Shown: positions 1-64,000 of the stretch, one piece after another | How positions within the stretch are numbered: the first letter of the stretch is position 1 | Layout of the letters: every line of letters starts with the position of its first letter | Source of the DNA: Escherichia phage PHB12 | Reading direction: 5' to 3' (one strand) | Sequence record: MK524178.1 | DNA: 64,000 nt | Made by a program: the position numbers and the translations under genes | Notes under the pieces: model-generated | Seen by the model: the letters and a program-made list of their open reading frames with translations, nothing else | Told to the model about the DNA's origin: nothing | Databases searched by the model: none

Positions 1-622
1 AACAGAGATAAAGAGACTTCATTAAATCACGCTTGGTGTTAAACATTATTTCTTCGTACATCTCAATATCATTCTGCTGGCATGAGCCTATTGAACACTC
101 ATAATCTTCCTTAGCATTTTCCCAATGACGAGTCTTGACTAGAACATCATCGTAATATTTACCTATTGATTCAGCTCGTTTCATGATTGCTTCGTCTAAT
201 ACAATCTCATCAAATACTTTGGATGGATCGGTATAAAGATTTCGCATAATATGAGTATACGAACGAGAGTGAATAGTTTCACTGAATGTCCATGTTGCAA
301 CCCATGTATCTAATGAAGGGTCAGAAATCAGTGCCATAAGTACAGCAGATGGGGCCCTGCCTTGGATAGAATCCAATAATGATTGATACTTAAGATTGTT
401 TGTAAAGATGTCCTGTTGGAACTGAGGAAGCTTATTGAACTGCGCAGAGTCCAACATCAAGTTTACCTCTTCAGGGCGCCAGAAAAATGACAAGGATTTT
501 TCTATAAGTTCTTCAAAAACTTTATGACGCTGAATATCGTAACGTGCGAGACCAAGACCAGAACCAAAGAACATCGGTTCATTCAAAACATCGACTTGTT
601 GTGTGTTAAAAACTGTACTCAT
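1..622 (-). CDS. nrdB: Ribonucleotide reductase small subunit, N-terminal part (ORF runs off window start)
   Basis: ATG at 620-622 on minus strand; translation MSTVFNTQQVDVLNEPMFFGSGLGLARYDIQRHKVFEEL is class Ia RNR beta-like; lies directly downstream of nrdA as in T4. Not in the supplied ORF table because truncated. Confidence 0.85.
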   Translation of the reverse strand, partial: MSTVFNTQQVDVLNEPMFFGSGLGLARYDIQRHKVFEELIEKSLSFFWRPEEVNLMLDSAQFNKLPQFQQDIFTNNLKYQSLLDSIQGRAPSAVLMALISDPSLDTWVATWTFSETIHSRSYTHIMRNLYTDPSKVFDEIVLDEAIMKRAESIGKYYDDVLVKTRHWENAKEDYECSIGSCQQNDIEMYEEIMFNTKRDLMKSLYLC

Positions 623-675
623 TATATTTTCTCACTTAGTTTAACTCATCCATGAGTAAATTATAATCAAAAGTC

Positions 676-2931
676 TTAAAGCTTACAAGCAGAACAATCT
701 TCAGCTTTAGGTGTTTCTAATTCGTAGTCATCTGTACCTGACCCGTCGCGAGTGTTATGATAGTAGAGATTTTTTCCGCCAAAGTACCAGAAGTAAAGCA
801 GATCGTCAAGCATTACTGACATTGGCACTTTACCTTTCTCAAATACTGCAGGGTCATAGTAAGTATTAGCAGAAGCAGATTGGCATACCCATTTCAACAT
901 GATAGCAACTTGGGTCAAATAAGGTTTATTACCTTTCTTAGCAAGTTTCCACGCGTAGTCGTAAAGACCCATGTTATGTTCTATATTAGGAACAACCTGA
1001 CGGAAGTTGCCTTCTTTAGATTCTTTAATACTTACTGGGCCGCGTGGGGGCTCAATCCCGTTTGTAGAGTTTGATACTTGACTGCTTGACTCACAAGGCA
1101 TGAGTGCAGACAACGTTGAGTTACGAATTCCGTGTTCTTTGAGTTCAGCTCGAAGTTCTTCCCAGTCACAGACGTAGTTCGGGGCTGCAATTTGGTCAAT
1201 CTTTTTATTGTACCAGTCGATAGGTAATTCGCCTCTAGACCATTTAGTGTCTGAATAATACTCGCAACATCCTTTTTCTTTGGCGAGTTTGATTGAAGCT
1301 TTGATAAGGCCATATTGCAATCTCTCAAACAATTCATGAGTCAAATCGTTAGCGTCTTCATATGAAGCAAAGTTAGAAGCTAACCATGCAGCATAGTTCG
1401 TCACACCGACACCGAGATTTCGTCGCTTTTTAGCTTTTAAAGCTTCTGGAACCGGATAATCTTGATAGTCTAACAGGTTATCAAGTGCACGTACTTGTAC
1501 TTCAGCAAGTTCATTAATTTTATCTTGGTCTTGCCAATCAAATTTATCTAATACAAAAGCAGATAACGTGCATAAACCAATTTCAGCATCAGGACCATTC
1601 ACATCATTAGTTGGAATAGCGATTTCACAACATAAGTTACTCTGACGAATTGGAGCTTTTTCACGAATAAACGGAGTGTAGTTATTCGTGTTATCAACAA
1701 ACTGTGGATAAATTCGAGCAGTACCAGAACGTTCAGTCATGAACAATTCAAAGAGTTCTAGTGCTTTGATTCTTTTCTTTCTGATTGTTGGGTCTTTTTC
1801 AGCTTTCTCATAAAGCTCACGGAATTTATCTTGATCTTCAAAGAATGAGTAATATAGTTCGCCTGACATTTCGTGAGGGCTAAATAAAGTAATATAATCA
1901 TTTTTACCAAGGCGTTCCATCATAAGGTCATTAATCTGAATTCCGTAGTCCATATGTCGAATACGGTTTTCATCCACACCTTTGTTATTTTTCAGAACTA
2001 ATAGGTTCTCTACTTCTAAGTGCCACATCGGATAATACGCTGTAGCAGCACCACCACGAATACCGCCTTGAGAACAAGATTTTACTGCGGTTTGGAAATG
2101 TTTCCAGAATGGAATAACACCTGTATGTCGAACTTCACCCGTACCGATCTTAGAACCTTCTGCACGAAGCATACCAACGTTGATACCGATACCAGCTCGT
2201 TTAGAAATATATTCAATAATTGATGCTGAAGTTTTGTTAATAGATTTTAACGAATCACCGGCTTCAATAACTACACAACTAGAGAACTGGCGAGTTGGAG
2301 TACGAGCACCTGCCATAATTGGGGTTGGCAATGAAACTTGATGAGTAGAAACGGCATCATAAAAACGAATAATATGTTTCAAACGGTCATGAGTTTCGTC
2401 TTGGTGTAAGGCCATGCCAATAGCCATGATAGCAAACTGTGGAGTTTCATAAATCTTCCCAGTTGTTTTATCTTTAACTAGATATTTTTCTTTAAGCTGC
2501 ATAGCACCAGCATAAGTCAGGTCAAAGTCTCGTTCATGTTTAATCTGTGAATCTAGATAAATGATTTCTTCTGCCGAATATTGAGACAACAGCTCAGGGT
2601 CGTATTTGCCTTCATTAACACAGTAAGAAATATGGTCGATAAAAGCAGGCGGTTCAAACTGCCCATATACATCTTTACGAAGTGCAAACATTAGCCCTTT
2701 GGCAGCGACATACTGATAATCAGGTTCTTCGACAGAAATCAAGTTAGCTGCAACTTTAATACAAATCTTCTGAATATCTTTGGTGCTCATCCCGTCAACA
2801 AGATGGGTCTTAATTTCTTCGTACAATTCATATGGGTCAATTTGTGTTCCTTCACACTGCCAAGTTAAGACTTGAATAATTTTCTGTGCATCAAAATTTT
2901 GGGATACCCCACTGCTCTTAGTTACTTGCAT
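676..2931 (-). CDS. nrdA: Ribonucleotide reductase large subunit (class Ia)
   Basis: 751 aa; N-terminus MQVTKSSGVSQNFDAQKIIQVL and C-terminal CSACKL tail typical of NrdA; T4 synteny (td-nrdA-nrdB); SD AGAGGAC upstream. Confidence 0.95.
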   Translation of the reverse strand: MQVTKSSGVSQNFDAQKIIQVLTWQCEGTQIDPYELYEEIKTHLVDGMSTKDIQKICIKVAANLISVEEPDYQYVAAKGLMFALRKDVYGQFEPPAFIDHISYCVNEGKYDPELLSQYSAEEIIYLDSQIKHERDFDLTYAGAMQLKEKYLVKDKTTGKIYETPQFAIMAIGMALHQDETHDRLKHIIRFYDAVSTHQVSLPTPIMAGARTPTRQFSSCVVIEAGDSLKSINKTSASIIEYISKRAGIGINVGMLRAEGSKIGTGEVRHTGVIPFWKHFQTAVKSCSQGGIRGGAATAYYPMWHLEVENLLVLKNNKGVDENRIRHMDYGIQINDLMMERLGKNDYITLFSPHEMSGELYYSFFEDQDKFRELYEKAEKDPTIRKKRIKALELFELFMTERSGTARIYPQFVDNTNNYTPFIREKAPIRQSNLCCEIAIPTNDVNGPDAEIGLCTLSAFVLDKFDWQDQDKINELAEVQVRALDNLLDYQDYPVPEALKAKKRRNLGVGVTNYAAWLASNFASYEDANDLTHELFERLQYGLIKASIKLAKEKGCCEYYSDTKWSRGELPIDWYNKKIDQIAAPNYVCDWEELRAELKEHGIRNSTLSALMPCESSSQVSNSTNGIEPPRGPVSIKESKEGNFRQVVPNIEHNMGLYDYAWKLAKKGNKPYLTQVAIMLKWVCQSASANTYYDPAVFEKGKVPMSVMLDDLLYFWYFGGKNLYYHNTRDGSGTDDYELETPKAEDCSACKL

Positions 2932-3227
2932 ATGTCCTCTATATTAAATTCATCTTTAAAAAGTTTATTAACCACTAGAGCTATTATATCACCATGACAG
3001 GCTTTTGGTTTACATGTGCATCCTAATCGCATCCCACGTAAAGGTTCAAGATGAGCTTTTGTGATTTCTCCACTTCTAATTCTTTTAATAAAATCCTTTT
3101 TGAAAAGCTCAATAGCTTCTTCTCGAGAAGAGGCATCCTTGCCTACATAATTTCCCCAGAATGTGCCACGATGAATATTAACATCAAAATCTGATTTGTA
3201 TTTATTCACTACGCGGCATATTTTCAT
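2922..3227 (-). CDS. Hypothetical Cys/His-motif protein (nrdA.1 position)
   Basis: 101 aa ORF, 10-bp overlap with nrdA start; motif CTCKPKACHGD; same strand and packing as neighbours. Confidence 0.5.
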   Translation of the reverse strand: MKICRVVNKYKSDFDVNIHRGTFWGNYVGKDASSREEAIELFKKDFIKRIRSGEITKAHLEPLRGMRLGCTCKPKACHGDIIALVVNKLFKDEFNIEDICK

Positions 3228-3445
3228 GTTACGTCAACCTCAAACCAACAGTCATAAACATTATCCAAAAGATTATGCTTATTATATTCATACACCTTTG
3301 TAACAGAGAGAACTCTCTCTTCAAAGCCGTCAACATTAATTGTCTCAGTTTTAATAGGGAGCTCAAGAGGATTAGCATTATAAAGTTCAGCTAACACCTT
3401 TTTACTACCATGTCCTTTACGAACAATACGAATATTGATACCCAT
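3224..3445 (-). CDS. Hypothetical protein
   Basis: 73 aa ORF, 4-bp overlap with downstream gene; operon-like packing. Confidence 0.4.
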   Translation of the reverse strand: MGINIRIVRKGHGSKKVLAELYNANPLELPIKTETINVDGFEERVLSVTKVYEYNKHNLLDNVYDCWFEVDVT

Positions 3446-3693
3446 TAGTTACGTTCCAATTCTTCGTATTCTTTAGGTGTCAAGACTGTGATATCGAAAT
3501 AAACCAACGGTTCTTTTTCTATACCGTAACCACCACAAAATTCACGATATTCATAAATTCGTTCATGTGAATAGCAAATGAATCGTTCACCTTTAACTGT
3601 GATTTCACTATTCGGTGAAGGGATATCCAGTTCGGTAGGATTTTTCATTTCAAAAATTGTGGTGCCATATGAATTAATAAAACGTAAAATCAT
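3445..3693 (-). CDS. Hypothetical protein
   Basis: 82 aa ORF abutting td stop; overlap coupling to next ORF. Confidence 0.4.
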   Translation of the reverse strand: MILRFINSYGTTIFEMKNPTELDIPSPNSEITVKGERFICYSHERIYEYREFCGGYGIEKEPLVYFDITVLTPKEYEELERN

Positions 3694-4554
3694 TTATACC
3701 GCCATTTTAGCTTTGATAGTTGGATGAGATTCGTAATTTTTAAGAACGAAATCAGAATGTGTCATCGTTCCAGTAACCCAGTCCATTTGGATTTTTGTAG
3801 GCCAATTCTCAAAATTACTAGGCCAATTAATTTCAAGAGAACATAACTCTTTAGGTTCACGACGAAGAACTTCTTTGCATTGCTCTACATGATTGCTGTA
3901 GATATGCGTATTGCCGCCTGAGAACACTAAATCACCTGGGATAAGGTTACACATCTTCGCTACAATATGCGTCAAGGCAGCGTACGAGGCGATGTTGAAC
4001 GGCAGGCCCAAGAAAACATCTACACTGCGTTGATACCATTGTAAATCAAGATGTCCATTACGCACATTAAATTGATAGAACATATGACAAGGAGGAAGAG
4101 CCATTTGGTCAATTTCGGCAGGGTTCCATGCAGAAACTATTTGTCGACGATCATTAGGAAGAGCTTTAATACGGTCGATAGTTTTGACCAATTGGTCTAC
4201 ACCACCAAAATCACGCCATTGCTTACCATAAATAGGACCAAGTTCGCCGCTATGATATCCAAGGTCTTTTGCCTGATTTTCGTAGTTATCGTCCCAAATA
4301 GTTTTACCTTGAATAAGACTACCATGAGTACGAATACGCAAATCATTAACATTGGTAGAACCAGACATGAACCATAATAGCTCTGCAATACAAGCTTTCC
4401 ATGCTAATTTCTTAGTTGTTACTGCAGGAAATCCTTTAGTAAGGTCCCATCGCAATTTAGTTCCGAATAGAGCAATAGTGCCGGTACCTGTACGGTCGTC
4501 TGTTTCGTAGCCATTTTCTAAGATATCTTTAATCAAATCTTGATATTGTTTCAT
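3694..4554 (-). CDS. td: Thymidylate synthase (uninterrupted, no intron)
   Basis: 286 aa; MKQYQDLIKDILENGYETDDRTGTGTIALFG and catalytic PPCH motif; the same length as T4 TS as I recall it, in one continuous ORF. Confidence 0.95.
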   Translation of the reverse strand: MKQYQDLIKDILENGYETDDRTGTGTIALFGTKLRWDLTKGFPAVTTKKLAWKACIAELLWFMSGSTNVNDLRIRTHGSLIQGKTIWDDNYENQAKDLGYHSGELGPIYGKQWRDFGGVDQLVKTIDRIKALPNDRRQIVSAWNPAEIDQMALPPCHMFYQFNVRNGHLDLQWYQRSVDVFLGLPFNIASYAALTHIVAKMCNLIPGDLVFSGGNTHIYSNHVEQCKEVLRREPKELCSLEINWPSNFENWPTKIQMDWVTGTMTHSDFVLKNYESHPTIKAKMAV

Positions 4555-4569
4555 TTAACACCTATATAA

Positions 4570-4929
4570 TCAATACGGTTTAGCATCAAATTTTCTTTCG
4601 ATTTCAGGCGTGAAATATAGTTCTTTACCACGCTTAGAAAAGCGACCGATAATATGATAATTATTTTCGTCGAATGTGATATTACCGAGGTCCATAGCTT
4701 TTAACCAATCATCAATACTTCTGTGCAGTTTTATATCAAAATTCCAGTATTGAGAACTATTACCACGGATACTACAAGCAGATTCGGTAAAACAACTACT
4801 ATAAATCTTGTCTTTAGGAACTACTAATTGATAGACGCCTTTAATAAACTGAGGACCTTGCCACTTTGGCTGTTTCGCATCTTCTTCTAATAGAATAGGG
4901 TAATAATTAAAATTCATATTTTCCGCCAC
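4570..4929 (-). CDS. Hypothetical protein
   Basis: 119 aa ORF between frd and td. Confidence 0.45.
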   Translation of the reverse strand: MAENMNFNYYPILLEEDAKQPKWQGPQFIKGVYQLVVPKDKIYSSCFTESACSIRGNSSQYWNFDIKLHRSIDDWLKAMDLGNITFDENNYHIIGRFSKRGKELYFTPEIERKFDAKPY

Positions 4930-4937
4930 GTGTTATT

Positions 4938-5767
<830 letters not shown>

Positions 5768-5775
5768 ATTATCTC

Positions 5776-6111
5776 CTAATATAAAGGATCGGGAACATAT
5801 CCACTAGCTTTAATCATTTTAATTAACGTTAACATTCCTTTATTAACTGCTCGTGAGATTTCATCAAAAACTTCATCACTAAAAAGTTCTAACACACCCT
5901 TCTGAACTTTTAATTTACAACCAACAATTTCGTCATCGCCTATAGTAAATTCGTTTCCGCCAATTCCACCGAAAAACTTAATCACGCCAGTTAACTGTCT
6001 TCCACGAGAATATGGGTCGTGTGATAAAGTAATATGAGTCACCCCAGGTACAGTTTTAAATTGGCAGCGAATGTTTACTTGGGAAATTCCAGTTACATGA
6101 ATGACAGACAT
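5776..6111 (-). CDS. Hypothetical protein
   Basis: 111 aa ORF in tight minus-strand array. Confidence 0.45.
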   Translation of the reverse strand: MSVIHVTGISQVNIRCQFKTVPGVTHITLSHDPYSRGRQLTGVIKFFGGIGGNEFTIGDDEIVGCKLKVQKGVLELFSDEVFDEISRAVNKGMLTLIKMIKASGYVPDPLY

Positions 6112-6121
6112 AATATTTTCC

Positions 6122-6379
6122 TCAAACAGACTTTTTCACAATTTTCCAATCAGCTTTAAACTGTTCAACATCAGAATGGTAAATCCAGAATCCTGCGCTT
6201 TCTCCATCCTCATAAAGAGGGCATCTATCACATTCATCTTCCCATCCCATATCACGTAAAGCTTCTTCAGCTTGTTCAAGGAGTTCAGCGTCTTTACCAA
6301 CGATGTTGAAGTACCATTTACCTCTAACTTCAGAATCTTTGATGCTCTGGCGTTGCAATCTCATTTTATTCTCCTTCAC
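6122..6379 (-). CDS. Hypothetical protein
   Basis: 85 aa ORF; early promoter-like element immediately upstream (6397-6426). Confidence 0.45.
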   Translation of the reverse strand: MKENKMRLQRQSIKDSEVRGKWYFNIVGKDAELLEQAEEALRDMGWEDECDRCPLYEDGESAGFWIYHSDVEQFKADWKIVKKSV

Positions 6380-6396
6380 TTTTATTTGATAGGGCT

Positions 6397-6426
6397 ACTA
6401 TAACATAGCCCTATCTTGTTATAAAC
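6397..6426 (-). promoter_or_regulatory. Early promoter
   Basis: Minus-strand GTTTAT, 18 bp, TATAGT, embedded in a palindrome GATAGGGCTA...TAGCCCTATC. Confidence 0.5.
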
Positions 6427-6818
6427 TACTTTTTAAAAGTTTTTTGCAAAAGTTTGATGATTTCGTCGACGTTGGTTTCATCTACGATACAATGTATTTT
6501 TGTTACACCTAAAGCTATACCTTTGTTAGTAGGTTGAGACTTTACTAAATCTACCTCAGTAAAGTATTTGAACTCATCATAATAAATCTCAAAGTAAGTT
6601 TCAATTTCACCAGCGGCAGAACATACAGTACCGTCTTCCATAGTTACACTTACTACGTTTGGCGTATCGCTATCATAATCAGGTTCCATTCCGTTTACAA
6701 CAAAACTAGGCCCGTGGAGTTCAATCAATTTTAACATCTTAGCGTTATTGTGTGGTGCTTCTTGAACAAAGTCGTCTTTAAACAAAGGGTTAATGATATA
6801 AGATTTTCCGATTTCCAT
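6426..6818 (-). CDS. Hypothetical protein
   Basis: 130 aa ORF; early promoter-like element upstream (6848-6876). Confidence 0.45.
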   Translation of the reverse strand: MEIGKSYIINPLFKDDFVQEAPHNNAKMLKLIELHGPSFVVNGMEPDYDSDTPNVVSVTMEDGTVCSAAGEIETYFEIYYDEFKYFTEVDLVKSQPTNKGIALGVTKIHCIVDETNVDEIIKLLQKTFKK

Positions 6819-6847
6819 TTTGATTTCCTCATGTTGTTGATAGAACT

Positions 6848-6876
6848 ATAATATCACATCTAGAGAAGAAGTAAAC
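6848..6876 (-). promoter_or_regulatory. Early promoter
   Basis: Minus-strand GTTTAC, 17 bp, TATTAT just downstream of the gene 32 terminator. Confidence 0.6.
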
Positions 6877-6907
6877 AACTTTTTTGGCAATTTACAGATA
6901 CTCAAAA

Positions 6908-6925
6908 GGGAGACCGAAGTCTCCC
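6908..6925 (-). terminator. UUCG-tetraloop terminator after gene 32 (GGGAGAC-UUCG-GUCUCCC then UUUUG)
   Basis: Perfect 7-bp stem, UUCG loop, U-run; 7 nt after gene 32 stop. Confidence 0.7.
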
Positions 6926-6931
6926 AATTTA

Positions 6932-7831
6932 TTATAGACCAGCTAACAGGTCATCGAGGTCGCCATCGTCAGAAGACGAGGAACTCATGAAGTCATCTTC
7001 AGTTTTTGCAGAACTAAAGGCTTCCATGTCTTTATCAAAATCGTCAAGGTCAGAAGCAACTTTATCTGCAACAGAAGCTGCTGCGGCTGCTGCACCACCA
7101 AGAGCGGCAGTACCAAGAACTTGATTAAATTTAGTATTCAATTCTTCAAACGATTTGAACTTATCTTTAGAAGTCATTTCAGAAAGGTCAACCATTTGTT
7201 CGAACAATTCTTTCTGGAAAGATTCATCATCAATGTTTGGAATCGCAGATTGATTCAGGAATTTAGATTCGTCGTAGTTACTAAAACCAGAAACCTGTTT
7301 AACTTTCAGCACAAAGTTAGCACCTTCCCATGGGCAAGTTACATCAACGGGAGTTTCACCCATTTCAGTATCGACTGCAATCATTGCATTGATTTTGTCC
7401 CAAATCTTTTTACCAAAACGGTATTTGAATACTTTACCTTCATTATCTGGAGCTTGTGGGTCTTTAACAACCAGGATATTAGCCCAATAAGAAGTTTTAC
7501 GTTTCAGTTGAGAATATTCTGTTTTGTTTGTATTGTACAGATCATTTTTACTAATGTACTGACATACCGGACAAGAGTCATAATCGCCGTGTGTAGATGA
7601 ACAGGTTTCAATATACCATTTACCGTTTTTCTTGAACCCGTGGTTAACAAGAATTGCAAACGGAAGTGCGTCATCTGTTTTTGCCGGCAGGAAACGAATT
7701 ACCGCTTGACCATTACCGGATGCATCGAGTTTCAGCTTCCATTCACCTTTATCTTCTGAAGAGAAACCTTTGTTACCATTCAGTTTAGCCATCTGAGCTG
7801 CGAGGTCTGCGGTACTTTTACGTTTAAACAT
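6932..7831 (-). CDS. 32: Single-stranded DNA-binding protein gp32
   Basis: 299 aa; [36 protein letters not shown] and acidic C-terminal tail [21 protein letters not shown] match T4 gp32. Confidence 0.95.
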
Positions 7832-7905
7832 TTTATTTGCCTTTATTTAGATTATTAATTAAATTTTACAGTTGGTTGCTACGACACTTATACCTCGTAG
7901 CTGGT
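7832..7905 (-). promoter_or_regulatory. Gene 32 mRNA leader: stem-loop plus A/U-rich tract (candidate gp32 translational operator)
   Basis: Minus strand: hairpin GCUACGA-N10-UCGUAGC (7878-7901) followed by AU-rich UUAAA/UAAA repeats up to the ATG, as described for T4 gene 32 autoregulation. Confidence 0.5.
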
Positions 7906-7911
7906 ATGTTT

Positions 7912-7919
7912 TATTTATA
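7912..7919 (-). promoter_or_regulatory. T4-type late promoter (TATAAATA) upstream of gene 32
   Basis: Minus-strand TATAAATA about 80 nt upstream of gene 32 ATG. Confidence 0.55.
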
Positions 7920-7948
7920 AAGTAATTTTAACACACAAGAAATAAAGC

Positions 7949-8602
7949 TTAATACTTACATGATTTGATTGTTTCTATGAACAATTTCTTAGCAGCATTT
8001 CCATCGATTTGAAGTATTTTTCGATATGCCTTTAATTTGGTAGAATAATTTTGCCAGACTAAGTTATCGGTGAGTTCGTCGTGCTTATCTATAATATTCA
8101 AAAATGAGTCCAACAATAAGAAAGTCTCAAATGAAATTATATTGCTTTGTAGCAATTTGAATATGTAGCTCGACTGAACGTTGTTATTATAATCAAATAT
8201 CTCTTGAAGCGCACTAACTTCAACTTTCTTACTGAAATAGTAGATGTTACGTACGTCTTCAGCAAACGTCTCCTTGGCTTGTTTGAGACGTCCAATATAT
8301 TCCCTATAGAAAACTAATGCATCAGCGTCTGATATCTCACCAATCCATGCGTCTTGGTTAGCAACTAAGTTGCTTATGAATATCAAGGTGAGTTCCTTCA
8401 ATTTATATTTCTCTGCTAGTTTTTCAAAGAAATATTTATCTCGGCGTTTTTGATACGCATTATCCGAAACACGCATGCACCAGTTATATTTGATTACGTC
8501 ATACCGACCACCAAAGTGGTTTTTGCACATCAAGTATAGTTTATATACTGATTTACCGTTAATATAACGTTCTCCGTCAGGAGGCATGCGTATTTTAATC
8601 AT
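7949..8602 (-). CDS. 59: Helicase loader gp59
   Basis: 217 aa; MIKIRMPPDGERYINGKSVYKLYLM; near-identical in length and sequence pattern to T4 gp59. Confidence 0.95.
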   Translation of the reverse strand: MIKIRMPPDGERYINGKSVYKLYLMCKNHFGGRYDVIKYNWCMRVSDNAYQKRRDKYFFEKLAEKYKLKELTLIFISNLVANQDAWIGEISDADALVFYREYIGRLKQAKETFAEDVRNIYYFSKKVEVSALQEIFDYNNNVQSSYIFKLLQSNIISFETFLLLDSFLNIIDKHDELTDNLVWQNYSTKLKAYRKILQIDGNAAKKLFIETIKSCKY

Positions 8603-9278
8603 AGTTCCATCCAGGCCATTTTGAAGATTTAAGTCTATACGTAACTAGAGATGCAGAAATATTAAAAACATCCGAAACTTCTGTGCATGATGAGTATTTT
8701 ATACCATCAATAATTATAGGTTTTTGTTTTTTAATAGTTCTTTCTTTAGAATGCGGCTTTGAATTTGCTATTCTAAGAGCTTCTTTGGTTGAATCAGGCA
8801 TCGGCTTATTCGTTTTTCGCCCTTTTCGGACTTTACTCAAAGCTAATTTATGAGCTTCAGATAGTTTCTTACCCTTATTAGGGGATGGTATTTTTCTTTC
8901 TAATCTGGTTTTAGATACTTTAGCCTTAGTCTCTTCAGATCTAGGTTTACCTAATTTAGAAAGTGAAATAGCCCTTTTAGCTTCATCACTTTGTTTTTTA
9001 CCAGGGCCACCTTTACCACCGGGAACTAAGTTATAAGTATCAGTTCGCAAAACAAAATCTTCATTAACCAATTCTGCTTCTTTTTTATAGGCGTCCTTGT
9101 CATTATCATATTCATAAAGAATTTCGGTATAAAAATTTTTTAGTCCATATTTAGCTTTGGCCGCTAATATAGCGCGGCCTGATCCAATATACCAATCTTT
9201 CTCTTTATGTTTTTTGTGTACGCCTATATAAATTTTACCATTTATTTTATTGGTAGTTTTATACACAACGTATTTCAT
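8595..9278 (-). CDS. Free-standing GIY-YIG homing endonuclease (Seg-like)
   Basis: 227 aa; GIY-YIG module YVVYKTTNKINGKIYIGVH...YIGSG, Lys-rich NUMOD-like linker, C-terminal DNA-binding-like region; ATGA overlap with gene 33 stop; 8-bp overlap with gene 59. Confidence 0.8.
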   Translation of the reverse strand: MKYVVYKTTNKINGKIYIGVHKKHKEKDWYIGSGRAILAAKAKYGLKNFYTEILYEYDNDKDAYKKEAELVNEDFVLRTDTYNLVPGGKGGPGKKQSDEAKRAISLSKLGKPRSEETKAKVSKTRLERKIPSPNKGKKLSEAHKLALSKVRKGRKTNKPMPDSTKEALRIANSKPHSKERTIKKQKPIIIDGIKYSSCTEVSDVFNISASLVTYRLKSSKWPGWNYD

Positions 9279-9613
9279 AATAAGAAATCTAACGTATTAG
9301 TTTTTTCACCACGAGCAACTGATGGGCGAAGCATGTTTTCGTCAATTGCTTCGCTTGTAATTTTTTCAACAATTCCTGTAGGAATAAATTTAGCAAATTG
9401 TGTTTCTGGAATAGAATTTTCTTCCAAGAAAGCAGTTGTTGCTTCTAAATAAGACATACCAAATTGTTCAACCATGGATTCGATAATGAATCCATTTTCT
9501 TGTCGGTCAAGCAATTTAGCGATATCATCTTTATCGTGTTTTACTGCTAATTCTTGTTCAGATAAACCGGCCTCATCAACCGGTTTAATATCACTTAGTG
9601 AAAACTGTGTCAT
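9275..9613 (-). CDS. 33: Late transcription co-activator gp33
   Basis: 112 aa; MTQFSLSDIKPVDEAGLSEQELAVKHDKDDIAKLLDRQENGFIIESMVEQFGMSYLEATTAFLEEN matches T4 gp33. Confidence 0.9.
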   Translation of the reverse strand: MTQFSLSDIKPVDEAGLSEQELAVKHDKDDIAKLLDRQENGFIIESMVEQFGMSYLEATTAFLEENSIPETQFAKFIPTGIVEKITSEAIDENMLRPSVARGEKTNTLDFLL

Positions 9614-9860
9614 AAAGCTCGACTACCTCTTCGTTTTCAGCTTCAAATTGGTCACGAGCGTCTTTATGATAAAGAGCTAACAAACGATTAAACATTTTTC
9701 CATCGACGCCAAGCTCTTCTTTAGCACGAGTACGAATGTCTTTAATCAGTTCATTATAACCAGAAATTTTAAGTTTGTTATCGGAAGCTTCCTTGACTAG
9801 TTTAGCCAGTTCTTCACCATGCACATCTTGATTAAATTCAACTGCTTCTTTCTTAGCCAT
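9591..9860 (-). CDS. dsbA: dsDNA-binding protein DsbA (late transcription)
   Basis: Start at internal ATG giving MAKKEAVEFNQDVHGEELAKLVKEASDNKLKISGYNELIKDIR, 89 aa, T4 DsbA-like. Confidence 0.85.
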   Translation of the reverse strand: MAKKEAVEFNQDVHGEELAKLVKEASDNKLKISGYNELIKDIRTRAKEELGVDGKMFNRLLALYHKDARDQFEAENEEVVELYDTVFTK

Positions 9861-9867
9861 GTTTACC

Positions 9868-10785
9868 TCAGAATTCATTAATTACACTTGTTAATTTAGA
9901 AAGACCAGATTTTACAAAGTATGAATAAATCTTGCCTTTAGGTTGTGGTTGATATGAGTTATAATACTCTATAATGGTTGAAGCAATATTATCAGGGATA
10001 TAATCAAAATCAATGAGAACCAAATTTTCTTGATACCGTTTATATTCTTCTGCACTTAATAATACTTCAGCTTGAGAACGGTCATTGGCAATTGCTTCAA
10101 TAATCGTTGTTTTCATGCTTGGAGTTCGTTCGCCTTCAACTCGAGTAAACCAGAAATCACCACGAACTCGAACAGACGCAACACCGTCTTTACGGTCGCC
10201 TTTAAGAATTTTAGTCATGCAATCAATTTCGGCAGAACCATTCTTAATTTTAACCCATTTTTTCTGTGGTGGCGACCACTGTTTAACGTTAGGATATTTG
10301 TGTAATTGTGTAAAGTCACCATCTGATGCAACAATACACACCTTATGACCAGCTAATGACAAATATTTAGTTAATACACCGATATGGTCATCCGCTTCGT
10401 ACTTGTCAATATCCATTACAACGTATGGCATGTATTTCTTAATCTCATCAACAACTTGACGGAGTGCAGTAAAATATCCTTCCCAATCCCACTTTGAAGC
10501 TTCACGATCAGTTTTACGATTTTTCTTGTAATAGTAAGCAAAGTCACGACGCCAATAACCTGAAGTAGCATTATCCATACACAATACAAATTTTGTATAG
10601 CCTTGCTTACGGAACATCACTACGTTTTTACGAATTGAATTCAAGATTACATGGCGAACCATCGGAACGGTAATTTTATCACCATCTTCAAAGTTGTTTA
10701 ATGCAGCTGCCAATGCAATGTTACTAAAGTCAGCAAGCGCAATACCTTCTTTGTAATCTTCATCCAACATCATTTCTAAATCCAT
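9868..10785 (-). CDS. rnh: RNase H / 5'-3' flap exonuclease
   Basis: 305 aa; MDLEMMLDEDYKEGIALADFSNIALAAALNNF...; FEN-family acidic motifs; T4 synteny next to gene 34. Confidence 0.95.
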   Translation of the reverse strand: MDLEMMLDEDYKEGIALADFSNIALAAALNNFEDGDKITVPMVRHVILNSIRKNVVMFRKQGYTKFVLCMDNATSGYWRRDFAYYYKKNRKTDREASKWDWEGYFTALRQVVDEIKKYMPYVVMDIDKYEADDHIGVLTKYLSLAGHKVCIVASDGDFTQLHKYPNVKQWSPPQKKWVKIKNGSAEIDCMTKILKGDRKDGVASVRVRGDFWFTRVEGERTPSMKTTIIEAIANDRSQAEVLLSAEEYKRYQENLVLIDFDYIPDNIASTIIEYYNSYQPQPKGKIYSYFVKSGLSKLTSVINEF

Positions 10786-10863
10786 ATGAACCTCTTGTTC
10801 AGTTAGTCAACTTAGACCATAGTAACATACTAGTTCGAAAGCGTAAATAGTCTTTTACTCATT

Positions 10864-10871
10864 TATAAATA
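10864..10871 (+). promoter_or_regulatory. T4-type late promoter (TATAAATA) for gene 34
   Basis: Exact TATAAATA about 35 nt upstream of gene 34 ATG in the rnh/34 divergent intergenic region. Confidence 0.7.
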
Positions 10872-10905
10872 GTAAAATAGAACACATAATGATAAGAGGA
10901 CTACC

Positions 10906-13900
10906 ATGGTTGACATCAAACGTAAGTTCAGGGCCGAAGATGGTCTTGACGCAGGCGGTGATAAGATAGTTAACGTTGCGCTTGCTGACCGCACAGTTGG
11001 CACCGATGGCGTGAACGTTGACTTTTTGGTGCAAGAAAACACCGTACAGAATTATGACGAGACGCGCGCGTATACAAAAGATTTTATTGTTCTTTATGAT
11101 AATCGTTTTTATCAAGCTTTAAGCGATATTCCAGCTCCGGCAGGCCCTTTCTCTTTGGCTAAATGGAAGGCAACTCGTACAGATGCAGAATGGATTACAG
11201 TTCAAGGCGGAGATTTCCAATTATCAGTAGGTAACTCTATTGCGGTTGATACTTCAGCTGGCACTGATATTAATTTCACTTTGCCTCAAAATCCTTTAGA
11301 TGGCGATACAGTTATTTTGTCTGATATTGGCGGTAGAGTAGGCTATGTAAAAGTTCAAATTACTGCAGCGGCTCAAAGTATTGTAAACTTTAGAGGACAA
11401 CAGGTTCGTTCAGTTTTAATGACGCACCCAAAATCTAAAATGGTCTTCATTTTTAGCAACCGCCTATGGCAAATGTATGTTTCTGATTACGAACGTAATG
11501 CAGTCACAGTAACTCCTGCTGCGCCATATCAAGCGCAACCTAATGATTTTATCATTCGACGTTTTACATCAGCCGCTCCTATTAATATTACATTGCCTCG
11601 TAATGCTAATAATGGCGATATTATTAATTTAGTGGATTTGGACAAATTAAACCCATTATATCACACAATTGTCAAAACTTACGATGATACAACTTCTATA
11701 CGAGAAGCTGGTGTTCATGTAGCAGAAGGACGTAATACTGCGGAAGCATTCTTTGTTTATGATTCTGCCAATAGTTTATGGCGTGTTTGGGAAGGTGACC
11801 AGAAATCTCGTTTACGTATAGTTCGTAATGATACTGATTTACGCCCTAATGAAGAAGTTCTTGTTTTTGGAACTAATAATGATACAATCTCGACGGTAAA
11901 TCTTACTTTGCCTACAGATATTTTGTCTGGCGATACTGTTAAAATATCGTTGAATTATATGCGTAAAGGGCAAACTGTAAAAATTAAAGCTGCTGAAGGC
12001 GATACAATTGCTAGCAGTATTTCTTTATTACAGTTCCCAAAACGTTCGGAGTATCCACCTGATGCACAATGGGTTTCTGTTAGTGAGCTAGAATTTAATG
12101 GTGATACTTCGTATGTACCTGTACTTGAGTTAGCTTATATAGAAGATTATTCATCTGAAACAAAATATTGGGTAGTTCAACAAAACACCGTAACCGTCGA
12201 ACGAGTCGATGCATCGAGCAATACCACTCGAGCTCGTTTAGGTGTTATTGCTCTTGCTTCTCAAGCGCAAGCAAATGTCGATTTAGAAAATGCTCCTGGT
12301 AAAGAACTGGCTATTACTCCGGAAACATTAGCAAATCGTACAGCAACTGAAACTCGTCGTGGTATTGCTCGTATTGCAACAACTGCACAAGTTAACCAGA
12401 ATACCGATTTTGCATTCCAAGACGACTTGATTATTTCTCCTAAGAAATTGAACGAACGTACAGCAACTGAAACCCGTAGAGGTGTTGCTGAAGTTGCAAC
12501 TCAGGCTGAAACTAATGCTGGAACAGATGACACCACTATTATTACTCCTAAGAAATTGGATGGCCGTCAAGGTTCTGAAGTTTTATCTGGTATTGTAAAA
12601 TACACATCTACGACTGGTACTACAGCGGCTACTGTTCGTGGTAATGCTGGGACTAACGTTTATAACAAAGCCGTAGATAATTTAACTATTTCTCCAAAGG
12701 CTCTTGACCAGTATAAAGCTACCCCTACTCAGCAGGGTGCAGTAATTCTTGCTATTGAAAGTGAAGTTATCGCTGGCGAATCACAAGCTGGTTGGGCTAA
12801 TGCTGTAGTGACCCCTGAAACTCTGCATAAGAAAACTTCTACTGATGGACGTATTGGTTTAATTGAAATTGCTACGCAAGCAGAAACTAACACTGGAACT
12901 GATTATACTAGAGCAGTAACGCCTAAGACGTTAAATGATAGGAAAGCTACGGAAGGATTATCTGGCATAGCCGAAATTGCTACGCAAGTTGAATTTGATA
13001 CTGGAACTGATGATACTCGTATCTCGACTCCACTGAAAATTAAAACTCATTTTGATTCTTCTGACCGTACCAGTGTTAATTCTGATTCCGGACTTATTGA
13101 AGAAGGAACCTTGTGGAACCATTATACTCTTGATATTTCTAAAGCAAATGAAACACAACGTGGTACACTTCGCGTAGCTACTCAGGCAGAATCTAATGCC
13201 GGAACTTTAGATGATGTTCTTATTACTCCTAAAAAACTTTTAGGGACTAAGTCCACTGAAACGTCTGAAGGCGTGATTAAGGTTGCTACTCAGGCTGAAA
13301 CTGTAACAGGAACTTCTGCTAATACTGCTGTATCACCTAAGAATTTAAAATGGATTGTCCAGAATGAACCAACATGGGCTGCTACTACGGCAATTCGTGG
13401 ATTCGTTAAAACTTCATCTGGTTCTATTACATTCGTTGGTGACGATACTCAAGGTAGTACCCAGGACCTGAATCTTTACGAGAAAAATAGTTATGCTATT
13501 TCTCCATATGAATTAAACCGTGTACTTGCTAACTATTTGCCATTGAAAGCTAAAGCCGTAGATAGTAATCTGTTAGATGGTCTAGATTCTCTTCAGTTCA
13601 TCCGTAGAGACATCGACCAGACGGTTAATGGTTCTTTAAGTCTTACTAAACAGACCAACCTGAGTGCTCCTTTAGTATCTACAAGCACTGCTTCTTTTGG
13701 TTCCGAAGCATCTGTTACTCGTAGATTAACTCTTAATGACTCTAGTGGTTCCGAAATAGTTTTCACTAAAGGAACTCAATCTCTTAGTAATAAAGAGAAT
13801 TTCGTTGTTAGAGCATGGGGTAATAGCGCTACAGATGGTGCCCGTGATACAGTATTTGAAGCGGGTGACGAAACCGGATACCATTTCTATTCTCAGCGCG

Positions 13901-14739
13901 CTTCTGATAATAAAGTATCATTTAATATTAATGGAACACTTTATTCAACAGGCATTGTTTCTACAAATGGATTAAACGTTACAGGTTTTTCTACCTTTAC
14001 CGGGCCTATTAGTGCTACAGGCGAAATTGTTTCTAGTTCTCCTATTGCATTCAGAGCTATTAACGGTAACTATGGTGTTATGCTTTATAACGCTGGTAAC
14101 AGTTCTTATATTGCATTAACTAACTCAGGTGACCAGACCGGGACGTTTAATAACTTACGCCCGATCACGATTAACAACGCCACAGGCTTAGTTCGTCTTG
14201 ACAATGGTGTTCAAATCACAAGTGGTGCAACAATAACTACCGGTGGGTTAACTGTAAATAACAGGATTATTTCTAACGGCGTTAAAACTGCCACGGTTTA
14301 TACCGATAAACCAACAGCTTCTACTGTAGGTTTTTGGTCTATTGACATTAACGATTCTGCCGTATATAGCCAATTCCCTGGATACTGGACGCGTGATAAC
14401 AAAGGTAACCGTGACCAAGAAATTAAATATCCTGGTACTTTGACTCAATTCGGTAATAGCTTAGATTCGCTTTATCAGGATTGGATTTGTTATCCTACAG
14501 GTGCAAATGGCGGTAGTATTCGTTATACTCGTACCTGGCAGAAAAATAAAGATGCTTGGACTTCATTTGCAATGGTATTTGATAGTGGCAACCCACCTTC
14601 ACCTAGCGATGTCGGTGCTATCCCGTCTGATAATGCTGTTATTGGAAACCTTACTATTCGAGACTTCTTACAATTAGGAAATGTGAGAATTGTTCCGGAC
14701 CCGGTTAACAAAACAGTTAAATTTATATGGGTTGAATAA
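10906..14739 (+). CDS. 34: Long tail fibre proximal subunit gp34
   Basis: 1277 aa; internal repeated motifs (TATETRRGIARIATTAQV, IATQAETNTG...) typical of phage fibre repeats; position and size as T4 gp34. Confidence 0.95.
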   Translation: MVDIKRKFRAEDGLDAGGDKIVNVALADRTVGTDGVNVDFLVQENTVQNYDETRAYTKDFIVLYDNRFYQALSDIPAPAGPFSLAKWKATRTDAEWITVQGGDFQLSVGNSIAVDTSAGTDINFTLPQNPLDGDTVILSDIGGRVGYVKVQITAAAQSIVNFRGQQVRSVLMTHPKSKMVFIFSNRLWQMYVSDYERNAVTVTPAAPYQAQPNDFIIRRFTSAAPINITLPRNANNGDIINLVDLDKLNPLYHTIVKTYDDTTSIREAGVHVAEGRNTAEAFFVYDSANSLWRVWEGDQKSRLRIVRNDTDLRPNEEVLVFGTNNDTISTVNLTLPTDILSGDTVKISLNYMRKGQTVKIKAAEGDTIASSISLLQFPKRSEYPPDAQWVSVSELEFNGDTSYVPVLELAYIEDYSSETKYWVVQQNTVTVERVDASSNTTRARLGVIALASQAQANVDLENAPGKELAITPETLANRTATETRRGIARIATTAQVNQNTDFAFQDDLIISPKKLNERTATETRRGVAEVATQAETNAGTDDTTIITPKKLDGRQGSEVLSGIVKYTSTTGTTAATVRGNAGTNVYNKAVDNLTISPKALDQYKATPTQQGAVILAIESEVIAGESQAGWANAVVTPETLHKKTSTDGRIGLIEIATQAETNTGTDYTRAVTPKTLNDRKATEGLSGIAEIATQVEFDTGTDDTRISTPLKIKTHFDSSDRTSVNSDSGLIEEGTLWNHYTLDISKANETQRGTLRVATQAESNAGTLDDVLITPKKLLGTKSTETSEGVIKVATQAETVTGTSANTAVSPKNLKWIVQNEPTWAATTAIRGFVKTSSGSITFVGDDTQGSTQDLNLYEKNSYAISPYELNRVLANYLPLKAKAVDSNLLDGLDSLQFIRRDIDQTVNGSLSLTKQTNLSAPLVSTSTASFGSEASVTRRLTLNDSSGSEIVFTKGTQSLSNKENFVVRAWGNSATDGARDTVFEAGDETGYHFYSQRASDNKVSFNINGTLYSTGIVSTNGLNVTGFSTFTGPISATGEIVSSSPIAFRAINGNYGVMLYNAGNSSYIALTNSGDQTGTFNNLRPITINNATGLVRLDNGVQITSGATITTGGLTVNNRIISNGVKTATVYTDKPTASTVGFWSIDINDSAVYSQFPGYWTRDNKGNRDQEIKYPGTLTQFGNSLDSLYQDWICYPTGANGGSIRYTRTWQKNKDAWTSFAMVFDSGNPPSPSDVGAIPSDNAVIGNLTIRDFLQLGNVRIVPDPVNKTVKFIWVE

Positions 14740-14747
14740 GAGGTTAT

Positions 14748-15872
14748 ATGGAAAAATTTATGGCAAGGTTTGGACAGGGATACGTCCAAACGCCGTTTTT
14801 ATCGGAAAGCAATTCAGTTAGATTTAAGCTAAGTATAGCGGGTTCATGCCCGCTTTCAACAACTAATCCGTATATTTTGTTCCAAAACGAGCCTTTAGGG
14901 TTGCAGTCTTTTGGTATTGGGCTAAATGTTAGGGTGATAAATCCGGAAAATGGAACTATAGTTGATAGTAAATTATACAATTTTGCGCCTACAAATAATG
15001 CGACTTCAGCTGCATTTATTTCGTTTGTTAATACATACGCGGATAATTTCATTTTCGCATTTATTTCTAATAACAAATTTAATTTGCCGCCAGAAATAAT
15101 TGAATGGTTTAAAGCTGCTGGGAGTTCAGTTATACCGTCAATTGAAGTTGCTAGTCTTGTTGATATTTCATATTCAGCGTTTTATGTTTCAGGTAAAAAT
15201 ACTATTGCATTAGAACACATAAAATACAGTAATAAGAAAACAATTTCTGATTACGCAACTCCATTAGATATTGTATATGACTCTATTGCTGATATAGGTG
15301 CTACCGGCTATCCTAGACGTACATATGAAGCTCTAGAAACGTTTTTATCTCCTGTTGGAAGAACTAACAATGAAATAAAAAGGATGCCTACATCATCCCT
15401 TGTTACTCCTATCGCAAACTATGGATTAAAGCCTACTGATTTTCTTTATTTGAAATTTCAATTAATGGCTGATGAAGAATTATTAGAGGAAGGAACCACA
15501 AGACTTTCAATTCGTTTCTTTAAGTCTCCATCTAGCTCTCCTATATCATCTAAAGATATAAACTTTGATGGAACTGCCGGGGAGTGGAAGCTATATGAAG
15601 AATACGTTGAAATACCAGCTGAAGCTGATGGCTTTACAGTATATTGTTACCGTACGGCCCCAGTCGGTCAAGGTGGACTAAGAAATGTTATTTTCACTGA
15701 AGTATCATGTAACGGAAGTATAGCAAAACCCGCCGAGTTTGGTATAAACGGTATTCGTGTTAATTACATTGATGAATCATTAACAGGTAATGATATAATG
15801 GACTTGCCTACTCAGTTATCTAACGACACAGGTAAGGTATTTGGGCAGGAATTTAAAGAGTACACAGAATAA
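14748..15872 (+). CDS. 35: Long tail fibre hinge connector gp35
   Basis: 374 aa ORF immediately after gene 34; T4 synteny and size. Confidence 0.9.
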   Translation: MEKFMARFGQGYVQTPFLSESNSVRFKLSIAGSCPLSTTNPYILFQNEPLGLQSFGIGLNVRVINPENGTIVDSKLYNFAPTNNATSAAFISFVNTYADNFIFAFISNNKFNLPPEIIEWFKAAGSSVIPSIEVASLVDISYSAFYVSGKNTIALEHIKYSNKKTISDYATPLDIVYDSIADIGATGYPRRTYEALETFLSPVGRTNNEIKRMPTSSLVTPIANYGLKPTDFLYLKFQLMADEELLEEGTTRLSIRFFKSPSSSPISSKDINFDGTAGEWKLYEEYVEIPAEADGFTVYCYRTAPVGQGGLRNVIFTEVSCNGSIAKPAEFGINGIRVNYIDESLTGNDIMDLPTQLSNDTGKVFGQEFKEYTE

Positions 15873-15890
15873 AGGAGACTTCGGTCTCCT
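15873..15890 (+). terminator. UUCG-tetraloop hairpin after gene 35 (AGGAGAC-UUCG-GUCUCCU) followed by UUUUCG
   Basis: Perfect 7-bp stem with UUCG loop directly after gene 35 stop, followed by T-run. Confidence 0.55.
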
Positions 15891-15897
15891 TTTCGCG

Positions 15898-15905
15898 TAT
15901 AAATA
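15898..15905 (+). promoter_or_regulatory. T4-type late promoter (TATAAATA) for gene 36
   Basis: Exact TATAAATA 27 nt upstream of gene 36 ATG. Confidence 0.7.
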
Positions 15906-15931
15906 CTTTAATATTAATAAGGAGACACGAA

Positions 15932-16588
15932 ATGGCCGATTTAAAAGCCGGAAGTACAGTTGGTGGTTCCGTCATATGGCATCAAGGCAATTTTCCTTTA
16001 ATGCCAGCTGGCGATGACATCCTATATAAAACATTTAAATTATACACCGAATATAACAAGCCAAAAGCGGCTGATAACGATTTCGTATCTAAAGCAAATG
16101 GTGGGACATATCTCAAAAAGGTAATCTTTAACGAAGGTGTTGCAGTCAAAACAGCAGATGACCAAACGAATGGTATTTTTTCTGGTGGTGGTGACGCCGC
16201 GACATTCGACCAAACAAACATGGATATTGTTTCGTGGTATGGTATTGGGTTTAAATCATCTCAAGGTACAGGTGAAAGAACTGTTGTAATTGATACTCGC
16301 ACCGGTAATATAAGTTCTAAAGGCGTTATTGAAGCATCTCAATTCAGAGCCACAACGTTAGCACCTTTAAATAATTACGACCTTACTCGCAAAGATTATG
16401 TTGATAGTCAAATAAATACAGTTAATGCTAATGCAAACAGTCGTGTACTCCGTTCAGGAGATACGATGACCGGTGCGCTAACCGCCCCAAACTTTTTCTC
16501 ACAGAATCCTGCATCTCAACCCTCGCATGTTCCACGATTTGACCAAATTGTTATTAAGGATTCTGTTCAAGATTTCGGCTATTATTAA
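15932..16588 (+). CDS. 36: Long tail fibre distal connector gp36
   Basis: 218 aa; MADLKAGSTVGGSVIWHQGNFPLMPAGDD; synteny 35-36-37. Confidence 0.9.
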   Translation: MADLKAGSTVGGSVIWHQGNFPLMPAGDDILYKTFKLYTEYNKPKAADNDFVSKANGGTYLKKVIFNEGVAVKTADDQTNGIFSGGGDAATFDQTNMDIVSWYGIGFKSSQGTGERTVVIDTRTGNISSKGVIEASQFRATTLAPLNNYDLTRKDYVDSQINTVNANANSRVLRSGDTMTGALTAPNFFSQNPASQPSHVPRFDQIVIKDSVQDFGYY

Positions 16589-16596
16589 GAGGACTT

Positions 16597-19500
16597 ATGG
16601 CTACTTTAAAACAAATACAATTTAAAAGAAGCAAAACTGCAGGAGCACGTCCTGCCGCTTCAGTATTAGCCGAAGGTGAATTGGCTATAAATTTAAAAGA
16701 CCGCGTACTTTTTACTAAAGATGACCAAGGAAATATCATTGATCTGGGTTTTGCTAAAGGCGGTAGCATTGACGGGAATGTTATTCATATAGGAAATTAT
16801 AATCAAACTGGTGATTATACTTTAAATGGCACTTTCACTCAGACAGGTAATTTTAATTTAACTGGTATTGCTCGAGTAACTCGTGATATTATTGCCGCCG
16901 GGCAGATTATGACTGAAGGCGGTGAACTTATTACAAAAAGTTCAGGTACAGCACATGTTCGTTTTTTCGATGGCAATAGCCGCGAACGTGGCATTATCTT
17001 TTCGCCAAATAATGCTGGAGCGACCACTCAGGTAGTTAATATTCGCGTACAAGATTATGCCGCTGATAGCGAAAGCATTTATGCGTTTTCAGGCAACGGT
17101 GTATTTTCTTCACCTGAAGTATCGGCACGGAAATCTATTTCGTCTCCACAAATTCTGACCGATAAAGTTATTACAGATGGGAAGAAGACGGGCGATTATG
17201 ATATATCTTCATTATCAAATAACACTCCATTGGCAGAAAGCGAAACGGCTATTAACCACCTCCGTGTTATGCGAAATGCTGTAGGAGCAGGTATTTTCCA
17301 CGAAGTTAATGTTAATGACGGAATAACCTGGTATTCCGGAGATGGACTTGACACTTATCTTTGGTCGTTTAACTGGGCCGGTGGATTGAAAGCCGGTCAT
17401 TCTATTTCTGTAGGTCTTCCAGGCGGCCCTAAAGGATATTCTGAGTTAGGAACGGCCTCAATTGCTCTTGGTGATAATGATACCGGATTAAAATGGTATC
17501 AAGATGGTTATTTCTATGTAGTAAACAATGGTACGAGAACTTTCCTTTATAGTCCTGAATCAACCGTAAGCCTTAGAAAAATGGTTATGGGTTATTCTGT
17601 AAATGGCAATGATTTGACTACTCCTCCGACTGAAAACTATGCTTTGGCTACTGTTGTTACTTACCATGATAATAATGCGTATGGTGACGGTCAGACTCTT
17701 TTAGGATATTACCAAGGCGGTAATTATCATCACTATTTCCGTGGTAAAGGTACTACAAATATTAATACTCACGGCGGTTTATTAGTCACTCCTGGTAATA
17801 TTGACGTTATTGGTGGTTCTGTTAATATTGATGGTCGTAATAATGCTTCTACGCTGATGTTTAGAGGTAACACAACTGGTAGCAGTTCAGTTGATAATAT
17901 GACTATCAACGTTTGGGGTAACACCTTTAGTACAGTAGATGGTTTTCGTAAAAACGTGATGGAAATATCTGATGCTATTGGTTGGATGCATTATATTCAG
18001 CGCAATAAAGATAATACCATTGAGGCTGTATTAAATGGACAACAAACTATTAACGAAAATCTTGTTGTTAAAAAAGATATTTTGGTTGATAGAGCGGTCC
18101 ATACCGCAGGCGAAATTACTACAAGTGCTGTTAACGGGCTCCGCATCTGGAACAACGATTATGGCGCCATTTTTAGACGTTCGGAAGGAAGTCTTCATAT
18201 TATTCCTACTGCATTCGGTGAAGGCATGTCCGGTGATATTGGCCCACTTCGCCCGTTTAGTTTGGCTTTAGATACTGGTAAAGTTACTATTCCAGATTTA
18301 CAATCAAGTTACAATACGTTTGCTGCTAACGGTTATATTAAATTTGTTGGTCATGGAGCGGGTGCCGGTGGATATGATATTCAATATGCCCAAGCGGCTC
18401 CTATTTTCCAGGAAATTGATGATGATGCTATAAGCAAATATTATCCTATTGTTAAACAGAAGTTTTTAAACGGTAAATCCGTTTGGTCTTTAGGTACTGA
18501 AATTAATTCGGGTACATTTGTTTTACACCATATCAAAGAAGATGGATCACAAGGACATACATCTCGTTTTAATCAAGACGGTACTGTTAACTTCCCGGAT
18601 AACGTTCTGGTCGGCGGTGGCGAAGCTGCTATTGCTCGTAATGGTAATATTTTCTCGGATATCTGGAAAACGTTTACTTCAGCAGGAGACATTACAAATA
18701 TTCGCGATGCAATAGCTACTCGTGTTGCTAAAGAAGGCGATACGATGACCGGCACTCTTTGGATTAATAAAGATGCTGCTGGAATAGTTCTTAATCCTCC
18801 TTTGTCTAGTGATTCATCATTTATTCGTTCTGATACGGCCGGGGCCAATAATTGGTATATTGGTAAAGGCGGTGCCGACAATGGTCTAGGTTTTTACAGT
18901 TACATTACACAAGGCGGTGTATACATAACAAATACCGGTGAAATATCGCTTTCTCCTCAAGGACAAGGAACATTTAATTTTAATAGAGACCGCCTTTATA
19001 TAAATGCTAGTCAATGGGTTGCACATAAATCTGGCGCTTGGGGCGACCAATGGGGCTTAGAAGCTCCTATATTTGTGGATTTTGGTGGTGTCGGTAATGA
19101 TAGTTATTATCCGATTATCAAAGGAAAATCTGGTATTACCAATGAAGGATATATATCGGGTGTAGATTTCGGTATGCGTCGTATTACTAATACATGGGCC
19201 CAAGCTATTATCCGTGTTGGTAACCAGGAAAGCGAGTCGAACCCGCAAGCTATCTATGAATTCCACTCTAATGGCACTTTTTATGCTCCGAGCTTACTTA
19301 AGAGTAACAGAGTATCGGCTGGTGGTGGTGACCCAGCATGGGGCAGTCCTTGTATTGTATTAGGTGACAATGATACCGGATTTCTTTGGGAAGCAGATGG
19401 TATTTTCAACGCATATGCAAACGGCCAAGGCGTATTCAGTTTTAGAGCTGGTCTCGCACAAACGTTCGGTAACGTTAACTTCCACTGTAACGCCGGTATG

Positions 19501-19863
19501 TATGTTCGTGATAACATTGATGTTAACGATGTTTATATCCGTTCTGATATTCGTTGTAAGTCAGAAATTAAGCTTATTAAGAACGCTCAAGAGAAATCTA
19601 AACTCTTAGGCGGCTATACTTATCTGCTTAAAAACCCTGTTACAGACGAAGTTAAACCGTCTGCAGGTTTAATTGCTCAGGAAGTTCAAGAAATATTGCC
19701 TGAACTTGTTTCTGAAGATAAAGAGACCGGCTTACTTCGTTTAAACTATAACGGTATTATCGGTTTAAATACTGCTACTATCAACGAGCATACTGACGAA
19801 ATCAAGGAATTGAAATCTGAAATTGCTGAATTGAAAGCATTAATTAAATCATTGATAAAATAA
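16597..19863 (+). CDS. 37: Long tail fibre distal subunit gp37 with C-terminal intramolecular chaperone domain
   Basis: 1088 aa; C-terminus (LGGYTYLLKNP...GLIAQEVQEILPELVS...LNYNGIIGLNTATINEH) resembles the self-cleaving chaperone of T2-type fibres; followed by gp38 adhesin. Confidence 0.95.
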   Translation: MATLKQIQFKRSKTAGARPAASVLAEGELAINLKDRVLFTKDDQGNIIDLGFAKGGSIDGNVIHIGNYNQTGDYTLNGTFTQTGNFNLTGIARVTRDIIAAGQIMTEGGELITKSSGTAHVRFFDGNSRERGIIFSPNNAGATTQVVNIRVQDYAADSESIYAFSGNGVFSSPEVSARKSISSPQILTDKVITDGKKTGDYDISSLSNNTPLAESETAINHLRVMRNAVGAGIFHEVNVNDGITWYSGDGLDTYLWSFNWAGGLKAGHSISVGLPGGPKGYSELGTASIALGDNDTGLKWYQDGYFYVVNNGTRTFLYSPESTVSLRKMVMGYSVNGNDLTTPPTENYALATVVTYHDNNAYGDGQTLLGYYQGGNYHHYFRGKGTTNINTHGGLLVTPGNIDVIGGSVNIDGRNNASTLMFRGNTTGSSSVDNMTINVWGNTFSTVDGFRKNVMEISDAIGWMHYIQRNKDNTIEAVLNGQQTINENLVVKKDILVDRAVHTAGEITTSAVNGLRIWNNDYGAIFRRSEGSLHIIPTAFGEGMSGDIGPLRPFSLALDTGKVTIPDLQSSYNTFAANGYIKFVGHGAGAGGYDIQYAQAAPIFQEIDDDAISKYYPIVKQKFLNGKSVWSLGTEINSGTFVLHHIKEDGSQGHTSRFNQDGTVNFPDNVLVGGGEAAIARNGNIFSDIWKTFTSAGDITNIRDAIATRVAKEGDTMTGTLWINKDAAGIVLNPPLSSDSSFIRSDTAGANNWYIGKGGADNGLGFYSYITQGGVYITNTGEISLSPQGQGTFNFNRDRLYINASQWVAHKSGAWGDQWGLEAPIFVDFGGVGNDSYYPIIKGKSGITNEGYISGVDFGMRRITNTWAQAIIRVGNQESESNPQAIYEFHSNGTFYAPSLLKSNRVSAGGGDPAWGSPCIVLGDNDTGFLWEADGIFNAYANGQGVFSFRAGLAQTFGNVNFHCNAGMYVRDNIDVNDVYIRSDIRCKSEIKLIKNAQEKSKLLGGYTYLLKNPVTDEVKPSAGLIAQEVQEILPELVSEDKETGLLRLNYNGIIGLNTATINEHTDEIKELKSEIAELKALIKSLIK

Positions 19864-19868
19864 TAAAA

Positions 19869-19882
19869 GGGCCTTCGGGCCC
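19869..19882 (+). other. GGGCC-UUCG-GGCCC hairpin between genes 37 and 38
   Basis: Perfect 5-bp GC stem with UUCG loop; no T-run, so more likely an RNA stability or processing element than a terminator. Confidence 0.45.
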
Positions 19883-19893
19883 TGGAGGTTTAT

Positions 19894-20673
19894 ATGGCAG
19901 TAGTAGGAATCCCTGGTTGGATTGGGACCTCAGCCGTTGCTGAAACGGGTCAAAGATGGATGACGGCTGCTTCAAGGGAACTTCGTTTAGGAAACCCTTC
20001 ATGGATGTCCCAATTCGCGGGCCGTTCAAGAGAAATAATTCATACACTTGGTGCAGACCATAACTTTAACGGACAATGGTTCCGTGACCGTTGCTTTGAA
20101 GCTGGCGGCGCTCCTATAGTGTTTAATATCACCGGAAATTTGGTATCATATAGTAAAGATGTTCCATTATTCTTTATGTATGGCGATACACCAAATGAAT
20201 ATGTTACTTTGAATATTCATGGTGGAGTTCATATGTGGGGACGAGGTGGTAACGGTACTGTAAACGGAAACCCAGGCACAAATGGCGGCGATGTAATCCA
20301 AAATGATATCGGCGGAAGACTTCGTATTTGGAACTATGGCGTTATTGCATCAGGCGGTGGCGGTGGTGGTGCAGTGTCATTACAGAATAGCTGGGCGCCA
20401 AATGCTACAGCAGGTGGCGGTGGTGGTAGACCATTTGGCATCGGCGGAGGTGGCGTTAATTGGCCAGGTGGTAATGCTAGTTATGACGCCCCGGGCGGTG
20501 CCGGTTACACTTCCCAATTCGGCGGAGGCAATGGCGGTGATGCTGGCGCTTGGGGCGGAGATGGATGGGGTAATCACTTATCTAGATCTGGCGGTGGTGC
20601 TCCTGGCAGAGCAGTATTCGGAAGTTCACCGTCATGGGGTGCTACAGGCACAATCTACGGCTCCTGGATTTAA
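19894..20673 (+). CDS. 38: Receptor-recognising tail fibre adhesin gp38 (T2-type, Gly-rich loops)
   Basis: 259 aa; multiple poly-Gly segments ([31 protein letters not shown]) encoded by GGN repeats; position after gene 37. Confidence 0.9.
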
Positions 20674-20691
20674 ACGATAATACCTCTCAAT

Positions 20692-20699
20692 TATAAATA
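20692..20699 (+). promoter_or_regulatory. T4-type late promoter (TATAAATA) for holin gene t
   Basis: Exact TATAAATA about 20 nt upstream of t start, followed by SD GGGAGGT. Confidence 0.7.
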
Positions 20700-20718
20700 T
20701 TGATAAATGGGAGGTAAT

Positions 20719-21378
20719 ATGGCAGCACCAAAAGTATCATTTTCGCCTAGTGATATTTTATTTGGGTTGCTAGACCGCATTTTCAAAGATAACGCCTCTG
20801 GAAATATTCTTATTTCAAGAGTTGCTGTTGTAGTTCTTTTGTTCCTAATGGCACTAATATGGTACAAAGGGAATATTTTTATGGATTATTACGTGAGGTC
20901 GAAATATGATACTTACACAGAAGTAATTCAAAAAGAAAGAAATACACGATTTGAATCTGCGGCTTTAGAACAACTACAAATAGTCCACGTCACATCAAGG
21001 GCGGATTTTAGTTCGGTGTATTCTTTCAGACCTAAAAATCTAAATTATTTCGTCGACCTTATTGCGTATGAAGGTAAGTTACCTAGCACAGTAACTGAAA
21101 AATCTATGGGAGGATTTCCTGTTGATAAAACGACAGCAGAATATTCGGTCCATTTAAGTGGACTTCACTTTACTTCTAAAACAGATTTTGCTTTCTTACC
21201 TACCAAATCAAAAACTCCGGAACTGGCGTATATGTATAGTTGTCCTTACTTCAATTTGGATAACATATATGCTGGAACTGTTTCTATGTATTGGTATAAG
21301 GGGTCGGATGTGTTAAATGAAGAACGCTTGGCTGCAATATGCAACCAAGCAGCAAGGATATTAGGGCGGGCTAAATAA
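20719..21378 (+). CDS. t: Holin
   Basis: Start at ATG 20719 (MAAPKVSFSPSDILFGLLDRIFKDNASG...) matches T4 holin T; single N-terminal TM segment; about 219 aa. Confidence 0.9.
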   Translation: MAAPKVSFSPSDILFGLLDRIFKDNASGNILISRVAVVVLLFLMALIWYKGNIFMDYYVRSKYDTYTEVIQKERNTRFESAALEQLQIVHVTSRADFSSVYSFRPKNLNYFVDLIAYEGKLPSTVTEKSMGGFPVDKTTAEYSVHLSGLHFTSKTDFAFLPTKSKTPELAYMYSCPYFNLDNIYAGTVSMYWYKGSDVLNEERLAAICNQAARILGRAK

Positions 21379-21651
21379 TTAGTTGTTAGAATACATCGTC
21401 AAATGGCGATAAATATTTTCAAAACCTTCATTGAATTCACTAATCAGTGTTTTCTTTTCTTCGGCAGTTAAATTTGTAATTAGTTTTCTGAACGAATTCT
21501 GATTTAGCTGCCGACCATCTTTTTTAATTCCAATCTCATTCAAGAATCCGATGAAATTTGCTCGGTCTTCAACAATATCTTCCCTCGAGAATTTAATCAA
21601 AATAGAAGCAACAGTAATAATTTCACGTACAATTTCAATATCTTTATTCAT
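21379..21651 (-). CDS. asiA: Anti-sigma70 factor AsiA
   Basis: 90 aa; MNKDIEIVREIITVASILIKFSREDIVEDRANFIGFLNEIG is near-identical to T4 AsiA. Confidence 0.95.
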   Translation of the reverse strand: MNKDIEIVREIITVASILIKFSREDIVEDRANFIGFLNEIGIKKDGRQLNQNSFRKLITNLTAEEKKTLISEFNEGFENIYRHLTMYSNN

Positions 21652-21685
21652 ACCGTTTTATTCATTCCATTTGGTTGATACGAGT

Positions 21686-21715
21686 ATAGTACCATTAACA
21701 ATGTTGATTGTAAAC
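21686..21715 (-). promoter_or_regulatory. Early (sigma70-type) promoter upstream of asiA
   Basis: Minus-strand GTTTAC (-35), 18-bp spacer, TACTAT (-10); T4 early promoter architecture. Confidence 0.6.
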
Positions 21716-21859
21716 AGCTTTTTCTACACTTTTAACGTAATCAGTGTAGTCTTCCTGTTCATACGAGTGTAAGGCTAAGAACGTGGCTAATAGTTCATTA
21801 TAGACTAAAGCCTCACGCTCACGTTCGGCCTCTACTACGTTCTGAAGATTATGACTCAT
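21695..21859 (-). CDS. Hypothetical small protein
   Basis: Internal-start version of table ORF 21695..21913; overlaps the asiA promoter region; weak. Confidence 0.3.
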   Translation of the reverse strand: MSHNLQNVVEAEREREALVYNELLATFLALHSYEQEDYTDYVKSVEKAVYNQHC

Positions 21860-22148
21860 ATTGTTCCTTATAACTATCAATGTAGTCCTGTATGTCAAAG
21901 AACGACATTTCATATTCTAGGACATTAAGAGCCCGTTCTTCAGTATAGTCAGAACCAAAGACGATAGTGATTTCACCAGGCTTCATATGATTGAAATCGA
22001 CACTAAAAGGAATACGAGAACATACTTCGTCTGCCATATCTACGATAACACTACGACACACTTCTCGGTTAACCTGATAAAGCTCTGCAAGTTCTTCGCA
22101 ACGAATAACAAGTTCAGTGGCAGGATTTTCTTTGATTTTAGTAAACAT
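21849..22148 (-). CDS. Hypothetical acidic protein (possibly Arn-like, by position only)
   Basis: 99 aa, strongly acidic; sits in the asiA-motA interval where T4 encodes arn. Confidence 0.4.
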   Translation of the reverse strand: MFTKIKENPATELVIRCEELAELYQVNREVCRSVIVDMADEVCSRIPFSVDFNHMKPGEITIVFGSDYTEERALNVLEYEMSFFDIQDYIDSYKEQYES

Positions 22149-22222
22149 AGTCTTTACCCTTATGTTTTTGTTTGCGTTTAGATTGAAGTTCTGATTTCTT
22201 CTTGTCCTTATGAACAGAAGCC

Positions 22223-22450
22223 TTATTGAAATCGTGTTTTGCTACAAGATTGTTCATAATGATTTATAACCTCACTTAAACATTTATCGGTAAAAGAAAA
22301 CTTTTTAGCCACAGAACATTCGATAATGTGTTCTTTCAAATCTTTAGAGTCAGTATAACCCATCTCAGTAATAAAGTGGCGAATTAAAGCTTTATTCTTA
22401 TCATTAACAGAATTAAAATAATCTGCTTTAGAATCAATTATTCTCATCAT
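22223..22450 (-). CDS. Hypothetical protein
   Basis: 75 aa ORF in asiA-motA accessory interval. Confidence 0.4.
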   Translation of the reverse strand: MMRIIDSKADYFNSVNDKNKALIRHFITEMGYTDSKDLKEHIIECSVAKKFSFTDKCLSEVINHYEQSCSKTRFQ

Positions 22451-22715
22451 CTAATTTCCTTAATTGATATTGCAACGAGCTAATAATTTCTTCGTTCATT
22501 TTAATATACATGTCACGCAAGAAAGGTTTTAACCCATCACGAATAATTGCTAACGTATCACCTTTACATAAATTAACCAAATAAGGATGGTCTAAAGCAT
22601 CCCAACCAGGCTGATTAGCATACATACCATAGTTTTCTTCCATCATATGATTAAGGCGTTTGATATCTTGGATACGTGATTCAATAGCATCTTTCTGGAG
22701 TTGTTTAATATTCAT
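22434..22715 (-). CDS. Hypothetical protein
   Basis: 93 aa ORF, overlap coupling with neighbours. Confidence 0.45.
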   Translation of the reverse strand: MNIKQLQKDAIESRIQDIKRLNHMMEENYGMYANQPGWDALDHPYLVNLCKGDTLAIIRDGLKPFLRDMYIKMNEEIISSLQYQLRKLDDENN

Positions 22716-23176
22716 TAATAAAGGTCCTCTGAATAAAGTTCTTTCTCACTTCCGCCACGTTCAATACGTACCTGACCAGCATACGTTGCAATAACCATTG
22801 CTTCTTCACGTGTCCAGTAATTAGAGTATTGGTCAATAAAGCCTTGGTCGTCGCCACAAACTTGTTGCGAGACTAATTGAGGACCAACTATGTCAAGTAC
22901 TTCAGCCATATCTTTAGAGTAATGACGAACTCCAGGAATAACCAGAGTTCCACCACTCTTCAATTTAAACCTATTAGCTGCACATACTATAACACGTTGA
23001 ACTTTTTGGTCATTATTCCAATAGCACGTTTGCCAACAGATTTCAGGAACTTCATTCATTATATCATCAGCAGAATAATTATAACCGTAGGACTGGAATT
23101 TTTCTGCTAGACTTTCAGGAGTCTCACGAGACAAGGCCAAATCTAATAGCTCTAAACGTTCTTTAAATGATTTCAT
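22715..23176 (-). CDS. Hypothetical protein
   Basis: 153 aa; no motif I can assign with confidence. Confidence 0.5.
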
Positions 23177-23502
23177 TTAAACCATTCCTTAATACGTTGC
23201 CAAATAGATTTTTGTGCTTGTTTATTTACACCAATCGAACGAATAACCGGTTGTGACTGCTGATATTCTTTATAATCTTCTTTATAGATTTCGTAAGCTG
23301 CATCAACAAATGAACTGATCGCTGCCATGTAGTTTTTACGAAGGCCGAATGGTGCGTCATTATTTTCACGAATAATCATATATTGGCCTGCTTTAATCTT
23401 TACAATTGTCCCTAAATAAGCCCCGTGGTACCAAATATCCCATCCTTCCTGAGTAGGTTCTGCACATTTACGAAGTTCGTTAATAACATTCAGCTTATTC
23501 AT
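23173..23502 (-). CDS. Hypothetical protein
   Basis: 109 aa ORF directly downstream of motA. Confidence 0.45.
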
Positions 23503-23512
23503 TATGTATTCC

Positions 23513-24145
23513 TCACAGTACGTTAGTTACAAGGGTAATGATTTCTTTGGACACATTAGGGAAGTCAATGTAAGTATATTTACCACCGATCTTAATCTTA
23601 ACATCATTTTCAAGAGAAGTAAACAGCTTTGATTCAGTTTCTGACATGTTGTATGCAAAGATTCTAAGAGAACCATTTCGACGAATTTCGATCTGACGAA
23701 TACCTAGAACTCGTTTTGCAAATCGAACTTCCAAGTTACTACGGTTTTCACCAATTTCTTTAACTTCAACTTTATCTTTAATATTTTCAAAAACAAAGTT
23801 TGCTAGTTCATGCATTTCAGGAGTAACTCCACGTGCTTTTCTGGTGTTACGTTTCTGAAGAAGTTCTGGAGCATTTTCTTGGGCAAAGAGGTCTGCAGCT
23901 TTTTGGATAATATCCATTGCTTCGCCTGTTGCTATAAGTCCATCACCAGATTTTTCGACTAAACCTTTCTTAATCAATACACCAATGTTAGAGTTAACAA
24001 CCGATGCATTGTATTCCGCTTCCAGAGCTTCCCGGACATTGGCAGCAGTGGTGAAGTTGTTCTTAATGATATAAACCATTATTGCAGCAGTTTTTTCATT
24101 CAGAGCGTTTTCGGAAGCTTTGATGATGTAAGTAACTTTAGACAT
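23513..24145 (-). CDS. motA: Middle-transcription activator MotA
   Basis: 210 aa; size and position as T4 MotA; N-terminal MSKVTYIIKASENALNEKTAAIMVYII. Confidence 0.9.
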   Translation of the reverse strand: MSKVTYIIKASENALNEKTAAIMVYIIKNNFTTAANVREALEAEYNASVVNSNIGVLIKKGLVEKSGDGLIATGEAMDIIQKAADLFAQENAPELLQKRNTRKARGVTPEMHELANFVFENIKDKVEVKEIGENRSNLEVRFAKRVLGIRQIEIRRNGSLRIFAYNMSETESKLFTSLENDVKIKIGGKYTYIDFPNVSKEIITLVTNVL

Positions 24146-24220
24146 TTTATTTCTCCAATTTGGTTGTTTTGTTTTGATAGGTCTATAATATCATGTTTGA
24201 AGCAAAAGTAAACTTTATTT
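24137..24220 (-). repeat. Direct repeat copy A (early promoter plus 5' leader plus first codons) upstream of motA
   Basis: About 84 bp nearly identical to 24458-24540, including a 64-bp perfect core. Confidence 0.85.
24185..24213 (-). promoter_or_regulatory. Early promoter for motA
   Basis: Minus-strand GTTTAC, 17-bp spacer, TATTAT; inside repeat copy A. Confidence 0.65.
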
Positions 24221-24250
24221 TGGGCTCTTTTTCAAAAGCCCTGGTAAAAT

Positions 24251-24466
24251 TTACAAACTCATTTCTTTAATAAGGCTAATAAGTTTTGCCTTTTTAGAAC
24301 GAAGCTTTTCTAAATGATGTCCATTTGAACCGCGAACCACTAAAGAATTGATTTCAACTTCTAAGAAATTTAATTCTTCAACAAGTGCTTTACGTGGAGC
24401 ATTCATACCAGGTTTAACTTTACCGAAACGAGTAGTTGTGTTTTGGGTTAATTTCATTTTAGACAT
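24251..24466 (-). CDS. Hypothetical basic protein
   Basis: 71 aa; its own copy of the motA promoter/leader repeat upstream; starts MSK like motA. Confidence 0.5.
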   Translation of the reverse strand: MSKMKLTQNTTTRFGKVKPGMNAPRKALVEELNFLEVEINSLVVRGSNGHHLEKLRSKKAKLISLIKEMSL

Positions 24467-24540
24467 TTTATTTCTCCAATTTGGTTGTTTTGTTTTGATA
24501 GGTCTATAATATCATGTTTGAAGCACATGTAAACTGTTTT
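24458..24540 (-). repeat. Direct repeat copy B (early promoter plus 5' leader)
   Basis: Near-identical to 24137-24220. Confidence 0.85.
24506..24534 (-). promoter_or_regulatory. Early promoter for ORF 24251-24466
   Basis: GTTTAC, 17 bp, TATTAT on minus strand inside repeat copy B. Confidence 0.6.
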
Positions 24541-24559
24541 GTGAGAAAAATGCACAAAA

Positions 24560-24575
24560 GGGAGCCGAAGCTCCC
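24560..24575 (-). terminator. UUCG-tetraloop hairpin terminator after gene 52 (GGGAGC-UUCG-GCUCCC then UUUUG)
   Basis: Perfect 6-bp stem, UUCG loop, U-run on minus strand, about 77 nt after gene 52 stop. Confidence 0.6.
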
Positions 24576-24651
24576 TAATCATGTTTGTCCAACCAATACA
24601 GCCAAATCACTAGTGCAGCTATTGCACCGAGAAATCCTAAGGCTAGGGCAC

Positions 24652-25977
24652 TCAAAGTGCCTCCAAGTCTTTAGTGTACTCTGTCACAACATCAGTAGAC
24701 TTCCAATACTCATTTTCTTCTTTCTTAGCTTTAGCTTCTTCTGCTAGTTTACGTGCTTCGTCGGAAGTGATATGGAAGATGTTAAGGCCTACCAGTTTAT
24801 CGACATGTTCTTTATACATTTCGATTTGTGCTAGCTCTTCAGTCAAAGCTTTACGAGTCTTGCCCTGAATCACAATTTCACCTGTAATAACTTTTTTGAT
24901 GAAGTGTGCCTTAGCAAAAGCCAGTTTAAATGCTTTTTCAGATTCAAGGATTTTGTTGTCAATACGTTTCTGAACGTAAGTCTTACGGACTTCAACAAAA
25001 TCTTTGATTAAGTCCACTACGTTATCGTAGACAGCTAATTTACCCTTTTCATTAATCACTGTGATGTTTTGTGAACGACGTTCGATGAGACTAAAATCTT
25101 TCATGATTTTTTCATGACGTAGCTCTTCATCATCAGGAAGCGAGTACTCTTTACGGAACTTCACCTTAAACCCAAAGCCGTGTTCACCACAATCATCTTC
25201 CCATGAGATTAGACCTTTGTCTTCCAGCGGGTCAAGAACCTTACTCACATACGTTTCACGGTCAAATTTATATGGGATTTCAGTTATCTGCATTTGAGTG
25301 CGAGATGTGAACTTATATGTTCCGTGAATCTCATAACGCCCATCAACTTCATGTACTTCACCACGGAATTCCGGGAATTCAACTTTTGGCTTAGTGACAT
25401 TTTTACCTTGAAGAGCTTGTAATACAGCCTTTTTGACTGATTTAAAACTATGAGGCAGAATATTTGTTGCGTAACCGGTTGCAATACCGGAGACACCATT
25501 CAAAAGAACTGTTGGAATAATAGGAAGATAGAATTTTGGTGGAATGTGTTCTTTATCTTCATGAGCTGGAGCATATTCAGTATCTTTATATACGTTATAG
25601 AAATTTTTACTTACACGAGCAAAAATATAACGAGACGCTGCAGCTTTTTGGACTGTTCGAGAACCAAAGTTGCCTTGGCCATCTAACAGTGGATAGTTGT
25701 TGTTCCATGTGTTAGCCATCAATGCACCTGCATCTTGTGCAGAAGATTCGCCATGGTGATAACCTAAATCTGCAACACCACCTGCAATTGACGCAAGTTT
25801 ATGAAATTTTTCTTTATTACCACGAGCCAAATCTAACGCACGATGAACCACAAAACGTTGAACCGGCTTAAATCCATCAATCATGTTTGGGATTGCACGG
25901 TTTTCAACGGTGTACATCGCATATGCTAAGGCTTCGTTATCAATAATACTTTTTAGATTACGAGAATTCAATTGCAT
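24652..25977 (-). CDS. 52: DNA topoisomerase II medium subunit gp52
   Basis: 441 aa; MQLNSRNLKSIIDNEALAYAMYTVENRAIPNMIDGFKPVQRFV matches T4 gp52 (GyrA-like). Confidence 0.95.
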   Translation of the reverse strand: MQLNSRNLKSIIDNEALAYAMYTVENRAIPNMIDGFKPVQRFVVHRALDLARGNKEKFHKLASIAGGVADLGYHHGESSAQDAGALMANTWNNNYPLLDGQGNFGSRTVQKAAASRYIFARVSKNFYNVYKDTEYAPAHEDKEHIPPKFYLPIIPTVLLNGVSGIATGYATNILPHSFKSVKKAVLQALQGKNVTKPKVEFPEFRGEVHEVDGRYEIHGTYKFTSRTQMQITEIPYKFDRETYVSKVLDPLEDKGLISWEDDCGEHGFGFKVKFRKEYSLPDDEELRHEKIMKDFSLIERRSQNITVINEKGKLAVYDNVVDLIKDFVEVRKTYVQKRIDNKILESEKAFKLAFAKAHFIKKVITGEIVIQGKTRKALTEELAQIEMYKEHVDKLVGLNIFHITSDEARKLAEEAKAKKEENEYWKSTDVVTEYTKDLEAL

Positions 25978-25981
25978 ATTT

Positions 25982-26122
25982 TCACCATATTAATGAACGA
26001 ATAGCCATTATAACATCTGAAATGAAAAGCACTACTTGGATTAGTCCAAACATCACACCATAGTACAGAACCGTAAGCAACAACAAGAGCCCGAAGGCTC
26101 CTGCTAAGATTTTCTTAATCAT
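25982..26122 (-). CDS. Putative small hydrophobic protein (46 aa)
   Basis: Found by manual translation (MIKKILAGAFGLLLLLTVLYYGVMFGLIQVVLF...); TAATG overlap with upstream small ORF; below ORF-table size cut-off. Confidence 0.3.
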   Translation of the reverse strand: MIKKILAGAFGLLLLLTVLYYGVMFGLIQVVLFISDVIMAIRSLIW

Positions 26123-26268
26123 TACTCGCCTTTTAATACGTTAAGAAGAGCTAAGACCGCTAATGTACCTTGTGACACCGCCTGTTGAAATACTGTTGTT
26201 TCGCCTGTAACTAAAGTATTAATGAATAAAAACGACCAACACAATAATGCAATAATCCATGTTACCAT
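26122..26268 (-). CDS. Putative small membrane protein (48 aa; T4 ac position)
   Basis: Manual translation MVTWIIALLCWSFLFINTLVTGETTVFQQAVSQG...; SD GAGGT 7 nt upstream; between ndd and 52 where T4 has ac/stp. Confidence 0.3.
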   Translation of the reverse strand: MVTWIIALLCWSFLFINTLVTGETTVFQQAVSQGTLAVLALLNVLKGE

Positions 26269-26293
26269 TTTAATTACCTCAAAAATAAATTAA

Positions 26294-26313
26294 AGGCCTA
26301 TTAAGCTAGGCCT
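26294..26313 (-). terminator. Hairpin (AGGCCUA-N6-UAGGCCU) after ndd followed by U-rich tract
   Basis: 7-bp inverted repeat directly 3' of ndd stop on minus strand. Confidence 0.45.
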
Positions 26314-26320
26314 ATATAAA

Positions 26321-26767
26321 TTAATAACTCTGCAGAATGAATTTGAAATTATCTGCCAGAAGACGGTTCATTTCAGTGAGTGTTTGATATTCTGATGTAT
26401 GGTTGCGAGTGAATGCCAGAGCCAATTGACCTTTACCATAACCGGTGGTCAGTGGTTTCATGTTCTTAGCTGCAACAAAGATTACATCATATTCGATATT
26501 GTTAGTGCCCATTGTACGGGCTAGTTGCGAACGGCCTTGACGAATGTGAGAAAGAATTGCATCCAACCCTTGTTTAGAACGTTGGCGTCCTACAAAGAAT
26601 CGTGCTGCCACTTGACGCCAATCAGACGAACCTTTAACAAAGAAGTAAAAACCTTCACGAGAACGAAACTCTTTAGAAACTTCAGAACCGTATTCGCCAT
26701 TACGAACTACTGCAACAACTTCACCGCCAACTGCCAGAAGGTCTTTACGAGTTAAATATTTGGACAT
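26321..26767 (-). CDS. ndd: Nucleoid disruption protein Ndd
   Basis: 148 aa; ...[31 protein letters not shown]...[20 protein letters not shown]...NFKFILQSY matches T4 Ndd. Confidence 0.9.
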
Positions 26768-26843
26768 GCTAATTTCCTCAATTGATTAATGTTTTTGTAA
26801 TCCATGAGAGCATTATACTCTGCTCTCAAGAGTTTGTACAATT

Positions 26844-27044
26844 TTATTCGGTTATATCAGAACGTTCAAAAAGCTCTTCAACAGTTAAACATTCGGTGTC
26901 ATCCTCAATAAAGAATCGGGTCCAACACGTTGGGGCGATGCAGTTATGAGTTTGTCCGGCTATAGAAGCTACACGAATAAGCTGCTGGCCATTATTCAGG
27001 ACAAATTTTTCACCAATTTCAACATCTTTAAAAAGCTTAGCCAT
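26844..27044 (-). CDS. Hypothetical protein
   Basis: 66 aa ORF with early promoter-like element upstream. Confidence 0.4.
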   Translation of the reverse strand: MAKLFKDVEIGEKFVLNNGQQLIRVASIAGQTHNCIAPTCWTRFFIEDDTECLTVEELFERSDITE

Positions 27045-27291
27045 TTTGTGTTCCTCTTGTTTTGATAGGACTACTATACCATAATCCTACTGTGTTGTAA
27101 ACAATTAAATTACATTAAAATATGTTAAAGCCAACCATGTTCCAGTGAACGAACATGCGATGTAAAAACCTGTATCGCAAATTGTTCTTAGTACAATAAG
27201 TGCATTTTTCATAAGTACCTCAATACAATTGAAAATATTATACAAATCATAGGGATACTAAGCAACCATATTCCGATCCACATTTTAGAGC

Positions 27292-27591
27292 TCATATCTC
27301 AACTTCCGCGAGTTCCATATATCCTTTGTTGATAACCTCTTTAAGGTCTTTAGAAAGAATAACACCAAAATGGTCGTTCATATGCCCATTAACCAGACGA
27401 GTTATTTCGGCTTCAGATGACATATAAGGCACGTCTGAGTCCCAATGAGATAGGCCTAAATGGGTATAAATCATCCCTTCATCATCTGCGGTGTTGTACA
27501 TTGAAACAAATTCGCCTGTTACTTTATGTTTTGCGTAGAAAAATTTAAATTTCATGATGCTATCCTCTTTTAGATAGGACCACTGTATCAT
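27292..27591 (-). CDS. Hypothetical protein
   Basis: 99 aa ORF (true start may be the internal MKFKFF). Confidence 0.4.
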   Translation of the reverse strand: MIQWSYLKEDSIMKFKFFYAKHKVTGEFVSMYNTADDEGMIYTHLGLSHWDSDVPYMSSEAEITRLVNGHMNDHFGVILSKDLKEVINKGYMELAEVEI

Positions 27592-27623
27592 AGTCCTACT
27601 TAGTTGTAAACACTTTTATGAAA

Positions 27624-28100
27624 TTAAAGATGAAGATACCACCCGTTGTAGTTGCTCTTGCGGACGATTTTCTTTAGGTCTTCATGGTCTCCCACGAACT
27701 TTATAGAATAAGAGAAGACGTCAGGTGAGGTTTCTTTGACATCCAATATAATAATGCAATCTGCGACTCGATGGTTCAAGAAGGGCCCTATATTGATTCC
27801 ATTACCACCCGGATAATCACCGCTGTATCCTGTGGTAACCGAAATCCATTTAGAATCTATCTGGTGTGTCTTGACTTCTACACGAATTCCGCAATACTTG
27901 GGATGGGCTAACACGTCCCATGCATACGTGTATGGGTCTTCTACGTCTTCAATACCTTTATTAACGTATCCGTCTAGCCAATTTGCTACTACATACTCTG
28001 CAAAGACCGCAACCTTACAACGTCGAACTACATCTTCTTTGTTTTGGCCAGGATTTTGGCTCAGGGAATACCGAGCAGTGTCAGCAATCTTCACCTTCAT
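27624..28100 (-). CDS. Hypothetical protein (T4 denB position; identity not verified)
   Basis: Start set at internal ATG (MKVKIADTARY...) to avoid 128-bp overlap with upstream ORF; between rIIB and ndd where T4 has denB. Confidence 0.35.
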   Translation of the reverse strand: MKVKIADTARYSLSQNPGQNKEDVVRRCKVAVFAEYVVANWLDGYVNKGIEDVEDPYTYAWDVLAHPKYCGIRVEVKTHQIDSKWISVTTGYSGDYPGGNGINIGPFLNHRVADCIIILDVKETSPDVFSYSIKFVGDHEDLKKIVRKSNYNGWYLHL

Positions 28101-28116
28101 TTCACTAGTCAAAAAC

Positions 28117-28404
28117 TCATTCGACAGGATAAATGTCGGAAGATTCTTCAGTCTCAACAGCCCCAAGTTCGTCTTTACCATAGATACCTCTGATGTGTAG
28201 TTCACCAAAATAAATGCGGTCACCTTCTTCAAGATATTCTGCATCTACAGGCGGAATTTCAATAACAACTTCGTCGCATTCTAACCAGCCGTAGTGTGCA
28301 TCACCAGGATGTTTTACCAATTTAGCACAATAAACTGATTTACACTTATGATGACCACGAAGATTAGCAATTTTGGATTCTGATACGTCAAATGGATGAA
28401 TCAT
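28117..28404 (-). CDS. Hypothetical protein
   Basis: Start at ATG 28402-28404 (MIHPFDVSE...) preceded by SD AGGGG and the rIIB terminator hairpin. Confidence 0.4.
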   Translation of the reverse strand: MIHPFDVSESKIANLRGHHKCKSVYCAKLVKHPGDAHYGWLECDEVVIEIPPVDAEYLEEGDRIYFGELHIRGIYGKDELGAVETEESSDIYPVE

Positions 28405-28423
28405 AATTACCCCTAAAGAAAAA

Positions 28424-28439
28424 GGGGACCGAAGTCCCC
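28424..28439 (-). terminator. UUCG-tetraloop hairpin terminator after rIIB (GGGGAC-UUCG-GUCCCC then UUUUUCUUU)
   Basis: Perfect 6-bp stem with UUCG loop and U-run, immediately 3' of rIIB stop. Confidence 0.65.
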
Positions 28440-28444
28440 AATTA

Positions 28445-29380
28445 TTATTCTGCAAATAATTCAGTAACGTCTGAAATTACTTCATAACGACAAGTACGCA
28501 TCTTAGCATCACCATAGTCAACTGGGATAGATACAACATCACGTGGATGAACTTTAACCTTAACAACTTTATCTGAGCTAGAACCAAAGTAACGAATATA
28601 TGATTTAGCACAAACATGTAGACCACGGGAACAAGTTTGTGTATCATCATCGTTAACACGAGTACGAGGCATTGAAACAACTTTACCAGGCGAGTTATCA
28701 AATGTGCCACTATAACAATCTAAATAGTCTTTACGAACTACTTTCCACGCATAGAAATGCCCATCTTCAGTGATTTCAATATCGTTTGCAACCAAGAAGT
28801 CGAATAAACGTTGTACAGCTTTTTCGCTTGGGTTTTCTAACAGGTTTTCAAGGAACGGCAGATAGAATTTAAAGTCTTCGCCTTTTTCCATGGAATCAAT
28901 AATACGATTAACCAGTCCTGAACGAATTTCTATACCTTGATAAAATAAACTACCACCTTCAATAGTAACATTACCATCAACAAACTTAGTAATAGCTTTC
29001 TTGATGTTAATAAGTTCGACAGCTTTACTAAGGTTTCCTGCGACCAAATTAGCTTTAATTTCTTCAAAATTTGCATGACTCGATGGGGTCGCATTGTATG
29101 CTACGCGTCCTTCAATGATTGAAATAAATTTAGATGACGCGTTCCATACGATTTCTGGACGATGACCTGTAATAATAGGTTCATTATTTTCTGGGACCTG
29201 TTCTTCGTCTTCAAATTTAGCTGCTTTCTCTTCAGCTTTAAAATTCTTAACAATCTTACGAAGAGTATCTGTTGAAATGTCGAAGTAATTGGCAATTTCT
29301 TTACGGGTCCATTTGCCTGATTTGACCAGGTTGTAAGCTTCTAACTGTTCTTCTTGGGACAAGCATTTGATATTGTACAT
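28445..29380 (-). CDS. rIIB: rIIB protein
   Basis: 311 aa; MYNIKCLSQEEQ... and ...FLENLLENPSEKAVQRLFDFLVANDIEITEDGHFYAWKVVRKDY... match T4 rIIB. Confidence 0.95.
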   Translation of the reverse strand: MYNIKCLSQEEQLEAYNLVKSGKWTRKEIANYFDISTDTLRKIVKNFKAEEKAAKFEDEEQVPENNEPIITGHRPEIVWNASSKFISIIEGRVAYNATPSSHANFEEIKANLVAGNLSKAVELINIKKAITKFVDGNVTIEGGSLFYQGIEIRSGLVNRIIDSMEKGEDFKFYLPFLENLLENPSEKAVQRLFDFLVANDIEITEDGHFYAWKVVRKDYLDCYSGTFDNSPGKVVSMPRTRVNDDDTQTCSRGLHVCAKSYIRYFGSSSDKVVKVKVHPRDVVSIPVDYGDAKMRTCRYEVISDVTELFAE

Positions 29381-29389
29381 AATGTTTCC

Positions 29390-31603
29390 TTATTTGGCCG
29401 CTTCCACGGCCTTCATGAATTTAACGATTTGAGCGACCTGTTCTTTAGAAAGAGTACCACGTCGTCCCATGTATTCTGACACAATATGATAATTGGTTTC
29501 AAATTCAATAACCATTTTATCATCATTATCGTAAGCATTATCTTTAAGCTTATCGAAAATTTTAGCACACAATTCTAACTTCCTGTTCAGGTCTCTGTTA
29601 TCAGCACCTGCGAATCGATTCCATCCCCAACGATTATTTACTGTTGAAAGTTTTGCAAAATCTTTACTGATTTCTTTGTTCTTAGAGCTAAAATACTTAC
29701 TGAGGAAGTTAAGCTCTTCATTACGAGTAATATGATTCAAATAAGGCTGTGCTCTACGACTTGGTGATACATACTCATCATAATCCACTTTATCAATTAG
29801 CGTAATATAGTCATTAATTGATTTTTCGAACAAGCATTCTACTTCACCAAGTTTACGAACTTTCTTAGCAATCTGTGGACGGACTACAGTGAACTCTTTA
29901 ATACCTGACAAATCAGCAATACGGGTCAAGAAATTAGAATCATAGTTCAACCAACCTTTATCCGCGTCAAGACATTCAGCGTTAGAACGATTACGAATTA
30001 CAACATAACCTTGGATTTCATCAGCTTTACCGGCCGGAATAAAGAGATCTTCTGATACCCAAACATCGTTTTCATTCTTAAAGAACCGATGAGCACTTGG
30101 GGATTTAGGACGAGGCTGCGATGAACGTTCTTTAACTTCAATCCACGGTTTAACTAATGCAAGAATTTCAGAGGTCTTATAAAATTTAAGGCTATCACCA
30201 GCGAAAATAACCTTTAATCGTTCTAGAAGTTTCATTGCAACTTCATCTTCCGGATTAACGAATAATACGCTACTACCCCATCCGGAAGGAACCTTATCAA
30301 CGAGTGTTGATGCATCGGTGGAAGTCAAAGCATCGTTCAGAGCACGCATCATTGGTACACGGCCTTTCACATCGTCAATAACAATATCAATATGCTTACG
30401 ACTAATACCTAGCAGGCTATTAATTGAAATAGTTGAAGACGAGCTTCCGCTTTCACGAATACGACGAAGTCGTGGGTCTGAAACGATATCATATACAACG
30501 CCAAGGTTGCACCATTCAGGTCCCATTTTAAAACGTTTGTACAACTCAGAATAAGTTAGCTGTTCTTTAGAATATTTCAGTGATTCAATATTAGAACCAG
30601 CTTTTTCCATGTATTTACGAGCAGAGTAACCAAGAGAATCGATTTCACGGAATACATGACGTGGATATTCACAATCAATCCATTTCTTAGAATCTTCAGC
30701 AAATAATTTTGCATCGATTTCTGCAACACGTTTATGGATATTTGCTACTGTACGTTTATCAAATGACAATGCTTCACGAGACGGGGCTACATCTAGTTCA
30801 CCCATAGGGAATTTAATATAAGCTGTAGTGCATCGCGTCATCATCCATGTTTGTTCTTTAATAACACTTCCGATTGGATATACAATACCACCATAAACAG
30901 CCATGATATTACCACGTTCACCCCATGGAGCTTCCTTGGCCAAATATACATCATCGAATTCCTGGAAGTATTTGATATCTTTAACACCACGAACTTCTGC
31001 AATATCGCCGAGAGGACGCATAACATAAGCAATTTCGGATGCGAACTTTTCAAAATCTTCCGGGTTAACAGGCACAACTACTTCAACGCCGGTCCGGTCA
31101 TCAGGACCCATCTTATCTACAAAGGTTGGCTTAATCTGTGGACCTGTGTCATCTTGATAAATTACATAACCACGAACTTCACCGTTGTGATAAGACGTAA
31201 GGTTAAACGTATCGGTATATGCTAGTGGAGCTTTAGAACCGAGTCCGAATCCACCAATGAAATCGTTACTCGATGTTTTAGTTGAAGCAAAATATGAGTT
31301 ATAGATTCCTGGCTCTTCATCATTACCTCGAATGGTGAAATCACTCATACCAGGACCAAAGTCTCGAACTACAAAACGTGGGTCTAAACGACCTGGAGCC
31401 TGAACAATAAACTTATCAGTGCAACCATTAAGAATTTGTCCATCGATACAGTTTGTGATTAATTCACGTACACAAGCCAATTCTTTGTTTGTATAAAGGT
31501 CATTAGACAAAATCTTATAAACTTTGCTATTGCCTTGAATAGTAAATGCTGTGCTCTTACCGCCTGAACCAATAATCGTTTCTTTAGCCGTTTCAATAAT
31601 CAT
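29390..31603 (-). CDS. rIIA: rIIA protein (GHKL-type ATPase fold)
   Basis: 737 aa; MIIETAKETIIGSGGKSTAFTIQGNSKVYKILSNDLYTNKELACVRELITNCIDG; T4 rIIA-like. Confidence 0.95.
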   Translation of the reverse strand: MIIETAKETIIGSGGKSTAFTIQGNSKVYKILSNDLYTNKELACVRELITNCIDGQILNGCTDKFIVQAPGRLDPRFVVRDFGPGMSDFTIRGNDEEPGIYNSYFASTKTSSNDFIGGFGLGSKAPLAYTDTFNLTSYHNGEVRGYVIYQDDTGPQIKPTFVDKMGPDDRTGVEVVVPVNPEDFEKFASEIAYVMRPLGDIAEVRGVKDIKYFQEFDDVYLAKEAPWGERGNIMAVYGGIVYPIGSVIKEQTWMMTRCTTAYIKFPMGELDVAPSREALSFDKRTVANIHKRVAEIDAKLFAEDSKKWIDCEYPRHVFREIDSLGYSARKYMEKAGSNIESLKYSKEQLTYSELYKRFKMGPEWCNLGVVYDIVSDPRLRRIRESGSSSSTISINSLLGISRKHIDIVIDDVKGRVPMMRALNDALTSTDASTLVDKVPSGWGSSVLFVNPEDEVAMKLLERLKVIFAGDSLKFYKTSEILALVKPWIEVKERSSQPRPKSPSAHRFFKNENDVWVSEDLFIPAGKADEIQGYVVIRNRSNAECLDADKGWLNYDSNFLTRIADLSGIKEFTVVRPQIAKKVRKLGEVECLFEKSINDYITLIDKVDYDEYVSPSRRAQPYLNHITRNEELNFLSKYFSSKNKEISKDFAKLSTVNNRWGWNRFAGADNRDLNRKLELCAKIFDKLKDNAYDNDDKMVIEFETNYHIVSEYMGRRGTLSKEQVAQIVKFMKAVEAAK

Positions 31604-31615
31604 ATTTTTCTCTCA

Positions 31616-31816
31616 TCACAAGTTACGTTTAAAAATTTCTGCTACTTCAAGAAGTTCTTCTTTAGTAGCTGTATCGGTTTGTATTTTATATCGAATTTCC
31701 TTAAAGCGTTCTTTAAAGGCTTCAGCTGACTCGATATCAAAAAATCTTTGGATAAGCCGGAATTCCCGGAGCACCGCTTTATCAAAAAGGTCCAAGTCCA
31801 CGTTATATGTTCTCAT
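31616..31816 (-). CDS. Hypothetical protein (rIIA.1 position)
   Basis: 66 aa ORF immediately upstream of rIIA. Confidence 0.5.
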   Translation of the reverse strand: MRTYNVDLDLFDKAVLREFRLIQRFFDIESAEAFKERFKEIRYKIQTDTATKEELLEVAEIFKRNL

Positions 31817-31841
31817 AATATTCTCTTCAGTAGATTCCTAG

Positions 31842-31892
31842 GGCACTATTACTAAAGACCATATAATCTATCATCTTATGTGTAATAGTGCC
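31842..31892. repeat. Perfect 11-bp inverted repeat GGCACTATTAC / GTAATAGTGCC separated by 29 bp
   Basis: Read directly from sequence; lies in the 92-bp gap between the glycosyltransferase gene and rIIA.1. Confidence 0.8.
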
Positions 31893-31908
31893 TCAGGCGA
31901 TTCAGGAT

Positions 31909-33009
31909 TTACGCTGTGAAGATTTTATCCCACATCGCAACAACTGCATCTCGGTTATACTTCTTCCATACTGCTTCAGCACGTTTAACTCGAGCTTCGT
32001 ATGTGTCAGTGAATTCTAATACAGCTTTTGTGTAAAGCGCAACTACTTCTTTCTTAGGAGTAGAGGAATCAATTTCTACACGCACAGTATCTGGGTCGTA
32101 TTCAAATGTCGCATGAGGATAATCCTTAAAAACTAACTGGATTACAGGGACACCTTTAGAGATGGCTTCAATAGAACTATTCTCTACCGTACCTGTGTTA
32201 GGACACGTATTAATAAGTGCTTTAGCTGTTTTAAGACGTTCCATGATTTCACTGTGTGGAGCATCAATAATAACAGGATATTTAGCTGGTGGTGCCCATT
32301 TGCTTGGACAGTATCCTACACCATTTTCGCCTAGTGCTTTAATCGCTTCAAGAGCAACATCAGTACGACGCATTTTAGTGTCATAACGTTGTGCACTAAT
32401 AATCAGATCAGTCGCCGGAAGAACTTCAGGTTTCTCATTCAAACAAATAACCGGATAATCTTCGGCTTCAAACAACGGATTTGCTCGCCAATAATCATAA
32501 TCAATTTTGTCAGTCAGACCTGAAGTCATATAACAATATTTGCGTTCAAATTCACGGAAGGCTTTAGTAGGAGCATAACTCTTACCACCATTCTTATGAA
32601 TTTGAATAGTCTGGTCCCAAATTTGAACAATGCCACGAGATACAGGTTCAAATGGTGTTGCCATAAAATTCTTATGAACTTTAGAGAGACCTGCGTCTTT
32701 AATTGCCTGAACGGTTAGTTTAGTCGGTTCCATAGTAACAACAAAATCGTATTCATGGATGCCGGCTAGTTCAACAATCTTACGAGCCATAGTATAACTC
32801 ATACCTAGACTGAATTTAGTCAGATGACCAACAGGATGGTGTGTAACTTTCCAGTCACCAAACGTGTCATTATCAAAACCGATATAATCAATATCAGCAC
32901 CAATAGAAACTAAATATTTCAACACATTTAAATGTACTGCTTCAAGGCCACCTTGTACACGGTCAGGATTAAATGGGACTGCACGAGATGGGATAAACAT
33001 AACTTTCAT
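31909..33009 (-). CDS. GT-B fold glycosyltransferase (candidate DNA hmC pentosyl/arabinosyl-transferase)
   Basis: 366 aa; C-terminal ...TGTVENSSIEAISKGVPVIQ fits the GT-B E-x7-E/GxPVI donor-binding signature; occupies the slot where T4 has gene 60/mobA. Confidence 0.7.
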   Translation of the reverse strand: MKVMFIPSRAVPFNPDRVQGGLEAVHLNVLKYLVSIGADIDYIGFDNDTFGDWKVTHHPVGHLTKFSLGMSYTMARKIVELAGIHEYDFVVTMEPTKLTVQAIKDAGLSKVHKNFMATPFEPVSRGIVQIWDQTIQIHKNGGKSYAPTKAFREFERKYCYMTSGLTDKIDYDYWRANPLFEAEDYPVICLNEKPEVLPATDLIISAQRYDTKMRRTDVALEAIKALGENGVGYCPSKWAPPAKYPVIIDAPHSEIMERLKTAKALINTCPNTGTVENSSIEAISKGVPVIQLVFKDYPHATFEYDPDTVRVEIDSSTPKKEVVALYTKAVLEFTDTYEARVKRAEAVWKKYNRDAVVAMWDKIFTA

Positions 33010-33034
33010 AATTAAGCCTTATTAAATTAAAATG

Positions 33035-33052
33035 AAGCTCCCGAAGGAGCTT
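33035..33052 (-). terminator. UUCG-tetraloop hairpin overlapping gene 39 stop codon
   Basis: AAGCUCC-UUCG-GGAGCUU on minus strand followed by CAUUUUAAUUU. Confidence 0.5.
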
Positions 33053-34868
33053 AGGACATCCATTCTTTACGAAGTTCTGAATCATCACCCAACAACATTT
33101 CAAAGAGTTCTTTCCAATTTTCAGGAAGTTTAACTACGTCGTACACAGGGTTTTGAATCATTTCACGATATTCTGACTTTTCAAGGGAGCCCAATCCCTT
33201 GATGTATCGAATACTATGCTTAGGCAGTGTATCTTTAGCTTCTTCATACTCAGCTACAGTATAAAACCATTTTTGAGTTTTGCCAATTTGTGCAATAATT
33301 ACAGGCGTTTTAACAAAGCGAATACGTCCTTGTTCAAACAATTCAGGCCAATTACTAAAGAAAGCAAGCAAAGCCGGATAAATACTTCCAAGACCGTCAT
33401 GATCGGCATCGGTCATAATTGCAATATTACGATAGTTCGTATTCTCTGCCTTTTCACCAAGAATAAGACCTGTGATAGCACAGATATCAAAGAGCTCTTT
33501 GTTCTTCATCATATCAGCATATGACATACCCCAGCTATTCATTACCTTACCACGTAATGGGAACCCGCCGTGTAGTTCACGGTCACGAACATCAATGAGA
33601 TAACCAATTGCCGAATCACCTTCTGTTAAAAACAATGTCGTATCTGCATCTTTACCACATTGGTTAGCTTTAATATGCTTATGAACCTTAGCTTTAGTTG
33701 CCTTTTTAGCTGCTTTAGTTTCTGCAGCCTTTTCTGCTGCCAATTTACGAGCTAATGCTGCTTCAACAATAGGCATAATCAAGGCTTCGTTTTTAAGAAG
33801 TGCCTGAGCAATTTTCTTAGTATCTAATTGGATATGATTACGAATATCACCATACGTTGACGTTAAACGTTCTTTAGTCTGAGAATCAAAACGCATGTTG
33901 CTCATGTCTCTAATAAACATCAACATTGTGAGACATTCTTTAACACGAGCTTTAGTGACTTCAATACCCTTATATTTCTTTTTAATACCAGGCAAAAGAT
34001 GTTCGCAGATATCATCCATTACACATTCAACGTGATGACCGCCATTTTTAGTATGGATGTTATTCACATAAGTTAAATGTCGGAAGCCATCTGGTGATGT
34101 TGTGAATGCTATAGAGACTTTATCATTTTCTTGAATGATGTTATCTTCGCCAAATTGTTTAGCAAATCGTTTAAAATTACCATCAACCTTTTTACCATTA
34201 AATGTGAACTTGATATCAGGATAAACGACTGCCAATGTTTGAAGTCGGTCTAAAGTAATATCTAAATAAATTTGAGATAAATTATGCTCTTCAAATGAAG
34301 AGAAATCAGGAGTGAAGATTACTTTAGTGCCTTTACCTTTAGATTTCTTAGAAGACCATGATTTGTTTTCCATTCCGTTTGAACAGTTAACAGTGATTTC
34401 ATTTTCGCCATCTGACGTGATGCCTGTAAACAACGTAGAGAAGATATTAGTTAAACTACTCCCGACGCCGTTCATACCACCAGTCTTACGTTCAGAGTCA
34501 TCGCCAAAGTTACCACCAGCCTTTGGAATAGTCCAGGCTGCTACAGGCCCAGGAATTTGTTCACCTGTTTGGTCGGTAACTAAACCTTGAGGAATACCAC
34601 GCCCGTTATCTTCCACCGAAACTTGATTATTTTTAATTTGCACATCAATTTTATTTGCAAACTTAAATGATGTACGAATAGCTTCATCAACCGAGTTGTC
34701 AATAATCTCATCGATTAATTTAACCAGACCAGGAACATATTCAACTTGTTGATATTTACCAAACAAAAAACGCTCGTGGGCTTCTTTGGCCGAAGAACCA
34801 ATATACATGCCACTACGTTTCTTAATATGTTCTACATCTGACAATACCTTAATTTCATTTTTAATCAT
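33051..34868 (-). CDS. 39: DNA topoisomerase II large subunit (uninterrupted gene 39; no separate gene 60)
   Basis: 605 aa; GyrB-like ATPase and Toprim motifs; single ORF as in T2-type phages rather than T4 split 39/60. Confidence 0.95.
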   Translation of the reverse strand: MIKNEIKVLSDVEHIKKRSGMYIGSSAKEAHERFLFGKYQQVEYVPGLVKLIDEIIDNSVDEAIRTSFKFANKIDVQIKNNQVSVEDNGRGIPQGLVTDQTGEQIPGPVAAWTIPKAGGNFGDDSERKTGGMNGVGSSLTNIFSTLFTGITSDGENEITVNCSNGMENKSWSSKKSKGKGTKVIFTPDFSSFEEHNLSQIYLDITLDRLQTLAVVYPDIKFTFNGKKVDGNFKRFAKQFGEDNIIQENDKVSIAFTTSPDGFRHLTYVNNIHTKNGGHHVECVMDDICEHLLPGIKKKYKGIEVTKARVKECLTMLMFIRDMSNMRFDSQTKERLTSTYGDIRNHIQLDTKKIAQALLKNEALIMPIVEAALARKLAAEKAAETKAAKKATKAKVHKHIKANQCGKDADTTLFLTEGDSAIGYLIDVRDRELHGGFPLRGKVMNSWGMSYADMMKNKELFDICAITGLILGEKAENTNYRNIAIMTDADHDGLGSIYPALLAFFSNWPELFEQGRIRFVKTPVIIAQIGKTQKWFYTVAEYEEAKDTLPKHSIRYIKGLGSLEKSEYREMIQNPVYDVVKLPENWKELFEMLLGDDSELRKEWMS

Positions 34869-34917
34869 GTTGTCTCCTCGTTATGAAGGTATTCTATCAT
34901 CCGAAATCTAAAGCAAA

Positions 34918-34933
34918 AAGGGCCGAAGCCCTT
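34918..34933 (-). terminator. UUCG-tetraloop hairpin terminator (AAGGGC-UUCG-GCCCUU then UUUUUG)
   Basis: Overlaps the stop codon of ORF 34932-35357; U-run follows on minus strand. Confidence 0.55.
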
Positions 34934-35357
34934 ATTTAAATTTAATTTTCTGAAGTGCATCAATTGCAGCCAAACGCCCTTGTTCACTTTTAACTGTAAT
35001 GACCACATCACCTGATACGATCACCGAACCATCAACAAATTCTACAGAGCCTTTTTTGAAATCGACAGATGTATCTGGTTCCGGAACTTCTTCAAAGAAT
35101 TTAAATTCTGCACCATAAAGCAGAATATCACCTTGCATACTATGAATAGTTCGGCCATAATCGCCTACGGCTTCTACGGCAATAACCGAAACGCCGTAAC
35201 CAATCATCTCTTCCACAATAAAATCTTTGGACAATAAAGTAGTATGCAGATTAGTATTAAGACGTTTACCAGTCGTATTAAGAATTCTCAAGAAATTATC
35301 TTCCTGTCCTTTGATAATACGATATTTCTTACCAACTTCAAAACCTTTAAAAGCCAT
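34932..35357 (-). CDS. Hypothetical protein (T4 goF position)
   Basis: 141 aa ORF immediately upstream of gene 39. Confidence 0.4.
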   Translation of the reverse strand: MAFKGFEVGKKYRIIKGQEDNFLRILNTTGKRLNTNLHTTLLSKDFIVEEMIGYGVSVIAVEAVGDYGRTIHSMQGDILLYGAEFKFFEEVPEPDTSVDFKKGSVEFVDGSVIVSGDVVITVKSEQGRLAAIDALQKIKFK

Positions 35358-35359
35358 AA

Positions 35360-35539
35360 TTAACCCTTCTTAAGTAAGTCGTAAAAACCACCGTTCACAT
35401 GTTTAGGAGCAGAAACCCGACGAGTAGACAGACGATGACATTCAGGGCAAACATCGTTTTCTCGTTCAGAAATTCTTTTAATTTTTTCATATTCATGGCC
35501 ACAATCTTCAGATTGACATTTATAGTCGTATAACGGCAT
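35360..35539 (-). CDS. Putative zinc-ribbon protein (59 aa)
   Basis: Manual translation MPLYDYKCQSEDCGHEYEKIKRISERENDVCPECHRL...; two CxxC pairs (FmdB-like zinc ribbon). Confidence 0.45.
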   Translation of the reverse strand: MPLYDYKCQSEDCGHEYEKIKRISERENDVCPECHRLSTRRVSAPKHVNGGFYDLLKKG

Positions 35540-35541
35540 TA

Positions 35542-35952
35542 TTATTCCTTAAAATGTGCTTTCAACATTTGATACAAAGACCATGCCTGGTCGTTATTTT
35601 CGATAGTAATCGTCATCACCGGAAATTCAGACAATTCGCCAAGTTCACCAGAATCTTGCTCTTCGGACGCTTGATATGGATTTCCCACTTCATCAAAAAA
35701 CTCTGCTTCACTAGTAGAGAGCCAGATAAAGTTTTCATCAAGGATATCACCGCCTGTTGCGTATCCAACCGTGCCAGTAGATGTCACAATTTTAGTAGGA
35801 CGACCAAGATGGTCAACATCTAATACTTTAAATGGTTCCATGCCAAGACGTCGTGCATAAATCCCATTATCAGTGTGGTTTTTAATAAACTCTTTTTGGG
35901 TACGTTTATCTTTAAATTGGTACCATGAGTTAACGCGGAATTTATTAGCCAT
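35542..35952 (-). CDS. Hypothetical protein
   Basis: Start taken at internal ATG ([10 protein letters not shown]...) giving ATGA coupling with upstream ORF. Confidence 0.45.
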
Positions 35953-36179
35953 TAGTAAGTTTCCTTCCAATAAGTTGTACCGTTTTCAGTGATTTCACGG
36001 AAGATACCATAGATAGGCATTTCGTCACCGAGTTTTTCGTAAACGTAAACCACTTCGGTGTAGCATAAAAATTCGGTCCAGTTTTTCTGTACAACAACTA
36101 AATCAGGATTAAACAGAACATCTTCAAACTCATCGATGTTTGAATCAGTAGTTACGTTTTTAATGATTTGACGTTTCAT
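35952..36179 (-). CDS. Hypothetical protein
   Basis: 75 aa from ATG 36179 preceded by SD GAGGAGAA. Confidence 0.4.
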
Positions 36180-36236
36180 AATATTCTCCTCTTGTTTTGA
36201 TAGGTCTATAGTATCATAGACCATAGTTGTTGTACA

Positions 36237-36761
36237 TCATTTTAGCAAAATAAAATCAACTTGTTCTGCCAATGAACGTCTAAACATTAATTGACAACTT
36301 CCGAGGATGAAATCAGGTGCTTCATAGACCGCGATGTAGTATCCTTTAGCTTTCAAGAGTTCAACATCCACCTGGTCATCAAACCATGCATAAACCGCGT
36401 CAACACTTTCAAATCCAAAATAGAACCCTTGGGCCCAATCTTCACTCAATTCAAATGTGTGCTCAATTCTATAGTATCTTAAGATATTTTGTTCAAGGAG
36501 TTTGTCTTCATTTACTGTAGGACGATTAGGGACATTATAGTTGTCACCGTGATGGTAGAAGTTACCTGAGATTATTCCATGTTTATCAAGGAACTCCCAT
36601 GTTTCTTCAGAGTTGTCGGTGCCCGACCAACCGTATGGTGAACGAGGTTCTTTATTCCAAGAGGTTTCCCAAATTCTGACGGCTTTACCGTCTTCGATAG
36701 CAATTCCTGGTAATGATTCACGTTGAGTACAAAAACTACGTTCTACACGATAAACTAACAT
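36237..36761 (-). CDS. Hypothetical protein
   Basis: 174 aa from ATG 36761 (MLVYRVERSF...) preceded by SD GAGGAGAA and an early promoter. Confidence 0.45.
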   Translation of the reverse strand: MLVYRVERSFCTQRESLPGIAIEDGKAVRIWETSWNKEPRSPYGWSGTDNSEETWEFLDKHGIISGNFYHHGDNYNVPNRPTVNEDKLLEQNILRYYRIEHTFELSEDWAQGFYFGFESVDAVYAWFDDQVDVELLKAKGYYIAVYEAPDFILGSCQLMFRRSLAEQVDFILLK

Positions 36762-36787
36762 ATTATTCTCCTCTGGTTGATATGGGT

Positions 36788-36816
36788 ATAATATCAAAAC
36801 CAGAGGAGAAGTAAAC
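36788..36816 (-). promoter_or_regulatory. Early promoter
   Basis: Minus-strand GTTTAC, 17 bp, TATTAT, upstream of ORF 36237-36761. Confidence 0.6.
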
Positions 36817-36820
36817 AACT

Positions 36821-37240
36821 TTATGCGAAAGCAGCTGGGGTATATTTTTTAATTTGGAATTCAGGAACTACCATGAACTGACCAGCGAAAACGATGTTAT
36901 AAAGCTTAACACCATCTTCAACCCATTGGTCGCTGATAAATCCGGCGATTTGCTTAGTTTTCCACGGTGTTCCATCAGTTGCCGCAGCAATAGTGAATTC
37001 ATGGTCTTTTTCAACAGAAACTGATCTGCATAGTCCCCATTTGAACGCTTTTTCTTCTGGTTCAATGAATTGGCTTGAGACGTAGCCAATATTACCATTA
37101 GCATCACGAACTTTAACTTGGTTACGACCAAAAACCGGATCACTCACAGAAAGAACTTCAACCAACTTCCCGGCAACTTTAGAGCGAGAAGCAACAGATA
37201 CATATACGTAATCACCTGTAGAGAGATTTACAATATTCAT
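36821..37240 (-). CDS. Paralog family member 1 (DQWVEDG C-terminal motif)
   Basis: 139 aa; shares N-terminal SRSKVAGKLVEV and C-terminal GFISDQWVEDGVKLYNIVF with the next ORF. Confidence 0.5.
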   Translation of the reverse strand: MNIVNLSTGDYVYVSVASRSKVAGKLVEVLSVSDPVFGRNQVKVRDANGNIGYVSSQFIEPEEKAFKWGLCRSVSVEKDHEFTIAAATDGTPWKTKQIAGFISDQWVEDGVKLYNIVFAGQFMVVPEFQIKKYTPAAFA

Positions 37241-37249
37241 AATAATTCC

Positions 37250-37705
37250 TTAAGCTTTACGAGGAGACACATAGCGAGTGATTTCAGATTCTTTAACAAC
37301 TCGGAAGTCACCTAAGAATACGATATTGTATAACTTTTCACCATCTTCAACCCATTGGTCACTAATGAAGCCACACATAGTATCAGTTTTGCTTGGATAA
37401 CCGTATTCATCGATGAAGTCAAATTCTTTATCAGTCTGGAATTCAACGCCTTTGCAAAGGGCCCATTTGAACTGTACATTAGGTTCAGTGGAAGCAAAAT
37501 GAGCGCTCACAGGAGTTTCCAAGAATTTAGGACTTACGTAAGCGTACTGAGTATCCTGACGTCCAAAACTAGGAATGATTCGAACTTTAACTTCTTTAAT
37601 ACGTCCCATGCCATTTGTGCGAAGTCCGATAACTTCAACCAGACGACCTGCGGCTTTAGACCGGGATGCAATTGATACACGCTTAATTTCACCAATAGTA
37701 ATCAT
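37250..37705 (-). CDS. Paralog family member 2
   Basis: 151 aa; SRSKAAGRLVEV ... GFISDQWVEDGEKLYNIVF. Confidence 0.5.
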   Translation of the reverse strand: MITIGEIKRVSIASRSKAAGRLVEVIGLRTNGMGRIKEVKVRIIPSFGRQDTQYAYVSPKFLETPVSAHFASTEPNVQFKWALCKGVEFQTDKEFDFIDEYGYPSKTDTMCGFISDQWVEDGEKLYNIVFLGDFRVVKESEITRYVSPRKA

Positions 37706-37766
37706 AATTTCTCTCTCTTTGTTAAATTGAATTCACTATACTCCATCCGTCCTTGGATGTACAACA

Positions 37767-38261
37767 TTAATTAAGGATATTAACCACAGCACTACGTGGA
37801 ACTACACTAAAATCACTTGAGTGAACAACGTTCAGAAGTTCAACACCGTCTTCAATCCATTGGTCAGTTACCCATCCATTTACTGGACCAGCGAATGGGC
37901 GTCGAATTGAAACATATTTACACAATAAATCAGTAGGCTCAATAGGCTTAATCAGAGTACCGTACATACAAGCGATATCCATATCAATACAGATGTCTTT
38001 AACGGGTTCTACTTCTTCAATCAACAGTTCAAAGTCGGTGCTTGGGATGGCAGTAGTAGAAATTGTACCGTATGAATTTTTAATTTCTAAGAATAACCAA
38101 GGGCCTTCAGCTTGTTTAATGAAGTTAACAATAGTGAAACTATTACCTTGAGTGGCACCTAAAATTTCACAAAACTTTTCATAAGCTCGCACTGAAGCAC
38201 CGTACCAGTTGATTTGTTTTTCGTCTTTCAGGATGTAAGTAGCCGTAGTATTGATATTCAT
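37767..38261 (-). CDS. Paralog family member 3 (more divergent)
   Basis: 164 aa; C-terminal GWVTDQWIEDGVELLNVV aligned with members 1 and 2. Confidence 0.5.
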   Translation of the reverse strand: MNINTTATYILKDEKQINWYGASVRAYEKFCEILGATQGNSFTIVNFIKQAEGPWLFLEIKNSYGTISTTAIPSTDFELLIEEVEPVKDICIDMDIACMYGTLIKPIEPTDLLCKYVSIRRPFAGPVNGWVTDQWIEDGVELLNVVHSSDFSVVPRSAVVNILN

Positions 38262-38327
38262 AATGTTTTTCCTGTTTGGTTAAGATAGAAAGATTATACT
38301 CCAACCATCCTTGGTTGTAAACTGGTT

Positions 38328-39005
38328 TTATCGCTGTTTTACACTTAACGGGTCAGGATTCTCAGGGACATCTTCAAGGCCAAGCGCATAACGCTGAGCA
38401 TATTTTAACATCAAAATATCTTTAGCACAATCATGAATACTATCATGGGCAACGAATCCTTTTAACGTACCCATCGGTAATGGACACATACTTAATCCTC
38501 GTGTCAACGAGTAAGCTTCGATTGCCGTACGAATATCGCGTTGAGCCCAGAATTTAACTGGTTCTAAGTTATCAGTATCGATCTCTGGTTCAAGAACACC
38601 TTCATCACGATAGAGGTCACGAATCAAATCGACCAAGATCGGGAAGTCAAAGCTCATACCACGGCACCACATCTGTGATTTCCATTGGTCGACTTTATTA
38701 GCTCGGCAATAGTCTAAAAAGATTTTAATACCTTCAAGCGTAGTGACATCGTCTTCAGACGGAGCCAAGTTTTTACGTGCTTCAGCCGATTGTTCTTTCC
38801 ACCATTTCATAGTGGATTTAGCGAAAACTCGCTTCCCTTTCTGAGAAGCTAAATTAAATTTAATTCGCTTACCTCGTTGAACAAGTTCTTCAAATGATTC
38901 AACAACTTCAGGGTCGGAATTATATGCAATAACCGCAAGGTCAATAACAGCCGCTTTTGATGTATTGCCGAATGTTTCAAAATCTATAATAACATCAGTG
39001 CTCAT
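38328..39005 (-). CDS. dexA: Exonuclease A
   Basis: 225 aa; MSTDVIIDFETFGNTSKAAVIDLAVIAYN (DEDD-like); T4 synteny upstream of dda. Confidence 0.9.
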   Translation of the reverse strand: MSTDVIIDFETFGNTSKAAVIDLAVIAYNSDPEVVESFEELVQRGKRIKFNLASQKGKRVFAKSTMKWWKEQSAEARKNLAPSEDDVTTLEGIKIFLDYCRANKVDQWKSQMWCRGMSFDFPILVDLIRDLYRDEGVLEPEIDTDNLEPVKFWAQRDIRTAIEAYSLTRGLSMCPLPMGTLKGFVAHDSIHDCAKDILMLKYAQRYALGLEDVPENPDPLSVKQR

Positions 39006-39014
39006 AATTTTCTC

Positions 39015-40328
39015 TCAAATAAAATGGACGTCAAAACGACCACGAGTTGTACCGACATACAATAACTGTTTAGCTAATTCTGAATCGGCATAATGGATAC
39101 ACGGTGTATAAACAAAGGCCGTGTCAACAGACATACCCTGGGCCTTATGGAAGGTTGATACTGGTAGTGCCTTCACCTTAGTGAACATACGTTTAGCATC
39201 CCAGAATTCGCTCCATGGAGCTTTACCACCTTTATTCCAAAATTTGTATGTTTCTGCGGTCTTAGCCAAAAACAAATTGAATTTATAAAGCTCTTCTTCA
39301 GAAGAAATAACCTTTATATCTTCGCGGATGTATTCTTCATCATCCCCATATGTTTCTACTGTAAGATTCCAGTATCGTATCATATATTCGCCTGAAACAC
39401 CACGTGCTTTAACGAATGTAGACGTTTCTACAGCATCTCGAATACGAACGAATTGGCCGTTATTGAAAAGCATTTCGGTCATATTTTTACCATCTAGCTT
39501 ATATGTCTTAGTAAATGGCTCTTGTAGAACAATGACTTCGTCTTTAATAAATGGTTTTTCTGTTTCAAGAAGTTTTCGTCGAATAATTGAATTTAACTTG
39601 TCCACTGACTTATTTGTGAATGCCATCATTCGATTTTCGAAAAGGTCTTCAGGAGTTTTAACGACGTTAAAATAGTTCATCATATACGATTTAAGGTCTG
39701 TATATCCGTGAACACCGTGCCCATCAACTACTTTATCGTAAATCCATTTGCCATTACGAATATCAGTCGCAACATCAATAATTGGTGCATTGCTACGTTT
39801 AACTTCTGTAAGGTTGCATTGCACGAAGTCTTTGTGAGTGAAGAAAGGACTTAGATACGCAGTTGATTCGCCTGGGTCTACCGGACGAATCTGGCATCGG
39901 TCACCGATTCCAATTACTGTACACCATTTAGGGATACTAGCTAACATTATTTTAAACAGAGAACGGTCGCACATTGACGCTTCATCAAATAACAGTACAC
40001 GGCACAAGGCTAAGTCGGGGACCTTTTTCTGTTCAAACAATACGTTTTCTTCGTATGTAGTTGGGTTGATTTTAAGAATGCTATGAATAGTCGATGCTTC
40101 TTGACCAGCAAGTTTGCTTAGAACCTTTTTAGCAGCATGTGTAGGGGCTGCTAAAATAATACCTGATTCTCCAGAAGAAATAAGGGCTTCAACGATGAAT
40201 CTAGTAAGGGTTGTTTTACCTGTACCAGCAGGCCCATTAATAGTTACGTGATGTTTCTTTTCTTTAATAGCGTTCATAACAACGTTGAAGGCGTTTTTCT
40301 GGCCTTCAGTCAAATCATCAAATGTCAT
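39015..40328 (-). CDS. dda: Dda DNA helicase (SF1B)
   Basis: 437 aa; Walker A GPAGTGKTT; T4 Dda-like length and start MTFDDLTEGQKNAFNVV. Confidence 0.95.
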   Translation of the reverse strand: MTFDDLTEGQKNAFNVVMNAIKEKKHHVTINGPAGTGKTTLTRFIVEALISSGESGIILAAPTHAAKKVLSKLAGQEASTIHSILKINPTTYEENVLFEQKKVPDLALCRVLLFDEASMCDRSLFKIMLASIPKWCTVIGIGDRCQIRPVDPGESTAYLSPFFTHKDFVQCNLTEVKRSNAPIIDVATDIRNGKWIYDKVVDGHGVHGYTDLKSYMMNYFNVVKTPEDLFENRMMAFTNKSVDKLNSIIRRKLLETEKPFIKDEVIVLQEPFTKTYKLDGKNMTEMLFNNGQFVRIRDAVETSTFVKARGVSGEYMIRYWNLTVETYGDDEEYIREDIKVISSEEELYKFNLFLAKTAETYKFWNKGGKAPWSEFWDAKRMFTKVKALPVSTFHKAQGMSVDTAFVYTPCIHYADSELAKQLLYVGTTRGRFDVHFI

Positions 40329-40636
40329 CGTAAAGTCCCTGCAATTGGAATACTAACAATACGGCCTGTATCCAGGATTCGTTGATACAATTTTTGCGTC
40401 TCCGCATCTAGTTTAATGTGTTTCATTTCAAGCTTATTAAACCAGAACTTACGCGGAGTTTCGACCATTCTTAGAACTCCCATTTTTAAATCTGTTTTAT
40501 ATTGGGTTTTCAAAGTATCGAAAACTTTATCTGCAATATCCTTTCTAAAAAATACTGCAGGACGATGCTCATCAAGTGGAACCGGGACAGTAAATCCTTC
40601 CATATCTCGATAAACTATTGCATATACATAAACCAT
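40325..40636 (-). CDS. Hypothetical protein (dda.1 position)
   Basis: 103 aa, ATGA-type overlap with dda. Confidence 0.45.
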   Translation of the reverse strand: MVYVYAIVYRDMEGFTVPVPLDEHRPAVFFRKDIADKVFDTLKTQYKTDLKMGVLRMVETPRKFWFNKLEMKHIKLDAETQKLYQRILDTGRIVSIPIAGTLR

Positions 40637-40638
40637 AA

Positions 40639-41385
40639 TTAACCTTTAATCAGTTGGAATAATGATGCGCTAAGTGGTAAGCCACGTTTCAATTTTAATT
40701 TACCAATGAAACCGATCTTTTCAAAACGTTGCAGACCTTGGATAACTTTATCATATGTATCGAAAAGCGATTCAGCGTCAGTTAATTTAGTTTTAGTTTT
40801 CCAGTCAGAGCCTTTAAGAAGAACGTTGAGTTTAGTAAGTTCATGGCCTTCTGCTTGATGTGAGCCATTAATGCGTGCTTTCAAAGCAACAATTCTAAGT
40901 TTAGATTCGTTAGATAAAGGTTGATTTTTCATCATGTTCGCCATATGCTTAACACGATTTTCACGTTTTGCTCGGATTTTTAAAATAGTACCATAAACCT
41001 TTTTAATTTGGGCCCATTTCTTCTCGTCGAGATTAAGTTTCTCTACTTTACGGACAGAAGGATTAGCGATACGTCTTGCAATGGCATCACGTTTTTCAAT
41101 AAGTTCTTCTAATGTTAAATCAGAACGAGCCGTGTTATATTTTTTCTTAACTGGGATAACATTACCTTTAATGTAGCCTATATCATTATTAAAACGTTCT
41201 AAGGATAATTTCTCACCTTCAACAGAGTTATTGAAAGATTCACCTGAGTAAGCGCAGACCTTTTGATCAAGAATGTTTTTAAGGTAATTAAAGTCTAAGT
41301 TAAAATCCTTAGAGCGTCTCTTCGCAGAAGCTCTGGTGTGGTCAAGACGACGATTAATTTTGTTAATTTTATTATTTGATAACAT
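40639..41385 (-). CDS. Hypothetical basic protein (T4 srd position)
   Basis: 248 aa Lys/Arg-rich; size and position fit T4 Srd but sequence not verified. Confidence 0.45.
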   Translation of the reverse strand: MLSNNKINKINRRLDHTRASAKRRSKDFNLDFNYLKNILDQKVCAYSGESFNNSVEGEKLSLERFNNDIGYIKGNVIPVKKKYNTARSDLTLEELIEKRDAIARRIANPSVRKVEKLNLDEKKWAQIKKVYGTILKIRAKRENRVKHMANMMKNQPLSNESKLRIVALKARINGSHQAEGHELTKLNVLLKGSDWKTKTKLTDAESLFDTYDKVIQGLQRFEKIGFIGKLKLKRGLPLSASLFQLIKG

Positions 41386-41538
41386 AATATTTTCCTCTGT
41401 CTTACGGACGTTAGGTCATTTAGCTGATAGGTCTTATAATATCATGCCCTCAGGTAGTGTACACTCTTTTTTCGTAAAATGCTTTAATTTTTTATGTGTT
41501 ATAATGGTTCTGAGTTCCATCCGGTTATTCCAATCTAG

Positions 41539-42147
41539 TCAGTAACCGACAATAGACAGATTCCAGATTGTATAACTTCCATCTTGAATAATAGAATCTA
41601 CACGCAGTGTAGTCCCTATAGGGAGCATAAATTCACATTCGTCAGATATAAGTCTAGCATTAGACCGTCTTGTCGCTTCAGGGAAAGCTCCATTGAACTC
41701 ACAAGATGGCGCAGCCAGAATCATATTAAGCATATGTTCACGGAAGTTGAAAGCAAATGGTGCATCTTTGACGCAGAACATATTAAATGTTCCATAAAAA
41801 TTATATGAAGCGAAGTTACGTGCTACACCGAACACTGGACTAAAGCTCATTACTCTGTCAAATTTAATAATACTACCAACGCCTTTATCGTCGAGTGTGG
41901 ACATAGTTTTCTTAGAGATTCCACGATACATTGTCTCAGGAACAGAAGACGACCAATTTCTACGAACAATTGCACTTAAATCTTGTTGGATGCTGTCTGG
42001 CTTGTTTTCCATACATTGCCACAGTACACTTTGTTCAATGTCACTGAATTGCTCATCGATTTTGTACTGAAGTTCATCCTGATAGTCTGGGCATTGAGCA
42101 CGTCGAACCATTTCTTCAATTTCACACTCGTTATACGGCATAAACAT
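41539..42147 (-). CDS. ModA/ModB-like mono-ADP-ribosyltransferase
   Basis: 202 aa; R-S-ExE arrangement: YRG, SFS, DECEF; SD AGGAGAA upstream; T4 modA/modB position. Only one copy seen. Confidence 0.65.
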   Translation of the reverse strand: MFMPYNECEIEEMVRRAQCPDYQDELQYKIDEQFSDIEQSVLWQCMENKPDSIQQDLSAIVRRNWSSSVPETMYRGISKKTMSTLDDKGVGSIIKFDRVMSFSPVFGVARNFASYNFYGTFNMFCVKDAPFAFNFREHMLNMILAAPSCEFNGAFPEATRRSNARLISDECEFMLPIGTTLRVDSIIQDGSYTIWNLSIVGY

Positions 42148-42494
42148 TTAGGTTTCTCCTGTGGTTGATAAAAGTATAGTATCATCGTCGGTAGAGTTTG
42201 TACACTAAAAATTCAACATTTTCAAATGAATGTTTTTGTTAGGTATTCGCGTTCTTGAAGTTCAGATTGACATGTCATGATAGACCTCCATTTAAAGATA
42301 AGCCTATCATAACACGAGAGGAGGGAATGTAAACTACTTTTTAAGCTTTCCTACTAAAGGTCCATCAGGACCAGGTTGTTCTAACATGAATAAGGATGCT
42401 TTAAAAAGCAATGTCAACCCTTTCACCATTCGATACCATGTCTCAAAGTCTTTTTCCTTGATTTCTAGTAAGAATTTCTCTTTAAATTTCTCTT

Positions 42495-42683
42495 TCATTT
42501 CCAAGGACTCCATGGTGGAGGGTCGTCATAATAAGAGGCAAGGTCTTTCAAGGCTTCAACAGGTAAACTAAAGCCATGTCGTTGTATAATACTATCTAGT
42601 TCATCAACAAGTTCACTACGATGCACTTTAGGAGCCTCAACTTCAGGCTCATCAAACATACTCATCAAGTCCATATTATTCAC
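42495..42683 (-). CDS. Hypothetical acidic protein
   Basis: 62 aa ORF. Confidence 0.35.
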   Translation of the reverse strand: MNNMDLMSMFDEPEVEAPKVHRSELVDELDSIIQRHGFSLPVEALKDLASYYDDPPPWSPWK

Positions 42684-43140
42684 CGAGATAAAAACTAGCA
42701 GGTTCAGAGAATGTTTCTAGTGCTACACCTTTTGTCTTAAAAAATTTCCAAATAGCTCGTTGCAAATGGATTAAATCTGCTAATGATGTAATAAAGTATT
42801 TTTTGGCAAAATACTTATGGTCTCGCTTTTCAAACAAGTCTAAACGCTTTTCAGGATTCACATAAACGGCATTTTCCGTAGATTCATAACCTAAGTCCTT
42901 TATGCCTTCTTCAAGACTAAATGGAGAATTTTTAGAACGAGTAATAGCTCCAACTCGCTCTACACGAATTTTGTAACCTTTAGGAATCTGCAATTTGCAG
43001 AATTCTTCTACGATATATTGCGGATTATTTAGACTTTTGTTAATGAGAATAGCTATTTCTAGTGGAGTCTTATCTTCTACTGGTATATGTTTAAATGACT
43101 TGGCTTCAAGCAAATACATTTTAAATAACATAGCATCCAT
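42676..43140 (-). CDS. Hypothetical protein
   Basis: 154 aa ORF. Confidence 0.45.
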   Translation of the reverse strand: MDAMLFKMYLLEAKSFKHIPVEDKTPLEIAILINKSLNNPQYIVEEFCKLQIPKGYKIRVERVGAITRSKNSPFSLEEGIKDLGYESTENAVYVNPEKRLDLFEKRDHKYFAKKYFITSLADLIHLQRAIWKFFKTKGVALETFSEPASFYLGE

Positions 43141-43319
43141 TATAATTTCCTCGATGGTTCACCCATATAAAGTTTTACAATACGTTCGCCTTCATCTTCG
43201 ACGAGCTTCTCTTCATGTTTCTGGAGTTCTTTGACCATTTTCTCTTCAAAAACATCTAACCAATCTTCTGGTCCGACTCCATCATTCCAGCTTTTAAACC
43301 ATTTTACTATTCTGTTCAT
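43140..43319 (-). CDS. Hypothetical small protein (59 aa)
   Basis: Manual translation MNRIVKWFKSWNDGVGPEDW...; ATGA and TAATG coupled to both neighbours. Confidence 0.3.
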   Translation of the reverse strand: MNRIVKWFKSWNDGVGPEDWLDVFEEKMVKELQKHEEKLVEDEGERIVKLYMGEPSRKL

Positions 43320-43516
43320 TCACAGCTCCCTGAGCTTGAACCACAATCAGAATAACTTGACCCAGAATCACCAGGCCAAGACGATACGTATGAATGATTA
43401 TAACTTGAAGAGCTTGAAACATTAACCTGTTTTGTTTTTGGACGAACAACTTCTTCCATCATTCCATCACCGATATATTCCCAACTTTTTTCATGTGTAT
43501 CAGGAATAGGCATCAT
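43316..43516 (-). CDS. Hypothetical protein with Ser-rich C-terminal tail
   Basis: Start uncertain (MMPIPDTHEK... preceded by GAAGGT); tail SSSSSYNHSYVSSWPGDSGSSYSDCGSSSGSCE. Confidence 0.3.
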   Translation of the reverse strand: MMPIPDTHEKSWEYIGDGMMEEVVRPKTKQVNVSSSSSYNHSYVSSWPGDSGSSYSDCGSSSGSCE

Positions 43517-43529
43517 ACCTTCGCCTGGA

Positions 43530-43757
43530 TTAACAGCAAACAACTTCTTCAGTATCGTAAGCATTAATTGTTCCTCGAACAAAACGAACACCACCGTCAT
43601 CCCAGCGGATTTCGGCATTAAATTTGACGTCTTCACCGTCCATCATGAATGAGTGTACGACTACATCATCATAATATCCAAGACCGTATTTCAACGAAAC
43701 TTCTTGAGCAATTAAAGCACCTAATGTGTTATTAGGTTTAATCCAACGATTTAACAT
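43530..43757 (-). CDS. Hypothetical protein
   Basis: 75 aa from ATG 43757 preceded by SD AGAGGAGAA. Confidence 0.4.
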   Translation of the reverse strand: MLNRWIKPNNTLGALIAQEVSLKYGLGYYDDVVVHSFMMDGEDVKFNAEIRWDDGGVRFVRGTINAYDTEEVVCC

Positions 43758-43831
43758 ATTGTTCTCCTCTTGAGTAAGTAAGAATATCTTAACACAGTTT
43801 TTAGTGGTTGTAAACTGTAGAAACAAAAAAA

Positions 43832-43853
43832 AAGGAATCCCGAAGGATTCCTT
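43832..43853 (-). terminator. Strong UUCG-tetraloop terminator after soc (AAGGAAUCC-UUCG-GGAUUCCUU then U9)
   Basis: 9-bp stem, UUCG loop, long U-run on minus strand right after soc stop. Confidence 0.7.
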
Positions 43854-43860
43854 AAATTAT

Positions 43861-44097
43861 TTAACCACTTACTGGTGTAGGGGTAAACATTGCAGCATTC
43901 TTAGTTTTCCAAGTTGCTGCATCAGAAACTACAGTAGAATATGCTGCCTTTTCTGATGGAAAGATTTGGTAATGAGAATCTGCAATCCGATGTTCGTTTG
44001 AATAAATCTCAAACGGTACAGAAACTTCCATACCTTTAACTTCTTTACCTTCACCGGCAGGATGCGTAAAGGTTTTGATGTTTACATAACCACCCAT
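43861..44097 (-). CDS. soc: Small outer capsid protein
   Basis: 78 aa; GYVNIKTF...SHYQIFPSEKAAYSTV matches T4 Soc; late promoter upstream. Confidence 0.9.
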   Translation of the reverse strand: MGGYVNIKTFTHPAGEGKEVKGMEVSVPFEIYSNEHRIADSHYQIFPSEKAAYSTVVSDAATWKTKNAAMFTPTPVSG

Positions 44098-44128
44098 AAT
44101 TAACTCCTTTGTTGTTTAATTACAGGTG

Positions 44129-44136
44129 TATTTATA
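44129..44136 (-). promoter_or_regulatory. T4-type late promoter (TATAAATA) for soc
   Basis: Minus-strand TATAAATA about 32 nt upstream of soc ATG. Confidence 0.65.
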
Positions 44137-44142
44137 ACTTAA

Positions 44143-44664
44143 TCAGTAACCATTATCCTGGCGTTCAAAGTTGTGTTGGTTTTTCAAGTAGTAAAGTTTA
44201 AAGATTTCTTCAGCGGAAAGACCCAGACCTTGGAACATATTCAGAACGAAATGCAGAATATCAATCATCTCGAATTTAATTTCAAGCTGGTCTTCAGGAG
44301 ACAGTTCATCGATACGACGATTTCGATATTCAGCATGTTGAGCTTTCCAAGGCTTCCATACAGAGCTAGCGGCTTTTTCACCATTGCTCATACCACCAAG
44401 TGAAGTCAGCAGTTCACGGAATTCATCATCAATATAATCTTTTTGATTACGCAGCCAATCAACAACATCGCCAGCAGTGGCCAATTCATCAGGATGTTTG
44501 TTATGTTCAGGCTTGTCATTTGCCAGACGAACCTGTAAAGATTTCTGCATATCAAGCATTACCTGCAGAGGGTCTTTATCTTCGTGAATCAGAGCATTAA
44601 AATAAGCTTCTTCTGCTTTATCAACACCAGAAATAAGTTGTGAACATTCGTTAAAGTGTGCCAT
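44143..44664 (-). CDS. 56: dCTP pyrophosphatase gp56 (MazG-like)
   Basis: Start at ATG 44664 (MAHFNECSQLISG...) with SD AAAGGAAAA; T4 gp56-like; function matches hmC DNA metabolism. Confidence 0.9.
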   Translation of the reverse strand: MAHFNECSQLISGVDKAEEAYFNALIHEDKDPLQVMLDMQKSLQVRLANDKPEHNKHPDELATAGDVVDWLRNQKDYIDDEFRELLTSLGGMSNGEKAASSVWKPWKAQHAEYRNRRIDELSPEDQLEIKFEMIDILHFVLNMFQGLGLSAEEIFKLYYLKNQHNFERQDNGY

Positions 44665-44754
44665 TATTTTTCCTTTCAATTCAGTATAAGAGAAGTTAAT
44701 TCTAACATTAATTTTATAAAGCGTAATAAATAATAAGGTAACTAAGGAGATATT

Positions 44755-44952
44755 ATGTTTAAACTTCCATCGTTAATCAACGCTATTAAAGGCAATAAAA
44801 AGAAAACTGCTATCGCTGCAATAGTTGTAGGTGGCATTATTTCATGGAACTTCGGGATTGCACCATTGTTAGTTGCTAATGGTATTATAGTTCCTTCTGT
44901 TCCATTGGATACTGTAGTTGATTTGGCCTTTGCTATTATAGGGCTTGTTTAA
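44755..44952 (+). CDS. Putative small membrane protein (65 aa) on the opposite strand
   Basis: Strong SD AAGGAG 7 nt before ATG; hydrophobic AIAAIVVGGIISWNFGIAPLLVANGIIVPSV...LAFAIIGLV; overlaps 3' end of gene 61 by 4 nt. Confidence 0.45.
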   Translation: MFKLPSLINAIKGNKKKTAIAAIVVGGIISWNFGIAPLLVANGIIVPSVPLDTVVDLAFAIIGLV

Positions 44953-45971
44953 ATCTTAGAATAACGAGATAATCTCATTTTAGCATGCAACCCACTTGAA
45001 ATATTCTGTTTCATATATTCTAAAATTTCTTGTGGTGTTGCATTTTCTTTCATTACCATATCATTCACATCCTTTGATCTCCATGGAGCTCGGTCCCAGA
45101 ACATAACACGTTCGCCTGCATCAACTAATCGCTTCATGCGAGCTATAGTATCCGGATGCCTAGGTTCATTATCCATTACCCATACCCGACGTTCTTTAAA
45201 TGGTGCCACATCTAAATCTATTGAGCCGCCTGTAATAGCGATTGCATTGGGTATGAATAAACTATCAATAGGGCCTTCCATTACCCAGACGTCTCCTTCC
45301 TTAACACGTTCAACACCATAAATTTTTGTTGCAGACTCAAACGCTTTAATAGTGATATATTTCTGAGGAGCATCTTTACGAAGTGCACGTCCTTGGAATG
45401 ACTCGGCCTTCCCGTCTTTATTAAAAATAGGAATCACTAAACGTGGTTCGGGAATCTCTTTCTTATACGTACCAGGTTGAATCTTGTTGACCAATTTAGG
45501 CCATTCTAATGTGAACCATAATCTGTTCCATGATTCTTTAGGAATGCATCGAGACTTAACATATTTCACAATAGGATGCTCTTCAGGCAGCTTGTCCAGA
45601 CGAGAACAAGACGGCAAAGAATTTATAGTCTTTTTCTCTGGCTCCGGCTTAGCTTCAGGAACCTTTTCAATCTTTGGTTCCATTCTAGCTTTTTCTTTAC
45701 GAACTTCCATTAGATACTCGCGATAAAGCTCTTCATCATACTCTTTTAAGTATCCGGAAATTGTATTGTGGTATTGACAATTATAGCAATGTACATTACC
45801 AGGAGTACCACCATAATACCATCCGCGGGCTTTCATTGCATCTGTCTGAGAGTCACCACAAACTGGACATCGAAATGTTAATTTAAACGTGCTTGAATTA
45901 TTGATTTGTCTAAAACGAGGTAGGTGAGAAAACGCACGATAAGCAAATTCATTATCTATCCATTCAGCCAT
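44949..45971 (-). CDS. 61: DNA primase gp61
   Basis: 340 aa; N-terminal zinc ribbon CPVCGDS...CYNCQYH and Toprim region; T4 gp61-like. Confidence 0.95.
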   Translation of the reverse strand: MAEWIDNEFAYRAFSHLPRFRQINNSSTFKLTFRCPVCGDSQTDAMKARGWYYGGTPGNVHCYNCQYHNTISGYLKEYDEELYREYLMEVRKEKARMEPKIEKVPEAKPEPEKKTINSLPSCSRLDKLPEEHPIVKYVKSRCIPKESWNRLWFTLEWPKLVNKIQPGTYKKEIPEPRLVIPIFNKDGKAESFQGRALRKDAPQKYITIKAFESATKIYGVERVKEGDVWVMEGPIDSLFIPNAIAITGGSIDLDVAPFKERRVWVMDNEPRHPDTIARMKRLVDAGERVMFWDRAPWRSKDVNDMVMKENATPQEILEYMKQNISSGLHAKMRLSRYSKI

Positions 45972-46010
45972 AGTATTCTCCAGAGGCCTTAAATTAATAA
46001 GGCCATCATA

Positions 46011-46478
46011 TCACAACTTATTAATATTTACTTTAATTCGCTTTCTTTTCTTGGAAGGAATTTGTTCTGGACCTTTATTTACGACTGCACCTGTAGTTGT
46101 TCCTGATGCAATAGCTTGAGGACTACCGCCTGAATCACCAGCAACCATATCCTCAAATAAAGGGAGTTCTTTAAATATTTCTTTCTGTTGTTCTTCCGTA
46201 ATGTTATAGCGTGAAGCTACAGCACTCCAGGCAGACATCATTGAGGCCATTCCATTAAGACCTGGAACAGTGCTCATCATTCGCTTCATTGAACGAACTG
46301 AAGCATGAAAAGGTGTATACGCCGCTTTCTCTTCGGGAGTAGAAGGACGTTTAAGAACACTTCCACGTTCATCGATGATTTTGGCTTCGTATGCTTTCCA
46401 TTCGGTAAAAGGTTTTTGCATTAGTCGAATAAACTTATATGCATAAACAGAATCTATTGCAGTGTTAATAATACCCAT
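46011..46478 (-). CDS. Hypothetical protein (61.1 position)
   Basis: Start at ATG 46478 (MGIINTAIDSV...) preceded by SD AGGAGGTA. Confidence 0.45.
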   Translation of the reverse strand: MGIINTAIDSVYAYKFIRLMQKPFTEWKAYEAKIIDERGSVLKRPSTPEEKAAYTPFHASVRSMKRMMSTVPGLNGMASMMSAWSAVASRYNITEEQQKEIFKELPLFEDMVAGDSGGSPQAIASGTTTGAVVNKGPEQIPSKKRKRIKVNINKL

Positions 46479-46497
46479 AGGTACCTCCTGAGTATAT

Positions 46498-46695
46498 TTA
46501 ATCAATTACAAAGATTGCTTTGTCACCATTTATATCTGTGACTTCATATGTAGTGCCTTCATACTGTGGAATATTCCAAATTACACCGTCATTGGCTTTT
46601 ACGCTAATATGGTATTGGTGTTTTGAAACAACTTCATAATCTTCAAAACTTGTAAAAACACTAATTTTGGAACCAGTGCAAATTGCAGTAGTCAT
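46498..46695 (-). CDS. Hypothetical protein
   Basis: 65 aa ORF. Confidence 0.4.
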   Translation of the reverse strand: MTTAICTGSKISVFTSFEDYEVVSKHQYHISVKANDGVIWNIPQYEGTTYEVTDINGDKAIFVID

Positions 46696-46696
46696 T

Positions 46697-47356
46697 TTAA
46701 CCTCGATTCATAAATGCATTAAATATTTGGTCATCAACAGAAATTTCTAATTCGACTTCAATTGTTTCAGCCTTTTCTTCAGGTGGTAATTCGTATCCAC
46801 ACACTACAATTTTTTCATCGATATCAAAATATACAGAAGCAATACGATTAATGTTATTTTCGGTTAAGTCTAAATCAACATCAACGTCTTTTTGACCTAC
46901 ACTTAAAGGATAACTAATACGGGTTATTTTATTATCTTTAACAAAGAGTCCACCGACATACTCTGTACTACGTTTGAAGTTTACACGTTTCCGAAATGAA
47001 AGATATGATGCATCTTTACCGTGAGCTCGGCTCATAGGACATAATGAATAGCTAGAATAAGAGATGTCAAATCCTACACCTTCAATATGAGCCAACGCGT
47101 CATGATTAAACCAATTATAATCATATGCCAAATCCATTATATTGTAATATGTGAAAGGCACCGGATTAACATCGTACGTTGTACCTTTAAAATCTGCCCA
47201 GGCAACGATTTCGTTATCTTTAACAATTACAAAAATTACACCAATATGGTATCCGTTATTATTTTCATTCGGCGTTATATTATAACATTGTGCATTAGGA
47301 AATTTACCATATTTAAACGGCGCATTTTTGTGCATATAATAAATCATATTATTCAC
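46697..47356 (-). CDS. Hypothetical protein (61.2 position)
   Basis: 219 aa ORF. Confidence 0.45.
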   Translation of the reverse strand: MNNMIYYMHKNAPFKYGKFPNAQCYNITPNENNNGYHIGVIFVIVKDNEIVAWADFKGTTYDVNPVPFTYYNIMDLAYDYNWFNHDALAHIEGVGFDISYSSYSLCPMSRAHGKDASYLSFRKRVNFKRSTEYVGGLFVKDNKITRISYPLSVGQKDVDVDLDLTENNINRIASVYFDIDEKIVVCGYELPPEEKAETIEVELEISVDDQIFNAFMNRG

Positions 47357-47642
47357 CTGTGATTTCGGTTACGATATCTTTGTTATCGAAATTAGGGTCA
47401 CAATACAAAACATAATTGTACTGCATGATACCACCAGACTTAAGTTGTTCAACAACTTTATTAACCATATTAGGACGGTCTCGTTTAGTGATGTTCATGA
47501 TATCAGAGAAGATTTGTTGTTCAACATCTTCTTGATTTGCAGTCATTGACCACTCACAGAGGTCTTTATCATAACCTGCCGTAACTGGAGCTGGTGCACA
47601 TGATACTGCAAGTAAGATTGCTGCCAATGATAACTTTTTCAT
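47349..47642 (-). CDS. sp: Spackle periplasmic protein (superinfection exclusion / lysozyme inhibitor)
   Basis: 97 aa; signal peptide then AGYDKDLCEWSMTANQEDVEQQIFSDIMNITKRDRP...LKSGGIMQYNYVLYCD, matching T4 Sp. Confidence 0.85.
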   Translation of the reverse strand: MKKLSLAAILLAVSCAPAPVTAGYDKDLCEWSMTANQEDVEQQIFSDIMNITKRDRPNMVNKVVEQLKSGGIMQYNYVLYCDPNFDNKDIVTEITGE

Positions 47643-47705
47643 TTTAACTCCTTAGTTGATTTGATAGGACTACTATACTATAGTCCATCTATAATGTAAA
47701 CAAGT

Positions 47706-47954
47706 TTATTCTTTTTCGCGAATAATAATTACTTGTTGAGGCTGCTGAGCAGATTTCTTTTCGGCAACGATAGACCAAATTAAAGTTCCAATCCAACCAA
47801 TCATCGTCCAGTTAAAGAGTAAAGATACAAAGAAGATTGCTGTTGTGCTTTTTGTGCCACGAATAAGTGCGATTACCCAAGGCAACATGTAAATGATGAT
47901 TGAACCAATACCTGCGATTAAAACTGCTACTGAACTAGCTACGAATAATTCCAT
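47706..47954 (-). CDS. Small inner-membrane protein (2 predicted TM helices)
   Basis: 82 aa; two long hydrophobic segments; T4 61.4 position. Confidence 0.5.
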   Translation of the reverse strand: MELFVASSVAVLIAGIGSIIIYMLPWVIALIRGTKSTTAIFFVSLLFNWTMIGWIGTLIWSIVAEKKSAQQPQQVIIIREKE

Positions 47955-48015
47955 GTTAATTTCCTCTTGATTTGTTATGTTTATAATATCTTGTTTTAAC
48001 TTTGGTGTAAACCAA

Positions 48016-48384
48016 TTAATTAAATTTGTTTAAACGTTCAATACACTGGACGTAGTTATTCGCAATTTGTTTCTGGGTAGGCTCTTTACCAGTTGTTTCA
48101 ACATGGCGAATGAATGCGATTTCAGTAGCCTGTAGACAATGTTCTTTAACGCGTTGTTCTTTTGACAATGCTACAGTATCAGAATCACGATAACGTTGAG
48201 CATGAGCATCAGCTTGAATCATTCGATTGCCTACAGTAACCGGGTCTTCCACTTCAACTTTAGGTTGGTCGTACTGTTTAACATTCGGATTGTAAATCAG
48301 TTGGCCAACGTTATTAGGGATAAAGCCATGGGCACCACATCCAGTTAATCCAAATATCATTGTTAAAGCGATTAATTTTTTCAT
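48016..48384 (-). CDS. Putative lipoprotein
   Basis: 122 aa; signal peptide with lipobox LTGC (MKKLIALTMIFGLTGCGAHG). Confidence 0.55.
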   Translation of the reverse strand: MKKLIALTMIFGLTGCGAHGFIPNNVGQLIYNPNVKQYDQPKVEVEDPVTVGNRMIQADAHAQRYRDSDTVALSKEQRVKEHCLQATEIAFIRHVETTGKEPTQKQIANNYVQCIERLNKFN

Positions 48385-48412
48385 TTTAATTTCCTCTGTA
48401 GTTGATAAAAAG

Positions 48413-48442
48413 ATAGTAACACAGTATGTGGTGCTTGTAAAC
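48413..48442 (-). promoter_or_regulatory. Early promoter
   Basis: Minus-strand GTTTAC, 18 bp, TACTAT upstream of lipoprotein gene. Confidence 0.55.
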
Positions 48443-48454
48443 AGTTATTTAAAA

Positions 48455-48643
48455 TTATCGAAAATCTGCTTCGAAAACTTTCTCGTCATTAACAAATGCT
48501 TTAACTAATGCGTTGTTCACTTCAGCAAGTTGTACCGCAACCCACTCGATTTCTTCGCGATCACCTGATAACATGATATCTTTAGTGAACATCTCACCGC
48601 TTTTAAACCAACCAATAAAAGTAACTTTAGTTAATTTGCTCAT
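48455..48643 (-). CDS. Small protein, possibly Dmd-like
   Basis: 62 aa from ATG 48643 (MSKLTKVTFIGWFKSGEMFTKDI...); ATGA coupled to upstream ORF; size and region fit T4 dmd, identity from memory only. Confidence 0.35.
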   Translation of the reverse strand: MSKLTKVTFIGWFKSGEMFTKDIMLSGDREEIEWVAVQLAEVNNALVKAFVNDEKVFEADFR

Positions 48644-48957
48644 ATTTCCTCGCAAAATGCCCATTCAGCGTGATAAACTGTGGCGCCTTTAGTATTATTC
48701 ATTTGAACTACGTCTACCGGAGAAATTACTCGATAGAGACGTGGTTCACCTCCATAAGAGCGTGCTGCTCGTCCTGCATAAATCTTTGCTAAACCGATAT
48801 CTTCAGTAAAGAATACACGATCCAAGTTTTTCTTACGTCCAGTTTCAGACAGAACTCCTGTTTCCTCAGGAGGACAAAGCATGTTTTCGATGTTAGCTGA
48901 ACTACTTGAACCGTGATAAAAAATCTTAAATTCTGCTTTACAATCGATGGTTTTCAT
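48640..48957 (-). CDS. Hypothetical protein with HGS motif
   Basis: 105 aa; FYHGSSSS...AKIYAGRAA...YHAE. Confidence 0.45.
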   Translation of the reverse strand: MKTIDCKAEFKIFYHGSSSSANIENMLCPPEETGVLSETGRKKNLDRVFFTEDIGLAKIYAGRAARSYGGEPRLYRVISPVDVVQMNNTKGATVYHAEWAFCEEI

Positions 48958-48983
48958 TTTGTTCTCCAGTAGTTGATAGGTCT

Positions 48984-49012
48984 ATAATAACACAACTACT
49001 GGAGAAGTAAAC
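48984..49012 (-). promoter_or_regulatory. Early promoter
   Basis: Minus-strand GTTTAC, 17 bp, TATTAT upstream of ORF 48640-48957. Confidence 0.6.
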
Positions 49013-49387
49013 TTAAAAATGTAATTTAGATATATCTGCGTTGATTTCGTTTTGGTTTGCGTCATATGCAATTAAACGAACCGCTTTAGATGGGTCATTC
49101 AATGCATAGAAATGATGGAACATTGCTCGAACGATATCACCATTTACGAGTTTTACCTGGATAGGAGAACCTTTTTCGAGTTGGAAATGTTCATAAGCTT
49201 TGATGGTTCGCAGATAATCAAGTTTTTGATTTCCGGCTCCAACAATTTGTACGATACGTTTGCCCATGTTTTCCATACGAGATACAATAGTTTTAGGAGC
49301 AAGAATAACATAGGTTGCCAGCGGAGAATCTACTTCAACAGTTGTGTTTTCGGTGATTGCAGTAAAAATTGCTTGAGACATATTCAT
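49013..49387 (-). CDS. Hypothetical protein
   Basis: 124 aa ORF with SD AGAGGAAAA; between gene 41 and the 61.x cluster. Confidence 0.45.
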   Translation of the reverse strand: MNMSQAIFTAITENTTVEVDSPLATYVILAPKTIVSRMENMGKRIVQIVGAGNQKLDYLRTIKAYEHFQLEKGSPIQVKLVNGDIVRAMFHHFYALNDPSKAVRLIAYDANQNEINADISKLHF

Positions 49388-49416
49388 AGTGTTTTCCTCT
49401 TGGTTGGTGTAAGTAC

Positions 49417-49446
49417 ATCATATCATGCCTAGAGGAAGATGTAAAC
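49417..49446 (-). promoter_or_regulatory. Early promoter
   Basis: Minus-strand GTTTAC, 18 bp, TATGAT immediately after the gene 41 terminator hairpin. Confidence 0.55.
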
Positions 49447-49452
49447 CCCGAA

Positions 49453-49470
49453 AGGAGACCGAAGTCTCCT
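49453..49470 (-). terminator. UUCG-tetraloop hairpin after gene 41 (AGGAGAC-UUCG-GUCUCCU)
   Basis: Same stem sequence as hairpins at 6908 and 15873; flanked by A/T runs on both strands, so possibly bidirectional. Confidence 0.55.
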
Positions 49471-49475
49471 TTTTA

Positions 49476-50918
49476 TTAAAATTTTAACTCATTGGCTAAG
49501 CTATCTAGGTCAGCACGTGTTGTTTTGGCTTTACCTACGCGTTCCGTACGATTCACCTCTGCCTGACGCATCTGAGCACCTGCGTTTTCATTTACTGTGT
49601 TAGGTGTGTTCATGCCTTCTTGCTCAATCTCAATCCATTTCTGGTTGCCTTTACGTACACCCATCAGGAATTTATTCCACTTATTCTTATCACCATATCG
49701 TGATTTGATTTGTTTGATAAGTTGTTGTTCAGCTTGTGCAAGTTCTTCGGTTTCAATTACGGCCAACATGAAATCTGCCGTTGCTGGTAAACCTGCTGAT
49801 TCTGCAATATCGCGCATGTTCATATCCGAAGCATCCCATGCTGCACGTCCTACTTGAGCTGCAGTCCATAGAACTGTTTCAGATTCTACTGCTAATGCAC
49901 GAAGTTCTTCTGCGATAGCTTTAACTAATGTGTAGCTATTTTCAGTGTAAACTCTGATACGACAAGACCCACAAATACCTAAGTAATCAACCATGATTAC
50001 AGATGGCACAAAGTTCTTCTTAAGTTTTAACTCATTAAGCAATGCACGGAATGTATTAGCATTAGCTCCGCCAGTAGGATACTGTTTAACTACTAAACGT
50101 CCTAATGTGGATTTTGAACGCCATTTTTCCATCTTGGCTTTATATTCAGCATAAGATACGTTACCATCATCAATATCATCAAGTGATACGTCAAGCATGT
50201 TTGCATCTATACGCTTAGCGCAAACTTCTTCAGCCATTTCCATGGAAATATAAAGAACATTATGACCTGTTTGAAGATAATCTGCAGCAAGTGAACAAAG
50301 GCCTAAAGATTTACCAACGTTAACACCGGCCATTAAAACATTCAGTGTACCGGTTTCAGCACCACCTTTAGTGATTTTATTCAGAATGTTTAATTTGAAC
50401 GGGACCTTACGTGCTTTGTTCAGATAAGAAAGCCAGCGTGCTTCATAGTCTTCCATCCAGTCATGCCCAACATAACTATCAAACGAAATTGAAAGTGCTT
50501 GACGCATAATATCAGGAATAGCTCCTACGTCAGGCATTTTCTTGTTACGTTGTTCTGGAGGTAGTTCAGCATTAGATTGAATCTCAATGATTTTAGATGT
50601 AGCATTATACATCGCTTTTTGCTGGACATATTTCTCAGTTTCTTTAACCAACCATTCGTGGTCTTCAGGAGTATCAGCCAATTTTTCAATTAGGTCTGAA
50701 GTTCCTTTATATTCGGCTTCAGTTAAAGAACTGTTATCTAAAGCCACCTTTAACGCATTGATAGATGGCATTGCATTATATTCGTTAACGTGGCTCTTTA
50801 TAATTTTAAAGACGTTTTTTGCCGGTCCACGCTCAAAATACTCAGAATCCATATAAGGCCAGACCTTAGAAAAATAAGCCTGGTCATATACTAGATGAGA
50901 CAAAATAATTTCTACCAC
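49476..50918 (-). CDS. 41: Replicative DNA helicase gp41 (DnaB-like)
   Basis: 480 aa; Walker A AGVNVGKS; T4 gp41-like N-terminus MVEIILSHLVYDQAYFSKVWPYMDSEYF. Confidence 0.95.
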   Translation of the reverse strand: MVEIILSHLVYDQAYFSKVWPYMDSEYFERGPAKNVFKIIKSHVNEYNAMPSINALKVALDNSSLTEAEYKGTSDLIEKLADTPEDHEWLVKETEKYVQQKAMYNATSKIIEIQSNAELPPEQRNKKMPDVGAIPDIMRQALSISFDSYVGHDWMEDYEARWLSYLNKARKVPFKLNILNKITKGGAETGTLNVLMAGVNVGKSLGLCSLAADYLQTGHNVLYISMEMAEEVCAKRIDANMLDVSLDDIDDGNVSYAEYKAKMEKWRSKSTLGRLVVKQYPTGGANANTFRALLNELKLKKNFVPSVIMVDYLGICGSCRIRVYTENSYTLVKAIAEELRALAVESETVLWTAAQVGRAAWDASDMNMRDIAESAGLPATADFMLAVIETEELAQAEQQLIKQIKSRYGDKNKWNKFLMGVRKGNQKWIEIEQEGMNTPNTVNENAGAQMRQAEVNRTERVGKAKTTRADLDSLANELKF

Positions 50919-50927
50919 GATAACTCC

Positions 50928-51269
50928 TTAAAAGAATTTAAATTTTTTCTTGGTCCGTTCATTAAAAGCTTGTTGTACTTGCATTGTAACACATTTTTCA
51001 ACATGTGGTGCAAGTTCTGCTTTTCTGTCCTGGTCAAGAACTGCAAAGTCCATTACGATTTTACCATCAACCCAGTCTAGTTTTGTAATATAGACTATAT
51101 GATGAGAACCATCTTCAAGTGTAATCAGAATCTCTTGAATGACATTTTCCATTGCTGAACGGATAATTTTAAGAGATTCATTAAACACTCGTTCTTTGCG
51201 AATGTCTTCCCCTTCCGAAGAAGGGGATTCATCAACGATTTCTAGATTTAAATCATCGAGATTATTCAT
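50928..51269 (-). CDS. 40: gp40 (head vertex assembly chaperone position)
   Basis: About 113 aa between uvsX and 41 as in T4; start set at internal ATG to limit overlap with uvsX. Confidence 0.55.
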   Translation of the reverse strand: MNNLDDLNLEIVDESPSSEGEDIRKERVFNESLKIIRSAMENVIQEILITLEDGSHHIVYITKLDWVDGKIVMDFAVLDQDRKAELAPHVEKCVTMQVQQAFNERTKKKFKFF

Positions 51270-52434
51270 CGAAATCTTCCATTTCGTCAAGGTCGTTTTC
51301 TATATCTGCTGCAGACGGAGCATCAGAAGTTTTAACTGGAACTTTAGTTGTTGCTTTGCAATTAATAAGGTCGTTAACAGCGTCATCAACTTCTTTAATA
51401 GAAGAGATAGCACCTAGTTTATATTTAGTTTCAATTGCATCTCGGAAAGGTTTGTGTTTAAACAAAGGTCCCCAGAATTCTACACAATCAGTAGCTTTAG
51501 CACGCCATGATTTCTCTTCACGAATCATTTCGCCTGTTTCTTCGTCAAGGAATTCTCGAGCATACCACCCGGCTTTAGGCTTAACTACAAAACCAATTTC
51601 AGTTGCCATTTCTAACAAGCCACTGAATGGGTCAATACCACCATCAAAATTAACCGTGATCGGGAAAGTAGATTTTTCTTTAACGGTTCGAGATTTTTCT
51701 GCTTTCAACGTGAAGTCATAACCGGTCAATTCTGTGCCTTCTTTAACCTGACGTTTAGAGATAAAGAATACAGTGTTAGCAGAGTAAAGAATACCTGTAC
51801 CACCACCCATAATCTCTTTAGGATATAGACCGCCGATTTCCATTGCTGTATGGTTGATTGCAACACATGGAATATCTTTAATAGTCAGATAAGGAGTCAC
51901 AATGCGGAACAGAGATTTAAGTGCCTTAGCACGAGACATATCACCTACGACTTTCTCGTTCAATGCATCTTCGGTTTCTTTCTTAGATGCAGTATTACCA
52001 ATCGAGTCAATAAAGATAATAACTTTATCACCACGTTCAATCGCGTCAAGCTGATTAGTCATATCAACTTTAAGTTGTTCGACAGATTGAATCGGAGTAT
52101 GAACTACACGGTCTAAATCAACACCCATTGAACGAAAATAAGATTCTGAAGCACCAAATTCTGAATCATAGAACAAACAAATTGCATCTTTATATTTCTT
52201 CATATATGCTGCAACCATGGTCAGTCCAAACAACGTTTTAAAGTGTTTAGAAGGAGCAGCAAAAATAGTTAAGCCTGATTGCAACCCAGCATTCAGTGCA
52301 CCACCTAATGCAATATTCAACATCGGAATACGAGTAGGGACTTCATCGCGATTATTAAACAACTTAGACTTAGTCAAGTCTGCAGTCATTTTAGAAGTAG
52401 AAGCTTTAATCAGACGAGATTTTAAATCAGACAT
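51262..52434 (-). CDS. uvsX: UvsX recombinase (RecA-like)
   Basis: 390 aa; MSDLKSRLIKASTSKMTADLTKSKLFNNRDEVPTRIPMLNIALGGALNAGL matches T4 UvsX. Confidence 0.95.
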   Translation of the reverse strand: MSDLKSRLIKASTSKMTADLTKSKLFNNRDEVPTRIPMLNIALGGALNAGLQSGLTIFAAPSKHFKTLFGLTMVAAYMKKYKDAICLFYDSEFGASESYFRSMGVDLDRVVHTPIQSVEQLKVDMTNQLDAIERGDKVIIFIDSIGNTASKKETEDALNEKVVGDMSRAKALKSLFRIVTPYLTIKDIPCVAINHTAMEIGGLYPKEIMGGGTGILYSANTVFFISKRQVKEGTELTGYDFTLKAEKSRTVKEKSTFPITVNFDGGIDPFSGLLEMATEIGFVVKPKAGWYAREFLDEETGEMIREEKSWRAKATDCVEFWGPLFKHKPFRDAIETKYKLGAISSIKEVDDAVNDLINCKATTKVPVKTSDAPSAADIENDLDEMEDFDE

Positions 52435-52533
52435 TGTATTTTTCCATAGGCATCATTATATTTTACTCATGTTTAAAAGATAAGACGATTATATACTAAG
52501 GGTTATACAGCATTTAAAACTTTAAACAGGCTC

Positions 52534-53082
52534 TTAACGAGCCCATTTGATAATTTCTGTAATCAAATTATTACGTTCGCTTGCATTAAATCCTATAACT
52601 TTGTTAGCACCATCATGATTAAGTAATTGATACGTTTGGATTTTGTTATGAATTGCAAACTCTTCAAAATATGAAATGACTGTATTAAAACCAAATGAAG
52701 ACAAAGTAATAAGGTCGTCTTCAAAACTTTCAGTCATTTCGTTACGTGTTAAAATAATTGTGAACACATCATGGTTTTGGCAAAGACGAACATAATCCTG
52801 TTCATAAACGTCAAGAACCGAGTCCACATCTTGTCGAATACGTCCATAAACCCAGTTACTAATATATCCACGGTCTAACAGATAAATCTTAGTAGGGTCT
52901 AAATAATTCAACATCGTTTCGAAACAGCCAACTTCATTTCGAGACTTAACATCGAAACGTCCATCAACTGTTCGTTTAGGGAAATCAATCTTTACATATC
53001 TTTCACTAATTTCCATTATGTCATTAATGAAAGTTGTTTTACCAGCATTATCCGGGCCATCTACTAAAATAATTTTAGCCAT
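52534..53082 (-). CDS. Thymidylate-kinase-like P-loop nucleotide kinase
   Basis: 182 aa; Walker A ILVDGPDNAGKTT and DR(Y)-like LLDRGYISNWVYG as in dTMP/dNMP kinases. Confidence 0.6.
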   Translation of the reverse strand: MAKIILVDGPDNAGKTTFINDIMEISERYVKIDFPKRTVDGRFDVKSRNEVGCFETMLNYLDPTKIYLLDRGYISNWVYGRIRQDVDSVLDVYEQDYVRLCQNHDVFTIILTRNEMTESFEDDLITLSSFGFNTVISYFEEFAIHNKIQTYQLLNHDGANKVIGFNASERNNLITEIIKWAR

Positions 53083-53083
53083 T

Positions 53084-53983
53084 TTATTCCTCGATTATGA
53101 CATCTTCGTATTTAGGTATATTATACGGTGAAGAAATTAAAGCATTAAAGTAGATGAACTCACCAAGACCTGGATGGAATACTTCTTCAGGATTTTCGAA
53201 ATATTGAATCTTCGGCCGTCCTTTAAGAATTTGATAGTACTCAGTTTTAGTTGGTTTAAAAATTCGAATCAGTGCTTCTTCAGGATACTTATTTCTGTCG
53301 AAGCTATTATTTGGATCGGTTATATAAAGCGGTTGACCTAATTGAATTGCACATTCAACCACTTGTTCAAAACGATAACACGGGTCACTAATTCGAAATG
53401 GATGAAAAATACCATCTAGATGAATAGGAGCCAAATCACCTACAAGACGCTGCATGATGGAAGGACGTATAACTTTCTGCGTTACGATAATCTTATTACC
53501 ATCTGCACCTGCGTTAACCAGCACTTCTTTTTGACGTTCATTCAACACAGTAGTTTGAAGTGAACGATTAACAGACAACATGTCGGTTTTTAAGAATTCG
53601 TCAATATAAAAACGTGGTTTATTAGAGTCTGCAGTAATATTGAAATTGAATTCTACGTCAAAAGTGCCGTCATATCCAGTGATATCTGTGATTAGAAAAT
53701 CACAATCATAATAATCAATTAATGAATCAACCACAAATTCATTTTCAGACCAGAAATATTTACGAGTGTTATATGCGTTATCTTTATACCATAATGGAAC
53801 AAACTTAAATTCTGGGAAAAGACGTTCACATTCTTTAATATCAGATGCATTACGTGGATATGTAATTACATCACCCGGATTAGCACGGTGCAAATGAAGT
53901 TGGAAGTTGCCATCCTTAAGGATAGCATACTGTCCAGTTTCATAAGACCGCATACTCAAGATAGGTACGCGGAAAATAGCCAT
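53084..53983 (-). CDS. Hypothetical protein in the T4 beta-gt slot
   Basis: 299 aa; no motif assigned; sits between uvsX and gene 42 where T4 encodes beta-glucosyltransferase. Confidence 0.5.
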   Translation of the reverse strand: MAIFRVPILSMRSYETGQYAILKDGNFQLHLHRANPGDVITYPRNASDIKECERLFPEFKFVPLWYKDNAYNTRKYFWSENEFVVDSLIDYYDCDFLITDITGYDGTFDVEFNFNITADSNKPRFYIDEFLKTDMLSVNRSLQTTVLNERQKEVLVNAGADGNKIIVTQKVIRPSIMQRLVGDLAPIHLDGIFHPFRISDPCYRFEQVVECAIQLGQPLYITDPNNSFDRNKYPEEALIRIFKPTKTEYYQILKGRPKIQYFENPEEVFHPGLGEFIYFNALISSPYNIPKYEDVIIEE

Positions 53984-54699
53984 TAGTCAAGGAATCCTTT
54001 AACATAATCAAAATCACGTTCAAACACATGGGCACTTACCATGGTATGAGTATAATCACCAACTTCTACACCACATTCGTTAGCGATATAATGAAGTAAT
54101 TTTCCTTGGAGATAAAAATCCAACTGCATAACAACAGCACAGTTCTGAGAACGCATATGACAGTGGGTATAAAGCTTACCATCACGAATATAATAAGTCA
54201 CTGAGTCAGTACATGGATATTCAAGTGTTTCATCCGAATCAAGCAAAGCCTGATCTGAACTTTCAAGAATTTGAAACACAACTCTTCGTGAATTAGGTTT
54301 CTCTTTAAGTTCTTTTAGAAGAGTTGGTAACTGGGCCGCAATGCGAGGACCATAGAAAGTGTTGAAGTTCGCAGGCAAAGCATCTGATTTTGGTTTAGAA
54401 ATAAATTTAGCGACGTTAGGATATGCCTTAAATGCTTCTTCTGCATCAGTACCACCAGAAATCATAAATTTCCAGAAATCTTCAGCATATTCATAAGAGA
54501 TGCGATTAATACGTGGGTCGGTCATTTTGAATGATGAAGGGGTATCAACAACTACTGTCATAGACCCAATTTCATTACAACGTCCAATACGAGAGTCAGT
54601 AACGAACTGTGGATTTTCTAAAATTTCACGATTGACAGCTTTAAATGCGGATTGAAAATCTGCGGCTTTAATATATTTCATTGTGTTATGTTTTCCCAT
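53983..54699 (-). CDS. 42: dCMP hydroxymethylase homolog (thymidylate-synthase family), divergent
   Basis: 238 aa; catalytic YPCTDSV, PNSRRVVFQ, and HMRSQNCAVVMQLDFY with Asp at the position aligning to T4 D179 (cytosine specificity); I estimate about 30-35% identity to T4 gp42 by eye. Confidence 0.8.
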   Translation of the reverse strand: MGKHNTMKYIKAADFQSAFKAVNREILENPQFVTDSRIGRCNEIGSMTVVVDTPSSFKMTDPRINRISYEYAEDFWKFMISGGTDAEEAFKAYPNVAKFISKPKSDALPANFNTFYGPRIAAQLPTLLKELKEKPNSRRVVFQILESSDQALLDSDETLEYPCTDSVTYYIRDGKLYTHCHMRSQNCAVVMQLDFYLQGKLLHYIANECGVEVGDYTHTMVSAHVFERDFDYVKGFLD

Positions 54700-54978
54700 G
54701 TTTACCTCAATACAGTTATTATATACTCAATTCATAAAAGCTTATTTGAATTTCTTAGCGATGTTGATATAACGTAAAGCTTCAGCATCGATACTTCCAA
54801 GAACACTATGAAGAAATGCATCAGCGTAGTATTCTAGTTGAACAGGTTTCTTTAATCACTTTAGCCGCTTTAGTTTCAAACAGGCCCATAAGGGCCTTTT
54901 TAAGAATTTGTTCGTTGCTGTTAATTTTCATAGTCAAAATCTCTTCATTAAGTTGGTGGTTAAAAGTTTTTCTAGAAA

Positions 54979-56139
54979 TCATTCCGGGTACCTCAAAGCG
55001 TCATCAGAGTTAGTTATATCAATAATAGATATAGAGTTTTCTGCTAACCCATTTTTAGATAACTGACGTTTATAATATCTTTCACAATATGTACACGTCG
55101 TCCCGCAGATTTCATTAGCACAATCGAAATCTGGATGTCTGAACCACCTTTTTTCTAAAAAGCCATCTAACAAAGAGGTTTCAATATTTACTGTATGTGA
55201 AAACTCGGTTTCGTTTTCAAGAGTGAAAATAGTCTCTAAAGGCTTCCACAATTCCAACAAATTACCTTCAAATTTTTCAGAAGCATAAGCTTCAAGAACT
55301 TTCAAAATGTAGTCTGTGCTACCTGTACGTCCTGAAACTTTGAATTGAGTGATACCAATATCATTATAAAGTTTCAAATCTTGAGGACGAACAAAACGAG
55401 TTCTCAACCAGTTAAATGGGTCTGTATCACGAGCTTTAATACAGTGTTGCATTGGATATCCATTTAAGGATTTGGCATCATCTACTGTAACGTCGGTGCT
55501 ATGGAAAATATAGCAAGAGTCACGATAGCTACAATGTGTTGTATACCCTTTACCAGCATTAGAACAGAACTCATTTACAAGAACTTCAAATATTATATTG
55601 TTCTTATTACAAAACTCTGCTGCGCGTTTCAGGAAAGAAACTGAACGGTTCTTATGAATTCCACAGCAGACCTTTTTGATATTATATTGGTCATGCAAAT
55701 ATTTGATTTGAGTTACAGCATCAACATGTAGAATTGTTGAAACTTCAATCTCAATGTCTTTATTGACTTCACGAACAATTTCCATAACAACAGGGTTAGC
55801 GATAGTAATACGCCATACGCCTATTGACCAAAGATACTGAACATAATCCTGAATAGCTTTCTTCTTCCACTCAACTAGTTCTCTTTTTGAACCAGGATTT
55901 ATCGTGTTGAGTGTATAGTTAAAGCAAATACCTAATTCGTTACAACGTTTAACATAATCTTCTAACATCTTTTTGTCAACGTCAGGAAGCCTAAAATCAG
56001 GTCTGGCTGCTACAAAAGCCATTTCTCTTGTAGAGCCGTATACTTCGTTTATCAAGCTATTAGGATAAGTTTTATTGAGCTCTACGATTTTATCAAGAAG
56101 AGCTAAATCAAAATTCGTTCCGATTTTAAAGGTATTCAT
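54979..56139 (-). CDS. Peptidase-U32-family-like protein with Cys clusters
   Basis: 386 aa; FEVLVNEFCSNAGKGYTTHCSY resembles the U32 signature (E-[IV]-F-V-x-G-A-L-C...G-x-C); C-terminal CANEICGTTCTYC; assignment from motif recollection only. Confidence 0.45.
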   Translation of the reverse strand: MNTFKIGTNFDLALLDKIVELNKTYPNSLINEVYGSTREMAFVAARPDFRLPDVDKKMLEDYVKRCNELGICFNYTLNTINPGSKRELVEWKKKAIQDYVQYLWSIGVWRITIANPVVMEIVREVNKDIEIEVSTILHVDAVTQIKYLHDQYNIKKVCCGIHKNRSVSFLKRAAEFCNKNNIIFEVLVNEFCSNAGKGYTTHCSYRDSCYIFHSTDVTVDDAKSLNGYPMQHCIKARDTDPFNWLRTRFVRPQDLKLYNDIGITQFKVSGRTGSTDYILKVLEAYASEKFEGNLLELWKPLETIFTLENETEFSHTVNIETSLLDGFLEKRWFRHPDFDCANEICGTTCTYCERYYKRQLSKNGLAENSISIIDITNSDDALRYPE

Positions 56140-56193
56140 TTTTGCATCTCGCGTTAATTGTTGCGATGGTTTTTGCAGGTCTTACTTAAATTA

Positions 56194-56580
56194 TTATAGA
56201 TTCGGTTTATATGATTTAAATGTTTCGAATTCGCCTTTATTCATAAGAGCTTTGAATTCGTCAGGACGCATAGCTTTGTCGTCGATAATCCAATCATATA
56301 CTGGTTTATGTGTTAGCAAATTATGGTACTTCAATCCAATGTTTGCCAAGTTCTGAATCAGACTTGGGAGAATGTCAATTGCTATACGACCAGGACCGAC
56401 TGACTTCATACCGCGAGCAGTGTAAAGAGTTATTGTATGCCCTGCATCATACAGGGCATTAATGGCAGACACCATTTCGACGTCTGGTTTGAAGTTCACG
56501 TAATCACGATTGTTATTCCACTCTGTTATACAATCATCGACATCAAAACAAAGATTAAGCATGTTTTCTACACGGTGCAT
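56194..56580 (-). CDS. Small HAD-like phosphatase (candidate sugar-phosphate phosphatase)
   Basis: About 128 aa from ATG 56580 (TAATG coupling); HAD-like motif I FDVDDCIT, motif II ITLYTARG, motif IV WIIDDK. Confidence 0.5.
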   Translation of the reverse strand: MHRVENMLNLCFDVDDCITEWNNNRDYVNFKPDVEMVSAINALYDAGHTITLYTARGMKSVGPGRIAIDILPSLIQNLANIGLKYHNLLTHKPVYDWIIDDKAMRPDEFKALMNKGEFETFKSYKPNL

Positions 56581-58265
56581 TAGATTCGTTCCCATTGATG
56601 AGTGATATCGCCACCGATTGGACGATAGGAAACACCAGTTTCTTTATCAGTTAGTACCCATTTACCAGGATTTTTTGTAATCAGAGTAGCCGTTACAGGT
56701 TCTGCTACGTCATAACTAATAGAGCCGTCTTGAAGTACACGGCCCATGTTACGTAATTGCTTAGTCAGAAGTTCCATACCTTTATAATATGCGGCTACCG
56801 CTTTAAGTGGATTATTCTTGAAATAACCACCTAATGCAATCCAGATAATTGCTACAGCCAAATGATGATATTCATTAAACGAACTCATCTTTCCATATTT
56901 GTAAACTAATGGATTGATGTTAATAGTCACATTACAAGTTGTTTCATCAATAGTAAACTGTCCCCAGGTCGGATTAGCGTTGAATTCATCATAACCTGAA
57001 ACAGCATAAAGCACTTTAGCTTCATCGTACAATTTTGGCCCATAAATCTTGGTTTCGCCAAAATATCCACGAGGGTCGATAAACTTAACTTCGCCGTTAT
57101 CAGTAATCATAGTATTACTGAAGTTCGGGTCACCATGAATAACAGAGTACTGTCCCTGAGAACGATTATGATAACGAATAAGGTGTTCTAAAGCTTGTTT
57201 CAGCATTGGCTTCAGACGTCCAATCTTAGTGTAGTTCACATGTGTGATTTTACCAAATGAATCAATCAATGGTTGAATGCTTTCACAACGATCAATAACT
57301 TTCGTATAGAATTCTTTAGTGAAATCACGACGAACAGTTTCAGGACTTACAAAATAAGTGTCTGTGCTGAATTTCAGTGCATCTAAAATTGCATCAACAA
57401 TTTGTGGACGAGCAAGACTCGATTTGGATTTAATATATTCAAATGCCGGCTTACCTTTAATGCGTTCCATTTCAAAGTTATTTTCATTAACAGAAACTAA
57501 CTGAGGAACTGAATCTGATTTCACTTTAAGATACCATGAAATCTCATCTTTCTGAAGAGCTCGGCCCTGTTCGGTTAATGCGAATTTAGTTACAGTTTCT
57601 TCACCAATTTCAACTGCATTAAAACTACGATTAAGTTCACGAACTTCATGAGCTTTTTCAAGTTTAGGCATATCACCTAAATCAATTAGATTCATAAGCT
57701 CTGATTTATTGAATGCGCTGCCGTAAAGGAATTCTACGAAATCACGTCCTTTGCAGTATTCATGAATTTCCTCATCAGTAGAACCCATATAGAATTCCCA
57801 GTCTTTGAACTGATAAATTCCTACAACATTACCACCTGTTGAACCTACGTTAGTGATATTTTCACCGTCGAAATTATATCGACATTCGTCACCCTTAACA
57901 TAGATTGCGTTAACATTCCAAGACCATGAGCCAAAATCAGGAATAATATCACACCAGTTAACAATTACATTATGGCCGTCTAAATCTTTGTGTAATTTAG
58001 CAAGAGCATAAGCAGAACCATACGCTTCATCAACTGTACGAATAGTCACATTGAACCCTTCTTGCTCACAATAAGCTCGAACAGTTTCAGCAAATTTTGA
58101 ATGAACTACTACAATAATTTCATCTGCGCCAAGGTCAGAATAAATTGTATACAAATTGCTCAGAATAGTGTCTTGTTTATAGTTAACAAGCACCTTAGGA
58201 ATATGATGCGTTATTGGATACAAACGAGTTGCCAGTCCAGCACCAAGAATAACAGCTTTTTTCAT
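56580..58265 (-). CDS. Bifunctional sugar-1-phosphate nucleotidyltransferase / APH-ChoK-like sugar kinase
   Basis: 561 aa; N-terminal KAVILGAGLATRLYPIT (NTP-transferase G-x-G-T-R), C-terminal VIHGDPNFSNTMI...KFIDPRG (Brenner H-G-D-x4-N and D-x-E kinase motifs). Confidence 0.75.
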   Translation of the reverse strand: MKKAVILGAGLATRLYPITHHIPKVLVNYKQDTILSNLYTIYSDLGADEIIVVVHSKFAETVRAYCEQEGFNVTIRTVDEAYGSAYALAKLHKDLDGHNVIVNWCDIIPDFGSWSWNVNAIYVKGDECRYNFDGENITNVGSTGGNVVGIYQFKDWEFYMGSTDEEIHEYCKGRDFVEFLYGSAFNKSELMNLIDLGDMPKLEKAHEVRELNRSFNAVEIGEETVTKFALTEQGRALQKDEISWYLKVKSDSVPQLVSVNENNFEMERIKGKPAFEYIKSKSSLARPQIVDAILDALKFSTDTYFVSPETVRRDFTKEFYTKVIDRCESIQPLIDSFGKITHVNYTKIGRLKPMLKQALEHLIRYHNRSQGQYSVIHGDPNFSNTMITDNGEVKFIDPRGYFGETKIYGPKLYDEAKVLYAVSGYDEFNANPTWGQFTIDETTCNVTININPLVYKYGKMSSFNEYHHLAVAIIWIALGGYFKNNPLKAVAAYYKGMELLTKQLRNMGRVLQDGSISYDVAEPVTATLITKNPGKWVLTDKETGVSYRPIGGDITHQWERI

Positions 58266-58306
58266 GTTGTGGTCCTCATTGGTAAGTAGGAGTATTGTAC
58301 ACTATT

Positions 58307-58450
58307 CTAGTTAAAGCATTCATACTTTGCTTGTAGTCCAATCATAATCCATCCGATTATAAGAGTCGGAATCATTACTGGAGCCGTTAAGCTCCAGTAG
58401 ATAGTCATGACAAGCATCAATAGTAAAAGTCCTATTGTTATTGCTTTCAT
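58307..58450 (-). CDS. Putative small membrane protein (47 aa)
   Basis: Manual translation MKAITIGLLLLMLVMTIYWSLTAPVMIPTLIIGWIMIGLQ...; ATGA coupled to SIS gene stop. Confidence 0.3.
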   Translation of the reverse strand: MKAITIGLLLLMLVMTIYWSLTAPVMIPTLIIGWIMIGLQAKYECFN

Positions 58451-59082
58451 TGTTCGCCTCGTAACATGGCACCTAGTGCACCGCCAGGGTGGAACTTAAG
58501 GAAGTCATTAGAGGTAAATCCACGTTCAGACGAAAGGTTGATAGCAAACGTATCGATAAGCGCTAACAACAATGTAGTGGACATGGTCGGAGCCAGAGAA
58601 TTCTCATCGACCTCTACTGCGATGCCTGTACAGAACGTATAATCAAAAAGAGCTTCGTATTCTTGTGGAATGTCTGGGTTACAATGCAACAGAATCTGTT
58701 TGACGTTCGGACGAATCATTTTAAGATGCTTAGCCACGCCTATCATTTCTTCAGTTTTACCGGAACGACTAATATGAATCAACACATCATTAGGCGCAAT
58801 GAATCCTGCATCACCGTGAGAATAATGCCCAGTGTTCAAGTACATACTCGGGATACCGAGTGAAGCAAATGTCTCAGAAGCTTTAGTTGCAATATTAGCA
58901 TTCTTACCAACACCTGTAATAATTACTCGGCTTTCATAATTACTAAGTCCAGGGCGTCGAAGAGTTTCTAGAATAGCATTATAACGAGCAGGGTTTTGAC
59001 TAATTACTTTGGCCATAGCGGCCAAAGAAGAAGCTTGTTTTATGATTGCGTCAATAGCGATAGTAATAGGAGTAGTTTTCAT
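58447..59082 (-). CDS. SIS-domain sugar-phosphate isomerase (KdsD/GutQ-like; candidate arabinose-5-phosphate isomerase)
   Basis: 211 aa; ITGVGKNANIATKASETFASLGIPS and C-terminal HPGGALG are SIS-domain hallmarks. Confidence 0.75.
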   Translation of the reverse strand: MKTTPITIAIDAIIKQASSLAAMAKVISQNPARYNAILETLRRPGLSNYESRVIITGVGKNANIATKASETFASLGIPSMYLNTGHYSHGDAGFIAPNDVLIHISRSGKTEEMIGVAKHLKMIRPNVKQILLHCNPDIPQEYEALFDYTFCTGIAVEVDENSLAPTMSTTLLLALIDTFAINLSSERGFTSNDFLKFHPGGALGAMLRGEQ

Positions 59083-59122
59083 ATTTCTCTCATTTAATTA
59101 GTTTGCCGTCAATGTCATTATA

Positions 59123-61834
59123 TCAAAAATCGAACATATCGAACAGAGATGCTTTCTTCTCGTAATCGAGTTTCGCTGCTGATGTGAATCCTTCAAGTGG
59201 TTTAATAAATGTCTTCTCAAGGAGAACAGTGTAGTCCATCCAATGAAGTACGTCGTCTTTAATTAAATCTGTGATTTCAGTGCCAGAAGGCCATGCGATA
59301 CATTTATCACCGAATGGGTTTCCTTCACGTAAAGGCAGAACATATACTTTTTCACCTTCTACAACTTGTGGTGCATCGATATTACCTTTGATAGCCCGGT
59401 TATACGTCAGAATTCCACGAATATGGAATGGGCATTTGGGACCAGGGAATCCACCTACGTCATATTTAGCAATGTTATTCGCAGAAGATACCGACGCGAT
59501 GCTAATATAATTCAATTGACGGAATTCTTTTTCAAACTCTTTAAAATATTCTTGTAATGATTCTTCACCTTCTTGAAGCATACGACGAATACATTCTTTA
59601 AGAGCTTTCTGTACTGCTTTAGGAGTCGAAGATTTCTGAGTCTCTAGACCCATGATTTTGAGTTTAGGCTCAGCGTAACGAGTACCTTCCATATCCCACA
59701 CGTTTAATGCATAACGTTTCTTACCAGTCCAGAATCCACCAATACCTTTAGAACCTAATGGAGGCCCAGCGATAGCTTCTCGGTCCATGAACATTAAGTG
59801 TTGTTTATTGTTCATGTATTCACACATTTCACGGAAACCTCTATCAATAGCTGGTTCCATACGTTCACGTGCAAACTTATCTAAGAAGTCTACCCAATGG
59901 TTGGTATCACGGAATTTAGATTCACCAACCTTATCGATAATTTTATCAGCAGATACGTAAATAGAGTCTGTATCACCATAAAGAACGAAAGCTTCACCTT
60001 CTGTACCACAAACTTCATTCAGATATTCATTAACTTTACGTTCAATCCACTGTAAAGCCATTTGACCAAATGTTGTGATTGCAGTAGCATTACGCAAATC
60101 ATAATAACGGAACCAAACGTTTCCAAGTGCACCATAAAGTGAGTTGATAAGCAATTTACGGTTAATTTGAGCAGTCATACCTGCAACTTCAGTACGTTGA
60201 GCTCTAAACAACATTTCATTAAGAGATTTAGCAGACAACTTTTTAATCTTTTCTTTAATCTCATCACTGAAGTCGAAACGATAATCAACATCTAATGGTT
60301 CGTCAACAGAAAGATTAGGATTATGCAATGCCTCTTTAATTATTTCACCATTACGTTGAGCTGCAAGCATGTAACCTTTATGTTCTTTACGTTGATTAAA
60401 GACCTTAGTGATTTCAGTTGGAACTACACCATCACGGTCTTTATAATACATCATGCCGTTAGGAGAGCAACTGTACACATCTGAAGGACGTTCAGCAACA
60501 GCGTTAATATAATCATGCAATGGAGCTACTTTAAACGTTCCTGCTATTGTTTCTGGGCTAATATTCACTTGGCGAATAATACTTGGATACAGAGATGTAA
60601 GGTCGAAACTCATTACATATTTGTATCGATTCGGAATAGGTTCCTTAACAAAAGCGCCGGGATAAGGTTGAACCGGGTGAGAACGACCTTGTGGAATCAC
60701 CTTGTTCTGCTCTTTAAGGCTATTAAAAATAATAGCATCCCATGTTTTAATTGGACTAAACACAGATTGAATCTGTATCTTAGCATAATAACCCATGTCC
60801 AAACTCAAGTTGATGAACTGACGCTTAGCATCAATTTGCAATACACGGTACACGTCGATAATGTTATAAGAAATATATCGTTGGTGATTGCTTTCACGAA
60901 GCTTAGAAATAGGGCCGTCATATTTCAGTTTACCAACGTTCAATTCAAATTCTGAAATGTAATCCAGAGAATATGATGGTTGATTGGTAAAAGAGAATTT
61001 TTTGTAAAGGTCAATGTAATCAAGAACAGAGATACCGAACAATGTAATGATTTCACGAGAACCATACATGTTTTCGATAACTTTAACACGAGTTTTACGA
61101 TGTGGTGATAAACGTTTCGCAGTAGATTCGCCAAAAATATTCTTGATTCGGTTATACACATACGGAATATCAAATGACTCAACGTTCCATCCAGTCAAAA
61201 TGACAGGAGTTTTCTGTTGCCAGAAGTTGAGATATTCCATCAACAATTCTTTTTCGTTATCGAACGGCATATAAATGATTTTATCGATAATTTCAGATGG
61301 AACTTCATCACCACCTTGTTCTTGAAGCTTAGCAGCGATTTCAATAGACCATTCTTCTACATTACCATATGGAGAATTCAATAGATCAAATACATAGAAC
61401 CTGTCGTCAATTGAGTCATAATGGGTGATAGCATCAATCGGATGTTTTGCTTGTGACGGCTCAGGGAACCCATCCGGAGATGTTACTTCGATGTCGAAGT
61501 TAGCCACACGAATTTTTGTATGGTCATATTTGATTTCATAGTTATAAGTGTCAGACAAATACGCCAATTTGAAATCGTCCATGCCAAGTGCTTCAAGTCC
61601 GATATCTTCCATGCGTTTAATCCATTGGGAGGCATCACGCATATTGGCGAACAACTTACGAGTACACGGCTTACCGTAGATATCGAAATATTTCGTAGCC
61701 TGACTTTCTGGGCAATGAGCAAACAGTGATGGTTTATATTCTACTTCACGAGTACGTTCACGGCCATTAGAATCGATGTAACGTTCAAAAATTGAATCAC
61801 CAATCTGTTCAACCGTTAAGTAAAATTCTTTCAT
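59123..61834 (-). CDS. 43: DNA polymerase gp43 (family B)
   Basis: 903 aa; exo motif FDIEV, pol motifs SLYPSI, YGDTDS; N-terminus matches my recollection of RB69 gp43 (903 aa). Confidence 0.97.
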   Translation of the reverse strand: MKEFYLTVEQIGDSIFERYIDSNGRERTREVEYKPSLFAHCPESQATKYFDIYGKPCTRKLFANMRDASQWIKRMEDIGLEALGMDDFKLAYLSDTYNYEIKYDHTKIRVANFDIEVTSPDGFPEPSQAKHPIDAITHYDSIDDRFYVFDLLNSPYGNVEEWSIEIAAKLQEQGGDEVPSEIIDKIIYMPFDNEKELLMEYLNFWQQKTPVILTGWNVESFDIPYVYNRIKNIFGESTAKRLSPHRKTRVKVIENMYGSREIITLFGISVLDYIDLYKKFSFTNQPSYSLDYISEFELNVGKLKYDGPISKLRESNHQRYISYNIIDVYRVLQIDAKRQFINLSLDMGYYAKIQIQSVFSPIKTWDAIIFNSLKEQNKVIPQGRSHPVQPYPGAFVKEPIPNRYKYVMSFDLTSLYPSIIRQVNISPETIAGTFKVAPLHDYINAVAERPSDVYSCSPNGMMYYKDRDGVVPTEITKVFNQRKEHKGYMLAAQRNGEIIKEALHNPNLSVDEPLDVDYRFDFSDEIKEKIKKLSAKSLNEMLFRAQRTEVAGMTAQINRKLLINSLYGALGNVWFRYYDLRNATAITTFGQMALQWIERKVNEYLNEVCGTEGEAFVLYGDTDSIYVSADKIIDKVGESKFRDTNHWVDFLDKFARERMEPAIDRGFREMCEYMNNKQHLMFMDREAIAGPPLGSKGIGGFWTGKKRYALNVWDMEGTRYAEPKLKIMGLETQKSSTPKAVQKALKECIRRMLQEGEESLQEYFKEFEKEFRQLNYISIASVSSANNIAKYDVGGFPGPKCPFHIRGILTYNRAIKGNIDAPQVVEGEKVYVLPLREGNPFGDKCIAWPSGTEITDLIKDDVLHWMDYTVLLEKTFIKPLEGFTSAAKLDYEKKASLFDMFDF

Positions 61835-61894
61835 TTAATTTCCTTTAGACGAGTTATTGTCTTTTGTTTGTTGATGAACTTATTATACTCCAAA

Positions 61895-61910
61895 TGGGAC
61901 CGAAGTCCCA
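61895..61910 (-). terminator. UUCG-tetraloop hairpin after regA (UGGGAC-UUCG-GUCCCA then UUUGG)
   Basis: Perfect 6-bp stem with UUCG loop between regA stop and the gene 43 leader. Confidence 0.5.
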
Positions 61911-61915
61911 TTGCT

Positions 61916-62284
61916 TTAATTACCAATTGTATATTTTGCTTTCAAAGTCCAGTCATCTTTCTGTTTAAAAGAGATAACACGGAAGTTATTAGTCAGGCCA
62001 AACAGATCTTCACGAGCAGAGTCTTCAATAACAATCAATCCCCAGTCTTCAAGCAACTGAGCAATCGAATCACGTCGCTGATAGTCTTCACCATCAATAT
62101 CAACCTGACGTCCGTCCATACGCAGCATTTCTTTAAAGTGGACGATGTAATATTTACCTTGCTTTTGGAGGATATGACAAGACTGGTAAAGGACTTTATC
62201 CTTGTTATTAGCGATGCCCATACGGGTCAGAGTCTCTTTGACTTTCAGAAAATCTTCAGGGTTCTTCAATTTAATTTCAATCAT
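61916..62284 (-). CDS. regA: Translational repressor RegA
   Basis: Start at internal ATG (MIEIKLKNPEDFLKVKETLTRMGIANNKDKVLYQSCHILQK...) near-identical to T4 RegA. Confidence 0.9.
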   Translation of the reverse strand: MIEIKLKNPEDFLKVKETLTRMGIANNKDKVLYQSCHILQKQGKYYIVHFKEMLRMDGRQVDIDGEDYQRRDSIAQLLEDWGLIVIEDSAREDLFGLTNNFRVISFKQKDDWTLKAKYTIGN

Positions 62285-62286
62285 TT

Positions 62287-62850
62287 TTACCATTCCAATG
62301 CTAATTTTTTAAATTGTTTTTGTTCTTTCACGTTTTTGGTAACTTCTTTGAGAAATTCATCAGTGACCATGGCCTTCAGTTCTTTAAGGACTATCGGCAA
62401 CTTGTTATTTTTTTCAAGGAGCCGCTTATACTCAGTAGCATCGTTCATGTTGATTGTGTAATGTTTCATCAACAGTTTGATAACTAGTAACTCTGAAGTG
62501 TCTTCTACTAGTTTAGCCCATTTAGAGAATCGACGACCACGCGGAATTGCCGCCATCATATAGTTGAAGTGCGCTTCATCACTTAATTCAGAACCGACTA
62601 AGTTCATCATGTAAACAGCTGGCATACATTCTGGGAACTGGGATAATGAGTTCTCAACCATAAATTTTGAGTAGTCGACCTGAGCAATTGACATAGATTT
62701 CTTTTCATTAATAGCATTAATGATTTTAAAGAATTCATTCTCAGGTTTTTCTTTAAACATATCAGCACATTTTTGAATCGCATCAGTGTCATTAGACTTC
62801 CATGCAATTTGGTGCTCGTTAAGCCGGACGTCATCATCGAATAAGTTCAT
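62287..62850 (-). CDS. 62: Clamp loader small subunit gp62
   Basis: About 187 aa from [17 protein letters not shown]; ...[42 protein letters not shown] matches T4 gp62. Confidence 0.9.
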
Positions 62851-62851
62851 A

Positions 62852-63814
62852 TTATTTCCAAGTAAGTTCACAGGTCAGTTGAAGAAGCATATACATAACA
62901 TGTAATTCAATATTACTTGCTAATCCATGAAACTTATTGTTTTCGCCTGCAATTTCATAAAGCGAAATAATACTTTTACCAGGTGCAACTTGGTCATAAC
63001 ATTCTGAAACTAATTTATCGATGAACCATGAATAATCTGCGGCATATTTTGGAGCTAATGCACGAAGCTGTTTGATATCTTTGTTCTTCATTGCTTCAAT
63101 AACATCAGAGACTGTGCCACGGTCATTAGTTACGATAGACAAAATACCTGCATCAAGAACACCTTTAGACGAGTACTGGTCTAATTGACCAATTGTGCGA
63201 CGAAAGTCTGGGAAGTTCTTTTTAACCAGAGCTGCAACAACTTTCATATCAGCGATTTCGATATTTTCGTTCTTACAGATTTCAACCATACGATGAATCA
63301 TTTTCTTCATCATCGAGATTTTATCTTCTTCGGTTGGACGTCCGAATTCGATAACTCGACAACGACTACGTAATGGTTCAATAATTCCATCGATGTTGTT
63401 AGCAGTAATAACAATAGAGCAGTTACTAGAGAATTCTTCCATAAACGTACGAAGGTGACGTTGTGATTCGGCGAGGCCACTACGGTCAAATTCATCAATA
63501 ACAATAACTTTAGGCTTGCCTTCCATTGAGACTGAACGAGCGAATGCGGTTAACGGACCCCGCACAAAATCAATCTTACAATCAGAACCGTTGACAAACA
63601 TCATTTCGGCATTGATATCATTGCATAATGCTTTTGCCACGGTTGTTTTACCTGTACCAGGAGAAGGAGAGTGCAAAATAATATGAGGAAGTTTTCCTTT
63701 AGATACTAAAGACTTGAATGTTTCATGGTCATACGCAGGCAGAATACATTCGTCAATGGAAGAAGGACGATATTTCTGTTCTAGAATGTGTTCTTTGGAA
63801 TTGATAGTAATCAT
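62852..63814 (-). CDS. 44: Clamp loader large subunit gp44 (AAA+)
   Basis: 320 aa; Walker [11 protein letters not shown], Walker [12 protein letters not shown] motif; T4 gp44-like. Confidence 0.95.
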
Positions 63815-63840
63815 GTAATTTTCCTCATTATCATTAAACT

Positions 63841-63856
63841 GGAGGATTTCTCCTCC
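63841..63856 (-). promoter_or_regulatory. GGAGGA-N4-UCCUCC hairpin in the 45-44 intergenic leader
   Basis: Perfect 6-bp inverted repeat upstream of gene 44 SD; could be a RegA or translational control site. Confidence 0.35.
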
Positions 63857-63889
63857 ATAATCGTATCACAATAAACGTAAAGCTTTGAC

Positions 63890-64000
63890 TTAGAAGTCGT
63901 GAGTAGAATCGGCTTCCATCGCAATAACATAACTTACTTGAGAGCTTTCAAACTTGGCTGCAACTTTATCACCAGCTCCCCACAACATTACTTTATAGTT
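63890..64000 (-). CDS. 45: Sliding clamp gp45, C-terminal part (ORF runs off window end)
   Basis: Minus-strand translation ends ...AMEADSTHDF*, which I recall as the T4 gp45 C-terminus; stop at 63890-63892. Confidence 0.8.
   Translation of the reverse strand, partial: NYKVMLWGAGDKVAAKFESSQVSYVIAMEADSTHDF

Follow-up and report, generated by a model that had tools for sequence, protein, structure and literature searches.

A GT-B glycosyltransferase encoded beside gene 39 of Escherichia phage PHB12 is the probable second DNA arabinosyltransferase of a Mosigvirus modification pathway

Results

We analysed a 64,000-nucleotide stretch of Escherichia phage PHB12 (record MK524178.1), here called the window, and asked what is encoded by the 366-aa open reading frame (ORF) at 31909..33009 on the minus strand. 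The ORF is annotated here as a GT-B (GT4-like) DNA arabinosyltransferase, putatively the second (beta-1,3) one of its pathway; RB69 ORF003c/gp3 and the phage HY126 glycosyltransferase (PDB 9IQZ/9IR0) are its orthologues. We consider it probable that this Mosigvirus gp3 orthologue is a soluble, UDP-sugar-dependent GT-B glycosyltransferase that acts on DNA and adds the second arabinose. An earlier note, made from the letters of the window, had proposed the protein as the transferase that puts a pentose onto hmC. Its placement of the protein in a DNA pentosylation system holds, but the protein is not the only candidate transferase in the window, the base is probably not hmC, and the second sugar is a more likely task for the protein than the first.

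A conserved gene between rIIA.1 and an unsplit gene 39

The ORF described earlier was recovered exactly, with an ATG start, and the peptide quoted from it, TGTVENSSIEAISKGVPVIQ, corresponds to residues 272-291. PHROG 8302 matches positions 1-366 of 366 (E=3e-222) and copies with at least 95% protein identity were found in 155 phage records, so this is a conserved gene and not a chance ORF. Reading the sequence directly, we found a Shine-Dalgarno AAGG at 33017..33020 (minus strand), 7 nt 5' of the ATG at 33009.

Both neighbours named in the earlier note were found. On the downstream side rIIA.1 lies at 31616..31816 (minus strand; Pfam T4_RIIA1, E=5e-30) and beyond it rIIA at 29390..31603, on the same strand as the ORF. 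Upstream is the 605-aa large subunit of topoisomerase II at 33051..34868 (minus strand), in which the HATPase, Toprim and gene-60-equivalent C-terminal parts share one frame, and gene 39 is therefore unsplit. The T4 order is rIIA.1, 60, 60.1, mobA, 39, where gene 60 encodes the C-terminal part of the topoisomerase subunit, a part that the window has fused into gene 39. The earlier statement that the ORF sits where T4 carries gene 60 and mobA is therefore loosely but not exactly right, as its position is not that of mobA, whose insertion divides the T4 gene. Since the ORF is placed past the end of an unsplit topoisomerase gene, it is equivalent in position to the T4 60/rIIA.1 junction.

Two RNA hairpins flank the gene. 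A 7-bp stem with a UUCG loop followed by CATTTTAATT lies at 33035..33052 (minus strand) and overlaps the gene 39 stop codon; it is an intercistronic hairpin or a site resembling a weak terminator that separates gene 39 from the ORF. The second, at 31837..31897 (minus strand), lies between the stop codon of the ORF and the start of rIIA.1 and is strong (-28.5 kcal/mol, z = -6.0), with none of 200 shuffled sequences folding as stably.

The DNA around the ORF is 98-99% identical to many Mosigvirus (RB69-like) genomes. Comparison with the RB69 reference gave 98.9% identity to RB69 ORF003c/gp3 (NP_861693.1) over 366 aa. The two genes occupy equal positions between rIIA.1 and an unsplit gene 39, and the proteins differ by four substitutions, T56N, V231A, N271D and T327I (window to RB69). 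Of these residues N271, which is D in RB69, falls in a conserved donor-site loop. The remaining modification genes of the window are 97-99.7% identical to those of RB69 and its DNA polymerase is 100% identical. The glycosyltransferase of phage HY126 is also about 99% identical (E=2e-250 to 9IQZ in a search of PDB sequences) and differs in nothing of substance. By full-length homology the protein belongs to one family with RB69 gp3, the HY126 enzyme, DLP3 gp76 and gp77 and PHROG 8302.

The protein has a GT-B fold related to family GT4

Crystal structures of the HY126 glycosyltransferase were released on 2025-07-16, one apo (9IQZ) and one with UDP (9IR0). Because this enzyme is about 99% identical to the 366-aa protein, the GT-B (GT4-like) fold is confirmed, as the earlier note had predicted, and the orthologue structures also place a UDP site in it. 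Fold searches returned GT4 enzymes as the closest structures; examples of CAZy GT4, which carry the Glyco_transf_4 and Glycos_transf_1 domains, are sucrose-phosphate synthase (6KIH), BshA and PimA.

Sequence models were less informative. Pfam assigned no family to the ORF even at E<=10, including PF00534 and PF13439, and neither NCBIfam models nor a family-profile search of PDB sequences gave a direct family assignment. PF20706 (GT4-conflict) matched weakly (E=0.003) in two of nine members of the family. A profile of the family run against 1.84 billion representatives retrieved only 24 proteins. Eight of the ten weaker profile hits that we scanned were bona fide Glyco_transf_4 plus Glycos_transf_1 proteins, mostly over their full length, and these tie the family to GT4 by sequence also. 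The GT4 link thus has only two sources, the fold searches and those weak profile hits that proved to be GT4 proteins. Neither in sequence nor in structure did we find a close relationship to T4 alpha-GT (PDB 1Y6F/1XV5) or beta-GT.

Residues G20, G21, R208, R214, K263 and E281 are invariant in the family, as is the loop T272-G273-T274-V275-E276; the residue that precedes this loop is N271 in the window and D271 in most Mosigvirus. Thomas et al. (PMC6024577) aligned G20, the arginine (Arg-207 there) and E281 to phosphate- and ribose-binding residues of T4 alpha-GT. The donor-binding signature had been read earlier as E-x7-E. We found that E281 is indeed its second glutamate, but the residue eight positions upstream is the invariant G273, and the conserved acidic pair is E276/E281, that is, E-x4-E. 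The protein therefore differs from CAZy GT4 enzymes in lacking the first glutamate of the EX7E motif and would differ from them also in its acceptor, predicted to be a sugar carried on DNA.

The window encodes a second glycosyltransferase and an arabinosylation pathway

Arabinose in RB69 DNA was reported by Thomas et al. in 2018 (PMC6024577), who took the modified base to be arabinosyl-hmC and put forward ORF003c as the transferase responsible. Lee et al. (2026, PMC13326640) have since established by MS/MS and NMR that RB69 cytosine is beta-D-Araf-(1->3)-alpha-D-Araf-O5-cytosine. In Mosigvirus DNA the sugar is O-linked directly to C5 of 5-hydroxycytosine (5hoC), with no methylene bridge (PMC13326640, PMC13390438), and the ThyA homologue RB69 gp48 was shown experimentally to make 5-hydroxy-dCMP (PMC13326640). 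The ThyA-family orthologue of gp48 lies at 53983..54699 of the window (minus strand; Pfam Thymidylat_synt, E=2e-15; 98.7% identity). The acceptor base hmC named in the earlier note does not agree with these data; by orthology, the base in this phage is predicted to be 5-hydroxycytosine.

By eye, the ThyA-like protein reads RSQN...LDF where E. coli ThyA reads RSCD...PFN, which would give D169N and N177D. D169N is the published signature of 5hoC synthases. We did not rely on this reading.

It had also been stated that no other alpha-gt or beta-gt homologue was visible and that the T4 beta-gt slot held unrelated genes. We found instead that this slot is occupied by a second GT-B protein, a compact glycosyltransferase of 299 aa at 53084..53983 (minus strand). 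Its RB69 orthologue, gp46:47, is interrupted by a frameshift in the RB69 reference, whereas the gene in the window is intact. The 299-aa protein is the proposed first (alpha) arabinosyltransferase on 5-hydroxycytosine. The gene starts at the end of the ThyA-like gene and lies upstream of a kinase-like gene and uvsX. Pfam gave no hit for the 299-aa protein. BLASTP detected no similarity between it and the 366-aa protein, which indicates that the two are not recent paralogues.

The other genes of the cluster surround it, all on the minus strand. At 52534..53082 is a nucleotide kinase-like protein, 97.8% identical to RB69 gp45 (assignment from Table 1 of PMC13326640), and at 54979..56139 a Peptidase-U32-family protein that may have a part in the pathway (PF01136, E=6e-11; 99.2% to gp50). 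A HAD-like sugar phosphatase (56194..56595; 99.2% to gp51; function from PMC13326640) is analogous to HY126 AfhF. The orthologue of gp52:53, analogous to HY126 AfhE, is a bifunctional nucleotidyltransferase and kinase that makes UDP-arabinofuranose (56580..58265; NTP_transferase, E=9e-10, plus weak kinase hits; 99.5-99.7% to RB69p053/p052). A SIS-domain arabinose-5-phosphate isomerase follows at 58447..59082 (Pfam SIS, E=2e-10; 99.1% to gp55). In RB69 the sugar genes were assigned to UDP-Araf synthesis by analogy with AfhE and AfhF (PMC13326640). The genome that encodes the 366-aa protein thus also has the genes for 5-hydroxy-dCMP synthesis, for the making of UDP-Araf and for the 299-aa transferase. 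They lie at 52.5-59.1 kb, about 19.5 kb from the 366-aa ORF, which agrees with the separation of some 20 kb noted earlier.

Phylogenetic distribution and gene context point to a chain-extending role

For RB69, Lee et al. (2026, PMC13326640) proposed that gp46:47 carries out the first (alpha) transfer and gp3 the second (beta) one, and their Table 1 lists gp3 as 'beta-arabinosyltransferase 2'. The alternative is that the 366-aa enzyme initiates, placing the first pentose directly on the modified cytosine, while the 299-aa protein extends the chain or does something else. This was the original 2018 proposal for ORF003c (PMC6024577) and the fold is compatible with either role. We therefore compared the occurrence of the two proteins.

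By tblastn the 299-aa transferase was found in 348 phage records, from phages of Escherichia, Acinetobacter, Klebsiella, Serratia, Enterobacter, Proteus, Yersinia, Edwardsiella and more, and among the annotated matches listed a ThyA homologue adjoins it. The 366-aa family was found in 211 records, which are Mosigvirus or Acinetobacter phages; one is labelled Tegunavirus sp., and its match is Acinetobacter-phage-like. Phages named for Klebsiella, Serratia, Enterobacter, Proteus and Yersinia appear in the tally of the 299-aa protein only. In a large protein database the 299-aa family forms at least 138 clusters, against 9 at 90% identity for the 366-aa family. Many phages therefore combine the 299-aa transferase with the ThyA-like gene and the sugar genes but have no member of the 366-aa family. 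Dhakavirus WG01, which was among the matches of the 299-aa protein, has the ThyA-like gene, the 299-aa transferase, an ORF of the size of the NTP-transferase/kinase and a small ORF at the phosphatase position. Its rIIA.1-39 slot holds no 366-aa gene, and two small ORFs lie there beside an unsplit gene 39. Of the two transferases, Serratia phage 92A1 too has the 299-aa one only. The 299-aa transferase is thus the universal partner of the pathway and the published candidate for the first sugar. Shigella phage JK45 was considered as a natural knockout of the 366-aa gene and rejected; it carries an intact gene and a partial tandem duplicate.

The number of transferases follows the number of sugars. 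Thanatos has a single arabinosyltransferase, syntenic with gp46:47, and mono-arabinosylated DNA (PMC13326640), which argues against an initiating role for the 366-aa enzyme. RB69, NP, Bas46 and Bas47 have two transferases and di-arabinosylated DNA, and DLP3 has three and tri-arabinosylated DNA (PMC13326640, PMC13390438, PMC12923530). In Mosigvirus NP, of the Durham collection, mono- and di-arabinosyl species occur at 1:4 and the two transferase genes lie at the same two locations (PMC13390438); Bas46 and Bas47 are both doubly arabinosylated (PMC12923530).

Gene context agrees with this pattern. In three of the four contexts examined, members of the 366-aa family adjoin or neighbour a homologue of the 299-aa transferase. 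The cluster of Acinetobacter phage Apostate reads ThyA-like gene, 299-aa-type transferase, kinase, and two copies, A and B, in tandem. A metagenomic T4-like contig has a single copy, 36% identical, in the same position within the cluster just before uvsX, and on another contig the copy abuts a homologue of the 299-aa transferase. On the fourth, short contig the copy lies near a DNA ligase gene. In Mosigvirus the gene appears to have moved to a variable slot, the one between rIIA.1 and 39.

Biochemically tested paralogues act on arabinosylated DNA

We next compared the protein with the Acinetobacter-phage paralogues. It is 43% identical to Apostate orf070 (E=9e-111) and 40% identical to orf069 (E=3e-97), in both cases over the full length. 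Apostate served here as a stand-in, and its orf070 and orf069 are the equivalents of DLP3 gp77 and gp76, respectively, by position. Through Apostate the protein is therefore homologous to a biochemically tested pair. That these paralogues lie within an arabinosylation gene cluster bears out the link to DNA pentosylation made in the earlier note.

DLP3 gp76 and gp77 together transferred a third Araf from UDP-Araf onto RB69 DNA, while individual transferases gave no arabinosylation of 5hoC-DNA (PMC13326640). The pair, of the same family as the 366-aa protein, thus acts on arabinosylated 5hoC in DNA, which speaks against an initiating role. The same study leaves some support for that role, as the initiating step has been reconstituted in vitro with no enzyme so far and the DLP3 homologue of the 299-aa transferase was inactive on 5hoC-DNA (PMC13326640). 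We found no in-vitro activity for RB69 gp3 itself in the openly readable literature. Taking the distribution, with the small size of the 366-aa family, together with the single-transferase phages and the paralogue biochemistry, we consider it unlikely that the 366-aa enzyme adds the first sugar.

The DLP3 data also raise the possibility that the 366-aa enzyme works only when bound to a partner, be it the 299-aa transferase or some other phage protein, and is either inactive alone or serves as a subunit for specificity or processivity. Tri-arabinosylation in DLP3 required both paralogues, and single enzymes were inactive (PMC13326640); in other phages the gene of the 299-aa transferase usually adjoins the family members. 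The DLP3 requirement counts against a lone extender, since Mosigvirus has one copy. However, the paralogues are two tandem copies within the modification cluster that jointly build a tri-arabinoside, whereas the window has a single copy, separated by 19.5 kb from the gene of its putative partner. In the donor site, residues G20/G21, R208 and E281 are intact and invariant, and the orthologue was crystallised with UDP by itself. We regard an obligate complex as quite improbable.

It is highly improbable that the protein glycosylates a target other than DNA, for instance a protein, a nucleotide or part of the host envelope, and is linked to DNA modification by coincidence: its nearest structural neighbours do act on small molecules, lipids or polysaccharides and some records name a mannosyltransferase or alpha-glucosyltransferase, but the family is confined to T4-like phages and T4-like metagenomic contigs, the arabinosylation cluster was present wherever the context sufficed, the paralogues modify DNA in vitro (PMC13326640), and Mosigvirus DNA bears exactly one sugar more than that of single-transferase phages.

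The distribution, the gene context, the paralogue biochemistry and the match between transferase and sugar counts thus point to the 299-aa transferase as the initiator and to the 366-aa enzyme as the chain extender. A citing paper states that the Mosigvirus Bas46, once it had lost its arabinosyltransferase Aat, was sensitive to a defence system encoded on a plasmid (PMC13216743). This fits an accessory, non-essential transferase, and Aat may be the product of the 366-aa gene.

Discussion

Our data support a pathway of four steps. Deoxycytidine would be replaced by 5-hydroxy-dC, made as 5-hydroxy-dCMP by the ThyA-like enzyme, and UDP-D-arabinofuranose would be made by the genes at 56-59 kb. The 299-aa transferase would then put the first alpha-D-Araf on the C5 oxygen. 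Finally, the 366-aa enzyme, which we infer to act alone, would use UDP-Araf to add a second D-Araf at O3 of the first, DNA-bound sugar, giving in PHB12 the disaccharide established for RB69. The longer glycan would widen the range of host nucleases and other defences from which the phage DNA is protected.

One point sits uneasily with an extender role. The nearest structural relatives of the 366-aa protein are retaining GT4 enzymes, and the proposed product linkage is beta. Both transferases resemble retaining GT4 enzymes and presumably both use UDP-D-Araf, yet they would form opposite linkages. The linkage to the base is alpha and the one joining the sugars is beta, so that one of the transferases must follow a stereochemical course that is 'wrong' for its scaffold. 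Because the 366-aa protein lacks the first glutamate of EX7E and would form the beta linkage, we tentatively suggest that it may combine a GT4-type scaffold with an inverting mechanism.

The beta-glucosyl-alpha-glucosyl-hmC transferase of T2 and T6 is a second-sugar enzyme that forms a gentiobiosyl unit. Like it, the 366-aa enzyme would be a second-step extender of a sugar on modified cytosine, and both systems have mixed mono- and di-glycosylated bases (PMC13390438 and general knowledge). The two differ in that the T2/T6 enzyme uses glucose, 5hmC and another linkage, as opposed to arabinofuranose and 5hoC in Mosigvirus.

The gene is not new. The proposal for it dates from 2018, and its reassignment as second arabinosyltransferase, its structure and its pathway were published in 2025-2026. 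As a description has been available from 2018 onwards and a structure has been deposited, our analysis adds no new biology, and its remaining value is in annotation. Nearly all public records of the gene read 'hypothetical protein', and a few misname it alpha-glucosyltransferase or mannosyltransferase.

Arabinosylated 5-hydroxycytosine shields the DNA of Mosigvirus and related phages from restriction enzymes, CRISPR-Cas and DNA glycosylases, and the length of the sugar chain alters which defences are evaded. The assignment of genes to sugars therefore matters for the defence sensitivity of therapeutic phages, for phage engineering and for annotation.

A polymorphic residue in the 366-aa transferase

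The 366-aa DNA arabinosyltransferase of PHB12 has asparagine at residue 271 (codon at window 32197..32199, minus strand), within the conserved loop NTC-x-(N/D)-TGTVEN. In contrast, its RB69 and HY126 orthologues have aspartate at this position. We found aspartate in 13 of the 14 Mosigvirus cluster members examined, and all eight distant family members have asparagine. Judged from sequence, the difference is a single-residue polymorphism adjoining the presumed donor site.

Public records do not name this gene consistently. Of the 253 cluster members, most carry the label "hypothetical protein", while "DNA alpha-glucosyltransferase" is the label in the HX01 RefSeq record and in several Acinetobacter phages, and one public record reads [quoted passage not shown].

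Hairpins flank the 366-aa ORF

Both sides of the ORF carry a minus-strand hairpin. A UUCG-tetraloop hairpin at window 33035..33052 overlaps the stop codon of gene 39; a T-rich tail comes next, and the ribosome-binding site of the 366-aa ORF lies just downstream. Beyond the other end, a very stable hairpin at window 31837..31897 occupies the bulk of the 92 nt that separate the stop codon of the ORF from the start of rIIA.1. It has a perfect stem of 11 bp with further extensions (-28.5 kcal/mol, z = -6.0) and might act in RNA processing, RNA stability or termination.

The arabinosylation cluster and relatedness to RB69

In the RB69 reference the 299-aa transferase of the arabinosylation cluster is split into two ORFs, p046/p047 (24597..25497), as is the bifunctional nucleotidyltransferase-kinase, p052/p053 (28094..29780). 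In the window, however, each is one intact ORF. The published view is that both RB69 splits are sequencing errors, and the intact ORFs agree with this. The cluster also holds a peptidase-U32-family gene, the orthologue of RB69 gp50 (window 54979..56139, minus strand). No gene annotated as or sized like this one was found in the equivalent clusters of the Acinetobacter phage Apostate, Dhakavirus WG01 or the metagenomic contig L007.

Relatedness to RB69 was unequal across the window. At the protein level the DNA polymerase (59123..61834) and RB69 gp43 are 100% identical, whereas the topoisomerase subunit gp39 (33051..34868) shares only 96% protein identity with its RB69 counterpart. This hints that the window is related to RB69 in a mosaic fashion.

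Other copies of the family in T4-like genomes

In Shigella phage JK45 we observed an intact copy of the 366-aa gene and, in tandem behind it, a partial duplicate coding for the C-terminal ~136 aa (together 1501..3104 of the examined locus). Either a genuine duplication or an assembly artefact could account for the duplicate. The JK45 record is filed as Tequatrovirus despite its Mosigvirus-type genes. The most distant family member, with 34% identity, lies at 3040..4224 of a JGI metagenome contig (L008), where it adjoins a DNA ligase gene and a DsbA-like gene and, on this short contig, stands outside any modification cluster. The family seems to move between variable slots in T4-like genomes.

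Follow-up and report, generated by a model that had tools for sequence, protein, structure and literature searches.

Three consecutive genes on the minus strand of the window, the whole 64-kb stretch of phage DNA analysed here, are paralogues on the sequence evidence, derived by duplication and divergence within the known MotB/MotB.1 family. They are likely to be early genes whose products share one C-terminal function and couple it to differing N-terminal ligands. The sequence-only reading of this DNA had described three consecutive minus-strand ORFs encoding 139, 151 and 164 aa, and these are present as follows:

37767-38261, minus strand, motB.1 (164 aa), a full-length MotB.1 orthologue
37250-37705, minus strand, motB (151 aa), a MotB orthologue
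36821-37240, minus strand, motB' (139 aa), a second MotB paralogue

The family, the shared C-terminal domain, the origin by duplication and the copy number in RB69 were already known, having been published in 2021 (PMC7827196), and as a discovery the three-gene array matters little, being a described family in a published RB69 arrangement.

Gene order between dexA and cef

The window is from a Mosigvirus, an RB69-like T-even phage, and is 97.7% identical to phage SF and 96-98% identical to Mosigvirus genomes such as those of phages SF, PhAPEC2 and JS09. In the direction of transcription the genes are dda, dexA, motB.1, motB, motB', motB.2, cef and goF, and this synteny, with the three genes between dda-dexA and motB.2-cef-goF, is the same in phage SF and in RB69, in which the three are annotated as motB.1, motB and MotB-like. 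In records of the phage SF, PhAPEC2 and JS09 type both smaller genes are annotated as MotB-like. The RB69 locus, RB69p010-p013, is from the same genus, has the same gene order and encodes proteins 92-98% identical to those of the window; Patterson-West et al. 2021 (PMC7827196) reported two motB genes and one motB.1 in RB69, together with a 29-aa ORF whose peptide matches the C-terminal domain core.

As is the case for motB in T4, the MotB-family genes of the window are located in the early dexA-cef interval. The T4 order by transcription is dda, dexA.2, dexA.1, dexA, motB.2, motB.1, motB, cef and goF, so that T4 has one motB whereas the window has two tandem MotB-type genes, and dexA-motB.2-motB.1-motB in T4 corresponds to dexA-motB.1-motB-motB'-motB.2 in the window. 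As dda abuts dexA, both dexA.1 and dexA.2 are missing from the window. The array had been placed upstream of dexA, in the T4 motB/dexA.1/dexA.2 region; on the coding strand it is, in fact, downstream of dexA, and the assignment to that region holds for motB but not for dexA.1 and dexA.2, the genes being motB.1, motB and an extra copy of motB.

A C-terminal block common to the three proteins

A C-terminal block, G(F/W)(I/V)(S/T)DQW(V/I)EDG, is common to the 139-, 151- and 164-aa proteins, and an N-terminal motif, VS..SRSK.AG.LVEV, is present in the 139- and 151-aa proteins and absent from the 164-aa protein. All of the motif strings quoted in the sequence-only reading, for the C-terminal block in all three proteins and for the N-terminal block in the first two, were found. 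By BLASTP, the 139- and 151-aa proteins are 44% identical over their whole length (145 columns, E=6e-34), and the 164-aa protein has C-terminal similarity only, being 52% identical to the 139-aa protein over 29 residues (E=7e-10) and 42% identical to the 151-aa protein over 36 residues (E=3e-9). When the six-frame translation of the whole 64-kb window was searched with an HMM of the C-terminal block, exactly three copies were identified, with E-values of 2e-33 to 3e-26, and no fourth copy was found in the window, the next best match having E=1.4. At the DNA level, a repeat search located the sequence that encodes the C-terminal motif as a 92-nt direct repeat:

36852-36943, minus strand, copy 1 of the repeat (the reference copy)
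37281-37372, minus strand, copy 2, 72% identical to the reference copy
37786-37877, minus strand, copy 3, 61% identical to the reference copy

Given the BLASTP and HMM E-values and the three copies of this repeat, the similarity of the three genes is real and far past chance; chance similarity among the proteins was ruled out by the BLASTP, PF17613 and HMM scores.

The proteins also belong to one family, rather than to three unrelated families, as all three score above the curated gathering score of 25 bits for Pfam PF17613 (motB), with 75.9, 126 and 32.1 bits for the 139-, 151- and 164-aa proteins, respectively. In the 164-aa protein, the PF17613 match is confined to the C-terminal part, residues 84-159. 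The PHROG assignments are phrog_1671 ("MotB-like transcriptional regulator") for the 139- and 151-aa proteins and phrog_2333 for the 164-aa protein, with a secondary match of the 164-aa C-terminus to phrog_1671, and with matches of the 139- and 151-aa proteins to phrog_2333 over their C-terminal 32-35 residues only. The 164-aa protein is not MotB proper, as it is without the KOW-like N-terminal barrel and the SRSK motif. In alignments of 33 MotB and 32 MotB.1 sequences the invariant residues cluster in a DQW.E.G..L.N.V motif, and this D-Q-W-x-E-x-G...L-x-N-x-V motif is present in all three of the window proteins.

MotB and its second copy

The 151-aa protein is 48% identical to T4 MotB (155 columns, E=9e-42), 92% identical to RB69 MotB and matches phrog_1671 with E=9e-64. 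In the AF2 model (mean pLDDT 83.8) there are two all-beta domains, with strands at residues 7-57 and 86-145, and the layout predicted is a KOW-like barrel at the N-terminus (residues 1-62) and a second barrel at the C-terminus (~86-145), separated by a disordered linker (66-75). The whole protein has a pI of 8.5, with a net charge of +8 (pI 11) in the N-terminal domain and -2 in the C-terminal domain. It resembles T4 MotB in having a KOW-like N-terminal and a DQWVEDG C-terminal domain, a basic N-terminal half and a gene positioned between dexA and cef.

The 139-aa protein, annotated as a "MotB-like transcriptional regulator" in phage SF and designated RB69p010 in RB69, is 37% identical to T4 MotB (E=8e-25) and matches phrog_1671 with E=6e-51. 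It has the same two-domain layout as the 151-aa MotB with a shorter linker, a whole-protein pI of 6.6 and net charges of +1 and 0 in the N- and C-terminal domains, respectively. Relative to T4 MotB, which has a pI of 9.2, most of the basic charge has been lost in this copy and the linker is again shorter. Only 9 nt separate the motB stop codon from the start codon of motB', which has an AAGGA ribosome-binding site of its own; based on this spacing, motB' is probably co-transcribed with motB.

Full-length MotB.1 and the T4 and RB69 reference records

The 164-aa protein is 38% identical to T4 MotB.1 over 134 aa (E=3e-26) and matches phrog_2333 with E=6e-81. The AF2 model (mean pLDDT 79.3) has an N-terminal domain at residues ~8-83, with five strands and two helices, followed by a low-confidence linker and then a MotB-family C-terminal barrel at residues ~116-163. 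The N-terminal domain is putatively LSm/SH3-like; Kim et al. 2025 (PMC12152347) assigned the N-terminal domain of MotB.1 to an LSm-like fold that is also found in GoF and Frd.2. The protein is acidic, with a whole-protein pI of 4.5 and charges of -5 and -4 in the N- and C-terminal domains, respectively.

T4 MotB.1 also has this putatively LSm/SH3-like domain and the beginning of the C-terminal domain. The T4 reference protein (119 aa, 13.8 kDa), however, stops inside DQWI, whereas the window protein has the whole C-terminal barrel. As documented in the T4 reference (NC_000866 / AF158101), MotB.1 ends "...DQWIGRWR" and the remainder of the C-terminal domain, EDGVELLNVVHAGEYSVVPRSAVVAILN, is encoded in the +1 frame. 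The reference motB.1 contains one extra G, with ATTGGAAGAT in place of the ATTGAAGAT present in re-sequenced T4 and in the window. An intact MotB.1 of 143 aa is encoded in 13 other records, 11 of T4 strains (including T4T, KJ477684-6 and MT984581) plus RB55 and RB59, and two reading frames are needed to encode MotB.1 only in the two T4 reference records. With the extra G confined to the reference and 143 aa encoded in 13 records, the truncation is probably a sequencing error and the 119-aa, 13.8-kDa T4 MotB.1 probably an annotation artefact. In its full-length form MotB.1 has the entire MotB C-terminal barrel; the form cited in recent modelling and pull-down studies is the 119-aa one.

In the RB69 reference record, NC_004928, motB.1 is spread over three frames, with a 132-aa ORF and a 29-aa ORF, whereas the window has one intact 164-aa ORF. 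The 29-aa ORF, RB69p012, is directly downstream of the split motB.1 and encodes the displaced tail of the C-terminal domain; presumably, it is the "Category 3" peptide of Patterson-West et al. 2021.

Distribution and history of the family

A tblastn search with the 139-aa protein identified MotB-family matches in 777 phage records, with ~207 at 80% identity or above, these being motB' itself. Tequatrovirus phages RB5 and GiZh have a motB (81.5% identical to that of the window) followed by a motB' (88.5%), and have flanking motB.1 and motB.2 genes that are only 48% and 36% identical, respectively, to those of the window. The close match of the motB-motB' pair between such diverged flanks suggests that modules have been exchanged between genera. 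The motB.1 gene is missing from Mosigvirus G2285, and motB' is missing from T4. In a neighbour-joining tree rooted with Klebsiella-phage proteins, the motB' clade (100% bootstrap support) is sister to all canonical MotB proteins, with the clade of all other MotB proteins supported at 85%. As motB' branches outside all canonical MotB, the duplication is old rather than recent, and the absence of motB' from T4 reflects either its loss or a failure ever to acquire it. The proposal of local duplication followed by divergence thus stands with respect to paralogy but not with respect to a recent or local event, given the position of motB' in this tree and the occurrence of the pair also in Tequatrovirus.

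The C-terminal domain of the MotB.1 type is combined with one LSm-like N-terminal domain, in proteins of 143-169 aa, with a KOW domain in Klebsiella phages, and with other modules in proteins of ~180 aa and ~250 aa. Across the T-even phages, the C-terminal domain is fused to at least four N-terminal architectures. In a search of 1.84 billion representative proteins, a profile of the C-terminal domain matched 28 clusters, all named ones being from T4-like phages, and the domain appears to be restricted to this group of phages; with all named matches in T4-like phages, there is no distant homologue from which a function might be deduced. In a structure search of BFVD, convincing scores were obtained only for T-even relatives of MotB and MotB.1. 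Neither single-protein nor family-profile searches of the PDB returned a meaningful match for the MotB family, and matches to an FYN-binding SH3 (E=0.024) and to staphylokinase (E=0.13) were taken as chance. A sequence relationship of the MotB family to the SH3-like barrels of the KOW, Tudor, chromo-barrel and LSm types, such as the KOW domains of NusG and Spt5 and the tandem Tudor of 53BP1, was undetectable.

Proposed functions of the N- and C-terminal domains

T4 MotB is a host-takeover protein that is abundant, made early, toxic if overproduced, copurifies with H-NS/StpA, and binds both modified and unmodified dsDNA, at ~100 nM and with no sequence specificity; the burst size is doubled when it is present (PMC6070864, PMC7827196). 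It shifts the footprint of H-NS and relieves repression in part of the H-NS regulon (PMC7827196). By orthology, the 151-aa protein most likely functions as does T4 MotB, as an abundant, early protein that coats DNA and alters H-NS binding. A role in host interaction had been suggested for the array, and this is plausible in view of the role of T4 MotB in host takeover, its DNA binding and its effect on the binding of H-NS (PMC6070864, PMC7827196). MotB and MotB.1 have previously been recognized as sharing a C-terminal domain and having different N-terminal domains (Patterson-West et al. 2021, PMC7827196), with one gene possibly a duplicate of the other and with more than one copy present in several phages (PMC7827196).

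Homology, domain layout, charge distribution, purifying selection and phyletic distribution are directly supported; we infer all of the biochemical activities of the window proteins. As the basic charge is present only in the N-terminal domain of MotB, this KOW barrel would contact DNA and the C-terminal domain would have a role at the protein level, the conserved acidic or neutral barrel functioning as a shared protein-protein module for self-association and spreading or for binding a common partner. The paralogues would then couple one C-terminal function to differing N-terminal ligands, with MotB binding DNA, MotB.1 possibly binding RNA, and MotB' having a weaker or altered ligand. The charge distribution offers a simple test of which domain binds DNA. 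The paralogues may be conditionally dispensable, as deletion of motB.1 from T4 gave no laboratory phenotype and a wild-type burst size (PMC12152347) and G2285 is without motB.1.

Alternatively, the C-terminal domain might itself be a nucleic-acid-binding OB-fold, with all three proteins being DNA or RNA binders and the N-terminal domains only modulating this activity. HHpred placed the C-terminal domain of T4 MotB in the cold-shock/OB-fold group b.40.4.5, with eIF5A closest (PMC7827196), five-stranded barrels are predicted in the AF2 models of both the 151- and 164-aa proteins, conservation within the family is highest in this domain in the 33- and 32-sequence alignments, and net charge alone is compatible with DNA binding by the C-terminal domain. 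We consider this the strongest alternative, although an unlikely one, to a protein-level role for the C-terminal domain. A more elaborate version of the protein-level role, which we regard as rather improbable, is that the conserved acidic C-terminal barrel is a module for hetero-oligomerisation or for binding a common target, with MotB, MotB' and MotB.1 assembling on the same scaffold and N-terminal swaps tuning the remodelling of the nucleoid and H-NS. The reading that we favour remains one C-terminal function joined to N-terminal domains with different ligands.

Selection on the three genes

An IMG/VR scan yielded only 3 loci and, for this reason, the orthologues used to determine dN/dS were drawn from GenBank phage records. 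Nei-Gojobori pairwise values, with orthologues from 8-13 related phage loci, gave the following median dN/dS for the genes of the region:

motB.1, 0.13
motB, 0.23
motB', 0.14
motB.2, 0.09
dexA, 0.05
cef, 0.02
goF, 0.15

The maximum gene-wide pairwise value was 0.40 and the medians by region were 0.06-0.23; the values for single pairs reached 0.82, in the N-terminal domain of MotB. In these pairwise comparisons of 8-13 genomes, dN/dS did not exceed 1 for any of the three genes, gene-wide or by region. All three genes are clearly under purifying selection and are evolving faster than dexA. The motB.1 gene is intact and constant in length in all 8 of the genomes compared, as is motB' in 13 of 13. 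Among the three, variation is greatest in MotB, with mosaic alleles, as exemplified by the MotB of phage phiC120, in which a T4-type N-terminal domain is fused to an RB69-type C-terminal domain, and with linkers that differ among phages by insertions. This variation looks like allele recombination rather than point-wise positive selection.

The sequence-only reading had interpreted the array as an expansion of host-interaction or anti-defence genes under diversifying selection. The early region is dispensable and has many genes for host takeover (PMC6070864), phages differ in copy number and in N-terminal modules, and the mosaicism of MotB is consistent with such an expansion, but with medians of 0.13-0.23 for the three genes and no gene-wide pair above 0.40 the selection is, at this resolution, purifying, the variation resembles recombination of alleles, and MotB is not known to counter any defence system. 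An anti-defence role is unsupported: PADLOC returned no match, a negative that says little as the PADLOC library is of defence, not anti-defence, proteins. Overall, this interpretation now seems very improbable. Least credible of all is that motB' and motB.1 are redundant duplicates, drifting to loss and without functions of their own, as might be argued from the absence of motB.1 in G2285, its split in the RB69 reference record, the absence of motB' in T4 and the wild-type burst size of the T4 motB.1 deletion (PMC12152347), because both genes are intact, constant in length and under purifying selection (in 8 and 13 genomes, respectively), motB' is an old lineage kept at 80% identity or above in about 200 phage records, and the truncation of T4 motB.1, confined to the reference record, probably stems from an error in sequencing. 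Purifying selection, together with the exchange of modules between genera, argues that each copy likely performs a function, one that merits tests in natural hosts.

The neighbouring motB.2 gene and promoter-like sites

The gene that follows the array in the direction of transcription is motB.2:

36237-36761, minus strand, motB.2 (174 aa), 34% identical to T4 MotB.2 (E=4e-15) and 525 nt long in phages SF and RB69

The possibility that a 193-aa ORF starting with TTG (36237-36818) is a fourth paralogue was discarded, as this ORF is a MotB.2 orthologue with no match to the C-terminal HMM. The true start of motB.2 is the ATG that gives 174 aa, as the TTG extension is broken by a stop codon in related phages, and the 193-aa form is an ORF-listing artefact.

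A consensus scan located two promoter-like sites:

38293-38321, minus strand, T4-early-type site TTTACA-N17-TATAAT, 11/12 matches, upstream of the 164-aa gene
37735-37763, minus strand, weaker site TGTACA-N17-TATAGT, upstream of the 151-aa gene

A 44-nt block at 37718-37761 is 73% identical to that at 38276-38319, and each block carries one of the two sites. In T4, a GTTTACA...TATAAT site is present at the equivalent position upstream of motB.

Mosaic structure of the motB locus

The gene content and the sequence relationships of the motB locus suggest recombination both within and between its genes, as judged from the mosaic loci of three related phages, RB5, GiZh and phiC120. The Tequatroviruses RB5 and GiZh have a Mosigvirus-like motB-motB′ pair, with 81.5% (motB) and 88.5% (motB′) amino acid identity to the window. 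The flanking motB.1 and motB.2 are T4-like, with 48% and 36% identity to the window, respectively. In phiC120, MotB is an RB69-type C-terminal domain fused to a T4-type N-terminal domain (locus L008, 2064-2591).

Loci compared
L010/L011 (GiZh/RB5), 1094-3020: motB-motB′ pair with its flanks
L003 (T4 reference, NC_000866), 3722-3820, minus strand: motB.1 with an extra G; compare window 37770-37880
L013 (RB69, NC_004928), 3877-4373: split motB.1

motB.1 in the T4 and RB69 reference records

The T4 reference motB.1 has a single additional G (ATTGGAAGAT versus ATTGAAGAT) that cuts the protein to 119 aa, ending inside the DQW motif. MotB.1 is intact, at 143 aa, in 13 other records (RB55, RB59 and 11 T4-strain records), and the 13.8-kDa MotB.1 of the literature is, on this comparison of sequences, therefore probably an artefact of the reference sequence.

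The window and other Mosigviruses have motB.1 as one intact 164-aa gene whereas, in the RB69 reference record, it is shared among three reading frames, with a 132-aa ORF and a 29-aa ORF, RB69p012, the product of which is the displaced tail of the MotB.1 C-terminal domain. The 'Category 3' peptide described by Patterson-West et al. 2021 (PMC7827196) presumably corresponds to RB69p012. The Mosigvirus G2285 lacks motB.1 entirely, with motB directly following dexA (L009, the G2285 locus, 2070-2136), and the 164-aa gene is thus dispensable within Mosigvirus.

N-terminal arrangements

The MotB.1-type C-terminal domain is joined to several different N-terminal arrangements (proteins P0134-P0197, P0162/P0169).

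Forms with a MotB.1-type C-terminal domain
~145-169 aa
~180 aa
~250 aa, with two inserted barrels
Klebsiella-phage form, in which the N-terminal domain is KOW

The longer forms have a short DMDIACMYGTLIKP motif that precedes the inserted domain(s), located either near the N-terminus or behind a further N-terminal domain; this motif is also present in the linker of the 164-aa window protein.

motB.2 and neighbouring early genes

motB.2 is downstream of motB′ in the window but upstream of motB.1 in T4. A 193-aa ORF with a TTG start (36237-36818) was rejected in favour of the 174-aa MotB.2 orthologue (36237-36761), as the TTG-started extension is broken by a stop codon in related phages. Also unlike T4, dda adjoins dexA (39005-39015), without dexA.1 or dexA.2 between them, and the gene 39 product is a single topoisomerase subunit of 605 aa (33051-34868), versus 516 aa in T4. 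Two more small early ORFs lie just downstream of the motB genes (34932-35357 and 35542-35970), a 141-aa ORF and a GoF orthologue with 72% identity to T4 GoF. The LSm-like fold family, as published, includes T4 GoF and the MotB.1 N-terminal domain (Kim et al. 2025, PMC12152347). The 141-aa ORF occupies the 39.1 position and shows no more than weak similarity to GoF (E=0.24).

What the first reader, a model, noticed from the sequence alone, without database searches (positions are those of the whole stretch)
44755..44952. Opposite-strand small membrane-protein gene wedged between genes 56 and 61
A 65-aa plus-strand ORF with a strong SD (AAGGAG, 7-nt spacing) encodes a very hydrophobic peptide and overlaps the 3' end of primase gene 61 by 4 nt, in a region otherwise transcribed entirely from the minus strand. 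It could be a genuine small membrane protein (for example a late-expressed envelope-targeting peptide) or an antisense regulatory unit for 56/61.
Basis: seen in the sequence. Interest (0 to 1): 0.45.

Follow-up and report, generated by a model that had tools for sequence, protein, structure and literature searches.

The report
Conserved late small membrane-protein gene
The 65-codon plus-strand ORF between dCTPase gene 56 and primase gene 61 is a real, already annotated gene found in T-even phages of several genera; it encodes a small membrane protein, is probably transcribed late, and has no known function.

Summary
ORF 44755-44952 (+) encodes 65 aa, has an AAGGAG ribosome-binding site, is very hydrophobic, and overlaps the stop codon of convergent primase gene 61 by 4 nt.

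It is a real gene. The window is a Mosigvirus (RB69-like T-even phage). The ORF is RB69ORF029w, matches PHROG 2024 over its full length, and is 52% identical to a 66-aa T4 ORF. That ORF is named dam.1 in the T4T record but is not annotated in the T4 reference NC_000866.

Orthologues sit in the same position against gene 61 in six named Tevenvirinae genera plus one unclassified Klebsiella phage. They are under purifying selection: dN/dS is 0.09-0.36 within clades, and synonymous sites are saturated between clades.

Every lineage has a T4 late-promoter-like motif 12-22 nt before the ATG (AATAAATA here, perfect TATAAATA in one phage). I therefore infer gp55-dependent late transcription.

The predicted protein has a Lys-rich N-terminus, one long transmembrane helix and a short acidic C-terminal helix.

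The antisense-regulator idea is not supported as the conserved role, and the "holin" labels on some relatives are unsupported. Function is unknown. The gene is already known and of modest interest.

The parts
44725..44732 (+). Predicted gp55-type late promoter, AATAAATA, the A(-13) variant of TATAAATA
   Evidence: The window holds only 8 WATAAATA, against 18+-4 in shuffles. Five of them directly precede a ribosome-binding site plus ORF, and the other four lead gp34, gp36, holin t and soc. An equivalent motif lies 12-22 nt before the ATG in all 9 loci examined. A(-13) is the commonest variant among listed T4 late promoters, 9 of 50 (PMC2988020). Function is inferred; no RNA data were available.
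44738..44738 (+). Predicted late transcription start (+1), giving a 17-nt leader
   Evidence: Inferred from the rule that the motif occupies -13 to -6 (PMC1524935). Not mapped experimentally.
44744..44749 (+). Shine-Dalgarno sequence AAGGAG, 5 nt before the ATG
   Evidence: Read from the sequence. AGGAG(G), or GAGG in KMI13, is conserved at the same place in every lineage.
44755..44952 (+). CDS of a 65-aa small membrane protein, orthologue of RB69ORF029w and T4T dam.1 (PHROG 2024)
44949..44952. 4-nt overlap of the two convergent stop codons (TTAA)
   Evidence: Seen. The same overlap occurs in T4, RB69, CkP1, dhabil and kv_tblp2.
44949..45971 (-). Gene 61, DNA primase (convergent right neighbour)
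   Evidence: phrog_47, E=1.2e-101; annotated as primase in relatives.
44143..44664 (-). Gene 56, dCTPase / NTP pyrophosphohydrolase (divergent left neighbour)
   Evidence: phrog_173, E=1.6e-45; annotated in relatives.
44692..44732 (-). Predicted MotA-type middle promoter for gene 56, back-to-back with the late promoter. GCTTTA lies at 44722..44717, then 12 nt, then TAGAAT at 44704..44699.
   Evidence: Sequence read. It corresponds to RB69 'Pm:16038', score 21.6, in the supplement of PMC1524935.

Best explanation
This is a genuine protein-coding gene, the Mosigvirus orthologue of RB69ORF029w and T4 dam.1 (PHROG 2024).

**Transcription (inferred).** Early and middle T-even transcripts all run counterclockwise, which is the minus strand here. 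This plus-strand gene is therefore most likely expressed only late, from its own gp55/gp33/gp45-dependent promoter AATAAATA at 44725-44732. The predicted start is near 44738, giving a 17-nt leader that carries a strong ribosome-binding site.

**Protein (predicted).** The product is a 65-aa inner-membrane protein.
- The N-terminus is Lys-rich and amphipathic (five Lys, no acidic residue) and is predicted to stay in the cytoplasm.
- One long helix, about residues 15-41, spans the membrane. It carries the invariant Trp31-Asn32 and Pro37.
- A loop with invariant Gly43 and Pro47 follows.
- A short amphipathic helix (51-62) after an always-acidic residue 52 faces the periplasmic side or folds back against the membrane.

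**Function (my most speculative step).** I expect it acts late in infection at the cell envelope, by self-association or by binding a host or phage membrane protein through the conserved polar Trp-Asn face. Possible effects are on lysis timing, lysis inhibition or another membrane-linked late step.

**Status of each step.** Shown: gene reality, conservation, synteny and hydrophobicity. Inferred: late timing, topology and membrane location. Guessed: the envelope or lysis-related role.
For: **Coding and conserved**
- Full-length PHROG 2024 match, E=1.4e-26.
- tblastn finds it in 692 phage records, 685 of them at 80% coverage or more. The T4-type query finds 698 records, 691 at that coverage.
- A profile search returns 119 clusters, nearly all 56-74 aa (a few shorter, probably truncated), on contigs up to about 175 kb.
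- Within-clade dN/dS is 0.09-0.36. Between clades pS is about 0.6-0.8 (saturated) against pN of about 0.35.
- Variable sites by codon position 1:2:3 are 19:4:34, pooled over three clades.

**Synteny**
- It is always convergent with, and next to, primase gene 61. This holds in Tequatrovirus, Mosigvirus, Gaprivervirus, Dhakavirus, Karamvirus, Jiaodavirus and the unclassified phage kv_tblp2.
- The left neighbour varies: 56, dam or other ORFs.

**Late promoter**
- NATAAATA, or the TA-to-AT variant, lies 12-22 nt before the ATG in all 9 loci. kv_tblp2 has a perfect TATAAATA.
- The background frequency of ATAAATA is 2.2e-4 per nt.
- WATAAATA is depleted in the window, 8 against 18+-4 expected. The other four copies that precede an ORF lead gp34, gp36, holin t and soc.
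- The literature reports A(-13) at 9 of 50 listed T4 late promoters, that all early and middle transcripts share one polarity, and that late transcripts have either polarity (PMC2988020). The -13 T is poorly conserved in RB69 (PMC1524935).

**Membrane protein**
- GRAVY is +1.24, with five Lys at the N-terminus and two Asp at the C-terminus.
- A TM segment at 21-41 was already predicted for RB69ORF029w (PMC1524935 supplement).
- The AlphaFold2 model has pLDDT 82 with helices at 3-11, 15-41 and 51-62.
- W31, N32, P37, G43, P47 and G63 are invariant, and residue 52 is always acidic.
Against: - I found no transcript, ribosome-profiling, proteomic or genetic data for this gene or its T4 orthologue. 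T4 omics work used NC_000866, which does not annotate it.
- The 2006 HMM scan of RB69 did not list a late promoter here.
- The T4 motif is GATAAATA, and G at -13 is not among the common variants.
- No similarity to any characterised protein was found: Pfam, NCBIfam and PADLOC, PDB, BFVD fold search, and a phmmer scan of 1.8 billion representatives. The proposed envelope role therefore rests only on predicted location and timing.
- Frameshifted copies in two laboratory T4 derivatives suggest the gene is dispensable in culture, if they are not sequencing errors.
Confidence: 0.75

Rival explanations
1. Antisense regulatory unit. The functional product would be the plus-strand RNA. By converging on gene 61, and on any 61-to-56 read-through mRNA, it would down-regulate primase or dCTPase expression late in infection. 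The ORF would be incidental.
For: - No terminator-like structure follows the ORF in this window or in T4, so a plus-strand transcript would run antisense into gene 61.
- The ORF body is antisense to the 284-nt 61-56 spacer that read-through mRNA would cross.
- T4 is known to transcribe both strands at several sites at different times (PMC2988020).
Against: - Selection is on the protein. Synonymous sites are saturated between clades while the amino-acid sequence, length and frame are kept.
- A strong ribosome-binding site is conserved everywhere.
- In CJ20 a hairpin of -23.2 kcal/mol followed by U5 lies between the ORF and gene 61. In KMI13 a GC hairpin of -12.2 kcal/mol does the same. Antisense overlap with gene 61 is therefore not conserved.
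- The left-hand neighbour differs between lineages.
- No Rfam family matches.
Confidence: 0.1
2. A holin, pinholin or antiholin-type lysis protein, as some database records label relatives.
For: - It is small, membrane-embedded and probably late-expressed.
- One UniRef entry (OE5505) and one GenBank record (EAWsc9) call relatives 'holin'.
Against: - It matches no holin family in Pfam, PHROGs or NCBIfam.
- The C-terminus is hydrophobic (…AIIGLV), not the charged hydrophilic tail typical of holins.
- It is not next to an endolysin or lysis cassette; it lies between replication genes.
- The phage has a canonical T-type holin elsewhere, at 20722-21378 (phrog_860, E=4e-101).
- The 'holin' names appear alongside clearly wrong names for other members, such as 'dCTP pyrophosphatase' and 'DNA packaging ATPase'. 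They look like automatic label transfer.
Confidence: 0.08
3. Spurious ORF. On this view it is an open frame that arose by chance in AT-rich spacer DNA and was then propagated by automatic annotation.
For: Chance antisense ORFs of 60-80 aa occur in the same neighbourhood. No expression data exist.
Against: - The frame, length, ribosome-binding site and key residues are conserved across lineages as low as about 20% identical.
- dN/dS is well below 1 and codon position 2 is nearly invariant.
- Only 2 of about 700 records carry frameshifts, and both are laboratory derivatives.
Confidence: 0.02

Closest known systems
RB69ORF029w (NP_861719) and T4T dam.1 (ADJ39749); PHROG 2024
   Same: It is 97% identical to RB69ORF029w and 52% identical to T4 dam.1. 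It has the same length, the same position convergent with gene 61 with the same TTAA stop overlap, the same upstream ATAAATA motif and ribosome-binding site, and the same predicted TM segment.
   Different: Nothing substantive differs. This copy has Asn42 where RB69 and T4 have His42. None of these orthologues has an assigned function.
Canonical T4 late genes embedded in early regions, such as soc
   Same: It is a short gene with its own TATAAATA-type promoter and short leader, set among early and middle genes. soc lies about 600 bp away with a perfect TATAAATA at 44129-44136.
   Different: soc is on the minus strand and encodes a soluble capsid decoration protein with mapped function. This gene is on the plus strand, has the A(-13) promoter variant, and encodes a membrane protein of unknown role.
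Phage holins and antiholins (T4 T and RI; class II holins and pinholins)
   Same: It is a small, late, inner-membrane phage protein.
   Different: There is no sequence or profile similarity, the C-terminus is hydrophobic rather than charged, the gene is outside any lysis cassette, and a canonical T holin is present elsewhere.
Small bacterial membrane regulators (AcrZ, MgrB and MgtS type)
   Same: From my own knowledge, it resembles them in size class and in having a single TM helix with a conserved polar face that could dock onto a larger membrane protein.
   Different: This is analogy only. No homology was detected and no partner is known.

Membership tests
PHROG 2024 / RB69ORF029w / T4 dam.1 family | Full-length sequence match to the family profile | tested here: met
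   phrog_2024, E=1.4e-26, residues 1-65 against profile positions 1-65 of 65. 97% identity to RB69ORF029w.
PHROG 2024 / RB69ORF029w / T4 dam.1 family | Position convergent with and next to primase gene 61 | tested here: met
   Window. Same arrangement in six named genera plus kv_tblp2.
PHROG 2024 / RB69ORF029w / T4 dam.1 family | Invariant residues W31, N32, P37, G43, P47 and G63, plus an acidic residue at 52 | tested here: met
   Alignment A3 of nine sequences from six named genera plus kv_tblp2.
T4-type gp55-dependent late gene | TATAAATA-type motif placed so that transcription starts just upstream of the ribosome-binding site | tested here: met
   AATAAATA at 44725-44732, 22 nt before the ATG. 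The motif is conserved in all lineages. A(-13) is a listed T4 variant.
T4-type gp55-dependent late gene | Orientation opposite to early and middle transcription | tested here: met
   The ORF is on the plus strand while early and middle genes 56, 61, 61.1 and sp are on the minus strand. The polarity rule is from PMC2988020.
T4-type gp55-dependent late gene | RNA 5' end at the promoter, appearing late and dependent on gp55, gp33 and gp45 | not testable with these tools
   No RNA data were accessible. The published T4 time course was quantified on NC_000866, which lacks this gene.
Holins | At least one transmembrane domain | tested here: met
   Hydropathy, AlphaFold2 helix 15-41 and a published TM prediction at 21-41.
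Holins | Hydrophilic, highly charged C-terminal tail | tested here: not met
   The C-terminus is …DLAFAIIGLV with no basic residue after position 17.
Holins | Sequence or profile membership in a known holin family | tested here: not met
   No Pfam or NCBIfam hit at E<=1. The only PHROG hit is the unknown-function family 2024.
Holins | Location in a lysis cassette, or being the phage's only holin candidate | tested here: not met
   It lies between replication genes 56 and 61. A T-type holin is present at 20722-21378 (phrog_860, E=4e-101).
Holins | Timed, lethal membrane permeabilisation | not testable with these tools
   This requires an expression experiment.
cis-antisense RNA regulator of genes 61/56 | Conservation at the RNA or nucleotide level rather than in a reading frame | tested here: not met
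   Synonymous sites are saturated between clades while the protein is conserved. The codon-position pattern is 19:4:34.
cis-antisense RNA regulator of genes 61/56 | Conserved transcriptional overlap with the target gene | tested here: not met
   Hairpins separate the ORF from gene 61 in CJ20 (-23.2 kcal/mol, z=-7.4, followed by U5) and in KMI13 (-12.2 kcal/mol). The window and T4 have none, so overlap is lineage-specific.

The most novel reading that the evidence does not exclude
A small late membrane protein is conserved in all enterobacterial T-even genera examined yet missing from the T4 reference annotation, so it is invisible to T4 genetics and omics. It could be an unrecognised player in a classic T4 process at the inner membrane. 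One example would be a transmembrane partner of holin T in lysis timing or lysis inhibition. Another would be a factor in membrane-associated head assembly. The evidence does not exclude this, and it does not specifically support it either.
Probability: 0.15. Interest if true: 0.55.

Novelty: already known. Interest (0 to 1): 0.28.

Why it matters
The gene itself is ordinary and already annotated in hundreds of genomes. Three points give it modest value.

1. The best-studied T-even reference, T4 NC_000866, leaves its orthologue unannotated. Expression and fitness studies built on that record cannot report it.
2. The conserved ATAAATA motif and plus-strand orientation make a clear, cheaply testable prediction that it is a late gene embedded in an early region.
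3. A 65-aa membrane protein kept under purifying selection in six named genera presumably does something at the envelope late in infection. The players there (T, RI, RIII, spanins) are thought to be well known.

Tried and rejected
**Searches for a characterised relative (all negative)**
- Pfam, NCBIfam and PADLOC.
- PDB profile search: only weak chance hits, E>=0.25.
- phmmer against 1.8 billion representatives: only family members plus three low-complexity TM hits.
- Profile search of 5.8 billion clusters: only small proteins, nearly all 56-74 aa, on T4-like contigs.
- Foldseek against BFVD: only the protein's own family.
- Rfam scan of 44400-45200: nothing.

**Literature (no functional data found)**
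- Searches for RB69ORF029w, dam.1, T4 ribosome profiling, T4 transcriptome/proteome and CRISPRi-ART (which also surfaced the HIDEN-SEQ preprint) gave nothing on this gene.
- Miller et al. 2003 (PMC150520) is not held, so I could not check whether the T4 GATAAATA site is in the published late-promoter list.

**Other points**
- I submitted the single protein rather than an alignment to the one-shot representative search. The later profile search compensated.
- The sigma-70 promoter and terminator scan of 44000-46200 gave fewer promoter-like sites than the shuffles and no terminators. I rejected a sigma-70 early promoter for the ORF.
- I considered a two-TM hairpin. The C-terminal hydrophobic segment is only about 12-15 residues and contains two Asp, so a single TM helix plus a surface or re-entrant helix fits better.

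Full report
**1. Observation**

The plus strand carries an ORF from ATG 44755 to TAA 44950-44952, encoding 65 aa. AAGGAG lies at 44744-44749, followed by 5 nt (ATATT) and then the ATG.

The TAA overlaps the stop codon of the minus-strand 340-aa ORF 44949-45971 by 4 nt (TTAA). That ORF is DNA primase (phrog_47, E=1.2e-101). The minus-strand ORF to the left, 44143-44664, is the gene 56 NTP pyrophosphohydrolase (phrog_173, E=1.6e-45).

The peptide has GRAVY +1.24. It carries five Lys in the first 17 residues and two Asp near the C-terminus.

**2. Genome and gene identity**

The 56-61 segment is 97-98% identical to many Mosigvirus (RB69-like) phages, including PTK and HX01. The ORF is annotated there as a hypothetical protein. 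In RB69 it is RB69ORF029w. It matches PHROG 2024 (unknown function) end to end, E=1.4e-26.

tblastn finds it in 692 phage records, and 685 of those cover at least 80% of the query.

T4 holds a 66-aa orthologue that is 52% identical, with the same TTAA overlap with gene 61. This orthologue is not annotated in the T4 reference NC_000866, where 17626-17934 is blank. It is named dam.1 in the T4T record HM137666.

Nolan et al. 2006 listed RB69ORF029w among ORFs lacking a T4 match and predicted a TM segment at residues 21-41 (PMC1524935 supplement).

**3. Evidence that it is a real gene**

*Synteny.* More distant orthologues (18-43% identity) occupy the same slot, on the opposite strand to and next to primase. 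These are Gaprivervirus CJ20, Karamvirus CkP1, Jiaodavirus KMI13, Dhakavirus dhabil and the unclassified Klebsiella phage kv_tblp2. The left neighbour changes between lineages: 56, dam or other ORFs.

*Family size.* A profile search of 5.8 billion protein clusters returned 119 clusters. Nearly all are 56-74 aa (a few shorter, probably truncated), on contigs up to about 175 kb, and none has a Pfam domain.

*Selection.*
- Within-clade dN/dS is 0.09-0.36.
- Between clades, synonymous differences are saturated (pS about 0.6-0.8) while pN is about 0.35.
- Variable sites by codon position 1:2:3, pooled over three clades, are 19:4:34.

*Conserved residues.* W31, N32, P37, G43, P47 and G63 are invariant across all lineages examined, and residue 52 is always Asp or Glu.

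*Disrupted copies.* Only two records carry frameshifts. Both are laboratory T4 derivatives, T4_ev240 and mutant clone T4_583L. If these are real, the gene is dispensable in culture.

A chance ORF is effectively excluded.

**4. Expression: inferred late**

According to Geiduschek and Kassavetis (PMC2988020):
- All early and middle T4 transcripts share one polarity, while late transcripts have either.
- The late promoter is the 8-bp TATAAATA box.
- Of 50 listed sites, 32 are perfect and 9 have A at -13. One of the two exceptions that are not single deviations is a TA-to-AT change.

Nolan et al. place the box at -13 to -6. They report that the -13 T is poorly conserved (A or T) in RB69 and other relatives (PMC1524935).

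In the window, AATAAATA lies at 44725-44732, 22 nt before the ATG. That predicts a start near 44738 and a 17-nt leader containing the ribosome-binding site.

The motif is rare here. There are 8 WATAAATA on both strands of 64 kb, against 18.0+-4.0 in dinucleotide shuffles. Five of the eight lie directly before a ribosome-binding site plus ORF. The other four lead gp34, gp36, the T holin and soc, which are canonical late genes.

An equivalent motif lies 12-22 nt before the ATG in every lineage, although the surrounding sequence is not alignable:

| Lineage | Motif |
|---|---|
| This window (Mosigvirus) | AATAAATA |
| T4 and L015 | GATAAATA |
| CJ20 and L010 | CATAAATA |
| KMI13 | CATAAATA |
| dhabil | AATAAATA |
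| kv_tblp2 | TATAAATA (perfect) |
| CkP1 | ATTAAATA (the TA-to-AT variant) |

The background frequency of ATAAATA in all sequence held is 2.2e-4 per nt.

There are three caveats. The 2006 HMM scan did not call a late promoter here. G or C at -13 is not a common variant. I found no RNA data. The published T4 transcriptome/proteome time course used the NC_000866 annotation, so it could not report this gene.

**5. The divergent promoter region**

On the minus strand, GCTTTA (44722..44717), a 12-nt spacer and TAGAAT (44704..44699) form a MotA-type middle promoter for gene 56. It corresponds to RB69 "Pm:16038", score 21.6, one of the highest-scoring RB69 middle promoters in the Nolan supplement. 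The 90-bp spacer between gene 56 and the ORF therefore appears to hold a middle promoter and a late promoter back to back.

**6. The protein**

AlphaFold2 on an 18-sequence alignment gave mean pLDDT 82, with helices at 3-11, 15-41 and 51-62 and a loop at 42-50.

The positive-inside rule (five Lys at the N-terminus, acidic residues only at the C-terminus) predicts an N-in, C-out orientation. The last hydrophobic stretch is too short and too acidic to be a second membrane span. It is more likely a surface or re-entrant helix.

The invariant Trp-Asn pair inside the TM helix suggests a polar helix-helix contact, either self-association or docking to a partner. This is inference.

No relative with a known function or structure was found by any of the methods listed in "Tried and rejected".

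**7. Rival explanations**

*Antisense regulator.* In this phage and in T4 no terminator follows the ORF. A late transcript would therefore run antisense into gene 61, and an incidental effect is possible. However, selection is clearly on the protein.

In CJ20 a hairpin of -23.2 kcal/mol (z=-7.4) followed by U5 lies between the ORF and gene 61. In KMI13 a GC hairpin of -12.2 kcal/mol does the same. The overlap with gene 61 is therefore not a conserved feature.

*Holin.* A few records carry this label. The same family also carries the labels "dCTP pyrophosphatase" and "DNA packaging ATPase", so the names look like automatic transfer.

The defining holin features tested here are mostly not met. 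There is no family match, the C-terminus is hydrophobic, the gene is not in a lysis cassette, and a canonical T holin is present.

**8. Verdict**

This is a genuine, already annotated gene. It is conserved across the Tevenvirinae genera examined, encodes a small membrane protein, is very probably late-expressed, and has no known function.

The antisense alternative does not hold as the conserved role.

Novelty: already known. The modest points of interest are the gap in the T4 reference annotation and the testable late-promoter prediction.

Noticed in passing
window 1-64000, both strands: The late-promoter word WATAAATA is under-represented: 8 copies against 18.0+-4.0 in dinucleotide-preserving shuffles, and all 100 shuffles had at least 8. 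This is consistent with selection against stray late promoters. Five of the 8 copies precede real genes (gp34, gp36, holin t, soc and the ORF studied).
   Followed up: partly
window 44692-44732 (-): A MotA-type middle promoter for gene 56 lies here: GCTTTA at 44722..44717, 12 nt, then TAGAAT at 44704..44699. It sits back-to-back with the plus-strand AATAAATA and equals RB69 Pm:16038 (score 21.6) in the Nolan et al. 2006 supplement.
   Followed up: partly
L003 (T4 NC_000866) 2627-2935, record 17626-17934: The T4 reference record leaves a 309-bp gap between dam and gene 61 unannotated, although it holds the 66-aa orthologue (dam.1 in T4T HM137666). T4 omics analyses that count features from NC_000866 therefore miss this gene.
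   Followed up: yes
L018 1974-2174 (dhabil_90); P0118, P0092, P0032; H159: Family members carry clearly wrong or unsupported product names in public records: 'dCTP pyrophosphatase', 'DNA packaging ATPase', 'Holin' and 'holin family protein'.
   Followed up: partly
L020 about 1483-1608 (T4_ev240); L021 about 1201-1387 (T4 mutant clone 583L): Two laboratory T4 derivatives carry frameshifts in dam.1, a 1-nt deletion in AATAAGAAA and a 2-nt deletion. These are either sequencing errors or evidence that the gene is dispensable in culture.
   Followed up: partly
window 44878-44880 (codon 42): There is a His42/Asn42 polymorphism within Mosigvirus. The window, PTK and L009 have A-N-G. RB69, HX01 and L008 have A-H-G, and His also predominates in the other genera examined (Dhakavirus dhabil and kv_tblp2 have Gln).
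   Followed up: no
L007 2750-2800 (CJ20): A very stable hairpin (-23.2 kcal/mol, z=-7.4) followed by U5 lies in the 118-nt spacer between the ORF and gene 61. It is a likely terminator for the converging genes and is absent in Mosigvirus and T4.
   Followed up: partly
L001 2215-2412 and 3557-3634 (HX01 RefSeq gp169, gp168, gp164): Three tiny plus-strand CDSs (25-37 aa) are annotated in the HX01 RefSeq record in this early region. One overlaps the start of gene 56. They are not annotated in RB69 or PTK and are probably spurious.
   Followed up: no
window 44129-44136 (-) and 43861-44097 (-): soc, a late gene (phrog_1715, E=2.7e-41), lies on the minus strand about 600 bp to the left, with a perfect TATAAATA 31 nt before its ATG. 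The region is therefore not purely early/middle even on the minus strand.
   Followed up: partly

Follow-up and report, generated by a model that had tools for sequence, protein, structure and literature searches.

A probable sp-imm-imm.1 early-gene block of RB69 type in Escherichia phage PHB12, and its predicted lipoprotein Imm.1

Three consecutive genes on the minus strand of Escherichia phage PHB12 (sequence record MK524178.1; the whole stretch analysed, 64,000 nucleotides, is referred to below as the window) are likely to form a block of early genes, sp - imm - imm.1, belonging to a T-even phage of RB69-like type (Mosigvirus), an assessment that takes in the mechanism proposed below. As a gene cluster, this block is ordinary and already known, since the GenBank record of RB69 annotates sp, imm and imm.1 in the same order. 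What is of interest is Imm.1, a conserved predicted envelope lipoprotein found together with imm in each of the six T-even lineages sampled; the conservation of its lipobox and its linkage to imm across these lineages are what the present analysis adds. The mechanism of Imm, binding of the tape-measure protein, has only just been reported, and reviews still posit a membrane partner for full exclusion.

The three open reading frames lie at 47349-47642 (97 aa), 47706-47954 (82 aa) and 48016-48384 (122 aa). A preliminary description of this DNA had placed a cluster of envelope-targeted proteins at 47349-48384, and this proved correct, these limits being exactly those of the three reading frames together. 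The first is sp (gene 61.3), encoding Spackle, the second imm, encoding the superinfection immunity protein, and the third imm.1, encoding a predicted lipoprotein of the DUF5481 family; for sp and imm, the RB69 annotation agrees. The 5' boundary of the cluster is formed by dmd (48455-48664, minus strand; PF17587, 2.7e-19; phrog_2102), the antitoxin against RnlA/LsoA, and the downstream neighbour of the cluster on the same strand is gene 61.2 (46697-47356; PF23813, 1.4e-120), that is AdfA, anti-DarT factor A, which begins 8 nt before sp ends. The neighbourhood is thus a mixed one, with counter-defence genes flanking the cluster on both sides. Spacers measure 61 bp between imm.1 and imm and 63 bp between imm and sp. 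In RB69 (NC_004928) the corresponding genes are RB69p035 (sp), RB69p036 (imm) and RB69p037 (imm.1), with the same order and orientation; DNA identity to RB69 is about 98% over 3.5 kb and amino-acid changes are few, but RB69 gene 61.4 (about 206 bp, between imm.1 and dmd) is missing from the window. The cluster genes are near-identical in more than 150 sequenced phages, and between the Imm.1 of the window and the common variant (P0001) identity is about 97%. Scans of the region for Rfam families and for repeats gave nothing notable.

Each of the three genes is preceded on the coding strand by its own promoter-like site of the form GTTTACA-N17-TAnnnT. These sites, all on the minus strand, are found upstream of imm.1 (48413-48441; TTTACA-17-TACTAT with a TG, the full -35 being GTTTACA), in the spacer between imm.1 and imm (47983-48011; GTTTACA-17-TATTAT) and upstream of sp (47672-47700; GTTTACA-17-TATAGT). 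A strong ribosome-binding site of the Shine-Dalgarno type, GAGGAA or AAGGAG, also stands before each gene. Soon after infection, sp, imm and imm.1 would probably each be transcribed from their own sigma-70-type early promoter, and their products would be destined for three different layers of the envelope.

The preliminary description had named the 97-aa reading frame Spackle, and the profile searches agree: it matches PF25676 over its full length (residues 1-96 of 96; 1.1e-42, 145 bits against a curated cut-off of 27), phrog_1586 (2.9e-42) and the PDB entry 6x6o, 'Protein spackle' (1.4e-39), and is 66% identical to T4 Sp, for which the structures 6x6o and 7cn6 exist. Its signal peptide comprises residues 1-22 (..VTA|GYDKD), leaving a mature protein of 75 aa with Cys29 and Cys81. 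In the alignment with T4 Sp the motifs ..VTA|GYDKDLC and ..LYCD are conserved, so that both the cleavage context and the disulfide cysteines are kept. Cleavage after residue 22 was established for T4 Sp by N-terminal sequencing (PMC7650644), and this led us to reject the idea that Sp itself is a lipoprotein, which a lipobox-like context around Cys15 might suggest. T4 Sp binds and inhibits the gp5 lysozyme domain in a 1:1 complex (PMC7677548, PMC7650644). By analogy with T4, and given 66% identity, the Sp of this phage would be exported, lose its 22-residue signal peptide and, once periplasmic, bind and inhibit the gp5 lysozyme domain on the tail tip of a later phage.

The 82-aa protein, described earlier as having two transmembrane helices and left unnamed, is T4-type Imm (PF14373, 1.5e-15, 57.2 bits with a curated cut-off of 27.9; phrog_1039, 'immunity to superinfection', 1e-30). 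Two long hydrophobic stretches, at residues ~1-34 and ~38-64 (Kyte-Doolittle windows >1.6), are consistent with the two helices, and from its sequence Imm is predicted to be a small, nearly all-hydrophobic inner-membrane protein. With this identification, both classical T4 exclusion genes are adjacent here, and the superinfection-exclusion module proposed in the preliminary description rests on firmer ground than had been claimed for it. In T4, Imm is reported to bind the tape-measure protein and so to stop DNA entry; a TMP-Imm complex was described, and the substitutions R33A and W50A weaken exclusion (bioRxiv 10.64898/2026.03.06.709160). The Imm of the window is 65% identical to T4 Imm, and its R32 and W49 align with R33 and W50. 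On this analogy, Imm would enter the inner membrane and bind the tape-measure protein gp29 of the incoming phage at its helical-bundle domain, with the consequence that no DNA channel would form and the DNA would be stuck in the periplasm. The same study found that plasmid-borne Imm alone excludes T4 (bioRxiv 10.64898/2026.03.06.709160); Imm.1 is therefore not obligatory, and basal Imm activity does not require it. According to a review, Imm alone gives incomplete immunity, and another membrane protein is needed (PMC9952470).

Imm.1 belongs to DUF5481 (PF17578; 34.7 bits, curated cut-off 27) and to phrog_1754 (4.8e-28). The preliminary description recognised no T4 counterpart for this protein, which was wrong: T4 Imm.1 (ORF 42.2) is a homolog, with 31 to 32% identity over 95 to 100% of the length (tblastn; E = 4e-10 in the phage collection and 1e-14 in the window alone). 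Each of the two matches PF17578 and phrog_1754, and the lipobox of the T4 protein is LAGC. Neither Imm nor Imm.1 had a useful match in PADLOC, NCBIfam or PDB sequence searches, and a literature search on DUF5481 and imm.1 found no experimental study of Imm.1. Names such as 'iduronate sulfatase' or 'immunity protein', given to homologs in GenBank, have no supporting evidence.

The lipoprotein signal with the lipobox LTGC that had been noticed in the 122-aa protein withstands scrutiny. The signal peptide, MKKLIALTMIFGLTGC (48337-48384, minus strand; codon of Cys16 at 48337-48339), consists of an n-region MKK, an uncharged h-region LIALTMIFG and a strict lipobox ending in Cys16, with Gly at +2. 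The call is pattern-based (strict lipobox [LVI][ASTVI][GAS]C, together with a PROSITE-like pattern), and in the strict test Imm.1 is the sole protein to pass among the 244 reading frames of 50 aa or more that the 64-kb window contains, which goes beyond chance. The lipobox cysteine is moreover kept in 24 of 26 members of the family, none of which has Asp at +2, and all but one of the 26 have an even number of other cysteines. In E. coli, the Lol rule holds that a lipoprotein whose +2 residue is other than Asp goes to the outer membrane; as this residue is Gly in Imm.1, the inner leaflet of the outer membrane is the predicted location. We infer from these features that Imm.1 would be made as a lipoprotein, lipidated at Cys16 and sent to that leaflet, from which a small helical domain, probably disulfide-bonded, would reach into the periplasm on a flexible tether of about 30 residues. 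Two homologs (P0002 and P0017) have lost the lipid-anchor cysteine and look like soluble periplasmic proteins; tethering to the outer membrane is therefore not essential.

The predicted layout is one of some 30 disordered residues and then a C-terminal domain of three helices, in which Cys83 and Cys114 lie. AlphaFold2 places the helices at residues 48-68, 75-98 and 104-120, the last two with a pLDDT of about 90, in a model of low overall confidence (pLDDT 64, pTM 0.40, from a 17-sequence alignment) whose N-terminal half is poorly modelled. An earlier model built on three sequences had a pLDDT of 61, and the passage to 17 sequences improved only the C-terminal helices. A Foldseek search with this model (pTM 0.40) against PDB and BFVD returned nothing significant outside the Imm.1 family, so that the fold gives no indication of a mechanism. 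Remote homology between Imm.1 and Sp, both small, helical and periplasmic with cysteine pairs, was considered and rejected, the profile-profile alignment extending over the signal peptides only. A spanin pair, made of an o-spanin lipoprotein and an i-spanin, was likewise rejected: it needs a partner with an N-terminal transmembrane segment and a long periplasmic coiled-coil, and the neighbour of Imm.1 is Imm, 82 aa long, mostly hydrophobic to about residue 64 and with no predicted periplasmic domain.

The linkage of imm.1 to imm was followed across phages with an HMM scan. In 27 of 28 sources, imm has a reading frame of the Imm.1 family next to it on the same strand. These sources cover Tequatrovirus, Mosigvirus, Moonvirus, a Klebsiella T4-like phage, Dhakavirus and Gaprivervirus, and the spacer between the two genes is often only 7 to 14 bp. 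The order is reversed, imm then imm.1, in Dhakavirus and Gaprivervirus, where the scan revealed just downstream of imm an Imm.1-like lipoprotein of 166 to 167 aa that annotation and tblastn had not seen. In most lineages the pair is located between genes 43 and 42, its usual site; here it lies between dmd and sp. The pair has thus moved beside sp in Mosigvirus, with the result that the exclusion genes are all in one block. One distant member of the family (P0024, on a 4.6-kb contig) has an SIS/NTP-transferase cassette after it in place of imm. Three Imm-like genes in three non-T-even phages have no neighbour of the Imm.1 family. Imm.1 diverges faster than its companions (31 to 32% identity between T4 and this phage, against 65 to 66% for Imm and Sp), which could reflect an arms race or mere weak constraint. 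An exhaustive HMM search of 1.84 billion representative proteins yielded eight matches, mostly phage-type relatives or fragments; one of them, a 2133-aa protein matched in multiple stretches, is probably spurious.

How does Imm.1 contribute? The reading that we tentatively prefer, plausible though short of probable, casts Imm.1 as accessory to the exclusion barrier of Imm and Sp; it would either act on the tail tip as it comes in or lend support to Imm. We count in favour of this reading that the linkage to imm survives both an order swap and a relocation, that the three Imm-like genes outside the T-even group have no such neighbour, and that the review cited above wants a membrane partner for Imm (PMC9952470); against it, that plasmid-borne Imm excludes T4 by itself, that P0024 is not followed by imm, that Imm.1 diverges fast, that two homologs are anchor-less and that the model is of low confidence. 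Adjacency under shared vertical descent, which was also counted on the negative side, is weaker evidence than it appears. Alternatively, Imm.1 may have an envelope role unrelated to exclusion by Imm and Sp, such as modulating some component of the host's outer membrane or periplasm or counteracting a host defence that is based in the envelope, and stand beside imm only as a co-inherited small early gene. We regard this as possible but somewhat doubtful. Plasmid-borne Imm works without Imm.1, one Imm.1-like gene has no adjacent imm, divergence is fast, and with counter-defence neighbours as mixed as dmd and AdfA the neighbourhood alone cannot fix the function, all of which would suit an unrelated role. 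However, the pair has been kept through at least two independent rearrangements (the swap in Dhakavirus and Gaprivervirus and the relocation in Mosigvirus), and this retention, together with the short spacers, often of 7 to 14 bp, would hardly be expected unless co-expression or co-inheritance were selected for. Within the accessory reading, a more specific proposal is that Imm.1 is the long-postulated 'other membrane protein' that gives Imm its full strength, engaging the tail tip or positioning Imm while tethered to the outer membrane; we consider this rather unlikely as it stands. If true, T-even exclusion would be a three-layer device, with Imm.1 at the outer membrane and periplasm, Sp in the periplasm and Imm in the inner membrane, and Mosigvirus would have gathered this three-protein device into one gene block.

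Two further explanations carry much less weight. Imm.1 could be a lipoprotein of the Cor/Llp type, blocking the phage's receptor in the outer membrane from the periplasm, with the effect that phages arriving later could neither adsorb nor trigger. The general description fits T5 Llp and phi80 Cor, as Imm.1 is a small phage lipoprotein, predicted for the outer membrane, with conserved cysteines. However, the Imm.1 of the window has no match to Cor (phrog_1119) at the 0.01 limit, in two relatives the match to Cor (E 0.02 to 0.06) is confined to residues 1-20, the signal peptide, and two homologs have no anchor; nor did Foldseek, against PDB and BFVD and with a model of pTM only 0.40, find a match beyond the Imm.1 family. 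Moreover, it is established for T-even phages that secondary phages continue to adsorb to infected cells, and that lysis inhibition requires this (PMC6832632), which speaks against a receptor block. A kinship with Cor and Llp, with which the preliminary description had proposed a comparison, thus finds no support here, and we think a function of this type improbable. It is more improbable still, to the point that we give it hardly any credence, that the 122-aa reading frame is a decaying or functionless remnant with a fortuitous lipobox. The lack of an assigned function and the low confidence of the N-terminal half of the model would suit a remnant. However, the frame is intact in 656 phage records and in lineages of six genera, the family as a whole keeps the signal peptide, the lipobox and the paired cysteines, and the gene has its own promoter-like site and ribosome-binding site.

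Compared with known systems, Imm.1 resembles Cor of phi80 and N15 and Llp of T5 in being a small phage lipoprotein predicted for the outer membrane. Cor and Llp are expressed to protect the infected or lysogenic cell. Unlike them, Imm.1 is predicted to be helical, and sequence similarity is confined to the signal peptide. T4 has sp in the 61-41 interval and, about 4 kb away, imm between genes 43 and 42; in the window, 63 bp separate the two. The Imm.1 of the window lacks some 15 residues found after the lipid cysteine in most relatives (consensus G-x-V-V-x-x-S-x-V-G-K) and has two additional cysteines, as against four; it shares with T4 Imm.1 (ORF 42.2) the lipobox, the tether, the helical C-terminal part and conserved cysteines, and in both phages imm.1 lies immediately upstream of imm.

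The window comes from an RB69-type T-even phage: the 3.5 kb surrounding the cluster share 98.0 to 98.7% identity with RB69 and some 150 relatives, and RB69 is placed in Mosigvirus. The three minus-strand ORFs of the preliminary description lie exactly at the limits it gave: sp (47349-47642, 97 aa), imm (47706-47954, 82 aa) and imm.1 (48016-48384, 122 aa). They are flanked upstream by dmd (48455-48664, minus strand) and downstream by gene 61.2, encoding AdfA, anti-DarT factor A (46697-47356, minus strand; PF23813, 1.4e-120). In the GenBank entry for RB69, sp, imm and imm.1 are already annotated in the same order: the cluster is a real, ordinary and previously annotated feature, with the RB69-type layout in which an imm.1-imm pair stands beside sp.

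Several details of the surroundings were recorded. The start of AdfA and the end of sp overlap by 8 nt; AdfA and dmd together make the interval between genes 61 and 41 a series of counter-defence and exclusion genes. Gene 61.4, found between imm.1 and dmd in RB69, is missing from the window, where 48385-48454 is just a 70-bp spacer bearing the promoter-like site of imm.1; forms with and without this gene are both present among close relatives, as one-piece or two-piece matches show. Counted from its first ATG, dmd has 69 aa, while Pfam and PHROG matches begin at residues 8-11 and the RB69 gene is annotated with a length of 192 bp, or about 63 codons; translation probably begins at an internal ATG, codon 8. 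Two conserved early minus-strand ORFs, placed between dmd and gene 41, belong to families of unassigned function: phrog_2110 (48640-48957, 105 aa), which has no Pfam match, and phrog_10668 (49013-49387, 124 aa), which has no significant one (HSBP1 is sub-threshold, E = 0.095).

The identification of the 97-aa product as Spackle (Sp) holds: it matches PF25676 over the entire profile (1.1e-42) as well as phrog_1586, shares 66% identity with its T4 counterpart, for which PDB structures exist, and keeps both cysteines and the cleavage context ahead of GYDKD. In T4, Sp is shortened by 22 residues on export and inhibits the lysozyme domain of gp5 by binding it in a 1:1 complex (PMC7677548, PMC7650644). 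Within the Sp signal peptide, the first 15 residues (47598-47642) place Cys15 in a lipobox-like setting, LAVSC here and LASC in T4, and hhalign pairs this signal peptide with the Imm.1 lipoprotein signal. Since N-terminal sequencing of T4 Sp showed that signal peptidase I cuts after residue 22 (PMC7650644), this motif is apparently unused.

The protein described as having two membrane helices is Imm, with 57 bits against PF14373 (cut-off 27.9), 1e-30 against phrog_1039, 'immunity to superinfection', and 65% identity to T4 Imm. The proposed exclusion module is right for sp and imm, two of its three genes. In T4, the target of Imm is the helical-bundle domain of gp29, the tape-measure protein, and exclusion is weakened by the Imm changes R33A and W50A (bioRxiv 10.64898/2026.03.06.709160); both residues are retained in the window, as R32 and W49. 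In T4 (locus L002, 2226-2510), the longest imm ORF begins 22 nt within the 3' end of imm.1, an earlier start that appears to account for the 94-residue Imm of the preprint's cryo-EM work (bioRxiv 10.64898/2026.03.06.709160). In the window 61 bp separate imm.1 from imm, so that such an N-terminal extension is impossible.

The 122-aa protein is Imm.1 (PF17578, DUF5481, 34.7 bits for a cut-off of 27; phrog_1754, 4.8e-28). The preliminary description saw no T4 counterpart for it, but T4 ORF 42.2 (Imm.1) is a homolog, 31-32% identical across nearly the full length, and its N-terminus, MKIAILVIALGLAGC, contains a lipobox too. The lipoprotein signal itself is supported by explicit rules on the n-region, the h-region and a strict lipobox: of the window's 244 ORFs with 50 aa or more, imm.1 alone passes, with an n-region MKK, a nine-residue uncharged h-region, and the lipobox LTGC ending at Cys16. 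Across 26 family members, drawn both from phage genomes and from metagenomes, the lipobox is retained in 24, the number of additional cysteines is even in 25, and residue +2 is G, V, A or Q, never Asp. In E. coli, lipoproteins without Asp at +2 are transferred to the outer membrane by the Lol system. By this rule Imm.1 is predicted to reach the outer membrane, and its paired cysteines would fit an oxidised periplasmic domain. Two metagenomic relatives (P0002 and P0017) carry a standard signal peptide that ends in AHA and have no anchor cysteine; in this family the periplasmic location seems constant and the anchor dispensable. An AlphaFold2 model from 17 sequences, of low confidence overall (pLDDT 64, pTM 0.40), is disordered to about residue 45 and then shows three helices: 48-68 and, both with a pLDDT of about 90, 75-98 and 104-120. 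GenBank names homologs 'immunity protein', 'Phage immunity', 'putative membrane protein' or 'iduronate sulfatase'; supporting evidence was found for none of these names. PADLOC, NCBIfam and PDB sequence searches with Imm.1 and Imm gave nothing useful.

By tblastn, homologs occur in 897 (Sp), 1040 (Imm) and 656 (Imm.1) phage records. Profile searches extended the Imm.1 family to Citrobacter phage Merlin, a Moonvirus (phrog_1754, 2.5e-48), and to a Klebsiella T4-like phage (phrog_18344, and phrog_1754 at 2.3e-15), and an HMM built in this analysis to lipoproteins of 166-167 aa in the Gaprivervirus P896 and the Dhakavirus AnYang. An Imm.1-family ORF adjoins imm on the same strand in 27 of 28 scanned sources, a descriptive rather than statistical count, as most loci were retrieved via Imm.1 itself and many are close kin. 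In Tequatrovirus, Mosigvirus, Moonvirus, the Klebsiella phage and four metagenomic lineages, imm.1 precedes imm across a spacer of 7-61 bp. The order is imm, a 47-aa ORF and imm.1 in P896, and imm, a 141-bp gap and imm.1 in AnYang. The pair usually sits between the genes for DNA polymerase (43) and dCMP hydroxymethylase (42), and in RB69-type phages between dmd (or 61.4) and sp. The 43-42 interval of the window (54979-59082, minus strand) instead holds a cassette of SIS, NTP-transferase (561 aa), 133-aa and peptidase-U32 genes, which may be the RB69 arabinosyl-hydroxymethylcytosine genes. The informative point is that imm and imm.1 remained paired through both an order swap and a relocation. 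The only uncoupled case seen is a 4.6-kb metagenomic contig (L014) without imm, where a distant 175-aa Imm.1-like lipoprotein (318-845) lies between gene 43 and a SIS/NTP-transferase cassette 70-90% identical to that of the window. Outside the T-even group, neither an Imm.1-like ORF nor one with a lipobox lies within 1.5 kb of the Imm-like genes of a Chaseviridae phage, Klebsiella phage KP591P1 and a Vibrio phage.

All three genes are preceded, 6-8 nt ahead of the ATG, by a strong Shine-Dalgarno sequence, either GAGGAA or AAGGAG, and, another 30-60 nt upstream, by a promoter-like GTTTACA-N17-TAnnnT, identified by consensus match. The GTTTACA-type -35 element is typical of T4 early promoters. 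A small hairpin, GGACTA-N8-TAGTCC (47667-47686), overlaps the -10 element of the site before sp and may be a regulatory element or what is left of a terminator for imm.

What, then, might Imm.1 do? The preferred reading, at somewhat under even chances, is that it is an accessory of the Imm/Sp exclusion barrier. The conserved linkage to imm, the predicted envelope location and the early-type promoter-like site argue for such a role, as does the claim, recurrent in reviews, that Imm does not suffice by itself but depends on a further membrane protein (PMC9952470). Against it, plasmid-borne Imm suffices to exclude T4 (bioRxiv 10.64898/2026.03.06.709160), one family member is not linked to imm, two lack the anchor, and between T4 and this phage Imm.1 has diverged about twice as much as Sp and Imm. 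Our literature search found no experimental work on Imm.1, and the preprint on the mechanism of Imm does not mention it (bioRxiv 10.64898/2026.03.06.709160).

Comparisons with other known systems were rejected. For an Sp-like helical inhibitor, the hhalign alignment is confined to the signal peptides; for a spanin pair, Imm has no predicted periplasmic domain. The preliminary description had proposed a comparison with T4 imm and sp, borne out by the identities of those two proteins, and another with the Cor/Llp-type exclusion lipoproteins of other phages, which is not supported: Imm.1 relatives match these over the signal peptide only, and the low-confidence Imm.1 model gave no fold matches. 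A receptor blocker of this type is further disfavoured by the fact that T-even-infected cells keep adsorbing phage, as lysis inhibition requires (PMC6832632).
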